Shown here piece after piece: positions 1 through 64,000 of a stretch of DNA of 64,000 nucleotides (position 1 is the first letter of the stretch; each line of letters begins with the position of its first letter). The notes below the pieces were generated by a model, which saw only the letters and a list, made by a program, of their open reading frames with translations, was not told the DNA's origin and searched no databases. Source of the stretch: an uncultured Gammaproteobacteria bacterium (GTDB lineage Bacteria; Patescibacteriota; Microgenomatia; Levybacterales; UBA12049); contig OZ246394.1 of assembly GCA_965230895.1 (NCBI GenBank), positions 980,668 through 1,044,667 on the forward strand, given 5' to 3'. The position numbers were made by a program, and so were the translations under genes.

Positions 1-31
1 ATATGTATGTAGTTTAATAAACTATACTATA

Positions 32-1234
32 TTACAAATTGTTCGTTTTGGAACGATGAAGTGGCAAATGAAAATGATTTGCTAAAAAAGCCAATCTTCC
101 TGAAGCAGCAAGTGATGGAGCGTGTTCTTTCTTCGCCTCAAGAGCAATCTTCTCAATTGTGTGTAGGAAATATAATAAATCAGGCTTTGTAACTTCACCA
201 ATATTTGCGACTTGGAAAACTTTTCCTTCCAATGGTCCTTTACCGTTATAAATAACAATTCTTCGCTCTTTTAATTTTTGTTTTAGTTGATCTGCATTAA
301 TATATGATGGAACCATTACTGTTGTCAAAACAGAAGACATTACGGATTCTCCAAGCTCATCTAGTAAGAAAGTAAATCCAAGTTTTTTCAGACCATGTCG
401 CAATACGAAAGCGCGTTCTGCAATTATTTTTCTTCTTTCTTGAATCCCTGTTATGAGAATATTTGCTAACGCTTGATCAAGCGCTGAGAAAAGATGTACG
501 GCTGGTGTATTTGGTGTTTGATTGATTGTTTTCGAATAGTGATATAGATTATAGAGGTTGAGGTACATTATTTTGCGAGGTATATCTTTGAGGTTTTCAA
601 GAGCCTTCTTTTCGGCAATAATAATACCAATTCCAGGAAGAGATCCAATTGCCTTTCCTGAAGATGTTGTACAATAAGTAATATTCCATTTTTCAATATC
701 GACTTTCTCCGCACTTGCGCTACTGACAGTATCGACAAATAACTGGGCACCATACTTCTTTGCTAATTTACCAACAGTGGAAACTGGATTTAGCATACCA
801 GTACTTGTTTCATGATGGACCATTACGACAAGATCGACTTCATGGTTTTGCAAATATTCTTCAATTTTTTTGATATCAAGGGCTTCAGCCCATTGGAAAG
901 AAATTTTATTCGTGTTTCTATTGTGCAATTTTGCAATTGTGTAGAGGCGTTCTCCGAATTCTCCATTTGTTAGTACTAAAATATTTTTCCCTTTACCGAG
1001 TGATGAAAGTACTGTCTCGTTTGCTGCAGTCCCAGAACCAGTAATAATTAATGGGTGATATTTTGATTGGTTCTTAATTTCAAACACATCAAGAACTCGC
1101 TTTTTCAAGCGACTCATTACTTCACAAAACTCTTCTTCACGATGCCCGATATGATTTGATAATGCCTGAACCACATTTGGCGCAACATTTACCGGACCAG
1201 GGCAGAGTAAAATATGTTCTTTAAATTTATTCAT
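32..1234 (-). CDS. Class V pyridoxal-phosphate aminotransferase (AGXT / serine-pyruvate aminotransferase family)
   Basis: 400 aa. N-terminal LLCPGPVNV motif and SSGKAIGS lysine region resemble class V aminotransferases; ATG start confirmed at 1234. Confidence 0.7.
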   Translation of the reverse strand: MNKFKEHILLCPGPVNVAPNVVQALSNHIGHREEEFCEVMSRLKKRVLDVFEIKNQSKYHPLIITGSGTAANETVLSSLGKGKNILVLTNGEFGERLYTIAKLHNRNTNKISFQWAEALDIKKIEEYLQNHEVDLVVMVHHETSTGMLNPVSTVGKLAKKYGAQLFVDTVSSASAEKVDIEKWNITYCTTSSGKAIGSLPGIGIIIAEKKALENLKDIPRKIMYLNLYNLYHYSKTINQTPNTPAVHLFSALDQALANILITGIQERRKIIAERAFVLRHGLKKLGFTFLLDELGESVMSSVLTTVMVPSYINADQLKQKLKERRIVIYNGKGPLEGKVFQVANIGEVTKPDLLYFLHTIEKIALEAKKEHAPSLAASGRLAFLANHFHLPLHRSKTNNL

Positions 1235-1517
1235 AATTTATAAATCAAAAAGACAATAAAAATAACAATATTAATTAATTAAACTAAAAAAACAAAAACC
1301 ACAAACAAGACACTTTCGCTTACCGTTAGAAGATGGCAGTCTAAGGTGAGGGGTCGAAGACAGGCTTTAGAACTATATTTCTCATTACTCTGTTATTATA
1401 ATACTCCTTTAAAGAATGCACAAGTAGATTCTTAAGTTTTGATTAAGGATGAGATTTATACATTATTTTTTCGTTCTTCTTACATTCTCCTTGTAATTGC
1501 AGAGTAATATATGCTTC

Positions 1518-2492
1518 ATGGACTTTAAATCTTACACAAAAGAACTTAATTTCAAAGTCATAAGTGATATCGAAACAGCTAAAGACATGTGGGAATATTT
1601 CTCTCCACAAGGTGAAATTGATGATGATTGGAATTTCCGATATACATTCTATAAGTATTTGAAATTTCCTTTACATTTCATCGTTGGTTATGATGGATCG
1701 AAGCCAGTTGGACTTTTCCCCTTACAAATGAATACTGGTAAAGGACCAATTCCACAAAACTATGAATTTAAGAAAAACTTTCTAGAATTTTTTGGTGGAG
1801 ACGACATGGATAGTAATACAGTATTTATCAAAGAAGGCTATGAACTTTCAATCCCACAGTTCTTGCAACAAATTAATGAAGCAAGTATCTTAGCACCACT
1901 CGCAAATGAGTATGGATTAAACACACTTCATCCTGGTGAATACACAACAAAGTATATTGCAGACCTTAAAGGCATGAAAGAATTTCGAGATTTTACAATG
2001 AAATTCTTTGATGGAAAAGGCAGAGGCAAGCTAAACAACCAATTGAGTAAACTTCACCGAACATACAAAATTCAAATTAAAGATGCAACAAGTGATGATC
2101 TTGAGTTACTTTTTGATTATAATATAAAACGCTTTGGAGAAACTTCATCCTTTCAGTGGGAATATAGAAAACAGGTTTTTTATGACCTTATGAAGCACTA
2201 CGATTATGATGTCTTTAAAGTTATTATTGATGATGAAGTAAAAGCTATTTCTTTTTCTCTTCTCTATAAAAAAGCATATTTATCTATGAACATTGGTTAT
2301 GATTATGATATACGAGATTTAGGAAAACTCGTCGTTAGTACACAATTCGAGCGAGCAATTAAATTGAAATGTGATGTATATGATGGTGGTAAAGGTGATA
2401 GCGGATGGAAAGAACAATTTCATCTTACGAGAATTCCGCAATATATATTAACAATTCCTGGAAATATCAGTAAACAAGTGGTCTATCGATAA
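1518..2492 (+). CDS. Hypothetical protein, possibly FemAB/CelD-like GNAT-fold acyltransferase (uncertain)
   Basis: ORF track start at 1497 is a TTG; first in-frame ATG is 1518 (MDFKSY...). No strong motif; weak resemblance to the Acetyltransf_6/FemAB-like family. Divergent from the aminotransferase gene. Confidence 0.3.
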   Translation: MDFKSYTKELNFKVISDIETAKDMWEYFSPQGEIDDDWNFRYTFYKYLKFPLHFIVGYDGSKPVGLFPLQMNTGKGPIPQNYEFKKNFLEFFGGDDMDSNTVFIKEGYELSIPQFLQQINEASILAPLANEYGLNTLHPGEYTTKYIADLKGMKEFRDFTMKFFDGKGRGKLNNQLSKLHRTYKIQIKDATSDDLELLFDYNIKRFGETSSFQWEYRKQVFYDLMKHYDYDVFKVIIDDEVKAISFSLLYKKAYLSMNIGYDYDIRDLGKLVVSTQFERAIKLKCDVYDGGKGDSGWKEQFHLTRIPQYILTIPGNISKQVVYR

Positions 2493-2549
2493 CACGTAAA
2501 CGATTATTCTTCTCTGCATAAAATCATGTGATCTGATACAATAGCCGCT

Positions 2550-4358
2550 GTGGATACTGCTCATAAAACGCTTCAGAAATATTTTGGATACGAAACATTC
2601 CGTCCTTTGCAAAAAGATATTGTCAAAGACGTATTAAACAAAAAAAACGTTTTCGTTCTCATGCCAACTGGGGGGGGAAAGTCTCTTTGCTATCAGCTAC
2701 CGAGTGTTGTGATGCCCGGAACAACTATTGTAATATCTCCCCTTATTTCTCTTATGAAAGATCAAGTAGATGCACTTAATATTAGTGGAATTAAAGCAGC
2801 ATTTTTGAATAGTTCACTTTCAACTTCCGAACAAAAAAAAGTGTTGCAACAATTACGCTCAAAAGAAATTTCACTTTTATATGTGGCGCCCGAAAGACTT
2901 GCACAACCTGGATTTATAGAAATTTTAAAAGATGTTGATATAAACTTCTTTGCAATTGATGAAGCACATTGTATTTCACAATGGGGACATGATTTTCGCC
3001 CAGAGTATCGTCAATTAAAAATGCTCAGAAAATATTTTCCTGAAAAATCAATCATTGCACTTACGGCTACAGCGACACCGCGCGTAAAATCAGACATAGT
3101 TTCAGAACTGCAAATTCCTGATGCATCAGTCTATCAAGCAAGTTTTGTCCGCCCAAATCTGTCATATAAAATAGTACCGAAACAAAAACCATTTGATCAA
3201 ACGCTTGCATTTATTAAAAGTAGAATGGCAAGTGATGCAGGGATAGTTTACTGTCAATCGCGAAAGAAAGTTGAAAGTGTTGCAGAGAGATTAGAGACAG
3301 AAGGCATCCGTGCACTACCCTATCATGCAGGTCTTCCGGATGAAGTTCGACAAAAGGATCAAGAGCGATTTTTGAAAGAAGACGTGGATGTAATCGTTGC
3401 GACAGTTGCATTCGGGATGGGCATCAATAAATCAAATGTGCGATATATCGTCCACTATGATTTACCTCAAAGTCTCGAGCATTATTACCAGGAAACTGGC
3501 CGTGCAGGTCGTGACGGTTTGCCAAGCGAATGTCTTTTCCTGTATAGCATTGCGGATAAATATGCATACGAACGATTTATTTTAGAGAAACAAAGTGATG
3601 AAGAACAATTGATTGCAAAAGCACAATTACAACGAGTTGTCGATTATGCTACAAGCCGAATTTGCAGGAGAAATTTTTTACTGCAATATTTTGCCGAAGA
3701 AACAAAAGAAGCAAAGTGCAATTCATGTGACAATTGTCTTAATCCTCAAGAAACAATTGATGGGACAGTACTTGCACAGAAAATACTTTCGTGTGTATAT
3801 CGGGTGCAAGAACGATTCGGGATTGGACACATTGCAGGAGTCCTTACTGGTTCTCAACAGCAAAAGATTATGCAATACAATCATGACAAACTCACAACAT
3901 ATGGCATCATAACAGATTATTCTTCGCAAGAAGTAAAGATGTTTATCTATGAACTTTTGCAATTAGGATATTTACAGCAATCAAAAGATCAATATGGACT
4001 TCTTTCTCTAACGCCGCAAAGTAAAGCATTGCTCACAGGAAAAAATAAAATTCTTTTAACCAAGCCAATGGAGCAAAAGATTGTAGTGAAAGAGACGCGT
4101 GAGACATATGATGATTACCAGGTAAATTCACAACTCTTTAATCGTTTAAGAGCACTTCGAAAGAAACTTGCAGATGAAAAAAATGTTCCGCCTTATATCA
4201 TTTTTTCTGATGCGACGCTTAAAGAAATGGCTGCAATAATTCCGTTAAGTTTGAAACAATTTGCAAATATCAAAGGAGTTGGTGCACAAAAATTAGCACA
4301 GTATGGAGATATTTTTATTGCAACAATTAAAGAGTTTGTATCCGAGAAGATGAAGTAA
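2550..4358 (+). CDS. recQ: ATP-dependent DNA helicase RecQ
   Basis: 602 aa; FGYETFRPLQ, Walker A PTGGGKS, DEAHCISQWGHDFRPEY, the RecQ C-terminal Zn-binding Cys cluster (CRR...CNSCDNC) and a C-terminal HRDC-like region. GTG start. Confidence 0.9.
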   Translation: MDTAHKTLQKYFGYETFRPLQKDIVKDVLNKKNVFVLMPTGGGKSLCYQLPSVVMPGTTIVISPLISLMKDQVDALNISGIKAAFLNSSLSTSEQKKVLQQLRSKEISLLYVAPERLAQPGFIEILKDVDINFFAIDEAHCISQWGHDFRPEYRQLKMLRKYFPEKSIIALTATATPRVKSDIVSELQIPDASVYQASFVRPNLSYKIVPKQKPFDQTLAFIKSRMASDAGIVYCQSRKKVESVAERLETEGIRALPYHAGLPDEVRQKDQERFLKEDVDVIVATVAFGMGINKSNVRYIVHYDLPQSLEHYYQETGRAGRDGLPSECLFLYSIADKYAYERFILEKQSDEEQLIAKAQLQRVVDYATSRICRRNFLLQYFAEETKEAKCNSCDNCLNPQETIDGTVLAQKILSCVYRVQERFGIGHIAGVLTGSQQQKIMQYNHDKLTTYGIITDYSSQEVKMFIYELLQLGYLQQSKDQYGLLSLTPQSKALLTGKNKILLTKPMEQKIVVKETRETYDDYQVNSQLFNRLRALRKKLADEKNVPPYIIFSDATLKEMAAIIPLSLKQFANIKGVGAQKLAQYGDIFIATIKEFVSEKMK

Positions 4359-4838
4359 TTATCGCACTTTACTTGAGACTACTTTTGAAGAAGAAGACTT
4401 ATCATCAGGTTGTGAACCAAGATTAATAAGAAATATTGCGATAACTGCAAACACGAGCCCTACAATCTGCATAGGTGTAAGGTTACTTTTGAAGATTAAA
4501 AATGCTAAAAAAGCGACAACACTTGATTGCATACCTGCAACCGCCAAAGCAAGTCCTGCATTTGGAGCAATTGCTGCGGCTTGATATAAAAGATAATTTC
4601 CCAATGCACTTAAAATACCAATTACAAGAAGAAGCATGATATTGCCTGTGGTTATCTCAAATTTTTGATTGCCGAAATAAAACGTCTGTATTGAATAATA
4701 CACTACAAATATCACACCTATCCCTAAAAGAATGAATGAAACTGGGAGTCCTCCTTTTGCAAGTACAGTGATAAGAAATGACATGGTTGAAAGGCAAGCG
4801 AGTGCTGACAATGAAAAAATGAACCAGGTATTATTCAT
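4359..4838 (-). CDS. Small integral membrane protein, EamA/DMT-like (4 predicted TM helices)
   Basis: Hydrophobic 4-helix pattern. Start moved to Met19 (MNNTWFIF) so it does not overlap the secA stop at 4840; convergent with recQ. Confidence 0.4.
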   Translation of the reverse strand: MNNTWFIFSLSALACLSTMSFLITVLAKGGLPVSFILLGIGVIFVVYYSIQTFYFGNQKFEITTGNIMLLLVIGILSALGNYLLYQAAAIAPNAGLALAVAGMQSSVVAFLAFLIFKSNLTPMQIVGLVFAVIAIFLINLGSQPDDKSSSSKVVSSKVR

Positions 4839-4839
4839 A

Positions 4840-7626
4840 TTATTCGCCAGTTTGAGGATAATGGCATTTTTTCCATTTTTTGCCTGATCCACACCAACAT
4901 GGATCGTTGCGACTTAATTTTGCTTTTGCAGATTTTGGTGCTGCAGGCTTTACAGAGACTTCACTTTCAGGTGTATTTGTCACTATCTTTCGGGGAGCTG
5001 CTTGTCCTGGAACTTCAGGGTGTGCAGGACCCTGGTGGACGGAACCATCTGCATGTGTATGTGTCTCTGTAGTATGAACATGTCCAGGTGCACCATGAGG
5101 AGGATTTGTACCAGGTTGTCCTTGTACTTGGACTTTGTAAATTCTGCGGACAATTTCATCATCGATACCGACAATTAATGTTTCAAACATACGAAACGCT
5201 TCGTTTTTATATTCAACCAATGGATCACGCTGTGCATATCCACGAAGTCCAATACCTTGGCGCAAATTATCAATTGCATCCAAGTGATTCATCCATAAGT
5301 TATCAATAACTGATAATGAAACAAATTTTTCAACTTGCCGCATTAATTGTGGACCAAGCTGCTCTTCTCTTTTTGCATAGACATCATTTGCAAGATTGAT
5401 AAGGAAATCTGTTTTTTCTTCGGTTCCTTTAATCTGTTGTAACTGCGTAAGTAACTGTACTTTTGATGCTTCGTCAAAAGGAATAATCATGACAAAAGCA
5501 TCGACGATTTCTTGATTCACTTTTAATGGTTCTTCAGAAGCACTTGCAACTGACAATTCGACCAAACTACGGATTGCATTATGGATTCGTTCAAGCACAT
5601 CTTCTTTTAGAGTACTTGTCTCATCAAGCTTTGATTCAAGAATTGTTCGGCGTCGGCCATAAATGATTTCGCGCTGCTTATTAAGAACATCATCATATTC
5701 AACCAAATGCTTACGAGTATCGAAATTAAATCCTTCAACTTTAACCTGTGCATTTTCAATTGATTTACTAACCAGTGGATGTTCAAGTGGAACATCCTCA
5801 GGCATATTAAATCGGGTCATTAATCCTGCAATTCGGTCTCCACCAAAGAGTCGCATGATTTCATCATCCAATGCTACGAAGAAGCGAGAAGCTCCAGGGT
5901 CACCTTGTCGACCAGATCGCCCACGAAGCTGATTATCAATACGTCGAGATTCATGTCGTTCCGTGCCAATGACATATAACCCACCAAGTTTCAATACTTC
6001 ATCATGTTCTTTTTCCCATTGCTTGTATTCTTTTGAAGACCTATTAACGGTACCATCATCATTCTTTGGTGTTTCTCCACCCAAAACGATATCAACTCCA
6101 CGACCTGCCATGTTTGTAGCGACGGTCACAGCACCTTTTTTACCAGCATCTGCGATAATCTCAGCTTCTTTTGCATGGTTTTTCGCATTCAAGACCTGAT
6201 GCTTAATCTTTCGACGGCGAAGAAGTTCAGAGATAATTTCATTTTTATCAATAGATGTTGTACCAACGAGAACAGGCTGTCCTTTTTTATATGCTTCTTC
6301 GATTGAATCAACTGCTGCAGAATACTTTGCTCGAGCTGTTTTATAGACAGCATCAGCATGATCAAGACGTTGCACTTCACGATATGTTGGGATAACGACA
6401 ACATCTAACTTGTAAATCTTCTTAAATTCTTCTGCTTCAGTTAACGCAGTACCAGTCATACCAGAAAGCGTATCGTACATACGGAAGTAATTCTGAAGTG
6501 AAACTGTCGCAAGAGTCTTTGATTCACGTTGAATTGGAACTCCTTCCTTAGCTTCAATCGCTTGATGAATACCTTCTGAAAGTCGACGTCCTTCAAGAAG
6601 TCGTCCAGTGAATTCATCAACCAAAACAACTTGATTGTCTTGAACAATATATTCTTTTTCACGATGAAACAATGCACGCGCTTTCAGTGCTGCTTCTAAA
6701 TGATAGACAGTTTCAAAATCTTTTTCATAAATGTCTTTGATACCATATAACTTCTCAATTTTTCCTATACCATGATCTGTTAAATGCGCAGTCTTAAACT
6801 TTTCATCAATTTTGAAATCAGTTTCAGGAGATAATTTATCAACAACTTTTGCGTATTCGTAATATCGTTGTGATGGAGATTCATCAGGCGCTGAAATAAT
6901 GTGAGGAGTTCGAGCTTCGTCAATAAGTACAGAGTCGACTTCGTCCACAATTGCATAGTTATATCCTCGTTGAACAAGACTATTCATATCTTGTGCCATA
7001 TTGTCGCGAAGATAATCAAAACCAAATTCGGAATTAATACCATACGTTACATCTGCAGCATATGCTTCTTTTCGATTAATGTTTTTTAGGTGGAGCAAAC
7101 GATAATCTGTTGCTTGTGCATTTGTATAATCAGCATCATAAATAAATGATTGATCGTTAATCATTGCAGCCACACTGACTCCAAGCATGTCGAAAACTGG
7201 TCCCATCCAACCAGCATCACGACGTGCGAGGTAATCATTTACAGTAACCAAATGTGCACCTTTGCCTGTTAAACTGTGGAGGTAAAGCGCAGGAACAGCT
7301 GTTAACGTCTTTCCTTCACCGGTTTTTTGTTCAGCAACTTTTCCTTGAGCTAATGTAATAGCACCCATCAATTGCTGATCAAAATGACGCATGCCAAGCG
7401 TTCTTCGAGCAGCTTCTCGTGCAAGGGCAAATGCTTCAGGAAGTAAATCGAGGACTTTTTCTCCATCAGCAATTCGTTTCTTAAACTCTTCAGTCTTTTT
7501 TGGAAAATCTTTATCCTTGAGTTTTTTGACCTTGTCTTCTTCGGCATTAATTGCATCAACAATTGGCTGGAGCTTTTTGATTTCTTGTTTATTTGAATCG
7601 AAGAGTTTGTTAATTATTCCTAGCAT
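4840..7626 (-). CDS. secA: Preprotein translocase ATPase SecA
   Basis: 928 aa with DEAD-motor motifs and the C-terminal zinc finger CWCGSGKKWKKCH typical of SecA. Confidence 0.95.
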   Translation of the reverse strand: MLGIINKLFDSNKQEIKKLQPIVDAINAEEDKVKKLKDKDFPKKTEEFKKRIADGEKVLDLLPEAFALAREAARRTLGMRHFDQQLMGAITLAQGKVAEQKTGEGKTLTAVPALYLHSLTGKGAHLVTVNDYLARRDAGWMGPVFDMLGVSVAAMINDQSFIYDADYTNAQATDYRLLHLKNINRKEAYAADVTYGINSEFGFDYLRDNMAQDMNSLVQRGYNYAIVDEVDSVLIDEARTPHIISAPDESPSQRYYEYAKVVDKLSPETDFKIDEKFKTAHLTDHGIGKIEKLYGIKDIYEKDFETVYHLEAALKARALFHREKEYIVQDNQVVLVDEFTGRLLEGRRLSEGIHQAIEAKEGVPIQRESKTLATVSLQNYFRMYDTLSGMTGTALTEAEEFKKIYKLDVVVIPTYREVQRLDHADAVYKTARAKYSAAVDSIEEAYKKGQPVLVGTTSIDKNEIISELLRRRKIKHQVLNAKNHAKEAEIIADAGKKGAVTVATNMAGRGVDIVLGGETPKNDDGTVNRSSKEYKQWEKEHDEVLKLGGLYVIGTERHESRRIDNQLRGRSGRQGDPGASRFFVALDDEIMRLFGGDRIAGLMTRFNMPEDVPLEHPLVSKSIENAQVKVEGFNFDTRKHLVEYDDVLNKQREIIYGRRRTILESKLDETSTLKEDVLERIHNAIRSLVELSVASASEEPLKVNQEIVDAFVMIIPFDEASKVQLLTQLQQIKGTEEKTDFLINLANDVYAKREEQLGPQLMRQVEKFVSLSVIDNLWMNHLDAIDNLRQGIGLRGYAQRDPLVEYKNEAFRMFETLIVGIDDEIVRRIYKVQVQGQPGTNPPHGAPGHVHTTETHTHADGSVHQGPAHPEVPGQAAPRKIVTNTPESEVSVKPAAPKSAKAKLSRNDPCWCGSGKKWKKCHYPQTGE

Positions 7627-7706
7627 ATGTGTTTGTCATTTGAAGGAATGACGTTTAGCAATTTATAATAGCACATTGCAGCCTCAATTGAAACAGTAGT
7701 TTCTGC

Positions 7707-8963
7707 CTATTTTAGAGGAACAATTTTGTCTTTACCCATGTACTTTTGTAAGACTTGTGGGATCAATACTGAGCCATCTTCTTGCTGGAAATTTTCAAGG
7801 ATTGCAGCAATTGGACGATTCATAGAGAACGCTGTACCGTTAAGAACATTGAGATATTTTCTCTGATCGCCATCTTGATATCGCATGTTTAAGCGTCGAG
7901 ATTGGAAGTCGGTGACGGTAGATGTTGATGTAACTTCTCGATACTTCTCTTGCGAAGGAAACCATGCTTCAATATCATACTTTCGCGCAGCATTAAATCC
8001 AAGATCACCTGTACAGATATAAAGAACTTGATAAGGCAAACCTAGATCCTGGAAAAACTTTTCTTCAAGTGAAAGCATATATTCATGTTCGCGATCATCT
8101 TCACCTTCCGCAACAAATGAAACCATTTCTACTTTATTGAACTGATGAACACGGAAAATTCCTTTGGTATCTTTTCCATAGCTTCCTGCTTCTCTTCTAA
8201 AGCATGAGGAATAACTGACGTATCTTCGAGGTAAATCTTTTTTCTGCAACACATCATTCATATGAAGCGGCACAACGGATTGCTCAGATGTCCCTACCAA
8301 ATAAAATCCATCTTTATCAAGTTCAAAGATATTATCCTGCTCCCCCATTGCTGTATAACCAAGTCCTTCCATAATTTCTTTTTTCACTAATACTGGTGGA
8401 GTTACCGGGGTGAATCCCTCTTTAATTAAGGTATCAAAAGCAAATTGTCGCAAAGCATTTTCTAAAAGTGCACCATCACCCAATAAATAGTTGAATCGAG
8501 CGCCACTTACAACTGCGGCTTGCTTAACATCAATGATTCCTAATGCTTCACCAAGCTGGAGATGATCTTTTGGTTTGAATGAGAACTTTGGAGGTTCACC
8601 AACTGTTTTCATTACTTCGTTTTCGGAATCGTCTTTGCCAACTTTGACATCAGGTTTTGATGGATTTGGGATACTCTTGAGGATCTGTTTGAGTTGGAGA
8701 TCAACTTCTTGCAAAGCATTTTCTTTCACATCTAATGCTTCTTTCACTTTTTTGCCTTTTTCTACTTGTTCTGGAGTTGGTTTACCTGTAATGCTTTTGG
8801 CAATTGCGTTGCGGTCCTCACGGAGTTTTTGGACTTCTTTTGCAATTGATTGTGATTGTTCATCGAGTTTCAAAAGGGCTTCAGTATCGACTGTTACTCC
8901 TTTTGCTTGTGAAGCTTCTTTAATTACTTGAGGGTTTTGGCGAATACGATTAATGTCTAACAT
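7707..8963 (-). CDS. serS: Seryl-tRNA synthetase
   Basis: 418 aa; N-terminal coiled-coil (MLDINRIRQNP...) plus class II core motifs; typical SerRS length. Confidence 0.9.
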   Translation of the reverse strand: MLDINRIRQNPQVIKEASQAKGVTVDTEALLKLDEQSQSIAKEVQKLREDRNAIAKSITGKPTPEQVEKGKKVKEALDVKENALQEVDLQLKQILKSIPNPSKPDVKVGKDDSENEVMKTVGEPPKFSFKPKDHLQLGEALGIIDVKQAAVVSGARFNYLLGDGALLENALRQFAFDTLIKEGFTPVTPPVLVKKEIMEGLGYTAMGEQDNIFELDKDGFYLVGTSEQSVVPLHMNDVLQKKDLPRRYVSYSSCFRREAGSYGKDTKGIFRVHQFNKVEMVSFVAEGEDDREHEYMLSLEEKFFQDLGLPYQVLYICTGDLGFNAARKYDIEAWFPSQEKYREVTSTSTVTDFQSRRLNMRYQDGDQRKYLNVLNGTAFSMNRPIAAILENFQQEDGSVLIPQVLQKYMGKDKIVPLK

Positions 8964-9046
8964 AGTTTTGTCTAGAATCCTGAAACCAGTTCAGGATGAC
9001 GATAATTGGAATTATACTTCTTTTTGGGAAGCTGTGCAACGAAGGA

Positions 9047-9403
9047 CTATTTGCGGGAAGTTGTTTTTCTCTTAGCTGCTTTTGCTGCACTTGCGATCTT
9101 TGCTTTTGCAAACTTTGCTGCTTTCTTTGATTTCGCTGAAACGTTCTTTGGAGCTTCCTTTACTGCGTCTGAAGCAACATGTTTTGTAAGCTGTGACTTC
9201 ATACGAGCTGCTTTGTTTGCATTAAGGATATTGTGCTTTACTGCTTTATCAACAGCACTGAAAGCTTCACTTACTGACTTTGCTTTTTTATCAGTTTCAG
9301 CAATTTTGATAAGCTTTTTGAAGACTTCTTTAACTTTCTTATTACGAGCTGTTCGAACTTTGTCCTGCTTTAATTTTTTCTTTGCGTGTTTTAATAACGG
9401 CAT
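9047..9403 (-). CDS. rpsT: 30S ribosomal protein S20 with Lys/Ala-rich C-terminal tail
   Basis: 118 aa; MPLLKHAKKKLKQDKVRTARNK matches the S20 N-terminus; extended KA-rich tail. Confidence 0.8.
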   Translation of the reverse strand: MPLLKHAKKKLKQDKVRTARNKKVKEVFKKLIKIAETDKKAKSVSEAFSAVDKAVKHNILNANKAARMKSQLTKHVASDAVKEAPKNVSAKSKKAAKFAKAKIASAAKAAKRKTTSRK

Positions 9404-9522
9404 TTCGTAATTTTAGCATGTTATGGCTAAAAAAACAACAATCACAACAATATTGCAAAAAAACAAAACAGAGAACTTCCAATCTTATTTCAGGACGACT
9501 ATAATAGTACAGTACTAGAATT

Positions 9523-11193
9523 ATGAGAAGCGGATTTTTATCCAAAAGCCTCGATCTTCTAACTCGCCGACAAACAAATATTCTTTCGGCCGCGTTCGTG
9601 ATCATGGTAACAGTTATTATTTCCCAGCTATTGGGATTAGTAAGGCAGCGCCTTTTAGTAGGTATTTTTGGAGCATCGAATGAACTTGGAATCTATCTTT
9701 ATGCCACGCAATTACCAGATACGCTGTTCCAATTAACTATTGCAGCTGCATTATCCTCAGCCTTCATCCCTGTCTTTTCTGATTATCTTGCCAAAGGCCG
9801 AGAGCAAGAAGCTCATAAAATGGCTTCGACATTACTTTCTTTAGGATTCGCAATATTCACCGTACTATCAATACTTATGGCAATATTTGCCCGAGATATT
9901 CTACAGATATTTAATCTTGGATCAAATTTTTCCCCACATGATATGGACCTTATGGCAAATATGATGCGTATCATTATCTTTGGACAACTTCTTTTTATTG
10001 TCGGAACATTCTTCACAGCACTTTTGCAATCATATAATCATTTCTTTATCCCTGGAATTGCAGCTGCGCTTTACAACCTTGGCATTATCATTGGCGTTAT
10101 ATCATTCTCAAGCAGCTTGGGTATTTACTCAACAACGGTCGGTGTTCTTTTGGGAGGATTTATTTTCATACTTGTTCAAATACCACTCGCACGAAAAATT
10201 GGTTTCAGATTTAAACCGTCTATCGCTTATATCAAATCGGATGGTGTTAAAAAAATTGGGAAGCTTATGTGGCCACGGACGATTTCTGTGGTTCTTTTCC
10301 AGTTAGGGACTGTCGCAATCGGGTCATTTATCTCTTTCCTTTCCGATCCAGGGCGTATGAATGTTATTTTTGATTTTGCAAAGACATTGGCATTTGCTCC
10401 TGTTGCGCTTTTCGGACAGACGATTGCGCAGGCTGCTTTCCCTGTCCTTTCGAGAGAGAAAGATAAACCAGCAGAATTTAAAGAGACGTTTATTAATAGT
10501 TTTAATCAAATGCTTTATTTGGTTTTGCCTGTTTCTGTTTTAATTTTGGTATTGAGAATTCCTGTTGTTCGGTTGGTTTTTGGAGCAAGTAAATTTGACT
10601 GGCCAGCGACAGTTTTGACGGGACAAACGCTTGCATTCTTCAGTATCTCAATTTTTGCACAAGCTTTAATTACATTGGTTCTACGAGCTTTTTATGCACT
10701 ACATGATACAAAGATTCCACTTATTGTCGGTGCAATTTCAACAGTAGTATTAATTGCTGCATCTTATTCATTTATCGTTGTTTTCGGATGGGGCGTCGAG
10801 AGTTTGGGAATCGCATTTTCTATCGCAAGTATTTTACAGCTTATTATTTTGTTCCTTATTCTTGAGAAAAAAGTTGGTGGATTTAATAAACTACCACTTC
10901 TTAGTTCTTGGGCGAAATTCTTTATCTCATCTTTCCTCACCGCTTTCGCTCTGTATATCCCAATTAAACTTTTGGACCAATTAGTATTTGATACCACAAG
11001 AACTATCAATTTGATTATCTTAACTGGTATTTCAAGTCTTCTTGGTCTTGCTCTATACCTCTTCCTCACATGGTTCTTTGATGTGAAAGAAGCAAAAGCA
11101 TATGTCCTTATGGCAAAGAAGATTGGAAATTGGAAAGATATCCTCAAGAAGTCCCAAGAATTATTGGGAATGGGCACCGGGAAAATGAATTAA
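9523..11193 (+). CDS. murJ: Lipid II flippase MurJ (MviN)
   Basis: 556 aa polytopic membrane protein; N-terminal region (ISQLLGLVRQRLLVGIFGAS...LYATQLPDTLF) matches the MurJ/MviN family. Confidence 0.85.
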   Translation: MRSGFLSKSLDLLTRRQTNILSAAFVIMVTVIISQLLGLVRQRLLVGIFGASNELGIYLYATQLPDTLFQLTIAAALSSAFIPVFSDYLAKGREQEAHKMASTLLSLGFAIFTVLSILMAIFARDILQIFNLGSNFSPHDMDLMANMMRIIIFGQLLFIVGTFFTALLQSYNHFFIPGIAAALYNLGIIIGVISFSSSLGIYSTTVGVLLGGFIFILVQIPLARKIGFRFKPSIAYIKSDGVKKIGKLMWPRTISVVLFQLGTVAIGSFISFLSDPGRMNVIFDFAKTLAFAPVALFGQTIAQAAFPVLSREKDKPAEFKETFINSFNQMLYLVLPVSVLILVLRIPVVRLVFGASKFDWPATVLTGQTLAFFSISIFAQALITLVLRAFYALHDTKIPLIVGAISTVVLIAASYSFIVVFGWGVESLGIAFSIASILQLIILFLILEKKVGGFNKLPLLSSWAKFFISSFLTAFALYIPIKLLDQLVFDTTRTINLIILTGISSLLGLALYLFLTWFFDVKEAKAYVLMAKKIGNWKDILKKSQELLGMGTGKMN

Positions 11194-11567
11194 GCCGCTT
11201 TCCGTCGACCCTTTGCATTTTGAATTGCCTCTCTCAGATTAACAATTACAGCTTCAGTTGACAATCCACCTTCCAATCGAAGTCGCACGTGATTTCGTTC
11301 ATGTCCATTATCTACGGTCGCATATCCCCAGTGAGGCATATGCTCAACAGTAACTTTTGATTTTCCTATTTGATATTTATTGGGTATATCTGGACCGACG
11401 TGACTATGAGCGAGGACATTGGTCGGTCTTCCCATCTCCATAAGTGTTCCGACAACTGCCAATCCAATTTCCCAATGATCGATTCGTACATCAGATGGTT
11501 TTTTTGCCGAAGCAGCAATCTTTTCATGCGTAAGTCCTCGTACTTTTCTTTCAGTCATAAAAGGCAT
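11190..11567 (-). CDS. Peptidase M15-like (LAS-family zinc peptidase; VanY/CwlK-type D,D- or L,D-peptidase), start uncertain
   Basis: LAHSHVGPD and VEHMPHWGY resemble the H-x(3-6)-D and E-x-x-H/WH motifs of M15 peptidases. The longest ORF starts at 11645, but that 5' end coincides with a strong intrinsic terminator for groEL (11619..11650), so Met27 (11567) or Met30 is used here; Met1 would add a hydrophobic anchor. Confidence 0.35.
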   Translation of the reverse strand: MPFMTERKVRGLTHEKIAASAKKPSDVRIDHWEIGLAVVGTLMEMGRPTNVLAHSHVGPDIPNKYQIGKSKVTVEHMPHWGYATVDNGHERNHVRLRLEGGLSTEAVIVNLREAIQNAKGRRKAA

Positions 11568-11618
11568 TATACATGAATAAAGATTGATTACATGACATAA
11601 ACCAAACATTTTTACCAA

Positions 11619-11650
11619 TAAAAAACCCGCCATCCAGCGGGTCATTTTTC
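11619..11650 (-). terminator. Intrinsic terminator downstream of groEL (hairpin ACCCGC/GCGGGT flanked by A-run and T-run, potentially bidirectional)
   Basis: Minus strand reads GACCCGC-TGGATG-GCGGGT followed by TTTTTATT, 30-60 nt after the groEL stop; on the plus strand the same hairpin is followed by TTTTT. Confidence 0.55.
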
Positions 11651-11677
11651 AACTCTCAATTCGCAACTTTCAATTCT

Positions 11678-13351
<1,674 letters not shown>

Positions 13352-13651
13352 TTATTCTACGATTGCGAGTATATCAGTTTGTCGAACGAGTTTCCACTCT
13401 TCATTATCAACTTTAACTTCATCTCCACCCCATTTTTTGAACATAATCTTTTGGCCAACTTTAACAATCATAGGAATTAAATTCCCTCGATCATCATAAA
13501 CGCCAGTTCCAACGGCTACGATTTCCCCGATTTGTGGTTTTTCCTTTGATGTTTCTGGAAGATACAATCCACCGGCTGTTTTTGTCTCTGCCTTAACAGG
13601 CTTTACAAGGACGTTATCGAAAAGTGGTTTAATATTTGTTTTAGTTGCCAT
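13352..13651 (-). CDS. groS: Co-chaperonin GroES (10 kDa)
   Basis: 99 aa; typical GroES sequence (IKPLFDNVLVKP...); 10 nt upstream of groEL. Confidence 0.9.
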   Translation of the reverse strand: MATKTNIKPLFDNVLVKPVKAETKTAGGLYLPETSKEKPQIGEIVAVGTGVYDDRGNLIPMIVKVGQKIMFKKWGGDEVKVDNEEWKLVRQTDILAIVE

Positions 13652-13672
13652 ACCAATATTATTTTTGACGAG

Positions 13673-13728
13673 TTATCACTCGTTCAAACAATATGCTAAT
13701 TTATACAATACAACGCCATTGATGTCAA
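13673..13728 (-). promoter_or_regulatory. groESL promoter (TTGACA-17-TATAAA) immediately followed by a degenerate CIRCE-like inverted repeat
   Basis: Minus strand: -35 TTGACA (13723..13728), 17-nt spacer, -10 TATAAA (13700..13705). Next comes TTATCACTC-N9-ATATGCTAA (13673..13699), compared with the CIRCE consensus TTAGCACTC-N9-GAGTGCTAA (8/9 and 6/9 matches), in the 5' UTR 22-48 nt upstream of the groES ATG. Confidence 0.4.
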
Positions 13729-13848
13729 TAACCTATAGCCATAATACCTGGCTAGTGGATATTTTTATACTATTATATGCAATATAAAGATACTTGATCG
13801 TTTGAAGGAATGCGTAATGAAAAGCTGAGCTTGTGAAAATAATTCTTC

Positions 13849-13877
13849 TTGACACAACCATTTTTCTTCTATACGAT
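13849..13877 (+). promoter_or_regulatory. Candidate sigma70-like promoter for the PKD surface-protein gene
   Basis: TTGACA (13849..13854), 17-nt spacer, TACGAT (13872..13877), about 40 nt upstream of the ATG at 13918. Confidence 0.2.
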
Positions 13878-13917
13878 AAAATTACCGTTTACTTTATGAA
13901 CGGATACTGTAGTACAT

Positions 13918-15129
13918 ATGAACTCAAAAGGTAAAAAAATTCTTCTCGGTGGATTTCTCGTAGTCCTTCTCGTAGGTATTCCACTTACCGTTTATCTTCT
14001 TCAACAGCAGCAGGAAGTTCGAAGTAGAGCAGAAAAGTCTACAATTGTTACCTTCACGCCTGACTCCACACAGGCTGCTCCTATTCAAAAAGCAGTTGGA
14101 GATAGTATCCCGCTTGATATTAATGTTGATCCAGGAAAGAATCTTGTTTCATTCGTAAAGCTTGAAATTAGTTATGATCCTGAAGTCCTCGCAACGTCAT
14201 CAGCAAATGCCTTCCAGGCAAACACAACTGCATTCCCATCAGTTCTTGAAGGACCAGTCTACACACCGGGTAAGATCGCGGTTACTCTTTCTGTAGGGCC
14301 AGATCCGACGAAAGCTATTCAACAAAAAGTGAAAGCAGCGACTTTGACGTTTACAGCTTTAAAGAATACTCCGCCAGGTACACCAACGCTTGTTACATAT
14401 AGTTCCAATACACAAGTTCTTTCTATTGGATCAAATGATCAAGCAAGTGAGAATGTACTTTCAACTGCAACACCAGCTACTATTGAGATTGGTGGAGCAG
14501 CGCCATCTCCTAGCGATCAGCCTATTCCAACTGGCACAGTTGCGCCAACAGTCCCAGTGACAGATGCACCAACGCAAGCACCATTACCTACAGATGTACC
14601 ATTACCTACAGACATTTTGTCTCCAACTCCAACAGGTCCAGTTACAAGTGGTCCACCAAACACAGCACCTGTTTGTAGTACCTTAGTTGCTGATCGTGAA
14701 TTGACTGGCGCTGCACCATTCTCAATCACCTTGACTGCAAACGGAAGTGATACAGACGGCACAATCGGCAAGGTAACATTTAATTTTGGTGACGGACAAC
14801 AAAGTGATGTCACAACATCAGGTGGAATCGGAACCGCTTCTGTAAACGTACAAGCATCACATACATACAACAATCCTGGAACATATCAAGCAACTGCAAT
14901 TTTGACAGATAGTTCTGCTGGAGTAAGTCTGCCAAGTGATACTTGTAAGCAAACTATTACTGTAACTGAAGCAAGTAACAGTGCAAGTCCTGCACCAAAC
15001 ACTGGCGGTGGTAATGTAGTTCTCACTCCAACTATGCCTCCAACAGGAGCAACAGAGACAGCAATCGGCGTTGGCGTCGCAGTCCTTATGCTCATCGTTG
15101 GTGGAGGATTACTCTTCTTCGTCCTCTAA
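13918..15129 (+). CDS. Secreted/surface protein with PKD domain and C-terminal sorting-like signal
   Basis: 403 aa. N-terminal signal/anchor (KKILLGGFLVVLLVGIPLTVYLL) and Pro/Thr-rich linkers. PKD-like domain (VTFNFGDGQQSD...SHTYNNPGTYQATAILTD). C-terminus LTPTMPPTGATE followed by the hydrophobic stretch AIGVGVAVLMLIVGGGLLFFVL. Confidence 0.6.
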   Translation: MNSKGKKILLGGFLVVLLVGIPLTVYLLQQQQEVRSRAEKSTIVTFTPDSTQAAPIQKAVGDSIPLDINVDPGKNLVSFVKLEISYDPEVLATSSANAFQANTTAFPSVLEGPVYTPGKIAVTLSVGPDPTKAIQQKVKAATLTFTALKNTPPGTPTLVTYSSNTQVLSIGSNDQASENVLSTATPATIEIGGAAPSPSDQPIPTGTVAPTVPVTDAPTQAPLPTDVPLPTDILSPTPTGPVTSGPPNTAPVCSTLVADRELTGAAPFSITLTANGSDTDGTIGKVTFNFGDGQQSDVTTSGGIGTASVNVQASHTYNNPGTYQATAILTDSSAGVSLPSDTCKQTITVTEASNSASPAPNTGGGNVVLTPTMPPTGATETAIGVGVAVLMLIVGGGLLFFVL

Positions 15130-15152
15130 CAGTCTGCTATACTTCGGTAAGC

Positions 15153-15320
15153 ATGTACTCAGAACACTATCATCGAATTCAGAAGTTACACCGTTTACTA
15201 AAAGAGGCAGGAAGTCCTATTGATGAAGCACGCGTCCGGAGAGTTGCAAGTGAATATAAGAAACCTATTGTCATTGTAGAAGCTACCACAAAAACGAAAG
15301 GAGGAGAATCCGTTTTATAA
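15153..15320 (+). CDS. Possible small protein (55 aa), stop overlapping the start of the downstream hydrolase gene (TAATG)
   Basis: ATG at 15153; non-repetitive sequence MYSEHYHRIQKLHRLLKEAGSPIDEARVRRVASEYKKPIVIVEATTKTKGGESVL; stop TAA at 15318..15320 overlaps the ATG at 15320; no clear SD; below the ORF-track size cutoff. Confidence 0.2.
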   Translation: MYSEHYHRIQKLHRLLKEAGSPIDEARVRRVASEYKKPIVIVEATTKTKGGESVL

Positions 15321-15874
15321 TGAAAAATGCGATAATACTACACGGCACAGATGCAACTTCCAAAGATAATTGGTTTCCTTGGGTGAAAGAAGAATTAGAA
15401 TTTGAAGGATGGAGCGTTTGGGTCCCCAATTTACCCAAAGCAAATAAACCCAATATCAAACGCTATAATAAATATTTGGGTGAGCAAAAAGAATTTGAGC
15501 TTAATGAAGAAACCGTTTTAATAGGGCATTCGTCAGGAGCTGTAGCAATACTTGGTCTTCTCCAATCTTTACCAAAGGATGTTATTGTAAAACGGATAGT
15601 TCTCGTCGGTGCTTTCCGAAATGATTTGGGATGGGATTCGTTGAAAGAACTTTTTGAAGAACCTTTTGATTTCGAAAAGATTAAAGAGCAAGTAAAAGAA
15701 GTGACATTAATTCATTCCGATAATGATCCATATATACGATTAGAACAAGCAGAATATTTGGCCGAAAAATTGAACGGTGAATTAATTATCTTGAAAGGCC
15801 AAAAGCATTTCAGTGAAAGCATGGATCCGAAATATAATACATTCCCTTTTCTTGTAGAGTTGTTAAGAGATTAA
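15320..15874 (+). CDS. Alpha/beta-fold serine hydrolase, YdeN/RBBP9-like
   Basis: 184 aa; HGTDATSKDNWFPW N-terminus and GHSSG nucleophile elbow; GGAGGAG SD 13 nt upstream. Confidence 0.6.
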   Translation: MKNAIILHGTDATSKDNWFPWVKEELEFEGWSVWVPNLPKANKPNIKRYNKYLGEQKEFELNEETVLIGHSSGAVAILGLLQSLPKDVIVKRIVLVGAFRNDLGWDSLKELFEEPFDFEKIKEQVKEVTLIHSDNDPYIRLEQAEYLAEKLNGELIILKGQKHFSESMDPKYNTFPFLVELLRD

Positions 15875-16386
15875 TTCAGTGCGTAGACATTTCGCACAAT
15901 GCCAGGAATATTGAGTGCTTGTTTTCGAACTGGATTAACATTGAACTGTGTCATGTTATCTCCCTTTTTCACTTCTCTTCCTACTAATTCAACACTATCG
16001 AGAAATTTAAATTCTTCTTTCATTTGTGCTGGTTTATACGGATCAGACTTGTCTTTGTAAACTTTTCTTATATGCATAAGATAGTGACCTTTTTCTCCAG
16101 CACCTTTCATTGTTTCATCTTCTAAATCTATATCTTCAGGTGTTCTTCCGATTGTGACTTGTCTTGTGATGGTTTCATCTTTATCGCTTGATTCAAACAT
16201 GACAACACCATTCCCTTGGATCACTTCCACAGGTTTACATCCAATATCATATGTTGTGAGGGAATTAAACTCTCCAAAGGCGGAGGCAACAGGTTTCATT
16301 TCATCAGGGAGATCACTCCTTCGACCATCACCAATTTTTGGTTCAGGTAAAGTATCAACTCCTCCAAATTCACCTAACTCAGACAT
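15871..16386 (-). CDS. Hypothetical protein (171 aa), downstream of lepA
   Basis: ATG start confirmed; no recognisable motif; follows lepA on the same strand after a 40-nt gap; the 3' end overlaps the convergent hydrolase gene by 4 nt. Confidence 0.4.
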   Translation of the reverse strand: MSELGEFGGVDTLPEPKIGDGRRSDLPDEMKPVASAFGEFNSLTTYDIGCKPVEVIQGNGVVMFESSDKDETITRQVTIGRTPEDIDLEDETMKGAGEKGHYLMHIRKVYKDKSDPYKPAQMKEEFKFLDSVELVGREVKKGDNMTQFNVNPVRKQALNIPGIVRNVYALN

Positions 16387-16426
16387 AATTTATATATATC
16401 ACAATCTAGCTCAAGGATACAAGAAT

Positions 16427-18160
16427 CTATTTATTATCCGAAATCATGGAGAATAATGCCGACTGTGGGAGAGAGACTTTCCCTTGCTGAATCATACGCT
16501 TCTTTCCTTTTTTCTGCGCTTCAAGAAGTTTATCTTTTCGAGTTCTGTCTCCTCCACTCATCTTTGCCAAAACGTCTTTTCTAAACGGTGGGATTTCTTC
16601 ACGAGCAACAATATTGTTATTTACAGTTGCCTGGATGATTTGACGGAATTGTTGACGATCAAGTGAATCTTTCAATTTTTCAGCTTTTTGACGTGCCACA
16701 TAAATTGCTTCATCTTTATAAACAAGTTCTGAAAGGACATCGATTGGATTCGTATTAATAAGAATATCTAACTTCACCAGGTCCGCTTGTTTGTAATCTG
16801 TAAGTTCATAATCCAATGATCCAAAACCAGCAGTCACTGATTTAATTTCACCATCAAGCCCGCGGATGAACATACTGTATGGCATCTCATATGAAAGAAC
16901 TGCATACGCTTCATGATATTGCATATCCAAAAGGAACCCTTTTTTCTTTTGGCAAACCGTCATAATACTCCCTACGTATTCCGCTGGCGCGTAAATGTTA
17001 AGAAGCATATATGGTTCGTAGATATCGCCATTCTCGCGAGTCTCGTAAAGTACTTGAGGCATTGTGAGTAGGAGGTCCAAATCATATTCTTGCTTCAATC
17101 GCTCTTTCACAATATCAGCATGCAAAAGTCCGAGAAACCCTACACGGAATCCACTTCCTAAATATGCAGAGTATTCATCGGTGTATGTAAGTGCTGTATC
17201 ATTTAATTCCAATTTTCCGAGCGCTTCACGAAGTCTCACAAAATCATCTGAAGATGTTGGATACATACCAAAAAACACCATCGGTTTTGGAGTAACATAC
17301 CCAGCTAAAGGTTCAACATTTGATCCTTCATCAATGACAGTATCTCCTACACGTGCCTGACGAATATCTTTGATTCCACAGGCAATATAACCAATCTCAC
17401 CTGTTTCTAATGCTTCAGCTTCTTTAAGAAATGGCGTAAAGGTTCCTGCTTCCACGACAGTATTTTTCAGTTTGTTTTGATAAAACTGGACAGAATCACC
17501 TTTCGATATTTTACCGTCAATGATACGTACGTATGCTATAACTCCCCGATATTCATCATAAACAGAATCAAAAATAAGCGCTCGCAATGGTGCATCAACT
17601 TTCCCTTGTGGAGCAGGTATTTTATCAACAATTAATTCAAGCAATTTATCGACGTTCTCACCTGTTTTTGCTGAGATAAAAAGTATTTCTTCTTTTTTAA
17701 ATCCAAATGCTTCAAGCTCTTTCACTACAGATTCTGTCATAGCATTTGGCAGATCAATTTTGTTAAGAACAGGAATCATGACAAGCCCTTCTTTTTTCGC
17801 AACTTGATAATGCGCAACAGTTTGCGCTTGGATTCCCTGCGTCGCATCAACAAGCAATACAGCACCTTCGCATGCTGCCAATGTACGAGAAACTTCATAT
17901 GAGAAATCTACATGGCCAGGGGTATCAATCAAATTCAATTGATAGGTTTCATCACCACGTTTATAATTCATTCGCACAGGTGCAAGTTTGATCGTAATAC
18001 CTCTTTTTCGAGAAATAACGTTTTGATCAAGGAACTGTTCTTGCAACTTATCTTTGGCAATTGTATGCGTATATTCCAAGAGCCGATCAGATAATGTAGA
18101 TTTCCCATGATCAATATGCGCGATAATCGCAAAATTACGTATATGATTTAATGTTTGCAT
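16427..18160 (-). CDS. lepA: Elongation factor 4 (LepA) with Lys-rich C-terminal extension
   Basis: 577 aa; NFAIIAHIDHGKSTLSDRLL G-domain and the LepA C-terminal domain; basic tail KDKLLEAQKKGKKRMIQQGK. Confidence 0.9.
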   Translation of the reverse strand: MQTLNHIRNFAIIAHIDHGKSTLSDRLLEYTHTIAKDKLQEQFLDQNVISRKRGITIKLAPVRMNYKRGDETYQLNLIDTPGHVDFSYEVSRTLAACEGAVLLVDATQGIQAQTVAHYQVAKKEGLVMIPVLNKIDLPNAMTESVVKELEAFGFKKEEILFISAKTGENVDKLLELIVDKIPAPQGKVDAPLRALIFDSVYDEYRGVIAYVRIIDGKISKGDSVQFYQNKLKNTVVEAGTFTPFLKEAEALETGEIGYIACGIKDIRQARVGDTVIDEGSNVEPLAGYVTPKPMVFFGMYPTSSDDFVRLREALGKLELNDTALTYTDEYSAYLGSGFRVGFLGLLHADIVKERLKQEYDLDLLLTMPQVLYETRENGDIYEPYMLLNIYAPAEYVGSIMTVCQKKKGFLLDMQYHEAYAVLSYEMPYSMFIRGLDGEIKSVTAGFGSLDYELTDYKQADLVKLDILINTNPIDVLSELVYKDEAIYVARQKAEKLKDSLDRQQFRQIIQATVNNNIVAREEIPPFRKDVLAKMSGGDRTRKDKLLEAQKKGKKRMIQQGKVSLPQSALFSMISDNK

Positions 18161-18301
18161 GCTGCTATTTTAGCAGAGAACAGGCTCGAAAGCCATTTTT
18201 AAACAATCTTGCCTAAGCTTGTCGAAGGCAAATAAATGTATGATCCACTTCGACTCACTTTGTTCGCTCAGCGAAAACATATGTGTTACAATAGGAAAAC
18301 A

Positions 18302-18976
18302 ATGAAAAAATTCCACTATATTCTTCTTGTACTCATTGTCGGTGTCTTCATCGCGATCATCTATGCCAACCAGCAACAAAATGGCAAGACAACAAATGCC
18401 ACTCAAACTCCAACTATCCCTCCTGATGGTCAGACAATGAATTTTAATATGAATCAGGGAAATGGCCAAGGGCAGCAGCAACCACAACAACAAGGCCAAG
18501 TTCAAGGGCAACAGACAGGCGCTCAGCCGACATTTGGCGTTGAAGAAGGTATGAAAGCAACATATTCAGCAGTGATTAAGACAACCAAAGGCGATATTGA
18601 AGCAACCTTATATGGAAAAGAAGCTCCAAATACTGTAAAGAATTTTGTCGATAAAAGCAAAAGCGGATTTTATAAGAATCTGACGTTCCATCGAGTTGAA
18701 GATTGGGTGGTACAAGGCGGTGATCCAAAAGGAGATGGCACAGGAGGCGGCCTCATGAGGACAGAATTAAATACAAAACCATTTGTCGCCGGATCTCTGG
18801 GAATTGCACGTGGAGCAGATATCAGGGTTTCGAATGACTCACAATTCTTTATCACAAAATCAGAAGCATCACATCTTGATCAACAATATACGAACTTTGG
18901 GATGGTTACAAGCGGTATGGATGTGGTAAACAAGATGCAAATTGGAGATAAAATTCTCAGTATCACCGTGGAGTAG
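18302..18976 (+). CDS. Cyclophilin-type peptidyl-prolyl cis-trans isomerase, membrane-anchored with Q-rich linker
   Basis: Start moved to the ATG at 18302 (MKKFHYILLVL...; AGGAAAA upstream). TM helix, Gln-rich spacer (QGQQQPQQQGQVQGQQTGAQ), then a cyclophilin core (FHRVEDWVVQGGDPKGDGTGG). Confidence 0.85.
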   Translation: MKKFHYILLVLIVGVFIAIIYANQQQNGKTTNATQTPTIPPDGQTMNFNMNQGNGQGQQQPQQQGQVQGQQTGAQPTFGVEEGMKATYSAVIKTTKGDIEATLYGKEAPNTVKNFVDKSKSGFYKNLTFHRVEDWVVQGGDPKGDGTGGGLMRTELNTKPFVAGSLGIARGADIRVSNDSQFFITKSEASHLDQQYTNFGMVTSGMDVVNKMQIGDKILSITVE

Positions 18977-19550
18977 CAGGATTCCATCGCATTCTACTAT
19001 GTATTCCAACACCTCTAAATATTCCTTGATTGCTCGGAAGCCATAATTGTTTTTCATAGCTATATGATTGAGACATACCACCACTAACTGGAACTCTTTG
19101 TAAGGGATGAATGCTATGTACTGATGGCGGAAAGATTTGCGTTTCAGTATCCATAAATCGAACATGTAGAGGTTCTTGCTTGGGAAAACGATTAAAATAG
19201 TAGATGTGATCTGCATCATCTAATCGGAATCTATATGGTTCAATTGCAGTAGTCCCACCAATTGTTTCCGTACCAGCGTTTGTTGACCCAGGCTCTTTTA
19301 AAATAATAACTGGAGTCTCTTTATCCGTCTTCGTTTTATGGCCATATTGTTCAAACTTTGCTCGAAGATCTATTTGCGCTGCAAAGTCATAGGTAAATGC
19401 ATCAACCGGAACACCAGGTAAAATATCATGCAGGACATAACGGAACTTACCAAGTGAATCAACTCGTGCTATTTCCTCACGCAGATCTTCACTATCGTAC
19501 GGGATATGGAATTCTTCTCGCTCAACCATTGTGCCACTATGATAACACAT
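18963..19550 (-). CDS. Hypothetical protein (195 aa)
   Basis: No recognised motif; 14-nt convergent overlap with the 3' end of the cyclophilin gene; directly follows the DUF805 gene on the same strand. Confidence 0.3.
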   Translation of the reverse strand: MCYHSGTMVEREEFHIPYDSEDLREEIARVDSLGKFRYVLHDILPGVPVDAFTYDFAAQIDLRAKFEQYGHKTKTDKETPVIILKEPGSTNAGTETIGGTTAIEPYRFRLDDADHIYYFNRFPKQEPLHVRFMDTETQIFPPSVHSIHPLQRVPVSGGMSQSYSYEKQLWLPSNQGIFRGVGIHSRMRWNPATPR

Positions 19551-19565
19551 GAAGTCAACGATAAA

Positions 19566-20027
19566 TCATTTGCCGATAAAAGCTTTGAAGTCTAAAAGAG
19601 GAGGTTTTGGTCCATACTGGTTTTCTGATTGTTCCCCTTGCTTGAAAATAAGCCAAAAGGAATAAAAGATATTAACAAAAGGAATAAGTAACAGTACTAC
19701 CGAAGATCCATCATGTCCAACATCATGAAATCGCTTTACCGAAAGGGAGATATTCATGAAAATCGTAGGTATTGCAATGAGATTTAGCCAAGGCGAACCA
19801 AGAAAGCTCCTGCTATCGCCATTTACAGCATCACTCACCATAGCCAAGAGAAAACCAATAAAGAAATAGAGAATAAACGTCATAACCCCCACAAAAAGAT
19901 ATCCTAAAAAGAACGTTAATCTGCTAATCCGCCCATAAAATAAGCCTTGGAAATAATTACTCGGACGAACATTTGGCGTTTTAATAGAAGCCTCTATTTG
20001 TCCTTGTTTCTCTGCATTTGCATCCAT
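19566..20027 (-). CDS. DUF805 (YhaI-like) inner-membrane protein
   Basis: 153 aa; TM helices and a KRFHDVGHDGS motif resembling the conserved RLHD(T)G motif of DUF805. Confidence 0.5.
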   Translation of the reverse strand: MDANAEKQGQIEASIKTPNVRPSNYFQGLFYGRISRLTFFLGYLFVGVMTFILYFFIGFLLAMVSDAVNGDSRSFLGSPWLNLIAIPTIFMNISLSVKRFHDVGHDGSSVVLLLIPFVNIFYSFWLIFKQGEQSENQYGPKPPLLDFKAFIGK

Positions 20028-20074
20028 TAAAAATAATCATATAAGAGAACACTGAGTTAAGTCAATTTGAAGCA

Positions 20075-20099
20075 TAAAAAAACCGCTCTGAAAGCGGTT
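20075..20099 (-). terminator. Intrinsic terminator ending the rpoB-rpoC-rpsL-rpsG transcription unit
   Basis: Minus strand: AACCGCT-UUCAG-AGCGGUU stem-loop followed by UUUUU, 22-46 nt downstream of the rpsG stop. Confidence 0.65.
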
Positions 20100-20120
20100 C
20101 ATGTTGGAGACAAACTGTGT

Positions 20121-20594
20121 TTACCAGCGGAATGAACTGAATGCTTTGTTTGCTTCTGCTTGCTTGAGTGCGAGTTCTCGCTTTCGAACTGCCTCTCCTT
20201 CGTTTGCAAGAGCTGCTAAGAGTTCTGCAGCTAATTTCTCAGCAAATGTGTGATATTCTTTGTTTGGTCGCTTTCGAGCTGCTTCAATTATCCATCGGAG
20301 TGCAAGCGACATACGTCTTTCTGCACGGACTTCTGTAGGGACTTGGTAATTCGCTCCACCAATACGACGAGCTTTTACTTCAATCTTTGGACCAACGTTT
20401 TGCATAGCCTTTTCAAAAGCCTTCAATGGCTCTTCACCCTTTTCTTCAAGGATCTTAAATGCCTTGTACACTTGTGCTTGCGCGATAGTCTTTTTACCAT
20501 CAATCATGATGTAATTGATAAGCTTCGCAACTACAAATGAATTGTAGATTGTGTCTGGGGCAATTACTCTTTTTGTTACTTTAGCGTGTCTCAT
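20121..20594 (-). CDS. rpsG: 30S ribosomal protein S7
   Basis: 157 aa, canonical S7 sequence. Confidence 0.9.
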   Translation of the reverse strand: MRHAKVTKRVIAPDTIYNSFVVAKLINYIMIDGKKTIAQAQVYKAFKILEEKGEEPLKAFEKAMQNVGPKIEVKARRIGGANYQVPTEVRAERRMSLALRWIIEAARKRPNKEYHTFAEKLAAELLAALANEGEAVRKRELALKQAEANKAFSSFRW

Positions 20595-20602
20595 ATACTA
20601 TT

Positions 20603-21022
20603 TTATGCTGCAGCTTTCTGCATCTTTGTACCATAGATACTTCGTGATGTCTTTCGTTTTTCTACACCAAGAAGATCGAATTTCCCTCGAACTGCATGGT
20701 ATTTAACACCTGGCAAATCTCGGACGCGACCGCCTCGGACAAGAACGATACCGTGCTCAGAAAGCGTATGTCCTTCACCTTGGATGTACGCTGTAACTTC
20801 CATTTTATTGGAAAGCTTTACACGGGCTACTTTTCGAAGCGCTGAGTTAGGCTTCTTTGGTGTCATTGTTTTAACCAAAGTTACAACACCACGCTTTTGT
20901 GGAGCATCTGCAGCCACATACGCGCGATCCTTTGAATTAAAAAGCCTTTTCAAAGCAGTTGCTTTGGTTTTTCCGACTCTTTTTACTCTTCCTCTTTTAG
21001 TTAACTGTGCAAGTGTTGGCAT
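20603..21022 (-). CDS. rpsL: 30S ribosomal protein S12
   Basis: Start moved to Met11 of the ORF ([12 protein letters not shown]...), giving 139 aa, canonical S12. Confidence 0.9.
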
Positions 21023-21159
21023 AATTGGTATTATATCACATTTTACCCACAAAGTACGCTGTAGTTAGCCGTTGGAAGTTTAAATAGTAGAAACTCGCGC
21101 TTCAGTATATTTAATACTTACTGCTGCCAAACTGGCAGTCGGGTCTTAAACGTTATACT

Positions 21160-24100
21160 TTAGACAGTAGCAGGTGCATCTTCAGTTTCTGGTTCAGTAA
21201 CTGGAGATTCTTCTGTAACATCTTCTTTTGGTTCTTCACTAACTTCATCATTTGATTCTTCTCCAGAACCATTTGATCCGCCTTCTTCTTCCTCTGGTTC
21301 AAAATTGCCACTCATACCAGCAACTGGGATGAGTCGTCCAATAATAACATTTTCCTTCAAACCTAGGAGCTTATCGACTCGACCTTCAAGTGCTGCTTCT
21401 GTCAAAACCTTTGTTGTTTCTTGGAATGATGCAGCTGAGAGCCATGAATCTGAGAACAACGCTGACTTAGTAATACCTAAGATAACTTGTCGACCTGTTG
21501 CTGGTTCTCCACCTTCCGAGAGAACTTCTGCATTCATTTCTTCAAATCGTGCCTTTGTTACGAAGTCGCCTGGGATAAGTGATGTATCACCAACAGTTTC
21601 AACGATGATCTTATCAGACATCTTTCGGATAGTAACTTCAAAGTGCTTGTCGTTAATACCGATACCTTGTGATTCATATACCTTTTGAACTTCAGTAATA
21701 AGGTATCTCTGGACCATTGAGAGTCCACCAATCTTCAAAACTTCTTTTGGATCCAAGTCACCTTCTGCAAGAGCTGTACCTGCATTGATTTCTTCACCAT
21801 CTTGTACTTTTAATGTCGCAGACAATGGTACGAAGTATTCTTGTGACTCAATTGGTTTGATCTTTGTATTCTTAACAGTGATAACGTGTCCTTCGTTGTT
21901 TGTTTCAATCTTAACCTTACCAGTGATTTCTGAAACAGCTGCCAAATTCTTTGGAGTTCTCATTTCAAAGAGTTCTTCAACACGTGGCAAACCTTGTGTC
22001 ACGTCACTCATAACAACTCCACCATAGTGGCGGACACGCATGGTAAGCTGAGTTCCAGGTTCTCCGATACTTTGTGCAGCCATAACTCCGACTGGAACTC
22101 CGAGACCAATTCTCTTCTTTGTTGAAAGATCCCAGCCATAACATGATGCACAGAGTCCGTATGGAAGTGCACATGTCAAAGGTGATCGTACAACTGCTTC
22201 TTCAACTTCATGTTCTTCAAGAAGGTGAACATTTTCTTCATTAACTTCTTCTCCAGCTTTGATAGCAATCTTCTTTGAGTTCTTTGCCATTGCATTCTGT
22301 GCAAGAACACGACCCATGAGTCTATCACCAAATGCTGCAGTTCTTTCTTTTTCACCTCGAACAATTGTAATTCCTTCTTCAGTTCCACAATCTTCTTCTC
22401 GGATGATAACTTCATGAGCCACATCAACAAGACGTCGAGTTAAGTATCCTGCATTCGCTGTCTTAAGAGCTGAGTCAGTCAAACCTTTTCGTGAACCTCT
22501 TGCTGAAGCTACGTATTCAAAGATTGAAAGACCTTCTCGGAAGTTAGACTTAACTGGAAGTTCAACGATCTTACCCATAGGATCAACGATAAGCCCTCGG
22601 AGCGCAGAAAGCTGCTTAAGCTGTTCCAGACCTGCACGGGATCCTCCTGAATCGATAGAGATCTTGATTGGATTGTTTGGCTTCAAAGCTTTCCATGAGA
22701 TATCTCCAACTGTATTTGTAACTTTCATCCAAACTTCGTTACTAAGTCTCTTCTTTTCAGAAAGAGTGATCAAACCTTGCTGATATTCTTGGTCAATAGC
22801 TGCAACTTTCTTTTCACCTTCTCTGATCATCGCATCCTTTTCAGGTACGATTTCGTTATCAAACATACTTACAGATACACCTGAGATAGTTGCACCGAAG
22901 AATCCGAGGCTCTTAATCTTGTCGATAAGTGCTGCAACCGTATCACCATCATAGATCTTCATAGATCGAGTGATAAGCTTCTTGATTCCGCCTGCATTGA
23001 TAGCTTCGTTTACATAACCGTAATCTGTTGGAAGAAGTTCATTGAACTTGATTCGACCAACTGAAGTTTCAAGAGTTTTTGAGACACCATCATGTGTTGT
23101 TATACGAACTGTGATTGGTTGGCGCATTCGAACCTTTCCGATGTCATATGCCAAAAGTGCTGAATTAGTATCACTAAAGTGTACTTGATCTTCTTCACTC
23201 TTTCGAAGCGTTTCATCAAGAGTTGTAAGGTAATAAGTACCCAAAGCCATTTCTTTATTTGGAAGTGTGATAGGATCCCCACTAGCTGGCTTCAAAAGGT
23301 TATGATTTGGCATCATAAGTTCGATCGCTTCTTCTTGTGCTTTTGCAGACAATGGAATATGTACAGCCATCTGGTCACCGTCAAAGTCAGCATTGTAACC
23401 TGCACATACACAAGGATGCAATTGGATAGCTGCTCCTTCGATCAAAACTGGGTAGAATGCTTGAATACCGAGTTTGTGCAAGGTAGGAGCACGGTTCAAA
23501 AGAACTGGATGATTCTTTGTGATTTCTTCAAGAATATCAAATACCTCTGGTGGTCGCTTTTCGATGTATCGTTTTGCTGACTTAATGTTTGTAGCCAAAC
23601 CTCGGACGATAACTTCTCGAAGGATGAATGGTTTAAACATTTCAAGCGCCATTTCTTTTGGAAGACCACATTGGTTTAATTTAAGTTCTGGTCCAACAAC
23701 GATAACTGAACGTCCTGAGTAATCAACACGCTTTCCAAGAAGATTTTGTCGGAATCGTCCTTGCTTACCTCGAAGCATGTCAGAAAGTGATCGAAGTGCT
23801 GAAGACATTGTCTGTGAACTTCGCTGTGATGAATCAATAAGCGCGTCAACTGATTCCTGAAGCATTCTCTTTTCATTTCTCAAAATGATTTCAGGAGCTC
23901 CAAGCGCAAGAAGGTGCTTCAAACGATTGTTTCGGTTGATAACTCTTCGATACAAATCATTCAAATCAGATGTAGCAAATCGTCCACCTGAAAGCTGAAC
24001 CATAGGTCGAAGATCTGGTGGGATAACAGGAAGTACAGTCATAACCATAGCTTCTGGAGTGATATCAGCTTTTCGCATATTTTCGAGAAGTCGAAGTCTC

Positions 24101-25038
24101 TTAACAAGCTTTAAGTATCGTTGTGCACTTGCCTTTTCAGCTTCAGTTCGGAGGTTTGCAATCAATGTTGGAATATCCAACTTTGTGACAACTTCCAAAA
24201 GTGCTTCTGAACCAGTCTTAATTGTAAAGAAGATTGGTGTATCGTATTCAAGAAGCTTGAAGTACTCATCTTCTGAAAGAACACTTCCAACTCGAAGACT
24301 CTTCAAGAGCTTTGTGAACGTATCAGAGATTTCGTCTAATTTCTTGAGTTCTCCTTCAAGAGATTCTGAATTTCGAGTCAATTTTTGTCGTGCTGCGAGA
24401 TCAATTTCTTCTTCAATCAATTGCTTTTGTTCGTCTGAACCTTTACTCTTAATTTCTTTCTTCTTTTCTTCAGCTTCAGCAGTGATCTTCTCACCTTCTG
24501 TATCCATTCGCTCAGTCAAAGCATCTTTTCGCTTTGTCATTGTTTCAACAAATGTATCAAGAGCTTCTTTCTTCTTTTCTTCATCAATATTTGTGATTAA
24601 GTATGAAGCATAGTAAATGATTGATTCAAGACTCTTCTGTTGGATATCCAAGAGAAGTGAAAGTGCACTTGAAGCACCTTTAAAGAACCAAACGTGTGCA
24701 ACTGGTGATGCAAGAGTGATATGACCAAGTCTTTCACGTCGAACACGTGAGAGAGTAACTTCAACACCACATTTGTCACAAACGATTCCTCGGTATCGGA
24801 TTCTCTTGTATTTACCACAGTAACATTCCCAGTCCTTCGTAGGTCCAAATATTCTTTCATCGAAAAGACCATCCTTTTCAGGTCGAAGTGTTCGGTAGTT
24901 AATAGTCTCTGGCTTTGTAACTTCGCCATATGACCATTGCATGATATCTTCATTTTTAGCCAAAAGGAGCTTCAATGATTTGAAATCAGCAATATTTAAA
25001 TCTTTTAATATATTTTTGTTTTTGTCTCTATTATTCAT
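21160..25038 (-). CDS. rpoC: DNA-directed RNA polymerase subunit beta' with acidic C-terminal tail
   Basis: 1292 aa; N-terminal Zn-binding Cys motifs and the NADFDGD catalytic motif; starts 2 nt after the rpoB stop; GAGG SD. Confidence 0.95.
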   Translation of the reverse strand: MNNRDKNKNILKDLNIADFKSLKLLLAKNEDIMQWSYGEVTKPETINYRTLRPEKDGLFDERIFGPTKDWECYCGKYKRIRYRGIVCDKCGVEVTLSRVRRERLGHITLASPVAHVWFFKGASSALSLLLDIQQKSLESIIYYASYLITNIDEEKKKEALDTFVETMTKRKDALTERMDTEGEKITAEAEEKKKEIKSKGSDEQKQLIEEEIDLAARQKLTRNSESLEGELKKLDEISDTFTKLLKSLRVGSVLSEDEYFKLLEYDTPIFFTIKTGSEALLEVVTKLDIPTLIANLRTEAEKASAQRYLKLVKRLRLLENMRKADITPEAMVMTVLPVIPPDLRPMVQLSGGRFATSDLNDLYRRVINRNNRLKHLLALGAPEIILRNEKRMLQESVDALIDSSQRSSQTMSSALRSLSDMLRGKQGRFRQNLLGKRVDYSGRSVIVVGPELKLNQCGLPKEMALEMFKPFILREVIVRGLATNIKSAKRYIEKRPPEVFDILEEITKNHPVLLNRAPTLHKLGIQAFYPVLIEGAAIQLHPCVCAGYNADFDGDQMAVHIPLSAKAQEEAIELMMPNHNLLKPASGDPITLPNKEMALGTYYLTTLDETLRKSEEDQVHFSDTNSALLAYDIGKVRMRQPITVRITTHDGVSKTLETSVGRIKFNELLPTDYGYVNEAINAGGIKKLITRSMKIYDGDTVAALIDKIKSLGFFGATISGVSVSMFDNEIVPEKDAMIREGEKKVAAIDQEYQQGLITLSEKKRLSNEVWMKVTNTVGDISWKALKPNNPIKISIDSGGSRAGLEQLKQLSALRGLIVDPMGKIVELPVKSNFREGLSIFEYVASARGSRKGLTDSALKTANAGYLTRRLVDVAHEVIIREEDCGTEEGITIVRGEKERTAAFGDRLMGRVLAQNAMAKNSKKIAIKAGEEVNEENVHLLEEHEVEEAVVRSPLTCALPYGLCASCYGWDLSTKKRIGLGVPVGVMAAQSIGEPGTQLTMRVRHYGGVVMSDVTQGLPRVEELFEMRTPKNLAAVSEITGKVKIETNNEGHVITVKNTKIKPIESQEYFVPLSATLKVQDGEEINAGTALAEGDLDPKEVLKIGGLSMVQRYLITEVQKVYESQGIGINDKHFEVTIRKMSDKIIVETVGDTSLIPGDFVTKARFEEMNAEVLSEGGEPATGRQVILGITKSALFSDSWLSAASFQETTKVLTEAALEGRVDKLLGLKENVIIGRLIPVAGMSGNFEPEEEEGGSNGSGEESNDEVSEEPKEDVTEESPVTEPETEDAPATV

Positions 25039-25040
25039 AG

Positions 25041-28000
25041 TTATTTAACCTCTTCCTCAGCTGCTGCTTCAAGATCAGCATCATCTGGTTCAACTTCTAA
25101 CTCAGGCTCTACTTCTTTTGCTTCTGGTTCTTCAGCTACTGATTCTGCATCAAGTGATTCTTCAAGTTCTTGTACTTCTTCTTTGATTTCTTCAGATGCA
25201 ACTTCAGCTTTTTCTTCAACCTCTTCTTGTTCTTCAACTGCTCCAACTGGAACAACATTCAAACCAAGTGATTGCAATTCTTTAATCAATACCTTAAATG
25301 ATTCTGGAACCTTTGGTGTTGGGATATCTGTTCCCTTAACGATAGCTTCAAAAGCTTTCGCACGACCAACGACATCGTCAGATTTGATTGTAAGCATTTC
25401 TTGAAGGATGTATCGCGCTCGATGTGATTCAAGAGCCCAAACTTCCATTTCTCCAAGTCTCTGTCCACCCATTTGTGCTTTACCACCAAGTGGCTGCTGT
25501 GTAACGAGTGAGTATGGTCCAGTAGAACGTGCGTGAGTCTTATCCTCAACCATGTGGATAAGCTTCATAATGTATTCTATACCAACTACTACTGGATTTT
25601 CAAATGGAATACCAGTCTTACCATCAATCAAGTTCATTTTACCATTAACTGGCAAGCCTGCTTCTTCCAAAAGATCAATCATTCGTTGCTCGTCAATCTT
25701 TTCAAATGCTGGAACTCCAACTTTCATTCCAAGCTTTTGCGCTGCATATCCAACGTGAGCTTCCATGATCTGTCCAAGGTTCATACGAGCAAGGATAGAT
25801 ACAGGAGAGATAATAATATCAATCGGTGTACCATCTTCCAAGTGAGGCATATCCGCTACTGGAAGGATTCTTGAAATAATACCTTTGTTACCGTGTCGTC
25901 CAGCGAGCTTGTCTCCAACAGAAACGTGTCTGAATTGAGCAACTTCAACAATAATCTTTCGCATTGTTCCTGGTTCCAATTCATCACCTTGCTTACGGTC
26001 AAGCACTTGTACTGAAATAACAGTTCCTCGTTCTCCGTGAGGCATTCGAAGTGAAGTATCTCGAACTTCTCGTGCTTGCTCACCAAAGATTGCTCTCAAA
26101 AGTCTTTCTTCTGCTGTTAATTCAGTTTCACCCTTTGGCGCAATCTTACCAACAAGAATGTCTCCAGGTGAGACTTCGGATCCTAACACGACGACACCTG
26201 TTTCGTCAAGGTTTGCGAGATCTTCTTCACTCACATTTGGAATATCTCGTGTTGTTTCTTCTGGTCCAAGCTTTGTTTCTACCACTGCTGCTTCATACTT
26301 TTCGATATGAATACTTGAAAGCGCATTTTGCTTAACAAGGTTGTCTGAGATAACGATAGCGTCTTCATAACCAAGTCCATCAAGAGATGCATATGCAATC
26401 AAAAGATTTCGGCCAAGCGCAAGTTCTCCAAGCTGACTTGAAGGACCATCGATAAGAACATCACCTTTTTTGATCAATTGGCCTTGTGTAACCATTGCTC
26501 TTTGCGTATATGATGTTGCCTGTGAAGTTCTTTCAAATGCTTGAATTGGGAATGACATTGTTTCACCAGTTTGACTTTCAATGTTTACTTTATCAGCGTC
26601 TACATACATAACTTTACCGTCAAATGGAGATTTAATAACACGACCCATTACTTCTGAGATGTCTGATTCCATACCTGTTCCAACAACTGGACTTTGTGGA
26701 TTAATAAGTGGAACAGCTTGACATTGCATGTGAGTACCCATCAATGCACGATTCGCTTCGTCATGAGCAATAAATGGAATAAGTGATGCTGAAGTACCGA
26801 CAACTTGTCGTGGAACAACATCAATGTATTGCAACATTTCTCGATCAACTTCAGTAAAGTCTCCATTGTATCGAACTGGTACACGCTCATCAAGGATTTC
26901 TCCATCTTCGCCAATACTTACACCAGCGTGAGTGATATATGCTTCTCTTTCATCGTCTGCACTTAAGTAAACGATTTCGTCACTAATTCGGACTTTCTTT
27001 CCATCCTTAACAACTTTTCGATAAGGTGCTTCGAGGAAACCATAGTCATTAACCTTTGAATACAATGCAAAGTATGTAACCAAACCAATGTTTGGACCTT
27101 CAGGACTTCGAATAGGATCAATTCTTCCATATTGTGAAGAGTTGATATCACGGATAGAGAAGGCTGCACGTTCTCGTGAAATACCACCTGTACCCATAAC
27201 CGTCAAACGGTTAAGATTGTCAATTTCAGAAAGTGGATTTGTTTGGTCAAGAATTGTTGAAAGCTGTGAAGTTCGGAAGAATTCATTGATTGCAGCCATA
27301 ATTGGTCGCGCATTAATAAGATTTCCAACAGTAACTGGAACGTCAGCTTGCAAAAGTGACATTCTTTCTTTGATACTTCTTTCAACACGGAGGACACCAA
27401 CGCGGAAAGCATTGATTGCAACTAATTCTCCTACACTTCGAACACGTCGGTTTGAAAGAGAATCAATATCATCCGTATTACCTGTACCAGCTTCAAGCTT
27501 CATAAGGTATGAAAGGGTTGCGATGATGTCTTCAATTGTCAAAACATGTTCTTCTGATGGTTCGAATCCTTCAACGGCTTTAAGTCTTTTGTTGATCTTA
27601 TATCGTCCAACAACACCGAGATCGTATCGTCGGTTATTAAAGAAAAGATTTGTGAAATATTCTCGTACTTTGTCCAAAACAACTGGTTCACCTGGATGCA
27701 TCTTTCGGAAGATTTCGATCAATGCTTCAGTATCACTTGTTGTTTCGTCTTTTGCTAATGTATTCTGGATTAATTGTGCACCTGCTTCACCCGCTACATC
27801 TTTGAACTTTTCTTTGATTGCATCATTATCTGAAATACCCAAAGCTCGAAGGAATGTTGTAGCCAAGAACTTTCGTCGGCGATCAATCTTTACAGTAATA
27901 GTACCGTATCGAGTTGTTGCGAATTCCAACCATGAACCATGTACTGGTCGGATTTCTGTTGAGTAAAGAGTCTTTCCTGTGATTGGATCTTGTGTTCCTG

Positions 28001-28445
28001 TGAAGAAAACACCAGATGAACGGACAAGCTGATTAACCACTGCACGTTCAATACCATTTACAACGAACGTTCCTCGTGTTGTCATTTGAGGGATGTCACC
28101 AAGAAAAACTTCTGCTTTGTGATTTTCGCCTGTCTTTTTGTTTGTGAGTGTTACACCAACTGTTAAAGGAGCGTTGTATGTTAAACCTTTATATAATGCC
28201 ATTTCCGGAGTAATAGTTGGTTTACCAATTTTGTGCTCGTGGAATTCGAGAGACCAGTTCTTTCCTGTAAAATCATCTACTGGAGTAATTTCTTTAAGGA
28301 TTTCAGGGATACCTTGTTCTTGAAAAAGTTTGTACGACGCTTTTTGGACTGCCAAGAGATCTAACTTTGGTAGGTCTTTATAATCTTTTCCCCAATTCTG
28401 GCGAACGTATTTAATATTGTCTTGTGCGTCTGATTGCTTAGGCAT
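25041..28445 (-). CDS. rpoB: DNA-directed RNA polymerase subunit beta with acidic C-terminal tail
   Basis: 1134 aa with canonical beta-subunit conserved regions; about 60-aa Glu-rich C-terminal tail. Confidence 0.95.
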   Translation of the reverse strand: MPKQSDAQDNIKYVRQNWGKDYKDLPKLDLLAVQKASYKLFQEQGIPEILKEITPVDDFTGKNWSLEFHEHKIGKPTITPEMALYKGLTYNAPLTVGVTLTNKKTGENHKAEVFLGDIPQMTTRGTFVVNGIERAVVNQLVRSSGVFFTGTQDPITGKTLYSTEIRPVHGSWLEFATTRYGTITVKIDRRRKFLATTFLRALGISDNDAIKEKFKDVAGEAGAQLIQNTLAKDETTSDTEALIEIFRKMHPGEPVVLDKVREYFTNLFFNNRRYDLGVVGRYKINKRLKAVEGFEPSEEHVLTIEDIIATLSYLMKLEAGTGNTDDIDSLSNRRVRSVGELVAINAFRVGVLRVERSIKERMSLLQADVPVTVGNLINARPIMAAINEFFRTSQLSTILDQTNPLSEIDNLNRLTVMGTGGISRERAAFSIRDINSSQYGRIDPIRSPEGPNIGLVTYFALYSKVNDYGFLEAPYRKVVKDGKKVRISDEIVYLSADDEREAYITHAGVSIGEDGEILDERVPVRYNGDFTEVDREMLQYIDVVPRQVVGTSASLIPFIAHDEANRALMGTHMQCQAVPLINPQSPVVGTGMESDISEVMGRVIKSPFDGKVMYVDADKVNIESQTGETMSFPIQAFERTSQATSYTQRAMVTQGQLIKKGDVLIDGPSSQLGELALGRNLLIAYASLDGLGYEDAIVISDNLVKQNALSSIHIEKYEAAVVETKLGPEETTRDIPNVSEEDLANLDETGVVVLGSEVSPGDILVGKIAPKGETELTAEERLLRAIFGEQAREVRDTSLRMPHGERGTVISVQVLDRKQGDELEPGTMRKIIVEVAQFRHVSVGDKLAGRHGNKGIISRILPVADMPHLEDGTPIDIIISPVSILARMNLGQIMEAHVGYAAQKLGMKVGVPAFEKIDEQRMIDLLEEAGLPVNGKMNLIDGKTGIPFENPVVVGIEYIMKLIHMVEDKTHARSTGPYSLVTQQPLGGKAQMGGQRLGEMEVWALESHRARYILQEMLTIKSDDVVGRAKAFEAIVKGTDIPTPKVPESFKVLIKELQSLGLNVVPVGAVEEQEEVEEKAEVASEEIKEEVQELEESLDAESVAEEPEAKEVEPELEVEPDDADLEAAAEEEVK

Positions 28446-28481
28446 CGGTAGTTAATGGTAGGCAGGTATCGCTATTCATGC

Positions 28482-28513
28482 AAAAAAGATACAAAGGGCA
28501 AAACCCTTGTATC
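28482..28513 (-). promoter_or_regulatory. Terminator-like hairpin + U-run within the rpoB 5' leader (candidate attenuator)
   Basis: Minus strand: GATACAAGGG-UUUUG-CCCUUUGUAUC (10-11 bp stem, one bulged A) followed by UUUUUUG, located between the predicted rpoB promoter and the rpoB ATG. Confidence 0.35.
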
Positions 28514-28538
28514 TTCATCGGTAAATGAGAGCTAATCG

Positions 28539-28568
28539 TTTATATCACATAGTCTAAACTCTTGTCAA
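28539..28568 (-). promoter_or_regulatory. Candidate rpoBC promoter (TTGACA-18-TATAAA)
   Basis: Minus strand: -35 TTGACA (28563..28568) and -10 TATAAA (28539..28544); same hexamer pair as the groES promoter. Confidence 0.35.
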
Positions 28569-28594
28569 TACTTTTAGTGCATTTTGGTACTAAA

Positions 28595-28623
28595 TTGATT
28601 GCATACCATCAAAGTGGTATAGT
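28595..28623 (+). promoter_or_regulatory. Candidate promoter giving a leaderless mRNA for the downstream gene
   Basis: TTGATT (28595..28600), 17-nt spacer, TATAGT (28618..28623); the ATG lies at 28633, about 10 nt after the -10, with no SD. Confidence 0.3.
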
Positions 28624-28632
28624 GTTCAGGTA

Positions 28633-29172
28633 ATGACTAAACGTTTTGCAGATAAACGGGTCTATTATTCAGGATCGCTTACAGGCACGCCTGAACATGA
28701 TCTGCAATTCCCCAAAAAATTAGTTAGCTATATTGAAAGTCTTGGAGCAGACGTTCTCGACCCACATGTAGCAATATCCCCTCGATTAATTGGAGAACGA
28801 GAAGCATATTTTGCGAAACAAGGAACAAAATACAACATCTCCCTTGATGCATGGAAGGAGCTCTCATCTGAAGAACAGGACGAGGCAAGATACAAATATT
28901 TTATTGGATTACTCGACGAAGCAACGCATGTGGTAGCGCTCCTTAACGGCCCAACAACAGGAGTTGGTATGGAGATCGAACATGCTGTACTGAAACCGCA
29001 ACTAGGCCTGAATGAAACACCAATTCTTGGTCTAGTTCATACTGATCGGTTAGCAAGTGTTTCGCCAATGATCAGAGGTGCAGCAAAAGTATATCCTCAT
29101 TTTATCCTTAAGACCTATGCAACGTTACGTGATGCAGAAGAAATTATTTATCAATTTTTAGAACAAGATTAA
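28633..29172 (+). CDS. Nucleoside 2-deoxyribosyltransferase-like protein
   Basis: 179 aa; N-terminal KRVYYSGSLTG and TTGVGMEIEHAV resemble the Nuc_deoxyrib_tr fold, including the catalytic Glu (GLGMELGYA in the L. leichmannii enzyme). Confidence 0.5.
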   Translation: MTKRFADKRVYYSGSLTGTPEHDLQFPKKLVSYIESLGADVLDPHVAISPRLIGEREAYFAKQGTKYNISLDAWKELSSEEQDEARYKYFIGLLDEATHVVALLNGPTTGVGMEIEHAVLKPQLGLNETPILGLVHTDRLASVSPMIRGAAKVYPHFILKTYATLRDAEEIIYQFLEQD

Positions 29173-29208
29173 ATATTTCCCTCTTGCATGCTATAATAAT
29201 AGTCTACT

Positions 29209-31056
29209 ATGACCGCATCTGAAATAGTTACAAAATATATTGCATTTTATGAGAAGCGTGGGCACAAAAGAATTGCCAATGCACCAGTTGTCCCACAAAA
29301 TGATCCTACAACCCTTTTTACAAGCTCGGGGATGCAGGCACTTATTCCTTATCTATTGGGAGAAGAACATCCATTGGGGACACGACTTGTAAATGTACAA
29401 AACTGTTTCCGCGCAGTCGATATTGATGAGGTCGGAGATGATCGACATACTACGTTCTTTCGAATGATGGGTAATTGGTCACTTGGAGATTACTTCAAGA
29501 AAGAACAACTTCCTTGGTTCTTCGAATTTCTAACTGACAAGAAAGATGGCTTGGGAATTGATCCTTCAAGATTGTATGTCACTGTTTTTTCTGGCAATGA
29601 CGATATCGAACCAGATACTGAAAGCATTCAATTATGGAAAGATATTTTCAAGAAAGCTGGTATTGATGCAAAAGAAGGCGAACGGATTTTTCCATACGGT
29701 GTTGAAAAGAACTGGTGGTCACGATCAGGAACTCCGGAAAAAATGCCTGCTGGAGAACCAGGTGGACCAGATAGTGAAATGTTTTATGACTTTGGCGCTG
29801 AATTACAACTTCATGAGAACAGTCAATTTAAAGATGAAGCATGCCATGTGAATTGTGATTGCGGCCGATACTGGGAAATTGGAAATAGTGTTTTTATGCA
29901 ATATTTGAAGCAAGATAATGGTGGATTTAAACCTTTGCCAAAGCAAAATGTTGACTTTGGTGGAGGCTTAGAAAGGCTTTTGGGAGCAGCAGAACACAAG
30001 CACGATATGTTTCAAACATCACTTTTTGCTCCAACCATCGCAGCAATTGAGAAAGCAACAGGTGAAGTTTACAGCCAAAACAAAAAGTCTATGCAAATCA
30101 TCGCCGACCATATGGGAGGAAGCTCGTTCATCATCGCTGGTGGAGTACGGCCTGCAAATAAGGAACAAGGCTATATTCTCCGTCGTTTGATCCGAAGAGC
30201 ATATGATCATTTCTCACGACTTGGAGGAAAAGATCTTGCACCGGTTGTCGAAACAGTTGTGGGTCAATACAAAGTAACTGATCCTGAACTTGCACAGAAG
30301 TATGAAGAAATTAAGCTTACAATTTTGGAAGAAGTAAAGAAATATAGTACAGCTTTGAATAAAGCAAAAGGTTATATCGACAAGAAGTATGGCGGGAAAG
30401 AGATAAGTGACGGAATTAAAGAGATTACGCCTGAAGATGTCTTTTACCTTTACTCTTCGCACGGACTCTCCCCTACGCAAGTTGAAAGTCTTGGATATAC
30501 ATTCGATAGACAAAAGTTTGCTGAGCTTATGGAAAAGCATCAGAACCTGAGTAAATCAGGTGCAGGACAAAAATTCCGAGGAGGATTGGCAGATCATCAG
30601 GAGAAAACAGTCATGGGACATACAGCCACTCACCTTTTACATCAGGCGTTGCGTGATATGTTTGGCAAGCAATTGCACCAATCAGGATCAAACATTACAA
30701 CTGAGCGACTTCGTTTTGACTTCAACTTTGACCGGAAACTTACCGATGAGGAAGTACAGAAGCTTGAAGACGTCGTTAATGGAAAGATTAAAGAGAATAT
30801 CCCGGTTCATTTCGAAATGATTCCGACTGAAGAAGCAAAGAAGATTGGCGCAATTGGACTTTTCGAAGATACCTATGCAGACACTTCAAAAATCTATTTT
30901 ATCGGAGGAAGTTCCAAAGATTCTCAGGCTGCATACTCAATCGAATTCTGCGGAGGACCACATGTAGAATTTACAGGAAAGCTAAAATCGTTTAAGATAA
31001 TAAAGCAGGAGAACCTTGGCAATAAAATGCGTCGGGTTTACGCTGTTGTTGGATAA
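29209..31056 (+). CDS. alaS: Alanyl-tRNA synthetase, short form lacking the C-terminal C-Ala domain
   Basis: 615 aa; class II AlaRS catalytic core (FTSSGMQ, VQNCFRAVDIDEVGDDRHTTFFRMMGNWSLGDYFK) and the editing-domain motifs HTATHLLHQAL and CGGPHV; ends soon after the editing domain. An extended -10 (TGcTATAAT, 29189..29197) lies 11 nt upstream of the ATG. Confidence 0.85.
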   Translation: MTASEIVTKYIAFYEKRGHKRIANAPVVPQNDPTTLFTSSGMQALIPYLLGEEHPLGTRLVNVQNCFRAVDIDEVGDDRHTTFFRMMGNWSLGDYFKKEQLPWFFEFLTDKKDGLGIDPSRLYVTVFSGNDDIEPDTESIQLWKDIFKKAGIDAKEGERIFPYGVEKNWWSRSGTPEKMPAGEPGGPDSEMFYDFGAELQLHENSQFKDEACHVNCDCGRYWEIGNSVFMQYLKQDNGGFKPLPKQNVDFGGGLERLLGAAEHKHDMFQTSLFAPTIAAIEKATGEVYSQNKKSMQIIADHMGGSSFIIAGGVRPANKEQGYILRRLIRRAYDHFSRLGGKDLAPVVETVVGQYKVTDPELAQKYEEIKLTILEEVKKYSTALNKAKGYIDKKYGGKEISDGIKEITPEDVFYLYSSHGLSPTQVESLGYTFDRQKFAELMEKHQNLSKSGAGQKFRGGLADHQEKTVMGHTATHLLHQALRDMFGKQLHQSGSNITTERLRFDFNFDRKLTDEEVQKLEDVVNGKIKENIPVHFEMIPTEEAKKIGAIGLFEDTYADTSKIYFIGGSSKDSQAAYSIEFCGGPHVEFTGKLKSFKIIKQENLGNKMRRVYAVVG

Positions 31057-31077
31057 TAACCAACGTTAAAACTAAAT

Positions 31078-33438
31078 ATGAAACTGCCTATCCCTTTTTT
31101 CAATTCTAAATCTGACGACTCCGATTACTATTTAGCCTTGCTACTTACAGAAGATAAAGCAAGCGCGGTTATCCTTAAAGCTACTGAAGATAAGCTTAAA
31201 CCATTAAATACACATTCTGAGTTCTTCCCAGAATCAATTGAACATCTCACCTTAGAAGAAATAATAACTACTGTCGACAAAACCATAAGTCGTGCTGAAG
31301 AGGTTCTGCCTCCTCAGATCGAAACTCATAAAACAGTTTTTGGGGTCAAAGACAAATGGGTCGACCGAGAAACGAAAAAGATAAAGAAAGAATACTTGGA
31401 TAAACTCAAAAAGGTTTGTGATGCACTCGATCTTTCACCAATTGGATTTATGGTCACGACCGAAGCAATCACCCATCTGGTTGAAGATGAAGAAGGAGCA
31501 CCTGTCTCAGCAGTCTTTGCTGAAATTGGAGAAAAACAAATTGTCCTCAGTCTTTTACGCGGTGGTAAAGTCGTTGAGACGATAAGTAGTACCCTCATGC
31601 ATTCTGCTCCCCACACGGTAGATAAGCTTCTCTCCCACTTTACTGTACCTGTTTTGCCTGCTCGAATTATCCTTTATCTTAATAAGCCTGATGAGGATAC
31701 AAACCAAGCATTTATATCGCACCAATGGAGTAAAAGTCTTCCGTTCTTGCATGTTCCGCAAGTGACAGTATTGCCCGCTCATTTTGATACGAGATCACTG
31801 ACGTATGGTGCTGCCACCCAAATGGGATTTACGGTTTCAGAACCTCATCATGAAGCACTTCCGAAATTAACCAAAGAAGAAAAGAAAGAGGAGGAAGCAA
31901 TTGCTGATGAAGTACAGGAACCAGAAAATGAAACTCTAGAAAAGGATTCTGAGCAGATGGAAGAGAATCCATCAGAAGAAAATGAACCTCGAATGGATAA
32001 TATCGCGCCTGTACCAGCAGCTGAAGAGAAATCAGGTGATTTCGGATTTGTTGTAGATGGAGAACCAGTCGCGCAGAAAGCACATCATGAACCAGTAGAA
32101 CACCATGCTGAGGTAGAGCATGAAGCTCATGGGCATACACAACATCATGAAACACATCATCGAGACGATGATGACGATGAGAGACCACGCAAATCCAGCA
32201 ATCTGGCAGACAAAGTACCATTCTTATCCAGTCTTTCTCTTCCAAAGAATGTAAAAATGCCTAATGTCGGAGGGCTCATGAATAGCGTGAGTGGCAAAAA
32301 AGCACCGATTAAGATTATCCTTCCGATCGTAGCGCTCCTCATAATAATCATTGGCACAAGCTTCTATTATATTAATATTGTCAAAGCAACTGTTTCACTT
32401 TCGGTCAAGCCGAATATCGTTAACGAGCAAGCAACCGTAACGTTCTCGAGTGATGAATCAAATAATTTTTCAAGTAATGTCATCGCCGCACGGAGTATTT
32501 CAGCATCAATTCAGTCAGAGATTTCGGGTAATGCTACTGGCAAGAAGGATGTTGGAGAAAAAGCAAAAGGAACCGTAACATTCTTTAATAATGACAATGA
32601 TCCTGTTACTTTAAGTTCAGGTGCAGAAATTCGTGCAAGCAACGGCGAAGTCTTCCTTCTAGATAAAGAAGCAAAGATACCAGCAGCTACAGGAGATATC
32701 TTCACTGGAACAAAACCCGGAAATGCAGATGCTTCAGTCACTGCAAAAGATCTTGGTACTGAAGGTAATGTCCCTTCAGGAACACGCTTTACTGTCGGTT
32801 CAGCAAGTACCCTTGCTGCGAGAAATGACAATGCGTTTTCAGGAGGAACGACCAAGAATGTAACTGTCGTTTCAAAGAGTGACTTGGACAAGCTCCGAAC
32901 AGATATTCTGAAGAAAGGACAAGCTGAAGCACAATCAAAGCTTGCAGAGGAAGCTGAAAGCGGAGAGACAGTGCTTCCTGTCGTCAGTTCACCATCGCTT
33001 GAAAATGCTACCTTCGACAAAAAAGAAGGCGACGAAGCAACGAAGGTCACGTTGAAAGGAAATGTCGTATATCAGGGCTTAGCGTATAGTAATGATGACC
33101 TGAAGGAATATGGATTAACTGTATTAAAGGCGCAGTATGCTGACGATGTCACATTCGATGAAAAAAGTGTAAAGGGATCAGTTGAGGATGTAAGCTTGGA
33201 AGATCCCAAAACAGCAGAGGCAAGTGTGACTGTAGAAGGTGGACAGCTTCCTGAGATGGATACCAATGACATCATCAAAAATGTGAAAGATCAATCACTG
33301 GGACAAGCGAGAGAAACAATTTCAAATCTTCCACAGGTCACGAAAACAGATATTACGTTCTCACCACCGATATTCATTATCCCTGACTTATTCCCTCGAC
33401 TACCAAATCAAATCAATGTCGAGATAAAAACTGAATAA
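31078..33438 (+). CDS. Bitopic membrane protein: N-terminal actin-like (FtsA/PilM-like) cytoplasmic domain, acidic His-rich linker, one TM helix, and a ~370-aa Ser/Thr/Gly-rich extracellular domain
   Basis: 786 aa. The N-terminal 250 aa resemble the actin/FtsA/PilM fold (LALLLTEDKASAVIL; VFAEIGEKQIVLSLLRGGKVVETISS) but with degenerate phosphate-binding loops. His/Asp-rich stretch HHEPVEHHAEVEHEAHGHTQHHETHHRDDDDDE. TM helix IKIILPIVALLIIIIGTSFYYINIV. No LPXTG. The stop lies 7 nt before the sortase gene. Confidence 0.5.
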   Translation: MKLPIPFFNSKSDDSDYYLALLLTEDKASAVILKATEDKLKPLNTHSEFFPESIEHLTLEEIITTVDKTISRAEEVLPPQIETHKTVFGVKDKWVDRETKKIKKEYLDKLKKVCDALDLSPIGFMVTTEAITHLVEDEEGAPVSAVFAEIGEKQIVLSLLRGGKVVETISSTLMHSAPHTVDKLLSHFTVPVLPARIILYLNKPDEDTNQAFISHQWSKSLPFLHVPQVTVLPAHFDTRSLTYGAATQMGFTVSEPHHEALPKLTKEEKKEEEAIADEVQEPENETLEKDSEQMEENPSEENEPRMDNIAPVPAAEEKSGDFGFVVDGEPVAQKAHHEPVEHHAEVEHEAHGHTQHHETHHRDDDDDERPRKSSNLADKVPFLSSLSLPKNVKMPNVGGLMNSVSGKKAPIKIILPIVALLIIIIGTSFYYINIVKATVSLSVKPNIVNEQATVTFSSDESNNFSSNVIAARSISASIQSEISGNATGKKDVGEKAKGTVTFFNNDNDPVTLSSGAEIRASNGEVFLLDKEAKIPAATGDIFTGTKPGNADASVTAKDLGTEGNVPSGTRFTVGSASTLAARNDNAFSGGTTKNVTVVSKSDLDKLRTDILKKGQAEAQSKLAEEAESGETVLPVVSSPSLENATFDKKEGDEATKVTLKGNVVYQGLAYSNDDLKEYGLTVLKAQYADDVTFDEKSVKGSVEDVSLEDPKTAEASVTVEGGQLPEMDTNDIIKNVKDQSLGQARETISNLPQVTKTDITFSPPIFIIPDLFPRLPNQINVEIKTE

Positions 33439-33444
33439 CCTGCC

Positions 33445-34176
33445 ATGAAAACACAAGTGTACAAAAAAGGAAGCCGAAAAGATGTTCGGAAGATAATTCG
33501 TTTTAGTGGATTATTTTCATCGGTCCTCGGACTTATTATCGGGATGTATACATTCTTTCCGCTTATCTCATACGAACTGTATATTAAACCAGCATTTGCA
33601 AGCCAATCTTTTGCTGCACCTATTCCACAAAAGACAATAATCACGCAGGATTATATTCAAAGCTTGTTTAAAAATACTGCAACTTCATTGAGAAATCTTG
33701 GAGCAAATAACTCTCAAGGATGGATGCCGACAACATATCAAGAGATGGAAGTTGCGTCGCAGCTTTCAAATTATTATATTTCTATTCCAAAGCTTGGTAT
33801 AACAAACGCAAATGTTTCAACGATTAGTAATAATGTCGATGAGCATTTGGTCCATTTCCCTGGGACAAACCTACCACCAAACAAAGGCAATGCAGCCATA
33901 TTTGGTCATTCGACATTACCGCAATGGTTTGATCCGACGAACTACAAAGCAATTTTTGCAACCGTCCACACGATGCAAATTGGTGATGCAATTAATGTGA
34001 CGATCAATAATCAGATTTATACTTACAAAGTCATTGATATCTCAATTGTCGATCCTGAACAAGCAAACTATTTTGAGCAAAACGTCGATGGGAGTTATCT
34101 CACAATAGTTACCTGTACTCCACCGGGAACTATCTGGAAACGATTGCTAATAAAGGCTAAACTTGAGACAATATAA
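33445..34176 (+). CDS. Sortase (transpeptidase), N-terminal membrane anchor
   Basis: 243 aa; catalytic His (AIFGHSTLPQ), the active-site Cys in TIVTCTPPGT (TLXTC motif) and a downstream conserved Arg (WKRLL); single N-terminal TM helix. Confidence 0.75.
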   Translation: MKTQVYKKGSRKDVRKIIRFSGLFSSVLGLIIGMYTFFPLISYELYIKPAFASQSFAAPIPQKTIITQDYIQSLFKNTATSLRNLGANNSQGWMPTTYQEMEVASQLSNYYISIPKLGITNANVSTISNNVDEHLVHFPGTNLPPNKGNAAIFGHSTLPQWFDPTNYKAIFATVHTMQIGDAINVTINNQIYTYKVIDISIVDPEQANYFEQNVDGSYLTIVTCTPPGTIWKRLLIKAKLETI

Positions 34177-34194
34177 AAGAAAGGAGGATGACAT

Positions 34195-34347
34195 ATGCAA
34201 GAGAATGTACAACAATCACCGGTAATGATCTTCTTAAAGAAGATATGGCCATATGTGAACCGCGTCATTAATACAGTAATGTATTTTATTATCTCGATGC
34301 TTAAGAATTTTTTCAAAAGTGCCATCCAAATGATCCAAGGTAAATAA
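34195..34347 (+). CDS. Unannotated small hydrophobic protein (50 aa), translationally coupled to the downstream nucleoside phosphorylase gene
   Basis: Perfect SD AAGGAGG 7 nt upstream of the ATG at 34195; sequence MQENVQQSPVMIFLKKIWPYVNRVINTVMYFIISMLKNFFKSAIQMIQGK; the TAA stop overlaps the ATG of the next gene (TAATG at 34345..34349); below the ORF-track cutoff. Confidence 0.45.
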   Translation: MQENVQQSPVMIFLKKIWPYVNRVINTVMYFIISMLKNFFKSAIQMIQGK

Positions 34348-35621
34348 TGACTGAAGAACAACTTGCCCTGCAAGCCATACAAAAAAAACTCGTTGGGAAA
34401 AGACTCAACTACGAAGAAATTTTTGCGGTAATGGATGAAATAAGCCATAATCGCCTTTCACAAGTACTAACAACCTACTTTGCTGCATCTGGTTACTCCA
34501 AAGGATTTTCAAATGAGGAAATGTATTTTCTCACTAAAGCAATGATCGAAACAGGAGAAAAGCTTGAATTTAAAGGTATTGTCGCTGACAAACATTCAAT
34601 AGGAGGCGTACCAGGAACACGAACTACATTGATCGTTACACCAATTGTGGCTGCTGCTGGATTTACAATACCAAAAAGTTCATCCCGCGCAATTACAACT
34701 CCCGGCGGAACTGGTGATGATATGGAAGTTTTAGCACCAGTGACATTTGGTAAAAAAGATATCTATCGAATAGTAGCTGAGACAGGTGCATGTATTGTTT
34801 GGGGAGGTGGAGTTGATATCGCGCCAGCTGATGATGACCTAATACAAGTTGAAGAACCGCTCCTTCTTGAAAGTTTTGATAAAATTCTTGTTTCTATTAT
34901 GGCCAAAAAAGTTGCTTTTGGATCAAATCATATAGTCATTGATGTGCCGTATGGAAAACATGTCAAAGTCCACAATAAAGCTGATGCAATGCTGCTTAAA
35001 CATAAATTCGAATATCTTGCGAAAAGATTTAACGTGAAGCTCAATGTGTATGTCCACGATACACACGAACCATCCGGCCGGGGCATCGGACCGTTACTTG
35101 AAACCAAAGAAGCAATCAAAGTATTAGAGCAACTTCCAGATAGACCACTTGATCTTGAAGAGAAAGGCTTACATCTAGCTGGAATGGTTTTGGACTTATG
35201 CCTTGAAGATTCATCAAAAAAGTTACAAGACAAGATAAAGGAAGAATTTGGAAATGGAAGAAAATGGGCAGAGTATATTCTCTCCAGTAGCCATGCTTTG
35301 AAGAAAATGCGCGAAATTATCAAAGCACAAGGAGGCAACTCTGCTATAATGAGTAAAGATCTACAACCTGGGAAATATCAGTATGAGGTAAAAGCAAAAG
35401 TTGCCGGAGTTGTAAAAGAGATTGATAGCAAAAATGCGACACTTCTTGCAAAGATCTTAGGAGCACCGCAACAGAAAAAAAGCGGTATTTATTTACTAAA
35501 GAAAAGTCGCGAGCATGTAGAAGTTGGTGAAACGACTTTTATAATGTATAGTGAGAAAGAACATAACTTAAATGAAGCAAAGGACTCGTTATCGCACTTC
35601 CCAATATTCGCATACAAATAA
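34347..35621 (+). CDS. Thymidine/pyrimidine-nucleoside phosphorylase family protein
   Basis: 424 aa; N-terminal helical domain and the KHSIGGVPGTRTT phosphate-binding motif (compare DKHSTGGVGDKTS); the length fits thymidine phosphorylase rather than the longer AMP phosphorylase. Confidence 0.8.
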   Translation: MTEEQLALQAIQKKLVGKRLNYEEIFAVMDEISHNRLSQVLTTYFAASGYSKGFSNEEMYFLTKAMIETGEKLEFKGIVADKHSIGGVPGTRTTLIVTPIVAAAGFTIPKSSSRAITTPGGTGDDMEVLAPVTFGKKDIYRIVAETGACIVWGGGVDIAPADDDLIQVEEPLLLESFDKILVSIMAKKVAFGSNHIVIDVPYGKHVKVHNKADAMLLKHKFEYLAKRFNVKLNVYVHDTHEPSGRGIGPLLETKEAIKVLEQLPDRPLDLEEKGLHLAGMVLDLCLEDSSKKLQDKIKEEFGNGRKWAEYILSSSHALKKMREIIKAQGGNSAIMSKDLQPGKYQYEVKAKVAGVVKEIDSKNATLLAKILGAPQQKKSGIYLLKKSREHVEVGETTFIMYSEKEHNLNEAKDSLSHFPIFAYK

Positions 35622-35625
35622 AGGT

Positions 35626-36579
35626 ATGAAAAAATTTTCGTTTCTAATCGTTTTAATAGCTCTTATCGTTGGTGGAATTGGTGCATGGTGGATCAATGGA
35701 ACAGCTCCAGCTGATCCTTCAGATGCAACTACAAAGAATTTTGTAATTAATAAGGGTGAAGGAGTAAGACAAGTTGCAAATAATTTAAAAACCGAGGGTT
35801 TGATCAAAGATCCTATTATCTTTTTTTTATTCCTGAAACAGCAAGGGCTTGATGGCAAAATCCAAGCTGGAGAATTTTCGCTTTCACCTTCAATGAACGC
35901 CTCTGAGGTTGCGAAGGAATTGCAGACTGCCACCAATGATATCACCATAACTGTACCCGAAGGAAAGAGAGCAGAAGAGGTTGCGGATATTTTGCAAGAG
36001 TCACTTCCGGCATACGATGAATCATGGAGACAACAACTTGTTGCTCAGGAAGGATATCTCTTCCCAGATACATATTCATTTCCCAAGGATGCAGATATTG
36101 ATCTAGTAATTACAACAATGCGTGATAATTTCGATAAGAAATACGCAAGCATTCCTGCAGGAAAAAATAGTAATCTTCCACAAACACAGATAGTAACGCT
36201 TGCTTCAATGGTAGAACGAGAAGCAAAGCATGACGAAGACAGACCGATCGTTGCCGGTATTATGCTCAATAGAATTAACGCAGGAATGTCATTGGATATT
36301 GACGCAACGGTGCAATACGCAACTGGTACAGGACGTGATTGGTGGCCAACGCTCAATGATGCGGCAAGAAATATTGCACCAGATTCACCATACAATACAT
36401 ATACACATCCAGGATTACCACCAACTCCAATCTCAAATCCTGGACTAGCAGTACTTCAAGCTGTGATCAATGCACCAGATACAGATTATGTTTTCTATAT
36501 AACTGATAAAACAGGTACAAACCGTTATGCAAAGACCCTGGATGAACATAATAGAAACATTGAAAAATACGGCCTCTAA
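35626..36579 (+). CDS. mltG: Endolytic murein transglycosylase MltG (YceG family)
   Basis: Start moved to the ATG at 35626 (MKKFSFLIVLIALIVGG...); N-terminal TM, LysM-like region and the YceG catalytic region (SMVEREAKHDEDRPIVAGIMLNR...YNTYTHPGLPPTPISNPG). Confidence 0.85.
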   Translation: MKKFSFLIVLIALIVGGIGAWWINGTAPADPSDATTKNFVINKGEGVRQVANNLKTEGLIKDPIIFFLFLKQQGLDGKIQAGEFSLSPSMNASEVAKELQTATNDITITVPEGKRAEEVADILQESLPAYDESWRQQLVAQEGYLFPDTYSFPKDADIDLVITTMRDNFDKKYASIPAGKNSNLPQTQIVTLASMVEREAKHDEDRPIVAGIMLNRINAGMSLDIDATVQYATGTGRDWWPTLNDAARNIAPDSPYNTYTHPGLPPTPISNPGLAVLQAVINAPDTDYVFYITDKTGTNRYAKTLDEHNRNIEKYGL

Positions 36580-36626
36580 ATAATTTTCACTTGACATTAC
36601 TATAAGTCTGTGACAAAATACCCCTC

Positions 36627-37022
36627 ATGGAAAGAGAAACACATGTTAATCTAGAAAAACCATCTTTTCAAGATAGAATTATTGAACATCTCGATAAAAG
36701 ATTTTCTTTTGTACACCCAGATGGCGCAGCATTTTCAGAAGATGAAGTCGAGGAATTTATTGGGGATGCTCAAAAGACGCTCACTCGGATGAATAGAAAA
36801 CTTGCGAGGGAAAGTCAAAGCAATCCCAAACATGTAGATTATCATCGAGCTTTTGCTTTGAGATTGCTTCATGTAGATGCAGCATTTAATCCTGATTTAG
36901 TTGATGGCGACCTTCAAGGATTTGAAGATCGGATGCTTAGCGCTTTAAAGTTTGGGAGTTTTGAAAGAAAAGCTTTTGGAGAAAAAGTATACATACCTAA
37001 TAGGCCCTCAGACAAACGCTAA
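36627..37022 (+). CDS. Hypothetical protein (131 aa)
   Basis: No recognised motif. Possible TTGACA (36591..36596) plus a weak -10 would make the transcript leaderless; convergent 4-nt overlap with the next gene. Confidence 0.3.
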   Translation: MERETHVNLEKPSFQDRIIEHLDKRFSFVHPDGAAFSEDEVEEFIGDAQKTLTRMNRKLARESQSNPKHVDYHRAFALRLLHVDAAFNPDLVDGDLQGFEDRMLSALKFGSFERKAFGEKVYIPNRPSDKR

Positions 37023-37549
37023 CTCTTTTTCTTTAAACCCCTGAACCAACGTCGGCCTTGAATTGCCTTTTGTGGAGCTTTCTCTTCAGGTTCATCAAGG
37101 GCCTCAATTCTTTCTTCGACAGATTCCTTCTCTGACTCTAGTTCTTCAAGGCGTTCAATAGCCGCTGTTTTATGAACTTCCTTTTTAGGCGCAGGCGTTT
37201 TCTCCACAACCTCAATTTTTTCTACAACTTTGGGAGTTTCTTTCACTTCAACTTTCTTTTCAACGGCTTTTGCGACCTGTTCTTCTTTTTGAACAGCAGC
37301 AGCGGCTTGTGGATCAGATTTTACGAAATCCTCTTCATCATCAATTTCATCAAATAACTCAGAGATATCATCGGCTTGATTCGAGTATTGTTCCATACTT
37401 GAGAGCTTTGTAATTATTTTCTCAGAGAGATCACGAAGAATTTCGCGTCCTTTTTTGGTAGTAAAAAGGAGTGCGATAAGCACGCCAACAATGACTCCGA
37501 AAATGAAGCTATTTCCTCCGCCTTGATGCTTTTGCTCTTTTTGATCCAT
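37019..37549 (-). CDS. YtxH-like membrane-anchored coiled-coil protein
   Basis: 176 aa; FIFGVIVGVLIALLFTTKKGREILRDL matches the YtxH N-terminal motif; the rest is a Glu/Lys-rich coiled coil. Confidence 0.5.
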   Translation of the reverse strand: MDQKEQKHQGGGNSFIFGVIVGVLIALLFTTKKGREILRDLSEKIITKLSSMEQYSNQADDISELFDEIDDEEDFVKSDPQAAAAVQKEEQVAKAVEKKVEVKETPKVVEKIEVVEKTPAPKKEVHKTAAIERLEELESEKESVEERIEALDEPEEKAPQKAIQGRRWFRGLKKKS

Positions 37550-37589
37550 ATTTCTGGGATAGAGTTACAGGAAGTACACCTCGCGATTC

Positions 37590-37862
37590 TTATTCTTTAC
37601 TTCGACCCAATAGGCTTTGTACGAACTTTGCGACGGTCAGGAGCGATGTTGCCTTTGTACCTAGCGCCAATGATGATAATGCTGAGAGTGGCGCATCGAT
37701 ATTTTCAGTGATAGATTCCGCATTGTCGAGAACTCGGTTTGTTTTGACCAATGTTTCTCGTAATTCTTTAAGAATGTAATAGACTTGTACTCCTAAAATA
37801 ACTAAAAGGATCGTCAAAACGAGAATGACAAGAAGTAAGACCATTTGGACAGGATCTATCAT
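37590..37862 (-). CDS. DUF948-like small membrane protein
   Basis: 90 aa; one N-terminal TM helix followed by a helical region, the architecture of DUF948. Confidence 0.4.
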   Translation of the reverse strand: MIDPVQMVLLLVILVLTILLVILGVQVYYILKELRETLVKTNRVLDNAESITENIDAPLSALSSLALGTKATSLLTVAKFVQSLLGRSKE

Positions 37863-37974
37863 ACTTAATAAGAGTAACGCAATCGTAACTCTTCTGTCAA
37901 GTAAAAATTAGGAAAGAACTATATCAATGAATGCTTAAAGACATCTAAAGTAATCAAGCAATCCGAGAGAACTG

Positions 37975-38604
37975 CTATTTTACGAGGATATTCCTTTGCT
38001 CTACAGTTTCTTTACCAAAACGATTGGTGGCTTTGATGGAAATTGTTGTATTACCAGGGAAGAGTGTCAATCGTTTACTAAATTTTCCATCAGTACTCAC
38101 AGTCACAGGCTGATTATTAACATACACGGTGGCATTATTATCTGCTTTTCCAGAAACAACAATTTCTTTTGCAGTAGTACTATTTGCAACAGGCGTATCA
38201 ACTGTAAGCGACGGCGGAAGAAATGCAGCGCGATATTGGAAAAATAAATAAATGAGAAAAAGAACTAAAGCCGCACCTGCAAGCAAAAGCGATTGCTGAA
38301 AGCGTAGTCTTTGGAGTGGAAATTCTTCCTGTTTCACCAGAGAATCGGGTAAAACCTTATACGCTTTCTTCTCATCAAATTCTCTTTTGAAAAGTGCAGT
38401 GATTTCAGCTTTGGACAGTCCGAGATATATTGCATAATTACGGACAAATCCTTGCGCATACGCGGGAGATGGGAGTTTGTTATATTCTCCTTTTTCAATT
38501 GCAGAAAGAAAAATCGGTTTTATCTTTATTGCCTGAGACACTTCTTCAAGTGTTAATTTCTTTTGTACTCGTAACGTATGTAGCCTTTGTCCTAACTTAA
38601 CCAT
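37975..38604 (-). CDS. RodZ-like protein (XRE-type HTH, TM helix, C-terminal beta domain)
   Basis: 209 aa; N-terminal HTH (LGQRLHTLRVQKKLTLEEVSQAIKIKPIFLSAIEKGEY), a central TM, and a C-terminal DUF4115-like domain. Confidence 0.55.
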   Translation of the reverse strand: MVKLGQRLHTLRVQKKLTLEEVSQAIKIKPIFLSAIEKGEYNKLPSPAYAQGFVRNYAIYLGLSKAEITALFKREFDEKKAYKVLPDSLVKQEEFPLQRLRFQQSLLLAGAALVLFLIYLFFQYRAAFLPPSLTVDTPVANSTTAKEIVVSGKADNNATVYVNNQPVTVSTDGKFSKRLTLFPGNTTISIKATNRFGKETVEQRNILVK

Positions 38605-38690
38605 ATTATATTTATTCTTGTCTCATTTTATTTTATCGAGATTTTTTCAATAGGTAAATCCTAGGGCAGCTATAAAAAGGCAGTACTTTT

Positions 38691-40844
38691 TTATTGTTCT
38701 TGTTGCTGTTGGCCCGAGAGATAATCTTGAGCATTTTGTCGCAAAACCTCACGCGGCTTCGCGCCATCAGCTGGACCGATAATGCCTAGCTCTTCAAGTT
38801 GATCCATCATACGAGCAGCTCTCGCATATCCAACGGACATTTTTCTTTGTAGGAATGACGCTGAAGCAGTATTAAATTGTAAAACAAGATTAATTGCTTC
38901 CTCAATTTGTCCATCCTTACCATCAGACCCTCCAGACGAACCACCTTTTCCGGTTGCACCTTTCATTGGTAGAGGCTGACTAACAATTTCTTCTGTGTAC
39001 TCAACAGGATAGTTCTTTGACTTCAAAAATTCAACTAGCGTTCTTACCTCTTTTTCAGAGACAAACGTTCCCTGGATACGACTTGGCTTCGCTTGGTCAG
39101 GAGGGATGTACAACATGTCTCCCCGACCCAAGAGCTTTTCAGCTCCAATACTATCTATGATAACACGTGAGTCAATCATGGAAGACACGTTAAAAGCGAT
39201 ACGACATGGGATATTTGCTTTGATAAGGCCGGTAATAACATTAACCGATGGGCGCTGTGTAGCAATTACTAAATGAATACCCGTCGCACGAGCCATCTGT
39301 GCTAACCGAGCAATCGCGTCTTCAACTTCAACAGGCGCAAACATCATAAGATCCGCCAATTCGTCAATGAAAATAACAATATATGGCAATGCTTGAAAAC
39401 CCGAAAGTTCATTATAACCATCAATATTTCGGACTCCACGCTCAGCAAATATTTTGTATCTTCTGTCCATCTCATTCATTGCCCATTTCAATGCTGAAAG
39501 AATCTTTGCCGGGTCAACAATAACAGGGGTCAAAAGATGTGGAATACCGTTATACATCGTAAATTCAACTCGCTTTGGATCAATCATAATCATACGAACT
39601 TCTTGTGGAGATGCTCTAAAGAGGATTGATGCGATAAATGCATTACTCAAAACTGACTTACCGGAACCCGTAGTACCAGCAACCAAGCAATGTGGCATCT
39701 TTGCGATATCAACAGCCATTGGATTTCCTGATACATCTAAACCTAGTGCAACAGTTAATTTGGACTTAGCTTTTTGCATCGCGTTAGATGTGAGCATAGA
39801 TCGAAGTGTTACGACTTCGAGGGATCGATTTGGAATTTCTATACCGACAAGATTACGTCCAGGGATTGGAGCTTCAATACGAATTTGTCCTGTTGGAGCT
39901 TCTGTCGCAAGCGCCAAGTCATTGGCAAGTGATGTAATTTTAGAAACTTTTGTACCAAGTGCAATTTCGAGTGCATACTGAGTAACAGCTGGTCCAAGGT
40001 TTGCCTCAGCGACTCTCGTATCAATACCAAAACTCTGCAATGTACTTTCAATAGTTGAGGCAATTTTCTTCACATCTCCACGCTCAGCTTTTTTGCCAGG
40101 ATCTTCAGACAAAAGAGATGGTGAAGGATACTCCCAAACTCCAGGAGCACTTCCGGCAATAATATTACTGACAAGCTTTTCAGGAACCAAATCCTGATCT
40201 TTCTTTGGAGCTGGCGCAGGTGGACGAGAATTTTCCTTCATTGGCGCAATTTTTTCTTCCTCTTCCTCAGCTTTTTGCCCACCTTTAATCTGCAAACCTT
40301 TACCTTGTGCAAGTAGAGGTTTCTCTTTCTTAAACGACGCGAATAATTGCGTTGGAACCAATCTGCCTAAACCATCTTTGATACCAGCAACTGCTTGCAA
40401 TACTTCATCAATAGATGTATCAAAGAATACAAGAATACCAACAAGTAACCCTCCCAAAAAGACAAGATTTGCACCTGCAGGTGTGATTATTTCTTCGAGT
40501 ATTGAATAGATTTCAGCACCGACTGAACCACTCCGCACTAAGCCAACAAGGGAAACAAATACAAGCATATAACCGACGGTAACGTTAAGCTGAGAGAGGT
40601 ATGTCTTTAATCTTAAGAAGAGAAAACCGAAGCAGAATAATGCAAATGGGAAGAGCACTGCAAGTGGACCAAACATTTGTTCAAGCTTTGTACTAGCAAC
40701 GAGTGTTGACTCACTTTTATTAATAAGTGCAAACAAAAAAAGGAGTCCAGCAAGGAAGAATCCAAGACTGAAGATATTATAAACTGTTTTCTTTTTCAGC
40801 TTAAGCTTTAGTGGTTTTTTTCGACTACTACGTTTACCGGGCAT
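38691..40844 (-). CDS. ftsK: DNA translocase FtsK/SpoIIIE
   Basis: 717 aa; N-terminal TM helices, Walker A GTTGSGKSV, Walker B, and a C-terminal gamma (winged-helix) domain. Confidence 0.9.
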   Translation of the reverse strand: MPGKRSSRKKPLKLKLKKKTVYNIFSLGFFLAGLLFLFALINKSESTLVASTKLEQMFGPLAVLFPFALFCFGFLFLRLKTYLSQLNVTVGYMLVFVSLVGLVRSGSVGAEIYSILEEIITPAGANLVFLGGLLVGILVFFDTSIDEVLQAVAGIKDGLGRLVPTQLFASFKKEKPLLAQGKGLQIKGGQKAEEEEEKIAPMKENSRPPAPAPKKDQDLVPEKLVSNIIAGSAPGVWEYPSPSLLSEDPGKKAERGDVKKIASTIESTLQSFGIDTRVAEANLGPAVTQYALEIALGTKVSKITSLANDLALATEAPTGQIRIEAPIPGRNLVGIEIPNRSLEVVTLRSMLTSNAMQKAKSKLTVALGLDVSGNPMAVDIAKMPHCLVAGTTGSGKSVLSNAFIASILFRASPQEVRMIMIDPKRVEFTMYNGIPHLLTPVIVDPAKILSALKWAMNEMDRRYKIFAERGVRNIDGYNELSGFQALPYIVIFIDELADLMMFAPVEVEDAIARLAQMARATGIHLVIATQRPSVNVITGLIKANIPCRIAFNVSSMIDSRVIIDSIGAEKLLGRGDMLYIPPDQAKPSRIQGTFVSEKEVRTLVEFLKSKNYPVEYTEEIVSQPLPMKGATGKGGSSGGSDGKDGQIEEAINLVLQFNTASASFLQRKMSVGYARAARMMDQLEELGIIGPADGAKPREVLRQNAQDYLSGQQQQEQ

Positions 40845-40890
40845 AGTATTATTATAGTGCGTAAATAAGGTTTTAGCAATTTATATAAAG

Positions 40891-42288
40891 CTATTGTGAG
40901 CAAGTGAAGTTAGCGTCTTTCTGAAGTTTGACCATGCCACCCCATTCAACTGCTGTAAAGCCTGATCGTGTTGGAGTTGTAACAGTTGGTGCATCAACAA
41001 CTTTTCGGTCCTTCAAAGGCTCGAAGAACAATCGAACACGAATTGTTGTATCAGGCTTTGGTGAAATTGTGAGCTTTTCGATCTGATCAACTTCAGAAAC
41101 AGGCATCACTCCAACAAAGTAATATGGTGAGAATGGAAGGTATTTATTCCAATATTCCTTAAAGTCTTTTGTTTCTTTAGCATTCAAACCAAGCTGTGGA
41201 AGAATTGTTGAGTACAAAGAATCAAGTTCTGAATAAGATGCTACATACCCTTTTGTTGGTTTATTAAACGATGAATCTGGAATTTCAGCCTCATAATAAA
41301 GGTATGGGAATTCCTGACCACCTGATGTGATAGTTCCATCTGGTTCAGCTGTTACATTCCATCCACCCTGTGGGTATTGTGGGATAGTCAAGGTTAACGG
41401 ACCCTTTGCATCAACTTTAACTGCTGTTTGTTGCGTTTGTGTAGGATACAAATAGATCGCAGGCTTACAATCTGGTGTAAACCAACTGTATACAGGGGTA
41501 TCGACAAGATAGAACCACTTCAATTGAAGGTTTTCTTTTGCTTCACTTGAGAACTGTACAGGCTGCTGTGTTGGGATATATTCATACGCATCATTTCCAT
41601 CAATGAGGTAAACTGTGCCTAAATGATAGTACAATGTATACGCTTGATTACGTGATTGGACAAATAACGTTCCAGCGTTTTGTACACCTTGACGTGCTTG
41701 TAATGTATTTAATGTACTTTTGATATCTGCATAAATATACGCTGGCTCATTCAAGGCTGCTCCTGGGTTTGTTACATCTGTTTGGTTAAATGCAGCCGGA
41801 GGAAATTGACTTGTTCTCCAGTAATCAACTGTTTGGCGCTCTCCACCTTTACTTGTACAGTTCTTTACAAAATCAGGAATTGCTACACCGTCTTTAATAT
41901 AGACATTAAATAGTCGCATGTTCTTGTTCTTCTTTGTTGAGTCTACATAGATAAAGTCTTCACCAATTGGCTCACCGAAGTAGTTCTTACCTGGGACAAG
42001 ATACATGTCCTTGCCATCAGCGTTACCACCTGCTGCAACACCAACTTTTTTCATATCTTGTTGTACTTTATCTTCGGAGATACCTGCGTTTATTTTAAGG
42101 AGATTGAACTTAGCACCATTATATGTGACCTGATCTGCAGTGTTTGCAGGATCATAATCAACACAAGCTACTGCATCAACAGCTGTTGTATTAACAGGAT
42201 CATAGTTGGGTTTCATTGCGGTTGTTGCAGAAAGAGCTACAGCAGCAACTGCTACAACTCCGACAACAATAATTCCACTATCTTTCAT
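40891..42288 (-). CDS. Secreted hypothetical protein (465 aa) with N-terminal signal/anchor
   Basis: Hydrophobic N-terminus (IIVVGVVAVAAVALSATTA); no recognised domain; Tyr/Pro/Gln-rich; sits between ftsK and rnj. Confidence 0.45.
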   Translation of the reverse strand: MKDSGIIVVGVVAVAAVALSATTAMKPNYDPVNTTAVDAVACVDYDPANTADQVTYNGAKFNLLKINAGISEDKVQQDMKKVGVAAGGNADGKDMYLVPGKNYFGEPIGEDFIYVDSTKKNKNMRLFNVYIKDGVAIPDFVKNCTSKGGERQTVDYWRTSQFPPAAFNQTDVTNPGAALNEPAYIYADIKSTLNTLQARQGVQNAGTLFVQSRNQAYTLYYHLGTVYLIDGNDAYEYIPTQQPVQFSSEAKENLQLKWFYLVDTPVYSWFTPDCKPAIYLYPTQTQQTAVKVDAKGPLTLTIPQYPQGGWNVTAEPDGTITSGGQEFPYLYYEAEIPDSSFNKPTKGYVASYSELDSLYSTILPQLGLNAKETKDFKEYWNKYLPFSPYYFVGVMPVSEVDQIEKLTISPKPDTTIRVRLFFEPLKDRKVVDAPTVTTPTRSGFTAVEWGGMVKLQKDANFTCSQ

Positions 42289-42356
42289 ACTACATTACTA
42301 GTATATTCATATTGGAGAAGCGTTGTAAAGACATCAAAGAATATCAATCTTTTGGG

Positions 42357-44069
42357 TTATACCTCGATAACAACGGGCAGGACCAATGGTCGTGTTCTAA
42401 ATTTCTTGTATAAATGCCTCTCTGCTATTTCTCCTATCGCTCGTCTGACATGAAACCAATTAGTAACTTGATCTTTCTTTGTGGAAAATACTTTTTCAAT
42501 TTCTGTTGTAAGTGATTGTGAAAGGTCTTTCGTATCTGTAAAGGAAGATCCTCTGGAGATAATCTCAGGCCTTTCTGCGAGTTGTCCGTCAGATGATTTA
42601 ACTTCTGCCATAATAATCATTATTCCTTCTTTTGCTAGCTTCTCTCTATCACGAATGACGAAACTATCTACTTCTTCCCCAGAGACTTCATCGACATAGA
42701 CATGCTTAATTGGTACTTTCTTACCATACTTCACACTTTGTTTTGAAAAGATTACTTCTCTTCCATTTTCGACTAAGAAAATATCGTTTCTTTTGTAACC
42801 CATTTTCTGTGCAGTCGTTCGATAATTTACCATGTGCCGATAGGTACCGCTAATTGGCAATAAATACTTCGGCTGTGTTAATGCAATCAATAGCATATGA
42901 TCTCCAGCTGAACCGTGTCCAGAGACATGGAATGTACCTCCAAAATGAGAATTATGTAAAACTTTTGAACCTCTTTTTGAGATTGTGTCAGTAAGAGCAT
43001 TCACAGAAAGTTCATTCCCAGGAATTGTATCTGATGAAAAAAGCACACTGTCTAAAGGATCCAAGATAATGTCTTTATGCTCTCCTTCTGCTATTCTTGT
43101 CATTGCAGAATTCTCTTGACCTTGACTCCCAGCGATTATTAAGCACACTTGCTTGGCTTTGTATTTTGAAATTTCTGTAACTCCAATTTCAGTTCCTGGC
43201 CTCATATGGAGATATCCCAATTTCTCTCCAATTTGCTTTACTTTTAACATAGATCTTCCAACAAAGCAGACCTTTCGCCCAACCTTCTCTGCTGCTTGAA
43301 TTACCTGATTCATTCGAGAAATATTTGATGAATAGGTGGTGACAATAAATTTCCCAGGACATTCACGCATTTCTCGCTCAAAGTTTGCAGCTAGATGAAT
43401 TTCTGAAGGAGTAAACCCATCCTTCTCAGAGCCGAGACAATCCGACATTAAACAAATGAAACCTTCTTGTGCAGCTTGAGTTATTTTAAGAAAATCAGTT
43501 CGTTTTCCATCCGCTGGAGTAAAATCAAATTTAAAGTCACTTCCATGAAAGAAATTTCCTGCTGGCGTTTTAATAATAATATTTGCACTATCAGGAACTG
43601 AATGTGTAACTCGGACAAATGAAACGGTAAATTCACCAAGATGTAATTCTGGATCAGTAAACTGGACAGTATTGATGATAGGCTTCATCTTATAATCTAA
43701 TAATTTTTCATTTGCCAAAGCAGCAGTCAGTGGTGATGCATAAATTGGGAATTCAGGAAGTTGCGGCAATATAAATGGTAACCCTCCGATATGATCTTCA
43801 TGTCCATGTGTCAAAACGAGTCCAACAATTTTCTTTTTCCCAGACTTCAAAGATTCTAATAGCGGCGCTATATCTGGTAGTAATAAATTCACGCCAAGCA
43901 TTCCCTCATCCGGAAAACCAAGTCCACAATCGACAATAAGTATTTGGTCTTTAAACTCATAAAGATACATATTTCGCGTGACATCTTCTTCCCCACCTAA
44001 TGCCATGAATGACACTGAAGGAAGTACTGGAGCATTTTTTTGATTAGTTGTAGGTTTTTTATTTTCCAT
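42357..44069 (-). CDS. rnj: Ribonuclease J (metallo-beta-lactamase / beta-CASP family)
   Basis: 570 aa; HGHEDHIGG metallo-beta-lactamase motif, beta-CASP region and the RNase J C-terminal domain. Confidence 0.9.
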   Translation of the reverse strand: MENKKPTTNQKNAPVLPSVSFMALGGEEDVTRNMYLYEFKDQILIVDCGLGFPDEGMLGVNLLLPDIAPLLESLKSGKKKIVGLVLTHGHEDHIGGLPFILPQLPEFPIYASPLTAALANEKLLDYKMKPIINTVQFTDPELHLGEFTVSFVRVTHSVPDSANIIIKTPAGNFFHGSDFKFDFTPADGKRTDFLKITQAAQEGFICLMSDCLGSEKDGFTPSEIHLAANFEREMRECPGKFIVTTYSSNISRMNQVIQAAEKVGRKVCFVGRSMLKVKQIGEKLGYLHMRPGTEIGVTEISKYKAKQVCLIIAGSQGQENSAMTRIAEGEHKDIILDPLDSVLFSSDTIPGNELSVNALTDTISKRGSKVLHNSHFGGTFHVSGHGSAGDHMLLIALTQPKYLLPISGTYRHMVNYRTTAQKMGYKRNDIFLVENGREVIFSKQSVKYGKKVPIKHVYVDEVSGEEVDSFVIRDREKLAKEGIMIIMAEVKSSDGQLAERPEIISRGSSFTDTKDLSQSLTTEIEKVFSTKKDQVTNWFHVRRAIGEIAERHLYKKFRTRPLVLPVVIEV

Positions 44070-44119
44070 AAATTAACTGATATAGTATACCTCTGAGGGA
44101 TATGTAACACAAGTTATGA

Positions 44120-45451
44120 TTAGACTTCTGAAGTAAAAAGTTTGTGATTATCCGCAGTAATTTTGATATTCTTGGCTTCACCAGCGATAATCATTCTTGC
44201 TGCCTTTCTGCACATCATGTTTACAAGTCGTTCAAGACCACGAATTCCAGGATCGTATCCTAATGGACGAATGATAATTTCCCAAACAGGTTCATCAATA
44301 ACGAGCTGTTCAGGCTTTAAACCAATAAGTTTACTTACTTTTGGAAATACATAATCACGTCCAATGTGCATTTTTTCTTCATCATTATAAGAAGGCATTT
44401 GGATAATTTCCAAACGGTCGATAACAGCAGTTGAAATAGCAGTCGTATTGTTTGCTGTAGCTACGAATAGAGAGTTTGAAAGATTAAATGGATAGTCCAC
44501 ATAATGATCTGTAAACGCATTGTTTTGTCCAGGATCCAAAAGTTCAATTAAAACACCCATGATGTCAGCACGAGCTGCTTCGGTCACACGATCTAATTCA
44601 TCCATGAGAAGCACTGGATTTTTTGTACCTGCATGCACAAGTCTTTTGATAATTTGTCCAGGTTCTGCATCTGGGAAGAAACGTGATTGTCCACGGAGCA
44701 CACGGGAATCAGCCATACCTCCAAAAGGAATACGCTCAAATTGCCTTCCAAGAGCTTCAGCGATTGACATCGCAAATGTTGTTTTACCTGTACCTGCCAA
44801 TCCTACAAAACAAAGCACTGGAGATTGTGTAGCAAAATCAGGTCCGTTATTTTGGAGATTAAGCATAATTGAGGCGATATACTCAAGCATACGATTCTTC
44901 AATATTTCCAATCCGAAGTGATCACGGTCTAAGACTTCCTTTGCTTTCTTTAAATCGAGGATATCGTCACTTTTACTAATCCAAGGCAATCCAGTTACCC
45001 AATTAATATAACGCTGAGTTGATTCATATTCCATGATATACGTGGAACTCATAAACCCAGATCCAGAACGGATTAATGCCAATCGAGCAATACGATCTTC
45101 AAGAATCTTTCGAAGTTCATCAGGTACTGGTGCTTTTTCCACTTTTTCTCCAAGCGCTCGAATCTGATCGTATGATTCACCTTTGCTATTGGTGGAGGTT
45201 GGTTGTGTGATCGTCCCACCACTCGCAGCAGCTTGAGTCACATTTGCGGTTTGTGCAGCGCTTGCTGCTTGCACTTGTACTGCTTCCACTGCTTCTTGTT
45301 GTTGCGTGATTTGACTACTTGGTAATGCAGCAATTGGCTGATCACCATTATTGGTCGAATTATCACCATTAACTCCGCCTCCAGTGGTAGGAGTTTGCGA
45401 TTGTGGTGGTGCAGCAGGAGCTGAACCTGGTGGTTGAGCAGTAGGGTCCAT
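44120..45451 (-). CDS. Lon-like AAA+ ATPase lacking the S16 peptidase domain; disordered ~90-aa N-terminus
   Basis: 443 aa. After a Pro/Gln/Ala/Thr-rich N-terminus it tracks the Lon linker-helix and AAA+ module (YINWVTGLPW; Walker A GLAGTGKTT; FERIPFGGMADSRVLRGQSRFF; Walker B LLMDELDR; sensor-2 region). The ORF stops (ITADNHKLFTSEV) where the Lon peptidase domain would begin, and rnj follows 50 nt later. Confidence 0.7.
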   Translation of the reverse strand: MDPTAQPPGSAPAAPPQSQTPTTGGGVNGDNSTNNGDQPIAALPSSQITQQQEAVEAVQVQAASAAQTANVTQAAASGGTITQPTSTNSKGESYDQIRALGEKVEKAPVPDELRKILEDRIARLALIRSGSGFMSSTYIMEYESTQRYINWVTGLPWISKSDDILDLKKAKEVLDRDHFGLEILKNRMLEYIASIMLNLQNNGPDFATQSPVLCFVGLAGTGKTTFAMSIAEALGRQFERIPFGGMADSRVLRGQSRFFPDAEPGQIIKRLVHAGTKNPVLLMDELDRVTEAARADIMGVLIELLDPGQNNAFTDHYVDYPFNLSNSLFVATANNTTAISTAVIDRLEIIQMPSYNDEEKMHIGRDYVFPKVSKLIGLKPEQLVIDEPVWEIIIRPLGYDPGIRGLERLVNMMCRKAARMIIAGEAKNIKITADNHKLFTSEV

Positions 45452-45529
45452 AAGTATATATTACAATATTTGAGGAATATTACAAAATTATGATCTTTAT
45501 CTCGTATACTCTTTCGTATTGTAGCGTTT

Positions 45530-46285
45530 ATGAATGCAGAAATTTATATTGGCACTTCCGGTTGGCATTATGACGATTGGGTTGGTCTGTTCTATCCTTC
45601 TGAAATTAAGGGATATAACGAACTCCGATATCATGCCCAGTATTTTAATACCGTTGAGAATAACTCATCATTTTATCGAATAGCTGGTGAGTCCACATAT
45701 AAAACTTGGTCCAGAATGACACCAGAACCATATAAATTTTCAATGAAACTTAATAAGGATATTACACACATCCGTAAACTTTCATTGGACGAGGAGACAC
45801 GAAAAAAGATTCATTATGTTCTCGAAACAACGCAAGTTCTTAAAGAGAAACTTGGAGCAATTGTTATCCAATTACCAGCTAGCTTTAAATATGACATCAC
45901 ACTATTAGAGACTTTTCTTTGTTTTTTTACAACAGTTGTTAAAAAACAAACATACTCTTTTGATGTAGCAATTGAGTTCAGAAATAAGTACTGGTTCAAT
46001 GAAGATACCTATGCACTATTAAGAAAATACAATATTGCGCTCGTTGCCAGTCAGTCATCAAGGTATCCAGAAGTTCGTCAAGTTACTGCAGATTTTGCAT
46101 ATATACGTATGCACGGGCCAGAGAAACTCTTTGCTTCAAAATATACTATAGAGCAGTTACAAGATTGGGCTTCGTATGTGAGAAGTATCCAATCGCAAGT
46201 AAAACGAGTCTATATCTACTTTAACAATGATTTCCATGGATATGCTTTAGAGAATGCTAAGGAGCTTAAAAAAATGCTTAAGTAG
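45530..46285 (+). CDS. DUF72 (YecE-like) family protein
   Basis: 251 aa; the IGTSGWHYDDWVGLFYP signature is characteristic of DUF72. Confidence 0.8.
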   Translation: MNAEIYIGTSGWHYDDWVGLFYPSEIKGYNELRYHAQYFNTVENNSSFYRIAGESTYKTWSRMTPEPYKFSMKLNKDITHIRKLSLDEETRKKIHYVLETTQVLKEKLGAIVIQLPASFKYDITLLETFLCFFTTVVKKQTYSFDVAIEFRNKYWFNEDTYALLRKYNIALVASQSSRYPEVRQVTADFAYIRMHGPEKLFASKYTIEQLQDWASYVRSIQSQVKRVYIYFNNDFHGYALENAKELKKMLK

Positions 46286-46291
46286 GATGTA

Positions 46292-48649
46292 TTATCTGCT
46301 GAATCGCTTCTTTGGACCGAATTTTCCTCGGCCTCCACTGCGCTTTTCATCATTTTCTCTTTGCAATTGTCGTGACAATGGATGATCTGATCGAGGTCGG
46401 TCTCCACCACGGTCATTGCGATCATTTCTTCGATTGTTGTTAAATGGTCTACCACTTGGACGATCAAACGATCGTTGTCCTCGATCATCGCCACTACCTT
46501 GTGGTCGATCAAAGTTTGGTTGTCGTTCTTCTCCACCTTCATCCTCAGATGGCCCTTCGTCATCACCAAGAAGCATTGTTAAATTAATTCTTCCTTGCTG
46601 ATCTTTCTCTTCAATCTTTACTCGGACAACATCTCCAATTGCAACAACTTCTGCTGGATCTTTGACAAATCCTCGCTTCATTTTACTAACATGAACCATG
46701 CCTTCTCGTCCTGGAAGATATTCAACAAATGCCCCGAATGGAAGGATTCTCTTTACTTCTCCTTCAAATTCTTCACCTGGGACAACTTCTCGAGTCATGC
46801 CACTGATCCAATCAACGGCTTTCTGTACTGATTCTGCTGAAACACCTGTGATACTTACTTTTCCATCATCATCAATGTCGACATCAGCACCTGTTGTCGC
46901 AATGATATTTTTAATATTCTTTCCACTTGGTCCGATAACTTCACCAATCTTTTCAACTGGAACATGAATTTGCTCAATCTTTGGAGCGTATTCTGAAACT
47001 GCTGCCCGAGGTTCTGAGATTGCATTGACGATTACTTCAAGGATATGCATTCGTGCTGTTCGAGCTCGAGCCAAAATTTCTGAAACCTGTTGGTCAGTAA
47101 GACCTGGGATCTTAACATCTAATTGGATTGCTGTAATACCCTTTTCAGTACCAGCAACTTTGAAATCCATGTCACCTGAGAAATCTTCAAGCCCGATGAT
47201 GTCAGTCAAAAGAGTGTATTTATCACCTTCAGACATCATACCGATTGAAATACCAGCGACAGGAGCAGTGATAGGAACACCAGCGTCCATCAAAGCAAGT
47301 GTTGATCCGCAAGTTGATCCCATTGAACTTGAACCGTTTTGTGAGAGTACTTCTGATACAACTCGGATCGTATATGGGAAATCTTCTTTCGCTGGAAGCA
47401 CTGCTCGCAGTGCTTTTTCAGCCAAAGCACCGTGTCCGATTTCTCGTCGACCTGGAGTTCCAACACGTCCAGTCTGACCAAACGAATATGGAAGACCTGA
47501 ATAGTGATGCATGTAGTGTCGTGATTCTTCACCTTCTGCAGTTTCAATAAGTTGCTCCATTCGTGGAGATCCAAGTGTCGCAATACTTAAAACTTGAGTC
47601 AAACCTCTTTGGAATAGACCTGATCCATGTACTCGAGGGATGAGGCCAACTTGTCCAGTGATTTCACGAAGTTCATCAACTTTTCGGCCATCTGCTCGCT
47701 TTTGCTTGTTAACAACATCTGATCGGATCATCTTGAACATAACTTTTTCGAGCGCTGCTGCAAGTGTTTTCTTATCAATATCCTCTGTTGGATTCTTCAA
47801 TTTGAATTCATCATACACTTTGTCGACGAGAATACCAGTTTCGTTTCCGCCACCTTCTTTGCCTACTCGAGTCTGAATGATTTTTTGGATATCTTCTTTA
47901 TAAGTCTTTTCAAACAAATTGATTGCTTCAGTAAGTTCAGCATCTTGCTGTGGAACTGGAAGTTTTTCTTGTCCTACCTTTTTGACAAGTTCTTCAATTG
48001 ATGCAATAACTTTTCGTGTTTCTTCGTGAGCTTTTACAATACCTTCATGAACAATTTCTTCACTTACCTGCATTGCTCCTGTTTCAATCATGTTTGTAAG
48101 ATCTTTTGTCTGTGAGACTACAAGATCAAGATCTGAAATCAATTGTTCAGGACGTGTTGGATTACTGATAAATCCACCTTCTTCTGTGTATCCCATACGT
48201 ATACCTGCAACTGGACCATTCCAAGGGATTCGAGAGATAGCAAGTGCTGCAGAAACAGTATTGAATGCAACCATATCCGCATCATTATCTTCATCTATAG
48301 AAAGGATTGTAATTATAACTTGAACATCGTGCTTGAATGCTTTAGGGAAAAGTGGGCGAATTGATCGATCGATAAGTCTACCTGTGAGGATTGCATCATC
48401 TGATGGACGACCTTCTCTTTTTACCCATCGACTACCTTTAATTCTTCCACCTGCATACAGTCTTTCCTGCACTTCAACTGAAAGTGGGAAGTAATCAAGT
48501 GAGCTTTCGCCACCTTCAACAACTGTGACAAGAACAACTGTATCGCCAAGTCGGCCAAGTACTGCTGCTGTTGCTTGTGGAGCAAGTTCGCCTGTTTCAA
48601 ATGTTAAAGTCTTTCCTGCAAATTCAGCAGAGACTGAGGTTTTATTCAT
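46292..48649 (-). CDS. pnp: Polyribonucleotide nucleotidyltransferase (PNPase) with Arg/Gly/Asp-rich C-terminal tail
   Basis: 785 aa; two RNase PH domains, KH and S1 domains, then a ~100-aa low-complexity tail (RG, RND and DR repeats). Confidence 0.95.
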   Translation of the reverse strand: MNKTSVSAEFAGKTLTFETGELAPQATAAVLGRLGDTVVLVTVVEGGESSLDYFPLSVEVQERLYAGGRIKGSRWVKREGRPSDDAILTGRLIDRSIRPLFPKAFKHDVQVIITILSIDEDNDADMVAFNTVSAALAISRIPWNGPVAGIRMGYTEEGGFISNPTRPEQLISDLDLVVSQTKDLTNMIETGAMQVSEEIVHEGIVKAHEETRKVIASIEELVKKVGQEKLPVPQQDAELTEAINLFEKTYKEDIQKIIQTRVGKEGGGNETGILVDKVYDEFKLKNPTEDIDKKTLAAALEKVMFKMIRSDVVNKQKRADGRKVDELREITGQVGLIPRVHGSGLFQRGLTQVLSIATLGSPRMEQLIETAEGEESRHYMHHYSGLPYSFGQTGRVGTPGRREIGHGALAEKALRAVLPAKEDFPYTIRVVSEVLSQNGSSSMGSTCGSTLALMDAGVPITAPVAGISIGMMSEGDKYTLLTDIIGLEDFSGDMDFKVAGTEKGITAIQLDVKIPGLTDQQVSEILARARTARMHILEVIVNAISEPRAAVSEYAPKIEQIHVPVEKIGEVIGPSGKNIKNIIATTGADVDIDDDGKVSITGVSAESVQKAVDWISGMTREVVPGEEFEGEVKRILPFGAFVEYLPGREGMVHVSKMKRGFVKDPAEVVAIGDVVRVKIEEKDQQGRINLTMLLGDDEGPSEDEGGEERQPNFDRPQGSGDDRGQRSFDRPSGRPFNNNRRNDRNDRGGDRPRSDHPLSRQLQRENDEKRSGGRGKFGPKKRFSR

Positions 48650-48733
48650 GTTTTTTTATTATATATCCTTTCTCGTTCGTCTACAAACAGTAATTTAAAA
48701 TTCTCTTATGAAGAAATATCTGTAGTCTGTAAA

Positions 48734-49003
48734 TTAGTCTTTTAATCCGATCTTTGCTAAGATTCCGGAAACTCTCTTATCATCAACTTTTTTAAGGAAG
48801 TTAATAAGTCTTCGTCTTTTAGCAATCATTGATAAAAGGCCGCGTCGACTGTGTACATCATGAGCATGTGCTTTCAAATGTTCAGCAAGTCTTTGAATTC
48901 TTGTACTAAGAAGAGCAATTTGGACTTCAGGACTTCCTGTGTCACCTTTTGCTGTTTGGTATTCTGTAATAATTTCTTGTTTTTGTGTAGTGCTTAATGG
49001 CAT
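48734..49003 (-). CDS. rpsO: 30S ribosomal protein S15
   Basis: 89 aa; canonical S15 (GDTGSPEVQIALLSTRIQRLAEHLKAHAHDVHSRRGLL). Confidence 0.85.
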   Translation of the reverse strand: MPLSTTQKQEIITEYQTAKGDTGSPEVQIALLSTRIQRLAEHLKAHAHDVHSRRGLLSMIAKRRRLINFLKKVDDKRVSGILAKIGLKD

Positions 49004-49066
49004 AACAAAATGTATTATAGCATTTTACGCTTGTAACAACAAGTACTAATGTAAGAGCAGATCCTA

Positions 49067-50071
49067 TTAAACGTCTGTAGATCCTTTGTAGACCTTAGGT
49101 GTCAGCCAATCGAGTGGCGGAGCATCATCTTGTTGATCTGCTGTTTGTGCTGCAGGCTGTGGCGCAGGTTGAGGTGCGGGCGCTTGAGCCGGAGCCGGTG
49201 CTGCTTGTGGTCTCGGTGCTGGAGCTGGCTGCGGTCGTGGAGCTGGCGCTGGTTGTTGTGTTGGTCTTGGTTGCGCTTGTGGTCTTGGTGCTGGGATCGC
49301 ATCTGCTGCTTGGTCAGCATATTGTCTTGGCGCTGGTTGTCCACTAACTCTTCGTGCTCCACGCTTCATTAAGAATGCTGAAACTTCAAATGCTAAAGAA
49401 CTTGTTCGTGGATCTTGGAAATTCTTTGTCGCAGTCATAATACCACTTAATAAATTCTGTGCTGCATCTTGTTCGATCTGGAATCCAAGTGTCAAAACAA
49501 TATCTGCAACATGTTCACTGATAGATGAAGATTGAGGATCGATAAGAACGATATCACCATAACCTTGGTTGTTTGCTTTATTATCAATGTTAATAATACT
49601 GATATTTGAGAACTTCTGTTCATCAAAAACATCACCAAGATCAGAAAGACTTGCAGCACCTACGGTAATTAAAAGATCAATCGTACCACTACCACGTGTG
49701 TATCGAACATCTTGCTCATCAAAGGAAAGACCTTGTTCTGAAGCTTTTACAATAATGTTCAAGAAATTATTTTCAAGTGTATATGAAACTTTTTCGATCT
49801 CTCCTTCTTGATATGGGAAAGATACCACTAAATCACCTGCGTCTCCGCCAAATGCGCGTTGTACTTTATTAATTCCAACTAATGAAGAAATTTCTACTAT
49901 AGGGTCTGATGGACTTGCAATACTCACTTTCTTGTTTGCATTCTTAAGAAGTAAATAAAGCGCAAGAGCTGCACCCATCTCATCGACTGAAGGTTCACGG
50001 CCAACGGCAATACCAATACTATTGCTTTTGCCAATTGCATCTTTAAGTTTTTGAATTATATTTTTATCCAT
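49067..50071 (-). CDS. DHH-family (NrnA-like) protein with degenerate catalytic motifs and Pro/Ala/Gln-rich C-terminal tail
   Basis: 334 aa. Occupies the position held by NrnA/CnpB-like DHH genes in actinobacterial nusA-infB-rbfA operons. By-eye alignment suggests DHH motif I (REPSVDEMG) and the DHH and GGGH motifs are replaced (IDNKA, RGARR). About 80-aa tail of PAPRPQ-type repeats. Confidence 0.5.
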   Translation of the reverse strand: MDKNIIQKLKDAIGKSNSIGIAVGREPSVDEMGAALALYLLLKNANKKVSIASPSDPIVEISSLVGINKVQRAFGGDAGDLVVSFPYQEGEIEKVSYTLENNFLNIIVKASEQGLSFDEQDVRYTRGSGTIDLLITVGAASLSDLGDVFDEQKFSNISIINIDNKANNQGYGDIVLIDPQSSSISEHVADIVLTLGFQIEQDAAQNLLSGIMTATKNFQDPRTSSLAFEVSAFLMKRGARRVSGQPAPRQYADQAADAIPAPRPQAQPRPTQQPAPAPRPQPAPAPRPQAAPAPAQAPAPQPAPQPAAQTADQQDDAPPLDWLTPKVYKGSTDV

Positions 50072-50099
50072 AAGTTTCGCTCAATTCTGCCTAACAGAA

Positions 50100-51572
50100 C
50101 TAACTATGGGATATTATCATATCTCCTACTTGTATGTCAAGCCCCCCTGCTAATACTACTCCTGCTTCATTTCCTTTCTCAACTTTAGAGGTTGGATTCT
50201 TACCAATACGTAGAGATTGCATTGTAGTTTCGCCTACAACATCATCTCCACGAAGCACTCTGAGTCTATCACCACGAGCAATTCTTCCATCAAGCACTGA
50301 GATACCAAATGCAAATGTCTTTTCAAAAGGGAACTTCGCAAGAATTTTTGCGGTTCCAAATATTTGTTCCATCTGTGACTGTAATTTACCTTCCAAAGCA
50401 TCACTCACTTCATCGAGCATTTCATAAATAATTTCATAATTTCGAAGAAGTACTTTCTCCGCGAAGGCAAAACTTATTAAATCTGGCTTTACCTTAGTAT
50501 TGAAGCTCAACAAGATACTTCCAGTTGATTTCGCTAACAGAACATCCGCCTCACTTACTTCACCAGTTTTCTGTTGAACAATTTTGATCCCTTCAGGAAA
50601 TGCATTTACAATAGCCTCTAAAGAACCCTGTGAATCAGCAACCAAAACAACTGAAATACCTTTATGCTCTTCTGCTCTTTGATAGACTAACTCTTTCTTC
50701 AACGATTGCTCTTCTTGTTGCGGAACTGAAGCTTTGGCGTGTTCTTTATCTGTAATAATACTTCCAACCTGAGGAACACTTGTAAATCCGAGTATTTCAA
50801 CAGCATCCCCAACAGTTACAGACTGAACTGGTTTACCCAGAGTATTTAATAATGTCCTAATCTTAAAAACTTGACCATCAATCTGGACCTCTTCACGAAC
50901 TGACATACTCCCATTCTTGATAATCGCAGTTGCTTTTGCGCCAGCACGATTGTCCAAACGTGATTCGATAACAACAGCAGACAATGGAGCATCAGCTCGG
51001 ATATCCTCTGCGTACGTAGGAGATCGATGCATATCAAACATAAGCAGGATTAAATCTAGGAGCTCCTTAATGTTATGACCTGTTTTTGCAGATACAGCAA
51101 TAACAGGAGTTTCTCCTCCATACCCTTCAAGCTGAATTCCTTCACCTAAAATTTCTTGTTTTACTTTTTCAGCATTAGCGGTTGGTAAATCAGATTTCGT
51201 TAAGACGACGATAAAATTAGTTTTTGCATCCTTCAGAACTTGGATACTTTCCTTTGTTTGAGGCTTGATACCATCACCTGCTGAGACAATGAGCAAACAA
51301 AGATCTGCAGCTTGCGCTCCACGACCTCGCATTTTATTAAATGCTTCGTGACCAGGAGTATCTATAAATGTAATCCATCGGTTTTCTCCTTCGTGATTGA
51401 TTTCAACTTCAGAAGCACCAATCTTCTGGGTAATACCACCTTTTTCTCGGTCAGCGATAGAACTTTTACGGATAGCATCAAGAAGCGTCGTTTTCCCATG
51501 ATCGACATGCCCAAGTACCGCAACTACAGGCGGAAATTGTTTTTGTGATGATGGTGTATCTTTTTTAGACAT
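50100..51572 (-). CDS. infB: Translation initiation factor IF-2, minimal form
   Basis: 490 aa; the G domain starts at residue ~15 (VVAVLGHVDHGKTTLLDAIR), followed by domain II and the C-terminal domains; none of the long N-terminal region of typical bacterial IF2 is present. Confidence 0.9.
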   Translation of the reverse strand: MSKKDTPSSQKQFPPVVAVLGHVDHGKTTLLDAIRKSSIADREKGGITQKIGASEVEINHEGENRWITFIDTPGHEAFNKMRGRGAQAADLCLLIVSAGDGIKPQTKESIQVLKDAKTNFIVVLTKSDLPTANAEKVKQEILGEGIQLEGYGGETPVIAVSAKTGHNIKELLDLILLMFDMHRSPTYAEDIRADAPLSAVVIESRLDNRAGAKATAIIKNGSMSVREEVQIDGQVFKIRTLLNTLGKPVQSVTVGDAVEILGFTSVPQVGSIITDKEHAKASVPQQEEQSLKKELVYQRAEEHKGISVVLVADSQGSLEAIVNAFPEGIKIVQQKTGEVSEADVLLAKSTGSILLSFNTKVKPDLISFAFAEKVLLRNYEIIYEMLDEVSDALEGKLQSQMEQIFGTAKILAKFPFEKTFAFGISVLDGRIARGDRLRVLRGDDVVGETTMQSLRIGKNPTSKVEKGNEAGVVLAGGLDIQVGDMIISHS

Positions 51573-51671
51573 ATTGTTTTGAAGAGTTGGAGAGGCATTC
51601 AGAGGATGTTTGAAGTAAGAGTTCTTTTTACATGTAATGTTTCATCGCATTTCTCATAACATTCAAGATTC

Positions 51672-52682
51672 TTACTTCTCTTCTGAATCTGATTTCTCAG
51701 CTTCAGAATCCTCAGTTGCTTCTACCGCAACTCCATCTTTTCCTTCAATTTCAATTCGGTATTTTGTCAATTTGTATGCAAGTCGTACATTTTGGCCATC
51801 TTTTCCAATTGCCAAAGATAATTCATCTTGTGGGACAAATACATGTGCAACTTTTTCAGCTTCATCAATTTCTACACGAACATTCTTTGCTGGAGAGAGC
51901 GCTTGAGCAATATATGTTGCAGTATCCTCAGACCATTGGATGATATCAATCTTTTCAAGTCCACCCAATTCTTGGATGATAGCTTGTACTCTTACACCCT
52001 TTTGTCCCACGCATGAACCGACTGGATCGATACCTGGTTGTGTTGAGAAAACAGCAATCTTTGCTCTATTTCCAGGCTCACGAACAACTGCTTTAATTTC
52101 GACACTACCTTGTGCAACTTCTGGAACTTCTCGCTTAAATAATCCTTCAAGTAAACCATTATGCGCTCGGGAAACAACAATTTCTTCACCTTTTGAACCT
52201 TGGCGAATTTCAGAAAGGAAAAATACCAATCTTTGATTCAAATGATATTTTTCATTTGAAATTTGCTCTGAAACAGGCATAATGGCCTCAGCTTTCCCTA
52301 TATCAACAATGATATTTGGACCTGCAAATCGAAGTACCATACCATTTACAATTTGTCCAATTTTAACTCGGTAATCAGTAAATATTGCTTCCTTTTCTTT
52401 CTCTCTTATTTTCTGGAGAATAACTTGCTTTGCAGTTTGCGCAGCAATACGTCCGAATCCTGGAGGTGTAACATCCTTATCATTTTGGAAAATTTTTGCT
52501 TCACCTGAATTAGGATCCAATACTGCTCGGTATTCATCAACCTCAACACCAGGGTGATCTTTCCGATATGCTGCCAAGATAGCGTTCTGGACGGTATCAA
52601 GCACAACATCGACGTCAACCCCTCGTTCTGAGGCGACTTGATTTAAAGCTAATGCGAATTCACTACGTTGTATAGCTGGCAT
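51672..52682 (-). CDS. nusA: Transcription termination/antitermination factor NusA (no AR1/AR2 domains)
   Basis: N-terminal, S1, KH1 and KH2 domains. The ORF-track start at 52733 is a TTG; homology favours the ATG at 52682 (MPAIQRSEFALALNQVASERGVD...). Confidence 0.85.
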   Translation of the reverse strand: MPAIQRSEFALALNQVASERGVDVDVVLDTVQNAILAAYRKDHPGVEVDEYRAVLDPNSGEAKIFQNDKDVTPPGFGRIAAQTAKQVILQKIREKEKEAIFTDYRVKIGQIVNGMVLRFAGPNIIVDIGKAEAIMPVSEQISNEKYHLNQRLVFFLSEIRQGSKGEEIVVSRAHNGLLEGLFKREVPEVAQGSVEIKAVVREPGNRAKIAVFSTQPGIDPVGSCVGQKGVRVQAIIQELGGLEKIDIIQWSEDTATYIAQALSPAKNVRVEIDEAEKVAHVFVPQDELSLAIGKDGQNVRLAYKLTKYRIEIEGKDGVAVEATEDSEAEKSDSEEK

Positions 52683-52735
52683 AGAGCTTAGTATACCAGA
52701 TACAAGCGTAACCTTCAACCACCGCGTGGGCAAGA

Positions 52736-55700
52736 TTATGGAGCAACTTCGTTGGAGGTAATCGACTGTATACGAACTAACTCTGGTAGATTAACGACAA
52801 AATCGAGCCGCTGAACAATTTGAAGGGAAGGATTATCAAGATTATTACCGCATAGATCTCTATTATTCTGAAGCTTTCCACCTGATTGTGCTGCATTAAC
52901 GATGAGTACACCTGCAATGTTTAAGCGTAGATCTGCACAGGTGTTTGTACTTTGCATAATAAATGATTTATCTGTACTAAAGATTCCTGCAAGGTTTGTA
53001 GTACTGGAGCTTGGGGCAGACCCAACGGTTGGAGGGACGATAATATTTCCGGAGACGGAGAAAACGACTGTGGAACCGACAGGAGTAACAATATTCCCTT
53101 TAATAGTCAGGTTGCCATTAATAATAAACACATAATGTTGATTCGCCGGGAAAGTAAATCCATTCAAGGAGACGTCACCTGTTGCAGTATACGTTCCTTG
53201 TGGTAGCGTAACTGGCAACGTGCAATTCGAAAGAGTACAAATCGTTGATAGATTTGTTGGAGTCGTATCAGAGGCTTTTACTTTCGCACTGAGATAATCA
53301 TACGATGAGAAAATACCTCCGCTATTTGATGGCACATAAACTTCAGGATATGAATAACCTCCAACAACTTGATTTGTGCTCGATGCTTGACCTACTCCAA
53401 ATTCAGCCTGAGAATCACCAGTAAAGATTACGCCAGGTGTACTACAAGTTGGATTTGAGGTCATCATTGTTTTACCTTCTGGGACTGGATTATCAATACC
53501 ATTATCCATACGTAACTCTCCGCATTGTACCTGCATCCACGGATTGAAGTTTGTGAGATAGTAATTTAAGTTCGAAATATCACCCGGAAGCGTTGTTACA
53601 GTACCGGTCCTACTTTCTTCATTTCCAAATGTATTCATATTATTTAATCCTGAAGCATATTCAGCTTCGATCCAATCTGCAGAACGAGCAACTCTCGCCA
53701 TACGTACTTCGTCAATTTTTCCATCAAAGCACCATGCATAATCAGCCGAGCACGCACCATTGATATCAGCTTGTCCAATTGATGAAGCCTGTGTACCATA
53801 GTCACGTAAAGTCCCGGTATAAGTATTCCCATTGCGTAAAGCTCCATCTACATAGAGGTTCTCCCGCTTTGTTGCCGTATCAACGGTCTCAGCAACGTGG
53901 CGCCAGGTTCCAGAAGTATAAGGAGAAGCGCTTGCACCATAAGCAGTACCTGAAGTGTTATAAACAGTTGAAAACCAGTTACTTCCACTCGCAAAACGAA
54001 GTCCAGTATGCTGCCCTCTTTTTCCTACAACGAAATAATCGTTAAGTCCTGAGCTATTTGGATTTGTATCGGGATTTGCCCAAGCTGTATACGTGAAATT
54101 AGCTTCTGTCAAATCCTGCAGGCTTGAGGAATTAGGAATTGTTATTTTATCGTTTCCGGATGTTCCTCCGTCAAAGTTTTGAGCATTTCCAATTCTTCCA
54201 GCATTTGTACTTAAAGTGAAACCGCTTGCTGTTCCATTATTTGCATTCGAGGTTGAATCAATAACAGTTGTTCCAGACGTTTCAGCCATATGGTAAACGG
54301 CGGCATACCCATTGCTCCAGACATTAGCCTTATTTTGTCCATCAGCTGCATTAGAATTATTGTAGTACATCCAAATATAGTCAGCGTTTGAATTTGCATC
54401 AATTTGAGGAACTTTAACCCAAAGATCCGACGTTCCGTTTTCATCCCATTTTTCAATTTCATGTGCCAATAACGTCACTCCATCAGCGTCTACAAAGCGA
54501 ACATCCTGACCTAGGTTCTGAGTTTTTGCGTAATCCACATTTGTGCTATTCAACGAAACTCTCAAGGGGAAATTGACTAAGCTTTCTGCTGATGCTGTGT
54601 TATTGATAGTTATCTTTTTTCGGGATAACCATTTCGGATCCCACCAGTCTATTGTAGGTTCTTCAGCTGAGATACCATCACTCGTGTAAACTTCAATTCC
54701 AGAAAGATTAAAATCCCCTCCTGTTTGGAAAAAGGACAGACTTCCATCTGAAACTGTTACATGATATGGTCCAAGCTTTTTCCAGGTTCCTGCGTTACCA
54801 CTTTGCAAATTAGACTCCTTTGCTACCCCTTCAAAACCAATATTATATGTGGTCGATGTAGTATCTTCCCAAGTATAAACATATACTGAATACTCTCCAT
54901 TGGTTATGGGAATTTCTGCGTTCAGTTGGATATTGCCGCCTCTCCATATTGAAGATCGTAGCATTTGTGCCTTATTTGCACTAACTGAAGGACTTAACGT
55001 AATTCCTTGGTTCTGGAAATTTGTACCATTTGTTGTAATTCCTGCTGCAGATTGAGCTTGAAATGTTGTACCATCTACGTCTAATTGTGGTCCGTTAAAG
55101 TTCACTGCTTTTATAAGAGTATTCGCTGGCAGCGTTGAACTTGGTGTTCCTTCATACAATTGCACATCGTCGATCCAAACTGTTCCAGTTGCAGTTGCAA
55201 CTTGGAATCCTACAAGAGCATTATCTGTTGTTTCTGTTGGCTGGAATGTATATGTATATTGCTGCCAACTACTCGTAAGCGATGCAGTCTTGCGAGTGTA
55301 AAGAGTATACGGATCATTCCCGTTTTGGACAATCGCATCCATAGTCCTGTTTCCCGAGGCCTTTGCCCAAAAGCTTAATGTATAGGTTTTGCCTGCAGAA
55401 ACTGGGACGCCGTAGGTTGCAAGTTCTAAATCTTGAAGATTGCTCGTCGTCGTAGTAACGACTATTTGCGCAGAATATGCTCCATGTGTGCTTGTTGCAT
55501 TTGTAGCTGTAAATGTACCATTTGCGCTGCCTTTTTTTTGTAAGAACCAATCCGTGGTCCCCAATTCATAACTCCAATTCTGGACAAGATTCTGCCGACT
55601 GCCTGGAGTAGGAGTCACCGTAGCAGCATCGATCAATTCCATATCATCAACATAGAAACTGTTCCCAGAGACAGCTGAATCCTGGACGATATAATAATCA

Positions 55701-56185
55701 ATACTATCAACCGCTGAAGTAACTGTTACCGTAGCAGTAATTTTTTGCCAATCAGTAGTCAGATTGACGATAGGACCAGAAGTCATCGTTTTGTTACTAC
55801 CTGTCCATTGCCTCAAGATGATATGAATCGGTTTCCCAACAGCAGTTGTTGATCGAACCCAAGCTGTTGCGGTATATGTTTTCCCTACCGGAGGATTGGT
55901 AATTGGATCTTGGTTATCATCTATTGTGTAGTAGTCTCCAACTGATCTTGTTACCAGACAAGATGCAGACCCACTATGTGCGACATTTGTCACCCGTGTT
56001 AACGTTCCCTGATACGAATTCCATGAAGAAGTATTTGTTTCGCACCCGGGATTTGGGATCAGATTGGCATAAGCAATATTATGAATCGAACTTAATGAAA
56101 AAATTACCCCAGAAATAATAAGCATAAAAGCTAGTACTGTGAAGATGATTGAATGATGTTTTTTTGAAAGAAATATGCTTTTCAT
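52736..56185 (-). CDS. Large secreted surface protein: two CBM_4_9-like carbohydrate-binding modules, DUF2341 and LamG-like domains
   Basis: Start taken at the ATG at 56185 (MKSIFLSKKHHSIIFTVLAFMLI..., a signal anchor) rather than the TTG at 56236. Two repeats with NPGCE/NWSYE...W...VDDxxL CBM-like patterns, a DUF2341-like region (WWDPKWLSRKKITINN) and a concanavalin/LamG-like region. Ends 2-53 nt upstream of nusA. Confidence 0.6.
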   Translation of the reverse strand: MKSIFLSKKHHSIIFTVLAFMLIISGVIFSLSSIHNIAYANLIPNPGCETNTSSWNSYQGTLTRVTNVAHSGSASCLVTRSVGDYYTIDDNQDPITNPPVGKTYTATAWVRSTTAVGKPIHIILRQWTGSNKTMTSGPIVNLTTDWQKITATVTVTSAVDSIDYYIVQDSAVSGNSFYVDDMELIDAATVTPTPGSRQNLVQNWSYELGTTDWFLQKKGSANGTFTATNATSTHGAYSAQIVVTTTTSNLQDLELATYGVPVSAGKTYTLSFWAKASGNRTMDAIVQNGNDPYTLYTRKTASLTSSWQQYTYTFQPTETTDNALVGFQVATATGTVWIDDVQLYEGTPSSTLPANTLIKAVNFNGPQLDVDGTTFQAQSAAGITTNGTNFQNQGITLSPSVSANKAQMLRSSIWRGGNIQLNAEIPITNGEYSVYVYTWEDTTSTTYNIGFEGVAKESNLQSGNAGTWKKLGPYHVTVSDGSLSFFQTGGDFNLSGIEVYTSDGISAEEPTIDWWDPKWLSRKKITINNTASAESLVNFPLRVSLNSTNVDYAKTQNLGQDVRFVDADGVTLLAHEIEKWDENGTSDLWVKVPQIDANSNADYIWMYYNNSNAADGQNKANVWSNGYAAVYHMAETSGTTVIDSTSNANNGTASGFTLSTNAGRIGNAQNFDGGTSGNDKITIPNSSSLQDLTEANFTYTAWANPDTNPNSSGLNDYFVVGKRGQHTGLRFASGSNWFSTVYNTSGTAYGASASPYTSGTWRHVAETVDTATKRENLYVDGALRNGNTYTGTLRDYGTQASSIGQADINGACSADYAWCFDGKIDEVRMARVARSADWIEAEYASGLNNMNTFGNEESRTGTVTTLPGDISNLNYYLTNFNPWMQVQCGELRMDNGIDNPVPEGKTMMTSNPTCSTPGVIFTGDSQAEFGVGQASSTNQVVGGYSYPEVYVPSNSGGIFSSYDYLSAKVKASDTTPTNLSTICTLSNCTLPVTLPQGTYTATGDVSLNGFTFPANQHYVFIINGNLTIKGNIVTPVGSTVVFSVSGNIIVPPTVGSAPSSSTTNLAGIFSTDKSFIMQSTNTCADLRLNIAGVLIVNAAQSGGKLQNNRDLCGNNLDNPSLQIVQRLDFVVNLPELVRIQSITSNEVAP

Positions 56186-56186
56186 A

Positions 56187-59132
56187 TTATTCACACTTCG
56201 CTCCAGTTGCGCCATTTGTATTACATTCTGGGCCAAGTGTCACTTGAAATGATGGAGGAGGTCCATTGAGCGGATATGTCATCCTGTATCCAGTCGTCAG
56301 AGGAGAAACAAGGGAAACAGTATACGTTCCAGGAGGCAAAGCTCCACTAGAATACGATCCGTTTGAAGTTTCAACAGTTTTCCTCGTCGGTCCTGAGAAG
56401 AAAATAAGCATAGGATCAGTAATAAGTGTGTCTGGTGGCGCGAGATTAAGATCCTTATCAAAGTCTTTAACAATATTTCCTGAGATAGTAAATCCTGTCG
56501 CATTCCCAAAATCGATATTATCGTAGGAATTTCCAGATTCGACACTTAAATTATATGCTTTTGTATCAGTTGTCTGATACCAACCCGCCTGCACAACTTC
56601 TGTGAATGTAAAATCCTTCGTACATAATCCTGTAAATGAGAACTGGCCTGCTGAATTCGTCTTGGCGGTGATAGGAACGTCCAAATCTTCTGCTGAAGCC
56701 TGAACTGTCCAGTTATACAAGGGAAGGTCGCCTCCATCGTATACTTTATTTGTATTCTTGTCATTGAAGATCATACCGTTAACGACACCGGTTCCAATAT
56801 CTTCTGCAATACTTTGATAAATTGATTCAAGTGTTGAAGTAGATGGAGAATTGTAGAATCTTCCACCGTTCGTATCAGCAAGCTGTTGCATAAAGATAGG
56901 ATCAAACGAGCCGGATCCTTGTCCAATACCAATAACTTGATAGATAATGTTTTGTGCATTTACACCGTTAATTGTGGCGGTCATAGCAGCATTTTCAGCA
57001 GCATCAATAGAGACATTTCCCCCATTTGAACCAATTATTTGATTTGTAGCACCATCTGTCATAACAATGACAACTTTTTGAGCATTTCTTGTAGATCTAC
57101 TAAGCTCTCCATTCCCTAAAACAATTCCGCACTCTACACATGTACCGCCTCCATTATCTGGGACTGCACTAATAGCGTTTTTAATAGCGGATGTATTCGT
57201 AGTAAGTGGTTGAGAAACACGGGTATTCACATCATTTGGATAATTATTACTCCCTGAGAAAACAGTCAATCCATATTGTGCATTTTTGACATGAGAAGAG
57301 ACAATATCGATGAAGCTACTTGCTGCCCGCTTTGCGGCAAGCATTTTTGTCATACCTGTTGTTGGATCTGTTTCTTGCATACTTCCAGAATCATCAAATA
57401 CAAGCATAATATCGACACCATTTGCACTACATGATCCTCCGACCTTTGTAGTCGTACTTTCGACAATACCAAAGTTAACCGTCTTATCTGTCGAAAGCGG
57501 AAAATTAAGCGAATTTGCAGTAGTACTTCGATAACCGGTTGGCGTATCAACCCGAATTGTATAGTCACCGCTCGCCTGATCAGCAAAGAGATAGCCTCCA
57601 CTAACATCTGTTGTTTTTGTAACAGGTGTCGTCTTCGTCAATGTAACTGTTGCTCCCTGATAAAGCGGTTCACTCGGATCTAATAACCCATTCTTATTTA
57701 AATCTATAAATACTTTTCCGGTAACGTTATAAAGTGTTACCATTCCGAATTCAACTGTTTTCGCAGGCGTTCCTCCAGCAGTACCTGCAGTAGAAGGAGG
57801 AGCAAAGGTAATTGTCTGAGTGTTTGTTGTTGTACTCTTTTTCTTGGCAGGAAGTGTATATGTGATTGTATATGTTCCTGCAAAAAGATTTGGGAAAGAG
57901 AAATTTCCGGAGTTATCTGTTACAGCAGAACCTGTAGCAGTACCCGAGAGTACAATTGTTACCCCAGGTTCCACAGAGTCGCCATTACCTCGTTTTCCAT
58001 CTTCATTTTTATCTTCAAAAATCGCTCCTGAGATAGTAAAAAGAGGTACAATTCCGAAATTGAGTGTTCTATTTGGCCCTACTGTAAAATTCGCTTCCGA
58101 TGGCGTTGATGCCTGATAATTAGCGGGCAAAGGGAATTCCGCGTTATAGGTACCAGCAAAAAGCTGTGCTGTATAGCTCCCATCTGAGGCACTTCGCGCA
58201 GTTACGGTAGTAGGACCAGTAAATGTAATTGTGCCTCCAGTGTAATTACCATCACCATTATCGTCGACACTGTTTCTGTTATTGTCTAAAAATATCATTC
58301 CGGAAACTGTGTAATATTGTGCAACTCCAAAGCTTACCGACTGATTCGAGTTTAGCGTCACAGATCTTGGATTTGTATTTGTAGCCTTATATCCCCCTGG
58401 AACAGCGATTGTCACAGTATAGGTTCCAGCAAACAATGCCGGGAAAGTGAAATCTCCATTTTCATCGGTTGTTGTACTTGTTGATGTTGGACCTGACACA
58501 GAAACAGTTATGCCACTATTTCCTGATTCACCAGCATCCTTTGTTGTATCAATATCTGTATCTGTAAATACATTTCCTGAAAGAGTATGGACAAAACCAA
58601 TACCAAAATTAACAGTTTTATTGGATGTTAGAGAAACAGATTGTGGATTTGTCGAAGTATTTTTATAACCATTTGGGACAGTAATCGTAACTGTATAATC
58701 ACCCCTCGGAAGAGTCACAGAATATCCTCCCGTTAAACTTGTCGTTGTTGTTGTAGACGAGGCTCCAGTAATTGTAACAGTAACGCCACTCACCCCAGCT
58801 TCAAGTGTATCTTTATTTCCATTTGCATTTGCATCAACATAAATAGTTCCTGAAAGAACTGCCGTTGGAATAGGTGTAGGAGTCGGAGTGGATGTCGGAG
58901 GAGCAGGAGTTGGAGTGCTTGATGGTGTCGGAGATGCAACTACCTGTGCAATCAAATCACCAAGTACTCCTTGCTGCTTTTTTTCTTGCTGAGGCATAAT
59001 TAACTGCTCAATTTGTTGCAGTTTTTCTGGGTAAAAGATACTTGCAGCACTTGTAATAATTCCTACAAAAACAATCGCGACAAAAACTGTATTGATAATT
59101 TTAAAAACATTTAATCGAGGTTTTTTTAACAT
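56187..59132 (-). CDS. Large surface adhesin-like protein: N-terminal TM anchor, Pro/Thr linker, multiple SdrD-B/CnaB-type Ig-like repeats and a von Willebrand factor A domain
   Basis: 981 aa. Repeated about 100-aa units of the form GxxxxDxNxNGxxD...GYxxTxxN...NFG; vWA with a MIDAS-like DDSGSM...TDG; N-terminal TM helix FVAIVFVGIITSAASIF. Confidence 0.65.
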   Translation of the reverse strand: MLKKPRLNVFKIINTVFVAIVFVGIITSAASIFYPEKLQQIEQLIMPQQEKKQQGVLGDLIAQVVASPTPSSTPTPAPPTSTPTPTPIPTAVLSGTIYVDANANGNKDTLEAGVSGVTVTITGASSTTTTTSLTGGYSVTLPRGDYTVTITVPNGYKNTSTNPQSVSLTSNKTVNFGIGFVHTLSGNVFTDTDIDTTKDAGESGNSGITVSVSGPTSTSTTTDENGDFTFPALFAGTYTVTIAVPGGYKATNTNPRSVTLNSNQSVSFGVAQYYTVSGMIFLDNNRNSVDDNGDGNYTGGTITFTGPTTVTARSASDGSYTAQLFAGTYNAEFPLPANYQASTPSEANFTVGPNRTLNFGIVPLFTISGAIFEDKNEDGKRGNGDSVEPGVTIVLSGTATGSAVTDNSGNFSFPNLFAGTYTITYTLPAKKKSTTTNTQTITFAPPSTAGTAGGTPAKTVEFGMVTLYNVTGKVFIDLNKNGLLDPSEPLYQGATVTLTKTTPVTKTTDVSGGYLFADQASGDYTIRVDTPTGYRSTTANSLNFPLSTDKTVNFGIVESTTTKVGGSCSANGVDIMLVFDDSGSMQETDPTTGMTKMLAAKRAASSFIDIVSSHVKNAQYGLTVFSGSNNYPNDVNTRVSQPLTTNTSAIKNAISAVPDNGGGTCVECGIVLGNGELSRSTRNAQKVVIVMTDGATNQIIGSNGGNVSIDAAENAAMTATINGVNAQNIIYQVIGIGQGSGSFDPIFMQQLADTNGGRFYNSPSTSTLESIYQSIAEDIGTGVVNGMIFNDKNTNKVYDGGDLPLYNWTVQASAEDLDVPITAKTNSAGQFSFTGLCTKDFTFTEVVQAGWYQTTDTKAYNLSVESGNSYDNIDFGNATGFTISGNIVKDFDKDLNLAPPDTLITDPMLIFFSGPTRKTVETSNGSYSSGALPPGTYTVSLVSPLTTGYRMTYPLNGPPPSFQVTLGPECNTNGATGAKCE

Positions 59133-59226
59133 GCGTAATAAGAAGAGACTTCTCTCCCTATAACCATTATAGGAAGTTACTCCGCCTCAGGCAATGCTAA
59201 GATTTTAAGAAAGGATAGGAGAGAAA

Positions 59227-61635
59227 TCAGGAGACATCAGCATGAAGTGCGCCTGTACCATCAATAGTAAAGTTAACTTTTTTACCACGATCTATTTCCT
59301 TCGTCAAACGTTTCTGCGCAATAATATCTTCAACTGTATCTTGTAAATATCGTCGTAAAGGACGTGCCCCAAAGTCTTTATCAAAGCCTTCTTGCGTAAT
59401 CTTTTCAATGACGGCGTCGTCAAAAGTTAATGTAATATCCTGTGCCGCCAATGACTTTGTTAATTGAGCTAATAATAACTTTGTTACAGCAACGACTTGC
59501 TCTGGACCAAGCGGATTAAAGGTCACGACATCATCAAAACGATTGAGTAGCTCTGGTTTGAAAATACCTTTTGTTTGTAACTGCTCCAGCAACCTTTGCT
59601 CAAATTTCTTATCAATCGCAGTACCTTTCTCAACTTCTTCACGAATAAATTCTGAACCGGCATTTGACGTAGCGATAATAATTGCATTGCGGAATGATAC
59701 TGTTGTTCCTTTATTATCAGTCAATCGACCATCATCGAGAACTTGCAAGAAAAGATTATGGATTGCAGGATTTGCTTTTTCAAATTCATCGAGCAAAATA
59801 AGTGATGCTGGATTATCATGAATTTTATCAGTCAGTTGGCCTCGGTCTTCTCCCTCGCCAGGTGCAGCTCCCAATAATCGCTTTAATCCATTCTCGTCAG
59901 TATATTCACTCATATCCAAACGAATCATGTGCTGCTCTCCTCCAAAGTAAAATTGTGCTAAAGCTTTCGCAGTCTCTGTCTTACCGACACCCGTCGGACC
60001 TAAAAAGAGAAAAGAAATAGGACGTTCACTGGTCGTCATACCAGAGCGGATACGTCGCATTGCTTCACTAATCGCTTTCACCGCGGTATCCTGGGCAATA
60101 ACTCGCTCATGCAGCTTGTCTTCGAGATGTAAGAGCAGATTAATTTCTTGTCCTGTTGGGAGTGCAATTGAAACATGGCTTGTTGCTTCGACTTTTTTAA
60201 CAACATCTTGTTCGAGCACCATCTTACGATGTGACTTTTCAAATGATGGACGTTCTTTTTCCTGAGAAACAGAATTAGCCACAGTTTCAAGCAAAGAGAC
60301 TGCACTTCCTGGTAAAACTTGATCCTGAAAAAAACGATTAGCAAGTTCAACAGCACTCAAAACTGCACGATAACTGATAATTACTCCATAGGTATTTTCT
60401 ATTTTAGCTGCTTCTCCTAATACCATCTGGATCGCATTAGCAGGCTCAACCGGTTTTAGTTCAACAACGGCAAAGGCCTCTTTTAAAGGATTTTTTTCCA
60501 TATACGTTTTGTAACTTCCAGTTGTCATTGTGGCGACCATGGGAATATTTCCACTTTTTAGGTATGGCAAAAGCGCACCTGAAAGATCCAGTCCATATGA
60601 TGATGCACCTAATATATTTTGAAAATCAGGGATATAGACAAATACATCATTTGCATGAGAGATCTCGGCAATAATATTTTGTAGTCGTAATTCAAGGTCA
60701 TTACGATTTCCAGCACCAGCTGTTAGCGCTCCGACCAGTAATTGGAAAATTCGCTTATGATTAAGATAGCCGCCTAGATTTCCAGTGAAACTATGATACG
60801 CAAGCGCTCGGACTAAGTTCTCTTTTCCTGATCCGATATCGCCGACGATAAGCACATTATTATTTTCAATTTTCGTAAGCCCTTCCAAAACCATTTTAAA
60901 TTCTGACTCTCGCCCACCAATATGTGGTTCTGTTCTTAAAGCGTAGTTTGTAAATAATGCAGTATATTTTTTTGTTTCAGGAGTCCAACCTGAGGTAAGC
61001 GCTTCACCAATTCCTCCACCTGCAAAATTAATTCGTACCGGTTTTGGATTTTCTTCATCTGGTAAGTCGAGACGAACCCAATAGAGGATATTGTATAAGT
61101 CTGTTATCTTGAGCTGTTTGGCAAATAATATCTTTGTATCCTTTTCAATTAAGAAGAGATATGCCACAAGAACATCCAAGGTGGTTACATACTTTGCTTT
61201 AAATGTCTGAGCTGTTTGAAATGCACTTTGTGCAAGTAATTTTTTATCAACTTCCTGCACTACAAGATCTTTACTGGTGATATTAGCTTTTTGCAGGACA
61301 AGTTTCACTTGAGGGTAAGTCATAAGGCGCTTAATTAATGACGTTGCGTTAGGTTCTGTTATAAATCCATACAATGCAGCCATAGTAAATGATTCATACA
61401 TATTCTCTTCTTTATTTTTGGAGACTTCAATTTTGGGAACTGCACGGCTTATCTTGTAATGAAAGAATACCTCAAACATTACAAACAGATTAAAAAGAAA
61501 AACACTAAAGTTGGCTGGAATATCATTTGATACTTGATACAGTATTAAAGACAATAGCATCGCACAAGCGACAAGTCTGATGCTTCGCACGAGTGCGGTT
61601 CTATAAAATCGGTATAGTCGGACAGATAATTCCAT
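59227..61635 (-). CDS. Membrane-anchored Hsp100/Clp-family AAA+ protein with degenerate first nucleotide-binding domain
   Basis: 802 aa. Two N-terminal hydrophobic helices. D1 Walker A GDIGSGKEN (consensus GxPGVGKT) and Walker B VFVYIPDF (DE lost). D2 is intact (GPTGVGKTE, ILLDEFEKA, GARPLRR). Confidence 0.7.
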   Translation of the reverse strand: MELSVRLYRFYRTALVRSIRLVACAMLLSLILYQVSNDIPANFSVFLFNLFVMFEVFFHYKISRAVPKIEVSKNKEENMYESFTMAALYGFITEPNATSLIKRLMTYPQVKLVLQKANITSKDLVVQEVDKKLLAQSAFQTAQTFKAKYVTTLDVLVAYLFLIEKDTKILFAKQLKITDLYNILYWVRLDLPDEENPKPVRINFAGGGIGEALTSGWTPETKKYTALFTNYALRTEPHIGGRESEFKMVLEGLTKIENNNVLIVGDIGSGKENLVRALAYHSFTGNLGGYLNHKRIFQLLVGALTAGAGNRNDLELRLQNIIAEISHANDVFVYIPDFQNILGASSYGLDLSGALLPYLKSGNIPMVATMTTGSYKTYMEKNPLKEAFAVVELKPVEPANAIQMVLGEAAKIENTYGVIISYRAVLSAVELANRFFQDQVLPGSAVSLLETVANSVSQEKERPSFEKSHRKMVLEQDVVKKVEATSHVSIALPTGQEINLLLHLEDKLHERVIAQDTAVKAISEAMRRIRSGMTTSERPISFLFLGPTGVGKTETAKALAQFYFGGEQHMIRLDMSEYTDENGLKRLLGAAPGEGEDRGQLTDKIHDNPASLILLDEFEKANPAIHNLFLQVLDDGRLTDNKGTTVSFRNAIIIATSNAGSEFIREEVEKGTAIDKKFEQRLLEQLQTKGIFKPELLNRFDDVVTFNPLGPEQVVAVTKLLLAQLTKSLAAQDITLTFDDAVIEKITQEGFDKDFGARPLRRYLQDTVEDIIAQKRLTKEIDRGKKVNFTIDGTGALHADVS

Positions 61636-61642
61636 AATCTAA

Positions 61643-62020
61643 TTACAAAAATAATAACCAAATCGTTGCAAACGGCAAGAATATATAACCCAGAAACACA
61701 GTAATTTCAAAGAGAAGTAATAGGAAAAGCATTAATACATCAGCAAGAATAAGCCATGTTTTGACAAAGATACCCATAGCCCTTGAAAAACCGACTAATC
61801 CTTGTCTGTATTCATTTTTTATAGGTTGAAAGTACGTCTTTATAAAAAGTGGTAATGAAAATAGATGAAAAAATGAGCTATTCAGGGAAGCAAAGAACTG
61901 GAGTAAGGAAAGTGGACTTTCATAAAACCAAAATTTTAAAAATAGAATCGGTACATTTAAATAGCTTCTATGCCAAACAAAATGAGGTAAGTGAACCTGG
62001 ACAGGTTTTGTATTTTTCAT
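61643..62020 (-). CDS. Small polytopic membrane protein (125 aa)
   Basis: Highly hydrophobic, Phe/Leu-rich; ends 7 nt before the start of the membrane-anchored Clp-like gene. Confidence 0.35.
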   Translation of the reverse strand: MKNTKPVQVHLPHFVWHRSYLNVPILFLKFWFYESPLSLLQFFASLNSSFFHLFSLPLFIKTYFQPIKNEYRQGLVGFSRAMGIFVKTWLILADVLMLFLLLLFEITVFLGYIFLPFATIWLLFL

Positions 62021-62129
62021 ATTCCCAACACAAAGAATCCGAACGAATTCGGTCCTTATCTTAAGTATATGCAGTCGAACTGATAATTACAATGCAAGGA
62101 AACACGAGTGGGACAGAGAAGTTAAGAAA

Positions 62130-64000
62130 TTATTCTATTTCTTCGTGGCGGGATTGTGGCGCGACATAATTTACTGGCCGGAAGTTTGATGGAATTCCAG
62201 AGTAATTGTATGCTGACTGAGATGCCATTGCTGCACCATTGGACGCTACACCGTTTGCAGGTGGAGGCGTACTATCTACAGCACCATTTGGAAGACTTGT
62301 TGGAGCTGGAGTCTGGAAAACAGGTCCGGTATTCTCCGCTGGTGCATTTGTTGGCGCTTGCGGTGTAGTTGGTGCTGCTGCAGGATTATTAACAGCAGCT
62401 CCACCTGGTGCAGGAGCAACTGGTTCAGGCGCTGTTGGAGTATTTGCCGCTTGTCCATCAGTTGCTTGTGTCGGATTCTGATTAGGAGCCTGTGGAGCGC
62501 CACCTGGAACATTTTGTGGTTGATTAGCGTCTTGTCCCTCTGAAGGTTTTGACTCAGCGCTTTCAGCCGGCTTCACATCACTTGAATCAGATGATTGTCC
62601 GCCTTGTTCTGCTGAACCTTGATCATCAGGAGCAATATTCTTAACTCCTGCTGCTTCAAGTACCATAATTGCAATTTCATCCTTTTGTTGAGCTGCAGCA
62701 ACCATATCAGCAACCATCTTTTCTAATTCTTCATATTTTATAGTATCTTTGACACTAAGTACTGCTGCTGCTAATGCGTTACCTTTTTGACTTGCTTCAT
62801 TAAGCTTCGTTTGAACAGCAGTATACTTCTCTTTGTCTGCTGGTAATTCAGCTGTAACTGGATTATTAATTAACAGTAACGTTTTCTTAAAGTTACGCAG
62901 TGGTTGATGAGCCAGCTCTTCTTCAATTATCTTTAATATCTCAGTTGCTAATGGATCACCAGATTCTTTTGCAGCTTGCAACTCTTTTTGAATTCCAGCA
63001 ATGTCATCATCAGATGTGATATCAGTAATCGCAAGAATCTTTGTAGCTAAAGGATTACCTTCAGTCTTTGCTTTTTGCATCTTCTCGTAGACAACATTAA
63101 ATTGATCTTTAACTTCAGGGTCAGCGAGATACAATGGATTAATCAATTGTTTTAATACATTCTTAAACTTGGTAACAGGCTCTTCTTCATGTGCTGCCTC
63201 TGCTTCTTCGACAAGCTCACTATTTACTGCCGCGAGAATATCCTCAGCAAGGCTATCTTCATTTTCCTTTGCAACCTTCAATTCTGCCATCAAATCTTCA
63301 ATAGCTGCATCGGTTGTTGTATCGTTCACAGCAAGAATCTTTGCTGCCAAAGCATTTCCACGCTGATTTTCCATAGTCAGTTTCTCATGAAGTTCCATGA
63401 AACGAACCTTCTTATTACTATCTTTAATATTATCTGGATGAATGATCTCAAGAAGGATTTGCTTAAGCTTCAATGAGGCTTGGATCTGCTGTGCCATACT
63501 ATTTGCAAGTTCAATAATTTCGAAAGCTAGATTGTCACCTTTAGCTTTTGCTTCTTCAATTTGCTTACGTAAGGTTTGGATTTGCTTCAAATCTGTTGAA
63601 ACTGTTACTTCAAGGATGCTGCTTGCCATTGCATTCTTTTCAGTACGAGCTTGCGTTAATTTGTCGTGGAGGACAATAAAGCGTGATTTATCTGTAGTAC
63701 TTGTTATATTGTCTGGATTTGCCAAGTTAATCAAAACTGTTCGGAACTGCTCATCTGTAAGTGGAGCGACTGTTGCACCCGCACCACCCTTATTGAAGAC
63801 AAACTCATTGGTATTATCACTGTAATCGATCACAATTGTATCTCCAGCAACAAACTTCTTTGAAATAATTGCTAACGCAATGGGATTTTCAATAGCAGTT
63901 TGAACGAGTCTTCGGAGTGGTCGAGCACCATAGACTGGGTCATAACCATCTTTTGCCAATTGATTAACAGCTTTTTCAGTGATTTGAAGGTTAAAGCCTT
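62130..64000 (-). CDS. ClpB/ClpC-like AAA+ chaperone (5' end outside the window) with a ~540-aa C-terminal extension of four ~95-aa repeats plus a Pro/Ala/Gln/Asn-rich tail
   Basis: The frame is open to the window edge. The region near 63900-64000 encodes the D2 small domain (GYDPVYGARPLRRLVQTAIENP). Then come four degenerate repeats sharing F..LH.KL...T.GN.LA..IL.V.D.T.D..I..L..EL..AK..GD.LA.EIL, then a low-complexity tail. Confidence 0.7.
   Translation of the reverse strand, partial: GFNLQITEKAVNQLAKDGYDPVYGARPLRRLVQTAIENPIALAIISKKFVAGDTIVIDYSDNTNEFVFNKGGAGATVAPLTDEQFRTVLINLANPDNITSTTDKSRFIVLHDKLTQARTEKNAMASSILEVTVSTDLKQIQTLRKQIEEAKAKGDNLAFEIIELANSMAQQIQASLKLKQILLEIIHPDNIKDSNKKVRFMELHEKLTMENQRGNALAAKILAVNDTTTDAAIEDLMAELKVAKENEDSLAEDILAAVNSELVEEAEAAHEEEPVTKFKNVLKQLINPLYLADPEVKDQFNVVYEKMQKAKTEGNPLATKILAITDITSDDDIAGIQKELQAAKESGDPLATEILKIIEEELAHQPLRNFKKTLLLINNPVTAELPADKEKYTAVQTKLNEASQKGNALAAAVLSVKDTIKYEELEKMVADMVAAAQQKDEIAIMVLEAAGVKNIAPDDQGSAEQGGQSSDSSDVKPAESAESKPSEGQDANQPQNVPGGAPQAPNQNPTQATDGQAANTPTAPEPVAPAPGGAAVNNPAAAPTTPQAPTNAPAENTGPVFQTPAPTSLPNGAVDSTPPPANGVASNGAAMASQSAYNYSGIPSNFRPVNYVAPQSRHEEIE

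Follow-up and report, generated by a model that had tools for sequence, protein, structure and literature searches.

The window, meaning the whole stretch of 64,000 nucleotides that was analyzed, encodes an 802-aa Clp/Hsp100 paralog, given here the working name TM-Clp, that is predicted to be held in the cytoplasmic membrane by an N-terminal hairpin (Table 1). Sequence comparisons indicate that its first AAA+ ring (D1) has degenerated, that the motor motifs of its second ring (D2) are conserved, and that neither ring retains an aromatic pore loop. We lean, somewhat beyond an even judgment, toward a reading in which TM-Clp and a small membrane protein encoded directly upstream form a two-part, membrane-embedded, Clp/Hsp100-type hexamer with D2 as the sole motor, which would follow a Torsin-like logic and act without threading; its role is one that we infer.

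Table 1. Coordinates of TM-Clp, its domains and motifs, and the genes upstream of it (positions within the window).
Feature	Coordinates	Strand	Basis or remark
TM-Clp gene	59227..61635	-	802-aa predicted membrane-anchored Clp/Hsp100 paralog; ORF list, Pfam, AF2
Membrane helix 1 (aa 14-36)	61528..61596	-	Hydropathy peak 2.07; AF2 helix 14-36; conserved in whole family
Membrane helix 2 (aa 42-59)	61459..61512	-	Hydropathy 1.7; AF2 helix 42-59
N-domain, all-helical (aa 76-190)	61066..61410	-	AF2 helices; strongly diverged, Clp_N-like
D1 module, predicted pseudo-ATPase (aa 236-470)	60226..60930	-	ClpC D1 alignment E 1e-23; family profile 1e-38
D1 Walker A variant GDIGSGKE	60820..60843	-	Lys kept; Thr/Ser replaced by Glu; ClpC alignment
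D1 pore loop TAGAGNRNDL (canonical AGTKYRGEF)	60694..60723	-	No aromatic residue; ClpC alignment
D1 Walker B remnant VFVYIPD	60625..60645	-	Asp replaced by Pro; Glu position is Asp; ClpC alignment
D1 arginine-finger position, LKEAFA for LERRFQ	60469..60486	-	ClpC alignment
D2 AAA+ module (aa 500-705)	59521..60138	-	Pfam AAA_2 at 3.9e-49
D2 Walker A GPTGVGKT	59977-60000	-	Within D2 module
D2 pore loop GAAPGEGEDRGQ replacing GxPPGYVGYEEGGQ	59836..59871	-	No Tyr; ClpC alignment
D2 Walker B LILLDE	59785-59802	-	Within D2 module
D2 Arg finger R699, in FKPELLNRFD	59533-59562	-	Within D2 module
D2 small (C-terminal) domain	59272..59511	-	Pfam ClpB_D2-small at 6.5e-21
Sensor-2 GARPLRR	59350-59370	-	Inside D2 small domain; R758 kept in 58/60 sequences
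Partner gene, 125-aa membrane protein	61643..62020	-	Directly upstream of TM-Clp
Soluble two-ring Clp ATPase, 3' part, with long repeat-containing C-terminal extension	62130..64000	-	ClpB_D2-small match

The open reading frame and its membrane region

A sequence search recovered more than 120 homolog clusters of TM-Clp at 60-92% identity, and the AF2 model of the protein has a pLDDT of 80.8. Comparison of codons 1-70 with the closest relative revealed 29 synonymous-only and 11 non-synonymous codon differences, indicating that the hairpin region is translated and that the ATG start is not an artefact. Under a competing explanation, the ORF would be misannotated or a pseudogene in decay, with translation starting at Met79, a soluble product, and changes in D1 that reflect random decay. 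Some database entries do start at an internal Met (forms of 737-750 aa), and no strong Shine-Dalgarno sequence precedes the TM-Clp ATG. However, residues 1-78 are conserved in all full-length homologs, with R20, E55, F58, and P67 invariant, synonymous changes outnumber non-synonymous ones in the codons compared, and the substituted D1 motifs (GKE, IP[DE]FQN) show conservation of their own across 60 species. Conservation from residue 1 and the ratio of synonymous to non-synonymous changes rule out Met79 as the true start, and the hydrophobic N-terminus is thus not removed by a corrected start codon, as the initial annotation had allowed. We consider the artefact or pseudogene explanation to be already refuted by these comparisons, with a negligible residual probability, and the ORF to be genuine and, as judged from its codon differences, under purifying selection.

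The membrane helices of TM-Clp were called by hydropathy and AF2. A Kyte-Doolittle value of 1.6 is exceeded in just two 19-residue windows, both of them N-terminal, and AF2 places helices at residues 14-36 and 42-59 with a pLDDT of 85-90. A run of arginines (R6, R9, R12, R17, and R20) leads into the first helix, and conserved polar residues (N49, E55, and H59) lie within the second; E55 does not vary among 60 close homologs, and 50 of 60 species-level sequences have Glu at this position. More than 90 full-length homologs and 69 species-level loci retain the hairpin from residue 1 onward, such that the two N-terminal hydrophobic helices and membrane anchor that had been proposed for this protein recur in every relative. 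Positively charged flanks on both sides of the hairpin suggest, under the positive-inside rule, an N-in/C-in topology, which would place the N-domain and the D1 ring against the inner face of the cytoplasmic membrane.

The N-domain that follows was described initially as Clp N-like, a description that is borne out in part. Only the ClpA profile and ClpA PDB alignments extend into the domain, back to residue ~99-133 in its second half; this likeness is weak, and TM-Clp has no Pfam match to Clp_N (PF02861) even at E 0.1. Some distant members of the clade do match PF02861.

The D1 and D2 rings

Motifs were tallied in 60 species-level Levyibacteria sequences. The D1 module of TM-Clp has no Pfam AAA match above threshold, and alignment with ClpC locates substitutions at each of its catalytic motifs. 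The Walker A Lys is kept while the P-loop Thr is replaced by Glu, in agreement with the initial annotation; 53 of the tallied sequences have K at the Lys position and 7 have R, followed by E in 45, S in 8, D in 3, T in 3, and K in 1. Walker B, where TM-Clp reads YIPD against FIDE in ClpC, had been described as having lost its acidic pair. This holds for the Mg-binding Asp, which is replaced by Pro (58/60 sequences), but not for the position of the catalytic Glu, which is still Asp in TM-Clp; 32 of the 60 sequences have Glu there and 23 have Asp. The D1 pore-loop Tyr position is occupied by N, D, T, S, E, Q, or A and is never aromatic (0/60). The pair of D1 arginine fingers (RR) is absent from all 81 membrane-anchored representatives of the wider clade versus present in 25/25 soluble ones, and canonical Walker A and Walker B motifs occur together in only 14 of the 81. 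Rather than intact D1 motifs, alignment thus yields GKE, IPD, and EAF at the positions of GKT, IDE, and RRF, and TM-Clp does not have the competent ATPase motifs in both rings that characterize a working unfoldase. These observations support the prediction that D1 is a pseudo-ATPase.

The ATPase motifs of D2, in which sensor-1 is TSN, are invariant in 58-60 of the 60 Levyibacteria sequences and intact in 80/81 clade representatives, and the arginine finger R699 is kept in 59/60. This invariance suggests that an ATPase activity of TM-Clp's own is under selection. The initial view of D2 as fully canonical is accurate for Walker A, Walker B, sensor-1, the arginine finger, and sensor-2, but not for the pore loop, in which GYVGY has given way to a conserved acidic, glycine-rich loop (PGEGEDRG, with GEGED at the Tyr site) and the Tyr that grips substrate is missing. 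Of the 60 sequences, 31 have E in place of this Tyr, 10 have Q, 4 have K, and 11 lack the position; none has an aromatic residue there. One Levyibacteria subclade lacks the D2 pore loop altogether. The pattern G[YFW]xG was found in this loop in none of 80 scored membrane-anchored representatives versus 19/26 soluble ones, and a few membrane-anchored members keep F or M at the Tyr position. The aromatic pore-1 loops of a working unfoldase are therefore missing from both rings, with GNR for KYR in D1 and GEGED for GYVG in D2.

Two docking elements of Clp proteins are also missing. TM-Clp has no M-domain: the aligned D1 and D2 segments adjoin directly, nothing in TM-Clp corresponds to ClpC residues 404-448, and residues 457-500 form no coiled coil in the AF2 model. 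A docking site for Hsp70 or MecA is therefore lacking. Nor is there a ClpP-docking [LIV]G[FL] loop; the alignment has a gap exactly at ClpC KYVGFN, and the tripeptide is absent from the loop region of the family. Because of this, the database annotation of these proteins as 'ATP-dependent Clp protease ATP-binding subunit ClpA/ClpC' is misleading.

Partner gene, neighborhood, and distribution

The gene for the partner, a membrane protein of ~108 aa, lies directly upstream of the TM-Clp gene on the same strand in 62/62 Levyibacteria loci that have upstream DNA, and it is also present at the more distant loci L077 and L078. In the window, its stop codon is 7 nt ahead of the TM-Clp ATG; the two genes are co-transcribed and are probably translationally coupled. 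The partner protein matches no Pfam family and has no significant PADLOC match. AF2 modeling of the partner alone (pLDDT 87.5) predicts helices at residues 20-53, 56-61, and 73-124, the C-terminal 52 residues forming one continuous helix that resolves neither the number of membrane spans nor the side on which the conserved KNEYR loop lies. Longer relatives from candidate division WWE3 have a homolog of the partner as their N-terminal ~100 residues (hhalign Prob 96.9%, E 1.9e-10), which suggests that TM-Clp and the partner form one machine. Within the Levyibacteria, a single in-frame fusion of partner and ATPase (L065) looks genuine; an apparent fusion in L053 was rejected as an artefact of masked bases that are read as X in translation. 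By these comparisons, TM-Clp belongs to a conserved two-gene module, of which it is one half and which other lineages encode as one fused gene.

Upstream of the module in the window is a soluble two-ring Clp, a full ortholog of which in L005 comprises 1438 aa and has both GYVGY and ERRFQ. A canonical Clp of this type was identified within 6 kb upstream (<=6 kb) in 26/49 loci. It is a frequent neighbor whose membership in the system is uncertain, and its adjacency at half of the loci may reflect cooperative function. The loci of relatives that we examined have a housekeeping context, comprising nusA-infB, the dnaK operon, or a ribosomal protein operon. Large surface-protein genes downstream of TM-Clp in the window (SdrD_B/VWA, LamG/CBM) were considered as clients or partners and rejected, since they are absent from relatives, where nusA-infB follows directly; by this comparison they are a local insertion rather than conserved partners. 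No CIRCE heat-shock element was seen when the intergenic sequence around the module was read by eye, a promoter and terminator scan of the same region returned sites no more numerous than in shuffled sequence, and no type VI secretion genes were found in the neighborhoods of TM-Clp.

A profile search showed the 81 membrane-anchored representatives to be one clade, and the group is monophyletic on a tree of D1 and D2 that excludes the membrane region. All named members belong to the Patescibacteria, WWE3 included, and the gene was identified in 69 species-level Levyibacteria genomes. We define the clade by membrane helices at the N-terminus, a D2 that is intact, a small-protein module that lies upstream or is fused, and the absence of both the D1 RR pair and aromatic pore loops; TM-Clp of the window has all of these features. 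The initial proposal of a membrane-tethered Hsp100 homolog with a pseudo-D1 therefore extends to the whole clade, and sequence searches indicate that proteins of this type are widespread in the Patescibacteria (CPR). In the open-access full-text literature we found nothing relevant on membrane-anchored or transmembrane Clp/Hsp100 proteins in CPR/Patescibacteria.

Comparison with known machines and proposed mechanism

By homology TM-Clp is a class I Clp/Hsp100 protein, with matches to AAA_2 and ClpB_D2-small (Table 1) and to AAA_lid_9 (3.9e-9). As in ClpC, ClpB, and ClpA, its two AAA+ modules lie in tandem, D1 is followed by an AAA_lid_9, and an AAA_2-type D2 precedes ClpB_D2-small. Its best sequence and fold matches are Bacillus subtilis ClpC and Thermus thermophilus ClpB (E ~1e-104; Foldseek E 1e-49), and a Foldseek search with the whole AF2 model placed ClpC, ClpB, and ClpA chains on top while returning nothing informative for the membrane part or the N-domain. 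It differs from these proteins in its predicted membrane anchor, its apparently catalytically dead D1 without arginine fingers, the lack of an aromatic pore loop in either ring, an N-domain without a Pfam Clp_N match, the loss of the M-domain and ClpP loop, and an obligatory small membrane partner. NCBIfam equivalog scores are about one third of every cut-off, at 435.8 bits against 1232.1 for ClpB (TIGR03346), 395.7 against 993.15 for ClpA (TIGR02639), and 349.5 against 884.95 for ClpV/TssH (TIGR03345). ClpI of the Actinomycetota is a bioinformatically defined additional two-ring Clp class, some members of which lack the ClpP motif (PMC10149685). Unlike TM-Clp, ClpI is soluble and has intact ATPase modules and unfolding motifs as well as an M-domain.

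More distant AAA+ machines share single aspects of this architecture. In FtsH, Msp1, and Bcs1, as predicted for TM-Clp, an anchor at the N-terminus positions the AAA+ ring against a membrane, on its cytoplasmic or matrix side. All three, however, belong to the classic AAA clade and contain only one AAA module; aromatic pore loops are used by FtsH and Msp1, and FtsH also has an M41 protease domain, to which (Peptidase_M41) TM-Clp has no Pfam match. In NSF (D2) and Pex1/Pex6 (D1), one degenerate ring serves assembly while the other does the work; these are soluble proteins of the classic AAA clade whose active ring has aromatic pore loops. Torsins are related to Clp/Hsp100 D2 and associate with membranes by a hydrophobic stretch at the N-terminus; they have no aromatic pore loops, work together with a cofactor that is itself a membrane protein (LAP1/LULL1), and are thought not to thread substrates (PMC5425593). 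TM-Clp likewise lacks aromatic pore loops and has an N-terminal hydrophobic membrane segment, and we use Torsins as a working analogy. However, Torsins are luminal, eukaryotic, single-module proteins that take their arginine finger from a cofactor with an AAA-like fold, whereas TM-Clp keeps R699 in D2, has a second (dead) ring, must have its ATPase in the cytoplasm, and is paired with a small helical membrane protein. The resemblance appears to be functional, with no sign of direct descent.

Set against this non-threading analogy is a membrane-tethered threading unfoldase or dislocase, comparable to FtsH, Msp1, or Cdc48-Derlin, that would extract membrane or secretory proteins through a central pore. 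In such a machine, E55 together with D94 and E105 of the partner would make up a hydrophilic groove, and the neighboring canonical Clp might receive the extracted chains. The membrane anchor with D1 facing the bilayer (from hydropathy and AF2), the conserved charged residues in the membrane helices of both subunits, a D2 that appears fully active by its motifs, and the adjacency of a canonical Clp in 26/49 loci and of the dnaK operon in L002 are all consistent with it. Yet neither pore-1 loop has the aromatic residue on which threading by Hsp100, FtsH, Msp1, and Cdc48 depends, the D2 loop is wholly deleted in one Levyibacteria subclade, and the protein has neither a protease domain nor a ClpP loop. 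The missing pore-loop Tyr of D2 suggests that TM-Clp is probably not a tethered disaggregase or unfoldase, although the conserved acidic loop could still grip a special (e.g., basic) substrate; we judge extraction by threading to be unlikely.

The gene order of canonical clp, small gene, and TM-clp, seen in the window and in 26/49 loci, raises the alternative that TM-Clp anchors or regulates the neighboring soluble Clp in mixed or stacked rings, with the pseudo-D1 as a docking surface and the activity of the neighbor localized or gated. Degenerate subunits that regulate active AAA+ paralogs are known (Torsin with LAP1; PMC5425593). This reading is improbable, as the invariant D2 motifs argue for an ATPase activity of its own and no canonical Clp is near about half of the Levyibacteria loci or near the more distant loci L074, L076, L077, and L078. 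Far less probable still is an anti-phage defense system of the Dodola (DolB) or PDC-M37 type. PADLOC models for DolB (2.9e-36) and PDC-M37B (4.8e-38) do match residues ~480-750, but only through the generic ClpB-D2 module (residues 500-662 for the DolB model); neither a full-length DolB match with DolA nor a PADLOC match to the partner was found. In addition, the gene is in 69 species-level Levyibacteria genomes, and the examined loci sit next to nusA-infB, dnaK, or ribosomal genes and not in variable islands. Synteny that is this stable across almost every genome of the lineage refutes the defense reading.

In the favored two-part hexamer, the hairpin would hold TM-Clp in the cytoplasmic membrane, N-in/C-in, with the N-domain and D1 ring at the inner face, and TM-Clp and the partner would assemble within the membrane. 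D1 is probably a static assembly scaffold that perhaps still binds nucleotide, by analogy with D2 of NSF and D1 of Pex1/Pex6, and D2 would be the only motor. The machine would not thread polypeptides processively, and its partners would be neither Hsp70 nor ClpP; instead, the ATP cycle of D2 would power conformational changes in the membrane module, or in a client located in the membrane or envelope, which is nearer to Torsin or Bcs1 than to ClpB or ClpC. The housekeeping neighborhood and the presence of the gene in many Patescibacteria lineages suggest a core role in membrane or envelope maintenance, and the specialized envelope role initially envisaged is plausible. A bolder extension, which we offer tentatively and regard as possible but doubtful, is that these proteins constitute an unrecognized, Patescibacteria-wide class of Hsp100, a bacterial Torsin-like non-threading AAA+ machine for membrane or envelope remodeling rather than protein quality control. 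A single active ring would then drive a membrane module made of the hairpin and the small subunit, with a buried ring of acidic residues, to do work specific to wall-attached, lipid-auxotrophic episymbionts, for example to gate or build a conduit in the envelope, or to deal with lipids or proteins that come from the host.

Hsp100/Clp proteins are textbook soluble threading machines. Here, a large natural Hsp100 clade appears to reside in the membrane, having lost the pore tyrosines of both rings and its D1 arginine fingers, with a D2 motor that is perfectly conserved and a tie to a dedicated small membrane subunit. The clade is thus a natural test case for how an Hsp100 ring may act without threading, a question that also stands for the Torsins, a family with links to human disease. 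The Patescibacteria are a very large and mostly uncultivated radiation, with an envelope biology and a host dependence that are poorly understood, and the clade points to a membrane machine conserved among them.

Anatomy of the membrane-anchored Clp/Hsp100 paralogue

By homology, TM-Clp, a membrane-anchored paralogue, is clearly a Clp/Hsp100 protein, but it lacks the functional hallmarks that define ClpA, ClpB, ClpC, and ClpV. The nearest NCBIfam models were ClpB (435.8 bits), ClpA (395.7), and ClpV (349.5), each scoring at approximately one third of its curated cut-off. In a Pfam search, Clp_N was absent and the first AAA+ module (D1) had no significant AAA match. Members of the family are currently named ‘ClpA/ClpC ATP-binding subunit’ or ‘AAA family ATPase’ in databases, and a full-text search of the open-access literature found no account of TM-Clp-type proteins. 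PADLOC matches to DolB and PDC-M37B were limited to the generic second AAA+ module (D2).

Coordinates of TM-Clp, its domains, and associated features
Feature	Position	Strand	Description
TM-Clp ORF	59227-61635	-	802 aa
AAA_lid_9	TM-Clp residues 399-468		Pfam
AAA_2	TM-Clp residues 540-702		Pfam
ClpB_D2-small	TM-Clp residues 709-788		Pfam
Partner gene	61643-62020	-	125 aa; stop codon 7 nt before TM-Clp ATG
Surface-protein gene	56187-59132	-	981 aa; six SdrD_B/CarboxypepD_reg repeats and VWA domain
Surface-protein gene	52736-56236	-	1166 aa; CBM_4_9, DUF2341, LamG
Soluble Clp in window	62130-64000	-	
Full orthologue of soluble Clp	L005:1189-5503		~1438 aa
Short hairpin	62039-62052		CCGAA-TTCG-TTCGG
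Promoter-like sequence	62092-62064		TTGTAA-17-TATACT
Partner in distant locus L077	L077:4621-5017	+	

TM-Clp was aligned to Bacillus subtilis ClpC, with every motif coordinate verified by translation. D1 Walker A reads GDIGSGKE in place of GEPGVGKT, in agreement with its initial annotation as degenerate. D1 Walker B reads YIPD in place of FIDE; the reported loss of its acidic pair applies to the Mg-binding Asp, which is replaced by Pro, but not to the catalytic Glu position, which is still acidic (Asp). The D1 pore loop (AGTKYRGEF in ClpC) and arginine fingers (ERRFQ in ClpC) read AGAGNRNDL and KEAFA, respectively. ClpC residues 404-448, comprising the M-domain, have no counterpart in the TM-Clp alignment, with no coiled coil there in the AlphaFold2 model, and a six-residue gap occupies the site of the ClpP-docking VGF. 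D2, which had been described as fully canonical, retains its ATPase motifs (Walker A GPTGVGKT, Walker B LILLDE, sensor-1 TSN, Arg finger NRFD, and sensor-2 GARPLRR), but its pore loop reads GAAPGE-GED-RGQLT where ClpC has GSPPGYVGYDEGGQLT, and the pore tyrosine is therefore lost.

A pattern-based scan covering a single genome for each GTDB species identified 69 loci, and residues were tallied over 60 full-length sequences. The conservation of the substitutions themselves across the family indicates a selected state rather than decay.

Residue tallies among 60 full-length TM-Clp sequences
Position	Residues
D1 Walker A Lys	K 53, R 7
D1 residue after Walker A Lys	E 45, S 8, D 3, T 3, K 1
D1 Walker B Asp	P 58
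D1 Walker B Glu	E 32, D 23
D1 pore Tyr	aromatic in none
D2 Walker A, Walker B, sensor-1, Arg finger, sensor-2	conserved in 58-60
D2 pore Tyr	E 31, Q 10, K 4, deleted 11

In one Levyibacteria subclade (L047-L052, L055, L058, L062, and L073), the D2 pore loop is wholly deleted (LES------DSGSFLNQ), His replaces Glu at the conserved membrane-helix position 55, and the D1 P-loop contains GKS; these three changes are correlated. Informatively titled records among the 69 loci were Candidatus Levyibacteriota, and the remainder carried placeholder or doubtful labels. Many contigs encoding the Levyibacteria-type module (records L005-L073) were titled ‘uncultured Gammaproteobacteria’, Saccharimonadales, Acidiferrales, Limnocylindrales, Methylomirabilota, Sulfotelmatobacter, Lysobacterales, or Woesearchaeota, which probably represent placeholder or wrong taxonomy in public MAG records.

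Membrane hairpin and small membrane partner

Only two 19-residue windows in TM-Clp exceeded a Kyte-Doolittle hydropathy of 1.6 (residues ~14-32 and ~39-57). The AlphaFold2 model (60-sequence alignment as input; mean pLDDT 80.8) places helices at residues 14-36 and 42-59 (pLDDT 85-90). With Arg residues ahead of helix 1 and Lys/Arg residues after helix 2, the positive-inside rule predicts an N-in/C-in hairpin and a cytoplasmic ATPase. The initially annotated hydrophobic N-terminus survived a check of the start codon, because the sequence is conserved from residue 1 in more than 90 full-length homologs, nearly all of 802 aa (YRTAL.RSIRL ... FNLFVM.EVFFHYKISR, with R20, E55, F58, and P67 invariant), and because synonymous changes predominate in codons 1-70, where 29 codons differ only synonymously and 11 non-synonymously from the 92%-identical L005 orthologue. 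Alternative start calls account for the shorter database entries (737-750 aa).

A small hydrophobic partner, typically ~108 aa, is encoded immediately upstream of TM-Clp on the same strand in 62 of 62 loci with upstream DNA, often overlapping the ATPase start. The partner matches no family in Pfam; its invariant residues include W31, N47, a K68-x-E-Y-R72 loop, K87, and E105, and its AlphaFold2 model (pLDDT 87.5) comprises helices 20-53, 56-61, and 73-124. Partner homologs were also identified directly upstream in the distant loci L077 (E 4e-27) and L078 (E about 1e-8 to 1e-10). At L077, the source annotation placed a 66-aa ORF on the reverse strand and missed the partner, a stop-to-stop ORF; given the strength of the partner's profile match, comparable small membrane partners are likely to be under-annotated.

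In relatives of ~855 aa (P0354, P0259, P0254, P0255, P0269, P0300, and P0312), the N-terminal ~100 residues show homology to the partner (hhalign probability 96.9%, E 1.9e-10, 99 columns); the P0354 family belongs to candidate division WWE3. An in-frame partner-ATPase fusion was identified in one Levyibacteria genome (L065), and an apparent fusion at L053 was rejected as a masking artefact. Such a pair, encoded separately in one lineage and as a single polypeptide in another, provides classic evidence that its two members form one complex.

Distribution and genomic context

A profile covering the first 470 residues of TM-Clp was used to query 1.84 billion representative proteins. Among the listed matches of at least 700 aa, 80 of 106 had an N-terminal hydrophobic helix, and a G[YFW]xG D2 pore loop was present in none of these as compared to 19 of the 26 without the helix. 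A slightly lower hydropathy threshold yielded 81 membrane-anchored representatives, none of which had D1 RR fingers, as opposed to all 25 soluble representatives. Canonical D1 Walker A and B were kept in only 14 of the 81, and D2 Walker A, Walker B, and Arg finger were intact in 80, with the remaining one gapped at the finger. In a neighbour-joining tree of D1 and D2 columns only, constructed without bootstrap from a sample chosen by profile, the 81 membrane-anchored tips formed one clade and all 19 canonical sequences fell outside. Taxonomically named clade members were all ‘Patescibacteria group’ or WWE3, except for one record labelled Nitrososphaerota. Membrane anchoring and the loss of pore aromatics and D1 fingers likely date to the base of this clade, with decay of the D1 Walker motifs and a split of the membrane module at the gene level likely following in sublineages including Levyibacteria.

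Neighbours of TM-Clp loci are housekeeping genes (an addA-like helicase, nusA-infB-rpsO-pnp, the hrcA-grpE-dnaK-dnaJ operon, and operons encoding ribosomal proteins). The window also carries, between the TM-Clp gene and nusA, two large surface-protein genes with ORFs overlapping by 50 nt (52736-59132), which are missing from relatives. Since they occupy this site only in this genome, these adhesin-like genes appear to represent a lineage-specific insertion.

Immediately upstream, the window encodes a soluble two-ring Clp containing GYVGY and ERRFQ, as do 26 of 49 loci. This ‘canonical’ neighbour is itself unusual: it has a P/Q/A-rich low-complexity N-terminus, a D1 pore loop (AGASHRGEF) with His instead of Tyr, neither M-domain nor ClpP loop, and a C-terminal extension in which four ~95-aa helical repeats, unrecognised by Pfam and each with two copies of ‘GN.LA..IL’, precede a P/A/Q-rich tail. 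Between this gene and the partner gene, neither a short GC-containing hairpin nor a promoter-like sequence exceeded the shuffled-control level.

A proposed non-threading membrane machine

TM-Clp combines a membrane hairpin, a dead D1, and a catalytically intact D2 with an obligatory membrane partner, either fused or encoded upstream, and has no aromatic pore loops, M-domain, or ClpP loop. The main rival explanation, that TM-Clp is a threading dislocase, would account for buried acidic residues but leaves the loss of both pore tyrosines unexplained. We suggest instead a hexameric double ring with its D1 face against the membrane, in which D1 would serve as a scaffold, as do the NSF D2 and Pex1/Pex6 D1 rings, and D2 would be the sole motor. 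The closest working analogy is Torsin, which is Clp-D2-related, membrane-associated, without aromatic pore loops, and dependent on a membrane cofactor (PMC5425593), although TM-Clp, unlike Torsin, has two rings and an Arg finger of its own. Such a machine would not thread substrates processively, would operate independently of Hsp70 and ClpP, and would act on or through its own membrane module.

Follow-up and report, generated by a model that had tools for sequence, protein, structure and literature searches.

A Levybacteria Clp protein carries a C-terminal array of helical repeats shared with a neighbouring VirB6-like membrane protein

Introduction

What does a Clp unfoldase do with a long C-terminal extension of repeats? 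The specificity of Hsp100 unfoldases comes from accessory parts, namely N-domains, M-domains and adaptors, and an extension of this kind might be another such part. The question is raised by a gene at the end of the window, the stretch of 64,000 nucleotides analysed here. A first-pass annotation described it as coding for a ClpB-like protein with an extension of about 540 amino acids, consisting of four old, diverged repeats and a disordered tail, which could act as an adaptor or substrate-docking platform.

Results

The Clp gene and its protein

Positions 62130 to 64000 (minus strand) are the 3' end of a single uninterrupted Hsp100/Clp gene encoding a protein of 1,427 amino acids (P0239). The minus-strand frame is open from the stop codon up to the window edge at 64000; the window covers only the last 622 codons, with a further ~2.4 kb located beyond the edge, and a TTG "start" at 63959 is internal to the gene. 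P0239 comes from the same NCBI genome contig (1.61 Mb), its C-terminal residues agree fully with the translation of the window, and its host is an uncultured Levybacteria-type Patescibacterium. A Rfam scan of the window found nothing. The features of the region are as follows (all minus strand):

63828..64000, end of the Clp D2-small domain with GARPLRR; fragment residues 1-57 are P0239 806-862, identical to P0239
63747..63827, final strand of the canonical C-terminus of Clp and a short linker (…DYSDNTNEFVFNKGGAGATVAPLTDEQ); the ClpB alignment ends here at query residue 866; conserved in orthologs
63471..63746, repeat 1; fragment 85-176, P0239 889-977, i-E 2e-26; helical in the AF2 model
63171..63470, repeat 2, then the acidic linker EEAEAAHEEEPVT; fragment 177-276, P0239 982-1070, i-E 8e-27
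62895..63170, repeat 3; fragment 277-368, P0239 1082-1170, i-E 3e-28
62634..62894, repeat 4; fragment 369-455, P0239 1174-1262, i-E 2e-22
62214..62633, low-complexity tail rich in A/P/S/N/Q/G, presumed disordered from its composition and the poor alignability between orthologs
62133..62213, C-terminal peptide AYNYSGIPSNFRPVNYVAPQSRHEEIE, conserved and acidic at its end; stop codon in 62130-62132
61643..62020, 125-aa membrane protein directly downstream of clp, which together with the next gene forms a conserved pair; no Pfam match
59227..61635, 802-aa membrane-anchored Clp paralog; Pfam AAA_lid_9, AAA_2 and ClpB_D2-small

P0239 starts with the conserved peptide MFGNIFNQKK, followed by ~135 A/P/Q-rich amino acids of low complexity that are presumably disordered, and then by Clp_N, D1, D2, the four repeats and the tail. 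Pfam identified Clp_N (26.5 bits, cut-off 20.7), AAA, AAA_lid_9 (E = 2.8e-25), AAA_2 (E = 2.6e-69) and ClpB_D2-small (E = 5.7e-23), and with Clp_N, two AAA+ modules and D2-small all present P0239 is a class-I Hsp100/Clp AAA+ protein. Walker A and B are intact in D1, the pore loop of which reads AGASHRGEFE, with His where Tyr normally sits; D2 has intact Walker A and B, pore loop GAPPGYVGY and GARPLRR. The first 57 residues of the window fragment match positions 26-81 of the 81 positions of Pfam ClpB_D2-small (PF10431, E = 6.5e-17), and this D2-small end aligns with E. coli ClpB residues 690-850. Since the ClpB alignment stops at query residue 866, which pairs with residue 850 of the 857 in E. 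coli ClpB, the extension comprises ~554 amino acids, close to the ~540 estimated before.

The core differs from known Hsp100 classes

Judged from alignments and profile scores, the core of P0239 is not that of a true ClpB, ClpC or ClpA. Similarity to ClpB/Hsp104 lies in Clp_N, the two AAA+ modules, D2-small, the lack of a ClpP-docking loop and the location beside dnaK and dnaJ. Among PDB chains E. coli ClpB is the most similar one for the D2 and C-terminal region, and for full-length P0239 the best matches are ClpB and S. aureus ClpC with near-equal scores. However, the M-domain coiled coil of ClpB (E. coli residues 408-516, ~110 aa) has no counterpart in the P0239 alignment. The two Walker A motifs are about 400 residues apart in E. 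coli ClpB but 284 in P0239, and 281-285 in 117 of 120 relatives (300-314 in the other three). The D1 pore loop of ClpB, AGAKYRGEFE, contains the conserved Tyr, whereas the His version is present in P0239 and in 119 of 120 relatives, P0259 being the one without a match to the pattern. P0239 is below every NCBIfam cut-off, including those of the ClpB models TIGR03346 (880.2 bits, cut-off 1,232.1) and PRK10865 (741.6, cut-off 1,417), the ClpA model TIGR02639 (701.8, cut-off 993.15), ClpV, and ClpG and ClpK (650 and 658, cut-off 1,900). Thus, the label ClpB-like holds for a loosely similar Clp core, but not for an M-domain or for membership in the ClpB, ClpA, ClpV, ClpG or ClpK models.

P0239 resembles ClpA in having no long M-domain, and residues 140-862 align in one stretch to positions 4-732 of the 734 in the ClpA model. 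ClpA, ClpC and ClpE, however, carry an IGL/VGF-type tripeptide for ClpP docking that sits in D2 between sensor-1 and the RPE…NR motif; the pattern [IVLM]G[FLM] was found in none of the 119 D2 loops examined from the relatives, and the P0239 loop reads …LSTLDPKAKKTPEEFDRMF…. A ClpC-type M-domain or UVR motif is likewise absent from P0239. With ClpG and ClpK it shares lineage-specific extra parts, a disordered C-terminal extension and a position off the canonical M-domain/Hsp70 route (PMC8024975). The ClpG extension, though, has only 20-40 residues and is Pro/Lys-rich and unstructured (PMC8024975), and besides its N1 domain ClpG contains a short M-domain, whereas the sequence before Clp_N in P0239 is of low complexity and not a folded N1. 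Hsp104 has an acidic C-terminal extension as well, ending in DDLD that binds TPR partners (PMC5480384), but this is a short tail compared with ~554 amino acids containing four folded domains.

Four diverged repeats and a low-complexity tail

The repeats occupy fragment residues 85-176, 177-276, 277-368 and 369-455, each being ~90 amino acids long, and a repeat HMM retrieved all four on P0239 (i-E 2e-22 to 3e-28). Because a self-BLAST of the fragment gave no off-diagonal HSPs, Smith-Waterman alignments were compared with shuffled sequences: all six repeat pairs scored 10-23 SD above 300 shuffles, with 23-38% identity. TRF detected no tandem repeats in the DNA, and the sole notable direct repeat is a 61-nt pair with 70% identity, in agreement with the view that the repeats are diverged at the DNA level. 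The architecture proposed in the first-pass annotation, a Clp protein with four diverged repeats and a low-complexity tail after the D2-small domain, was confirmed (repeats z = 10-23, tail of 167 amino acids).

Modelled alone with AF2, repeat 3 consists of five helices (pLDDT 95.2, pTM 0.82); in the four-repeat model (pLDDT 83.3) long helices bridge repeats 1 and 2 and repeats 3 and 4. A PDB sequence search with the extension gave no match at E <= 10, and Foldseek searches of PDB with the four-repeat and single-repeat models yielded nothing significant, the top insignificant matches being the helical bundles of vinculin and talin. Pfam searches with the fragment and 50 single repeats returned scattered noise of the coiled-coil type, with no family in more than six of the 50, and neither TPR or Sel1 profiles nor a solenoid of helical hairpins were detected in the repeats. 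The ~90-aa repeat is a confidently predicted five-helix domain that is undescribed, without consistent Pfam or significant PDB/Foldseek matches.

The last 167 residues of P0239 include A30, P28, S16, N15, Q14 and G14. Tails of 55-250 amino acids are present in essentially all full-length relatives, with varying sequence but conserved composition. The terminal motif …Y[VI][AS]PQ[ST]xQEE[IV]E is retained in ~35 relatives of the closest clade, and other clades have terminal motifs of their own.

The fusion is widespread in relatives

In Levybacteria and other Patescibacteria, ~100 protein clusters carry the extension, with one to six repeats each. Of the 120 relatives, 67 have the same array of four repeats, with 57-77% overall identity to P0239, which bears out the proposed age of the repeats. 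Across the subfamily the repeat number ranges from 0 to 6, and 20 of the 120 closest relatives have no repeats but an otherwise conserved architecture. A search with the extension only gave five matches; since the full-length query returned ~100 clusters, this seeming rarity of the fusion is a sensitivity artefact. A single-repeat alignment found no homologue at E <= 1e-5, and a genome scan with the single protein found one locus, L003.

That a sequencing or assembly error, such as a frameshift or missed stop, fused a separate gene to clp, or that the repeats are alike by chance, is next to impossible: in the relative L002 the annotation shows two genes (942 and 445 aa), but the break sits in an A5 run of a contig with a name suggesting nanopore assembly and removal of one A restores an ORF of 1,391 aa, while P0239, P0238 (L003, 1,431 aa, a short-read-style assembly), P0121 (L004, 1,444 aa) and ~100 further clusters are single ORFs, with three or more assemblies being independent, and the repeat pairs exceed shuffled sequences as given above.

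The repeat domain is shared with a VirB6-like neighbour

A profile search with the repeat domain in 1.84 billion representatives identified 119 proteins. Approximately 80 of them have a signal peptide, about six hydrophobic segments and then repeats from about residue 460. Polytopic membrane proteins of the VirB6/TrbL-like kind are the main home of the domain, which lies in their C-terminal half. At every locus examined, the VirB6/TrbL-like protein encoded directly upstream of clp contains two to 11 matches to the repeat HMM. The best identity between Clp and membrane-type repeats is ~40-45%, and nothing points to an exchange in recent times. An alignment of 68 proteins shows the polytopic architecture to be conserved, and the resemblance of the domain's main carriers to the VirB6/TrbL family consists of this architecture, weak TrbL/VirB6 similarity, large C-terminal extensions and a T4SS-pilin-like gene in front. 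The assignments to VirB6 and pilin are all below the Pfam gathering scores: TrbL/VirB6 (PF04610) matched weakly in two of eight proteins scanned (18 bits, cut-off 25.9) and not in the upstream protein P0252. Different from the VirB6/TrbL family is that the extension domain is also fused to a cytoplasmic Hsp100. Many Patescibacteria possess T4SS components, VirB6 and VirB2-like proteins among them, with VirB6 homologues being scarce in Microgenomatia and Clp not mentioned (PMC12102498).

One P0252 repeat gave a marginal match to an L,D-transpeptidase C-terminal family (PF17969, 25.7 bits, cut-off 26.8; PRK10260, 19.5 bits); the family is not listed among the 50 single repeats scanned, and the match is probably spurious.

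A topology profile from hydrophobicity and charge gave a family consensus of a signal peptide and six hydrophobic segments, which by parity would place the C-terminus of the VirB6-like protein outside the cell, while Clp must be cytoplasmic. Repeats on opposite sides of the membrane would count against a coupling of the two proteins. In favour of a location inside are the weakness of the fifth segment and the net positive charge past the last one.

Gene neighbourhood

The order pilin-like gene, VirB6-like gene, clp was found in all eight loci (window/L003, L002, L004, L006, L007, L009, L010 and L011), with dnaJ ahead of the pilin-like gene in the six loci reaching that far. The pilin-like proteins have ~98-128 amino acids and match T4SS_pilin (PF18895) with 23.6 bits against a cut-off of 26.6 in L003, weakly or faintly in L004 and L007, and the NCBIfam Mbov_0395 pilin-like model weakly (19.4 bits, cut-off 40). 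The flanks examined showed neither VirB4 nor a coupling ATPase. The gene order also holds at all three repeat-less clp loci examined (L006, L007, L011), and the linkage of the genes is therefore older than the fusion, a situation of the Rosetta-stone type. At L005 a VirB6-like repeat protein is encoded with no clp gene after it, an observation counting against coupling.

In L003, L009 and L011, homologues of the small membrane protein with 109-125 amino acids are encoded ahead of the anchored Clp paralog, and syntenic copies of the paralog itself are present in L003, L007, L009 and L011. The paralog has two N-terminal hydrophobic helices; D1 is degenerate (GDIGSGKE) and a Walker B was not found in it, while in D2, Walker A and B are intact and the pore loop is without Tyr (GAAPGEGEDRGQL).

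Discussion

The presence of the same helical domain in the Clp protein and its VirB6-like neighbour suggests that the two work together. We tentatively favour the reading that the extension is a docking platform coupling the unfoldase to the pilin-like/VirB6-like membrane module, which seems quite possible from sequence and gene order. The Clp ring would be an active, ClpP-independent threading motor, and the repeat array would serve in protein-protein docking that couples the hexamer to the module, either through the same partner that the VirB6-like repeats bind, or through the VirB6-like protein itself or its own tails. The array would then substitute for the targeting normally provided by the M-domain or adaptors, and a motor held at the membrane might, for example, extract, unfold or deliver subunits or substrates of the module. 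Since the repeat number ranges from 0 to 6, the repeats are not essential to the motor; in relatives without Clp-borne repeats the VirB6-like protein alone could act as platform. The domain sharing in conserved synteny lends indirect support to the earlier idea that the extension could be an adaptor or substrate-docking platform.

The main alternative, which we regard as unlikely though a serious contender, is that the extension is an autonomous targeting module for disaggregation. In L003 and L004 the gene is located downstream of the grpE-dnaK-dnaJ genes, in L002, L009, L010 and L011 downstream of dnaJ; this heat-shock cluster setting fits a pure proteostasis role and counts against coupling to the membrane module. 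The repeats, alone or together with the disordered tails, would attach directly to aggregates as the ClpG N1 domain does, or would recruit DnaK, for instance via its acidic C-terminus; in both cases P0239 would be a disaggregase of this cluster. Canonical DnaK recruitment is impossible for P0239 because it is without an M-domain, the essential Hsp70 platform of ClpB (PMC8129007), and stand-alone Hsp100 disaggregases with extra domains such as ClpG are known (PMC8024975). In addition, DnaK ends with EGEVVD (L003) or EGEVVE (L004) and Clp with EEIE or EEVE, similar to the EEVD/DDLD tails that bind helical-repeat co-chaperones (PMC5480384). However, no TPR or Sel1 family was recognised in the repeats, and the main home of the domain is a polytopic membrane protein rather than a chaperone. 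The aggregate-binding domain of ClpG is N-terminal, near the pore entrance, whereas the extension of P0239 is at the exit side of the ring. Retention of the remaining architecture in the repeat-less relatives, and of synteny in the three loci examined, likewise argues against an aggregate-targeting role.

The extension might instead serve mainly the regulation or architecture of the hexamer, either as an element of auto-inhibition or assembly, by analogy with the C-terminal extension of Hsp104, or as a spacer or entropic bristle whose terminal peptides bind the repeats of their own or of another subunit. This is improbable, even if several features would fit: both termini are long, of low complexity and similar in composition and end in conserved peptides (MFGNIF and the clade-specific C-terminal motifs), the repeat number is evolutionarily plastic, and the acidic C-terminal motif of Hsp104 binds TPR proteins (PMC5480384). 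A regulatory function leaves the multiplication of the domain in the neighbouring membrane protein and the conserved synteny unexplained, and four well-folded domains under purifying selection, as indicated by the overall identity among four-repeat relatives, exceed the needs of a spacer.

Returning to the coupling to the membrane module, a more far-reaching version, which is speculative and rather unlikely, would combine the pilin-like protein, the VirB6-like repeat protein and the M-domain-less, ClpP-independent Hsp100, perhaps together with the anchored Clp paralog, in an unrecognised envelope machine of Levybacteria. A Clp-type unfoldase, and not a VirB4/VirD4-type ATPase, would power assembly, extraction or export via the VirB6-like channel, with the 90-aa domain as the docking interface. 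Patescibacteria envelope machines are thought to underlie the host-dependent lifestyle of these organisms and are poorly understood.

P0239 presents a large, folded and repeated C-terminal module on a motor that has lost the M-domain used for Hsp70 docking as well as the ClpP loop. The finding points to highly diverged VirB6-like proteins in Microgenomates, where a survey found VirB6 homologues to be scarce (PMC12102498). New here is the repeat domain common to the Clp extension and the VirB6/TrbL-like protein encoded directly upstream. Together with the gene order conserved in Levybacteria, this shared domain links an unfoldase of the cytoplasm with a T4SS-like membrane module of Patescibacteria in a concrete way that can be tested.

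Results

The window carries the 3´ end of a single long clp gene

On the minus strand, a frame stays open for 622 codons from the window edge at 64000 to a stop codon at 62130-62132, and the TTG 'start' at 63959 is internal to the clp gene. The first-pass annotation had placed a ClpB-like chaperone with a long C-terminal extension at 62130-64000; the extension is present, but the strand has to be corrected to minus, and only the 3´ end of the gene lies in the window. Exact-sequence look-up of neighbouring window proteins traced the window to an NCBI contig of 1.61 Mb and led to the full-length product, P0239 (1,427 aa), whose C-terminal residues agree fully with the window translation and with Logan contig L001.

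Residues 1-57 of the fragment are the end of Pfam ClpB_D2-small (E = 6.5e-17), and the alignment with E. coli ClpB ends where P0239 residue 866 pairs with residue 850 of 857, leaving an extension of about 554 aa. When the four repeat units after the D2-small domain were cut out (fragment residues 85-176, 177-276, 277-368 and 369-455), all six pairs aligned to each other, with local alignments 10-23 standard deviations above 300 shuffles and 23-38% identity. A repeat HMM placed the units at P0239 residues 889-977, 982-1070, 1082-1170 and 1174-1262 (i-E 2e-22 to 3e-28). The last 167 residues form a tail made up largely of A, P, S, N, Q and G, so that the four repeats and low-complexity tail read from the DNA are borne out. 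The repeats had also been described as diverged in the DNA and old: Tandem Repeats Finder reported no tandem repeats, and the top direct repeat was a single 61-nt pair with 70% identity. This low similarity shows that the duplications are old.

A frameshift or missed stop had been named as a possible source of the extension. The ortholog on L003, a 1.32-Mb genome contig with an extension 91% identical, is a single 1,431-aa ORF, the locus L004 encodes a single 1,444-aa ORF (P0121), and about 100 clusters covering the extension, 1,100-1,660 aa long, came up in a full-length search. Extension and Clp core are one gene, and an artefact, in which the extension would be a separate gene or a chance similarity, can practically be dismissed. 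The only split copy, at L002 7125-11338, is called as 942 + 445 aa; its break falls within an A5 run, and a continuous 1,391-aa ORF results once one A is removed. The 156-kb contig L002, which to judge by its name may be a nanopore assembly, has at least two frameshifts in its Clp gene, the second near the N-terminus, where MFGNIFNQKK is out of frame with the called start. The VirB6-like gene of L002, called as 381 + 911 aa, probably carries one more. At L006 9748-13295, a distant Clp with long low-complexity sequence at the M-domain position is called as two genes (D1, 568 aa; D2, 614 aa); this split may be genuine or an assembly or frameshift artefact.

The extension is conserved among Levybacteria and other Patescibacteria

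Relatives with a name come from 'Candidatus Levybacteria' or 'Levyibacteriota' and 'Patescibacteria group', and in database pipelines the proteins are called just 'AAA family ATPase' or 'ClpC'. The number of repeats varies among them.

Repeats per Clp protein in the 120 best relatives
4 repeats: 67
3 repeats: 20
2 repeats: 8
1 repeat: 1
5 repeats: 2
6 repeats: 1
0 repeats: 20
partial repeat only: 1 (P0338, the split L002 product)

The disordered tail (55-250 aa) is kept in essentially every full-length relative, and in the clade nearest the window the Clp C-terminus reads …Y[VI][AS]PQ[ST]xQEE[IV]E. The L003 contig (CAZDOJ010000001.1) is titled 'uncultured Gammaproteobacteria bacterium', which is probably a taxonomic mislabel since its Clp, synteny and closest named relatives are those of Levybacteria or Patescibacteria. 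Other relatives are labelled Xanthomonadales, Sulfotelmatobacter or Limnocylindrales; several MAG labels, that of L003 among them, look like mis-assignments.

The Clp core differs from the named Clp families

P0239 contains Clp_N, AAA, AAA_lid_9, AAA_2 and D2-small domains, and Walker A and B of both rings, the D2 pore loop GAPPGYVGY and GARPLRR are all intact. ClpB and ClpC are its nearest relatives in sequence; the features defining ClpB and ClpC/ClpA were, however, absent, and the label 'ClpB-like' applies only in a loose sense. The ClpB M-domain (E. coli ClpB residues 408-516) has no counterpart in the alignment, the two Walker A motifs being spaced 284 residues apart, and the ClpP-docking tripeptide [IVL]G[FL] is absent from the D2 loop of P0239 and all 119 relatives examined. 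A tyrosine is near-universal in the D1 pore loop; here the loop is AGASHRGEFE, with histidine at this position (P0239 residue 365); of the 120 closest relatives, 119 share this loop with P0239 (it was not found in P0259). The NCBIfam cut-offs for ClpB (880 vs. 1,232), ClpA (702 vs. 993), ClpV (660 vs. 885) and ClpG and ClpK (about 650 vs. 1,900) were not reached. A conserved peptide, M[FL]G[NSKT][IL]F, opens the N-terminus, and some 135 aa of low-complexity sequence rich in A, P and Q come after it. Across the scanned loci the peptide was confined to the beginning of the clp gene, and it might serve as a short motif for docking.

The repeat is a helical domain shared with a VirB6-like protein

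An AF2 model of the four repeats built from six sequences is all-helical (mean pLDDT 83), with five helices per repeat, long continuous helices that span R1-R2 and R3-R4, and a break at the acidic R2-R3 linker. The single-repeat model from a 50-sequence alignment reached pLDDT 95.2 and pTM 0.82. The consensus, xxKxxLxxIxNP…KxxxTxLHDxLxxASQxGNxLAxxILxV…IxxLxxQLxxAKxxGDxLAxxIL, has an invariant Pro12 and the pattern of an internal helix-turn-helix half-duplication. No Pfam family matched the domain consistently, a PDB sequence search with the extension gave no match, and Foldseek against the PDB found nothing significant for the models. One repeat of the VirB6-like protein P0252 (residues 1015-1074) marginally resembles the L,D-transpeptidase C-terminal domain (PF17969, 25.7 bits vs. 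a 26.8 cut-off; NCBIfam PRK10260, 19.5 bits); this match is not among the families listed for 50 single repeats scanned.

Searched against 1.84 billion cluster representatives, the extension profile found only 119 proteins. About 80 of these have a signal peptide, some six hydrophobic segments in the first 370 residues and then repeats from about residue 460, with up to 18 matches, some overlapping; sub-threshold TrbL/VirB6 matches fell in the same region in two of eight proteins scanned. P0252 belongs to this family and neighbours clp in L003:

3718-7464: VirB6-like protein P0252, 1,248 aa, five repeat matches, directly upstream of clp
7565-11860: full-length ortholog of P0239

Ahead of P0252 lie a gene for a 100-aa protein whose T4SS_pilin match is sub-threshold and, further upstream, grpE, dnaK and dnaJ. 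Seven further loci were checked: L004, L009 and L010, with fused Clps of 4, 2 and 6 repeats, L002 with the split four-repeat Clp, L011 with a Clp without repeats, and L006 and L007, reached from distant VirB6-like proteins. The order pilin-like gene (about 98-128 aa), VirB6-like repeat protein (2-11 HMM matches), clp was found in all eight loci, with dnaJ immediately ahead wherever the contig extends there (6/8). Since distant loci and a repeat-less Clp share this order, the linkage is older than the fusion and extends over deep divergence. One VirB6-like repeat protein, on the short contig L005, has no Clp after it. In P0252 and its orthologs in L002, L004, L009 and L011, a second, different conserved domain of about 95 aa (…VSKEDYQAVRDMWKQNYQNL…GGFSQNEIVSYLQAKQDAAKDV; two copies in P0252) comes after each block of 90-aa repeats; the Clp extension does not contain this domain, and Pfam gives no match to it.

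Downstream of clp there is often a conserved pair of genes, one for a membrane protein of 109-125 aa and the other for a Clp paralog of about 800 aa with a membrane anchor. Window genes on this side are:

61643-62020, minus: conserved small membrane protein, motif …FWFYE.P…KNEYR.GLVGFS…
59227-61635, minus: membrane-anchored Clp paralog, 802 aa, two N-terminal hydrophobic helices
56187-59132 and 52736-56236, both minus: very large predicted surface proteins, ORFs overlapping by 50 nt
44120-45451, minus: 443-aa protein with AAA domain and Lon-type lid; Lon protease domain not detected

The pair also occurs in L003, L009 and L011; in L007 only the paralog is present. In the window paralog D1 is degenerate (its Walker A reads GDIGSGKE, and a Walker B was not found) and the D2 nucleotide site is intact; the D2 pore loop (GAAPGEGEDRGQL) lacks the tyrosine, and thus the paralog is probably not a threading motor. 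One surface protein has CBM_4_9, DUF2341 and Laminin_G_3 domains and the other five SdrD_B-type domains and a VWA domain; the syntenic region in L002 and L004 lacks both proteins, which therefore lie outside the conserved module.

Discussion

Judging from sequence, we tentatively favour a reading, held at somewhat under even odds, in which the Clp ring would be an active threading motor, independent of ClpP and lacking its normal targeting devices. The repeat array, whether in cis on Clp or on the neighbouring VirB6-like protein, would serve as a protein-protein docking platform and so bring motor and membrane module together. The main weakness of this proposal is the topology of the VirB6-like protein: with six hydrophobic segments after the signal peptide, simple parity would put its C-terminus outside the cell. 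The fifth segment is weak, however, and the 135 aa after the last segment are net positive (K+R 14.2 vs. D+E 9.8), which would favour a cytoplasmic location.

The main alternative, which we consider less likely, is that the extension is a self-contained module targeting a disaggregase of the dnaK/dnaJ cluster to aggregates or DnaK. ClpB cannot couple to Hsp70 without the M-domain (PMC8129007), and the loss of this domain makes some replacement likely. In addition, DnaK (L003 479-2392; L004 458-2368) ends in an acidic, EEVD-like …EGEVVD or …EGEVVE and the adjacent Clp in …EEIE or …EEVE, recalling the EEVD/DDLD motifs that bind helical-repeat partners; …KEEEQS also occurs as a Clp end. The short acidic tail of Hsp104, ending in DDLD, binds TPR proteins. 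Against this, the repeat domain has its main home in a membrane protein, and 20 of 120 relatives lack repeats. A purely regulatory or assembly role of the extension is less probable still.

The best-known Hsp100 with a C-terminal extension, ClpG, has only 20-40 disordered residues there (PMC8024975), compared with about 554 aa here. A survey of T4SS genes in Patescibacteria does not mention Clp and reports VirB6 homologues as scarce in Microgenomatia (PMC12102498), and in the literature on Patescibacteria with ClpB or VirB6 we found no description of the fusion or the synteny. This Hsp100 with a novel folded repeat extension, and the undescribed domain family of its repeats, are real and well conserved, and the conserved linkage of clp to a T4SS-like membrane module is unexpected.
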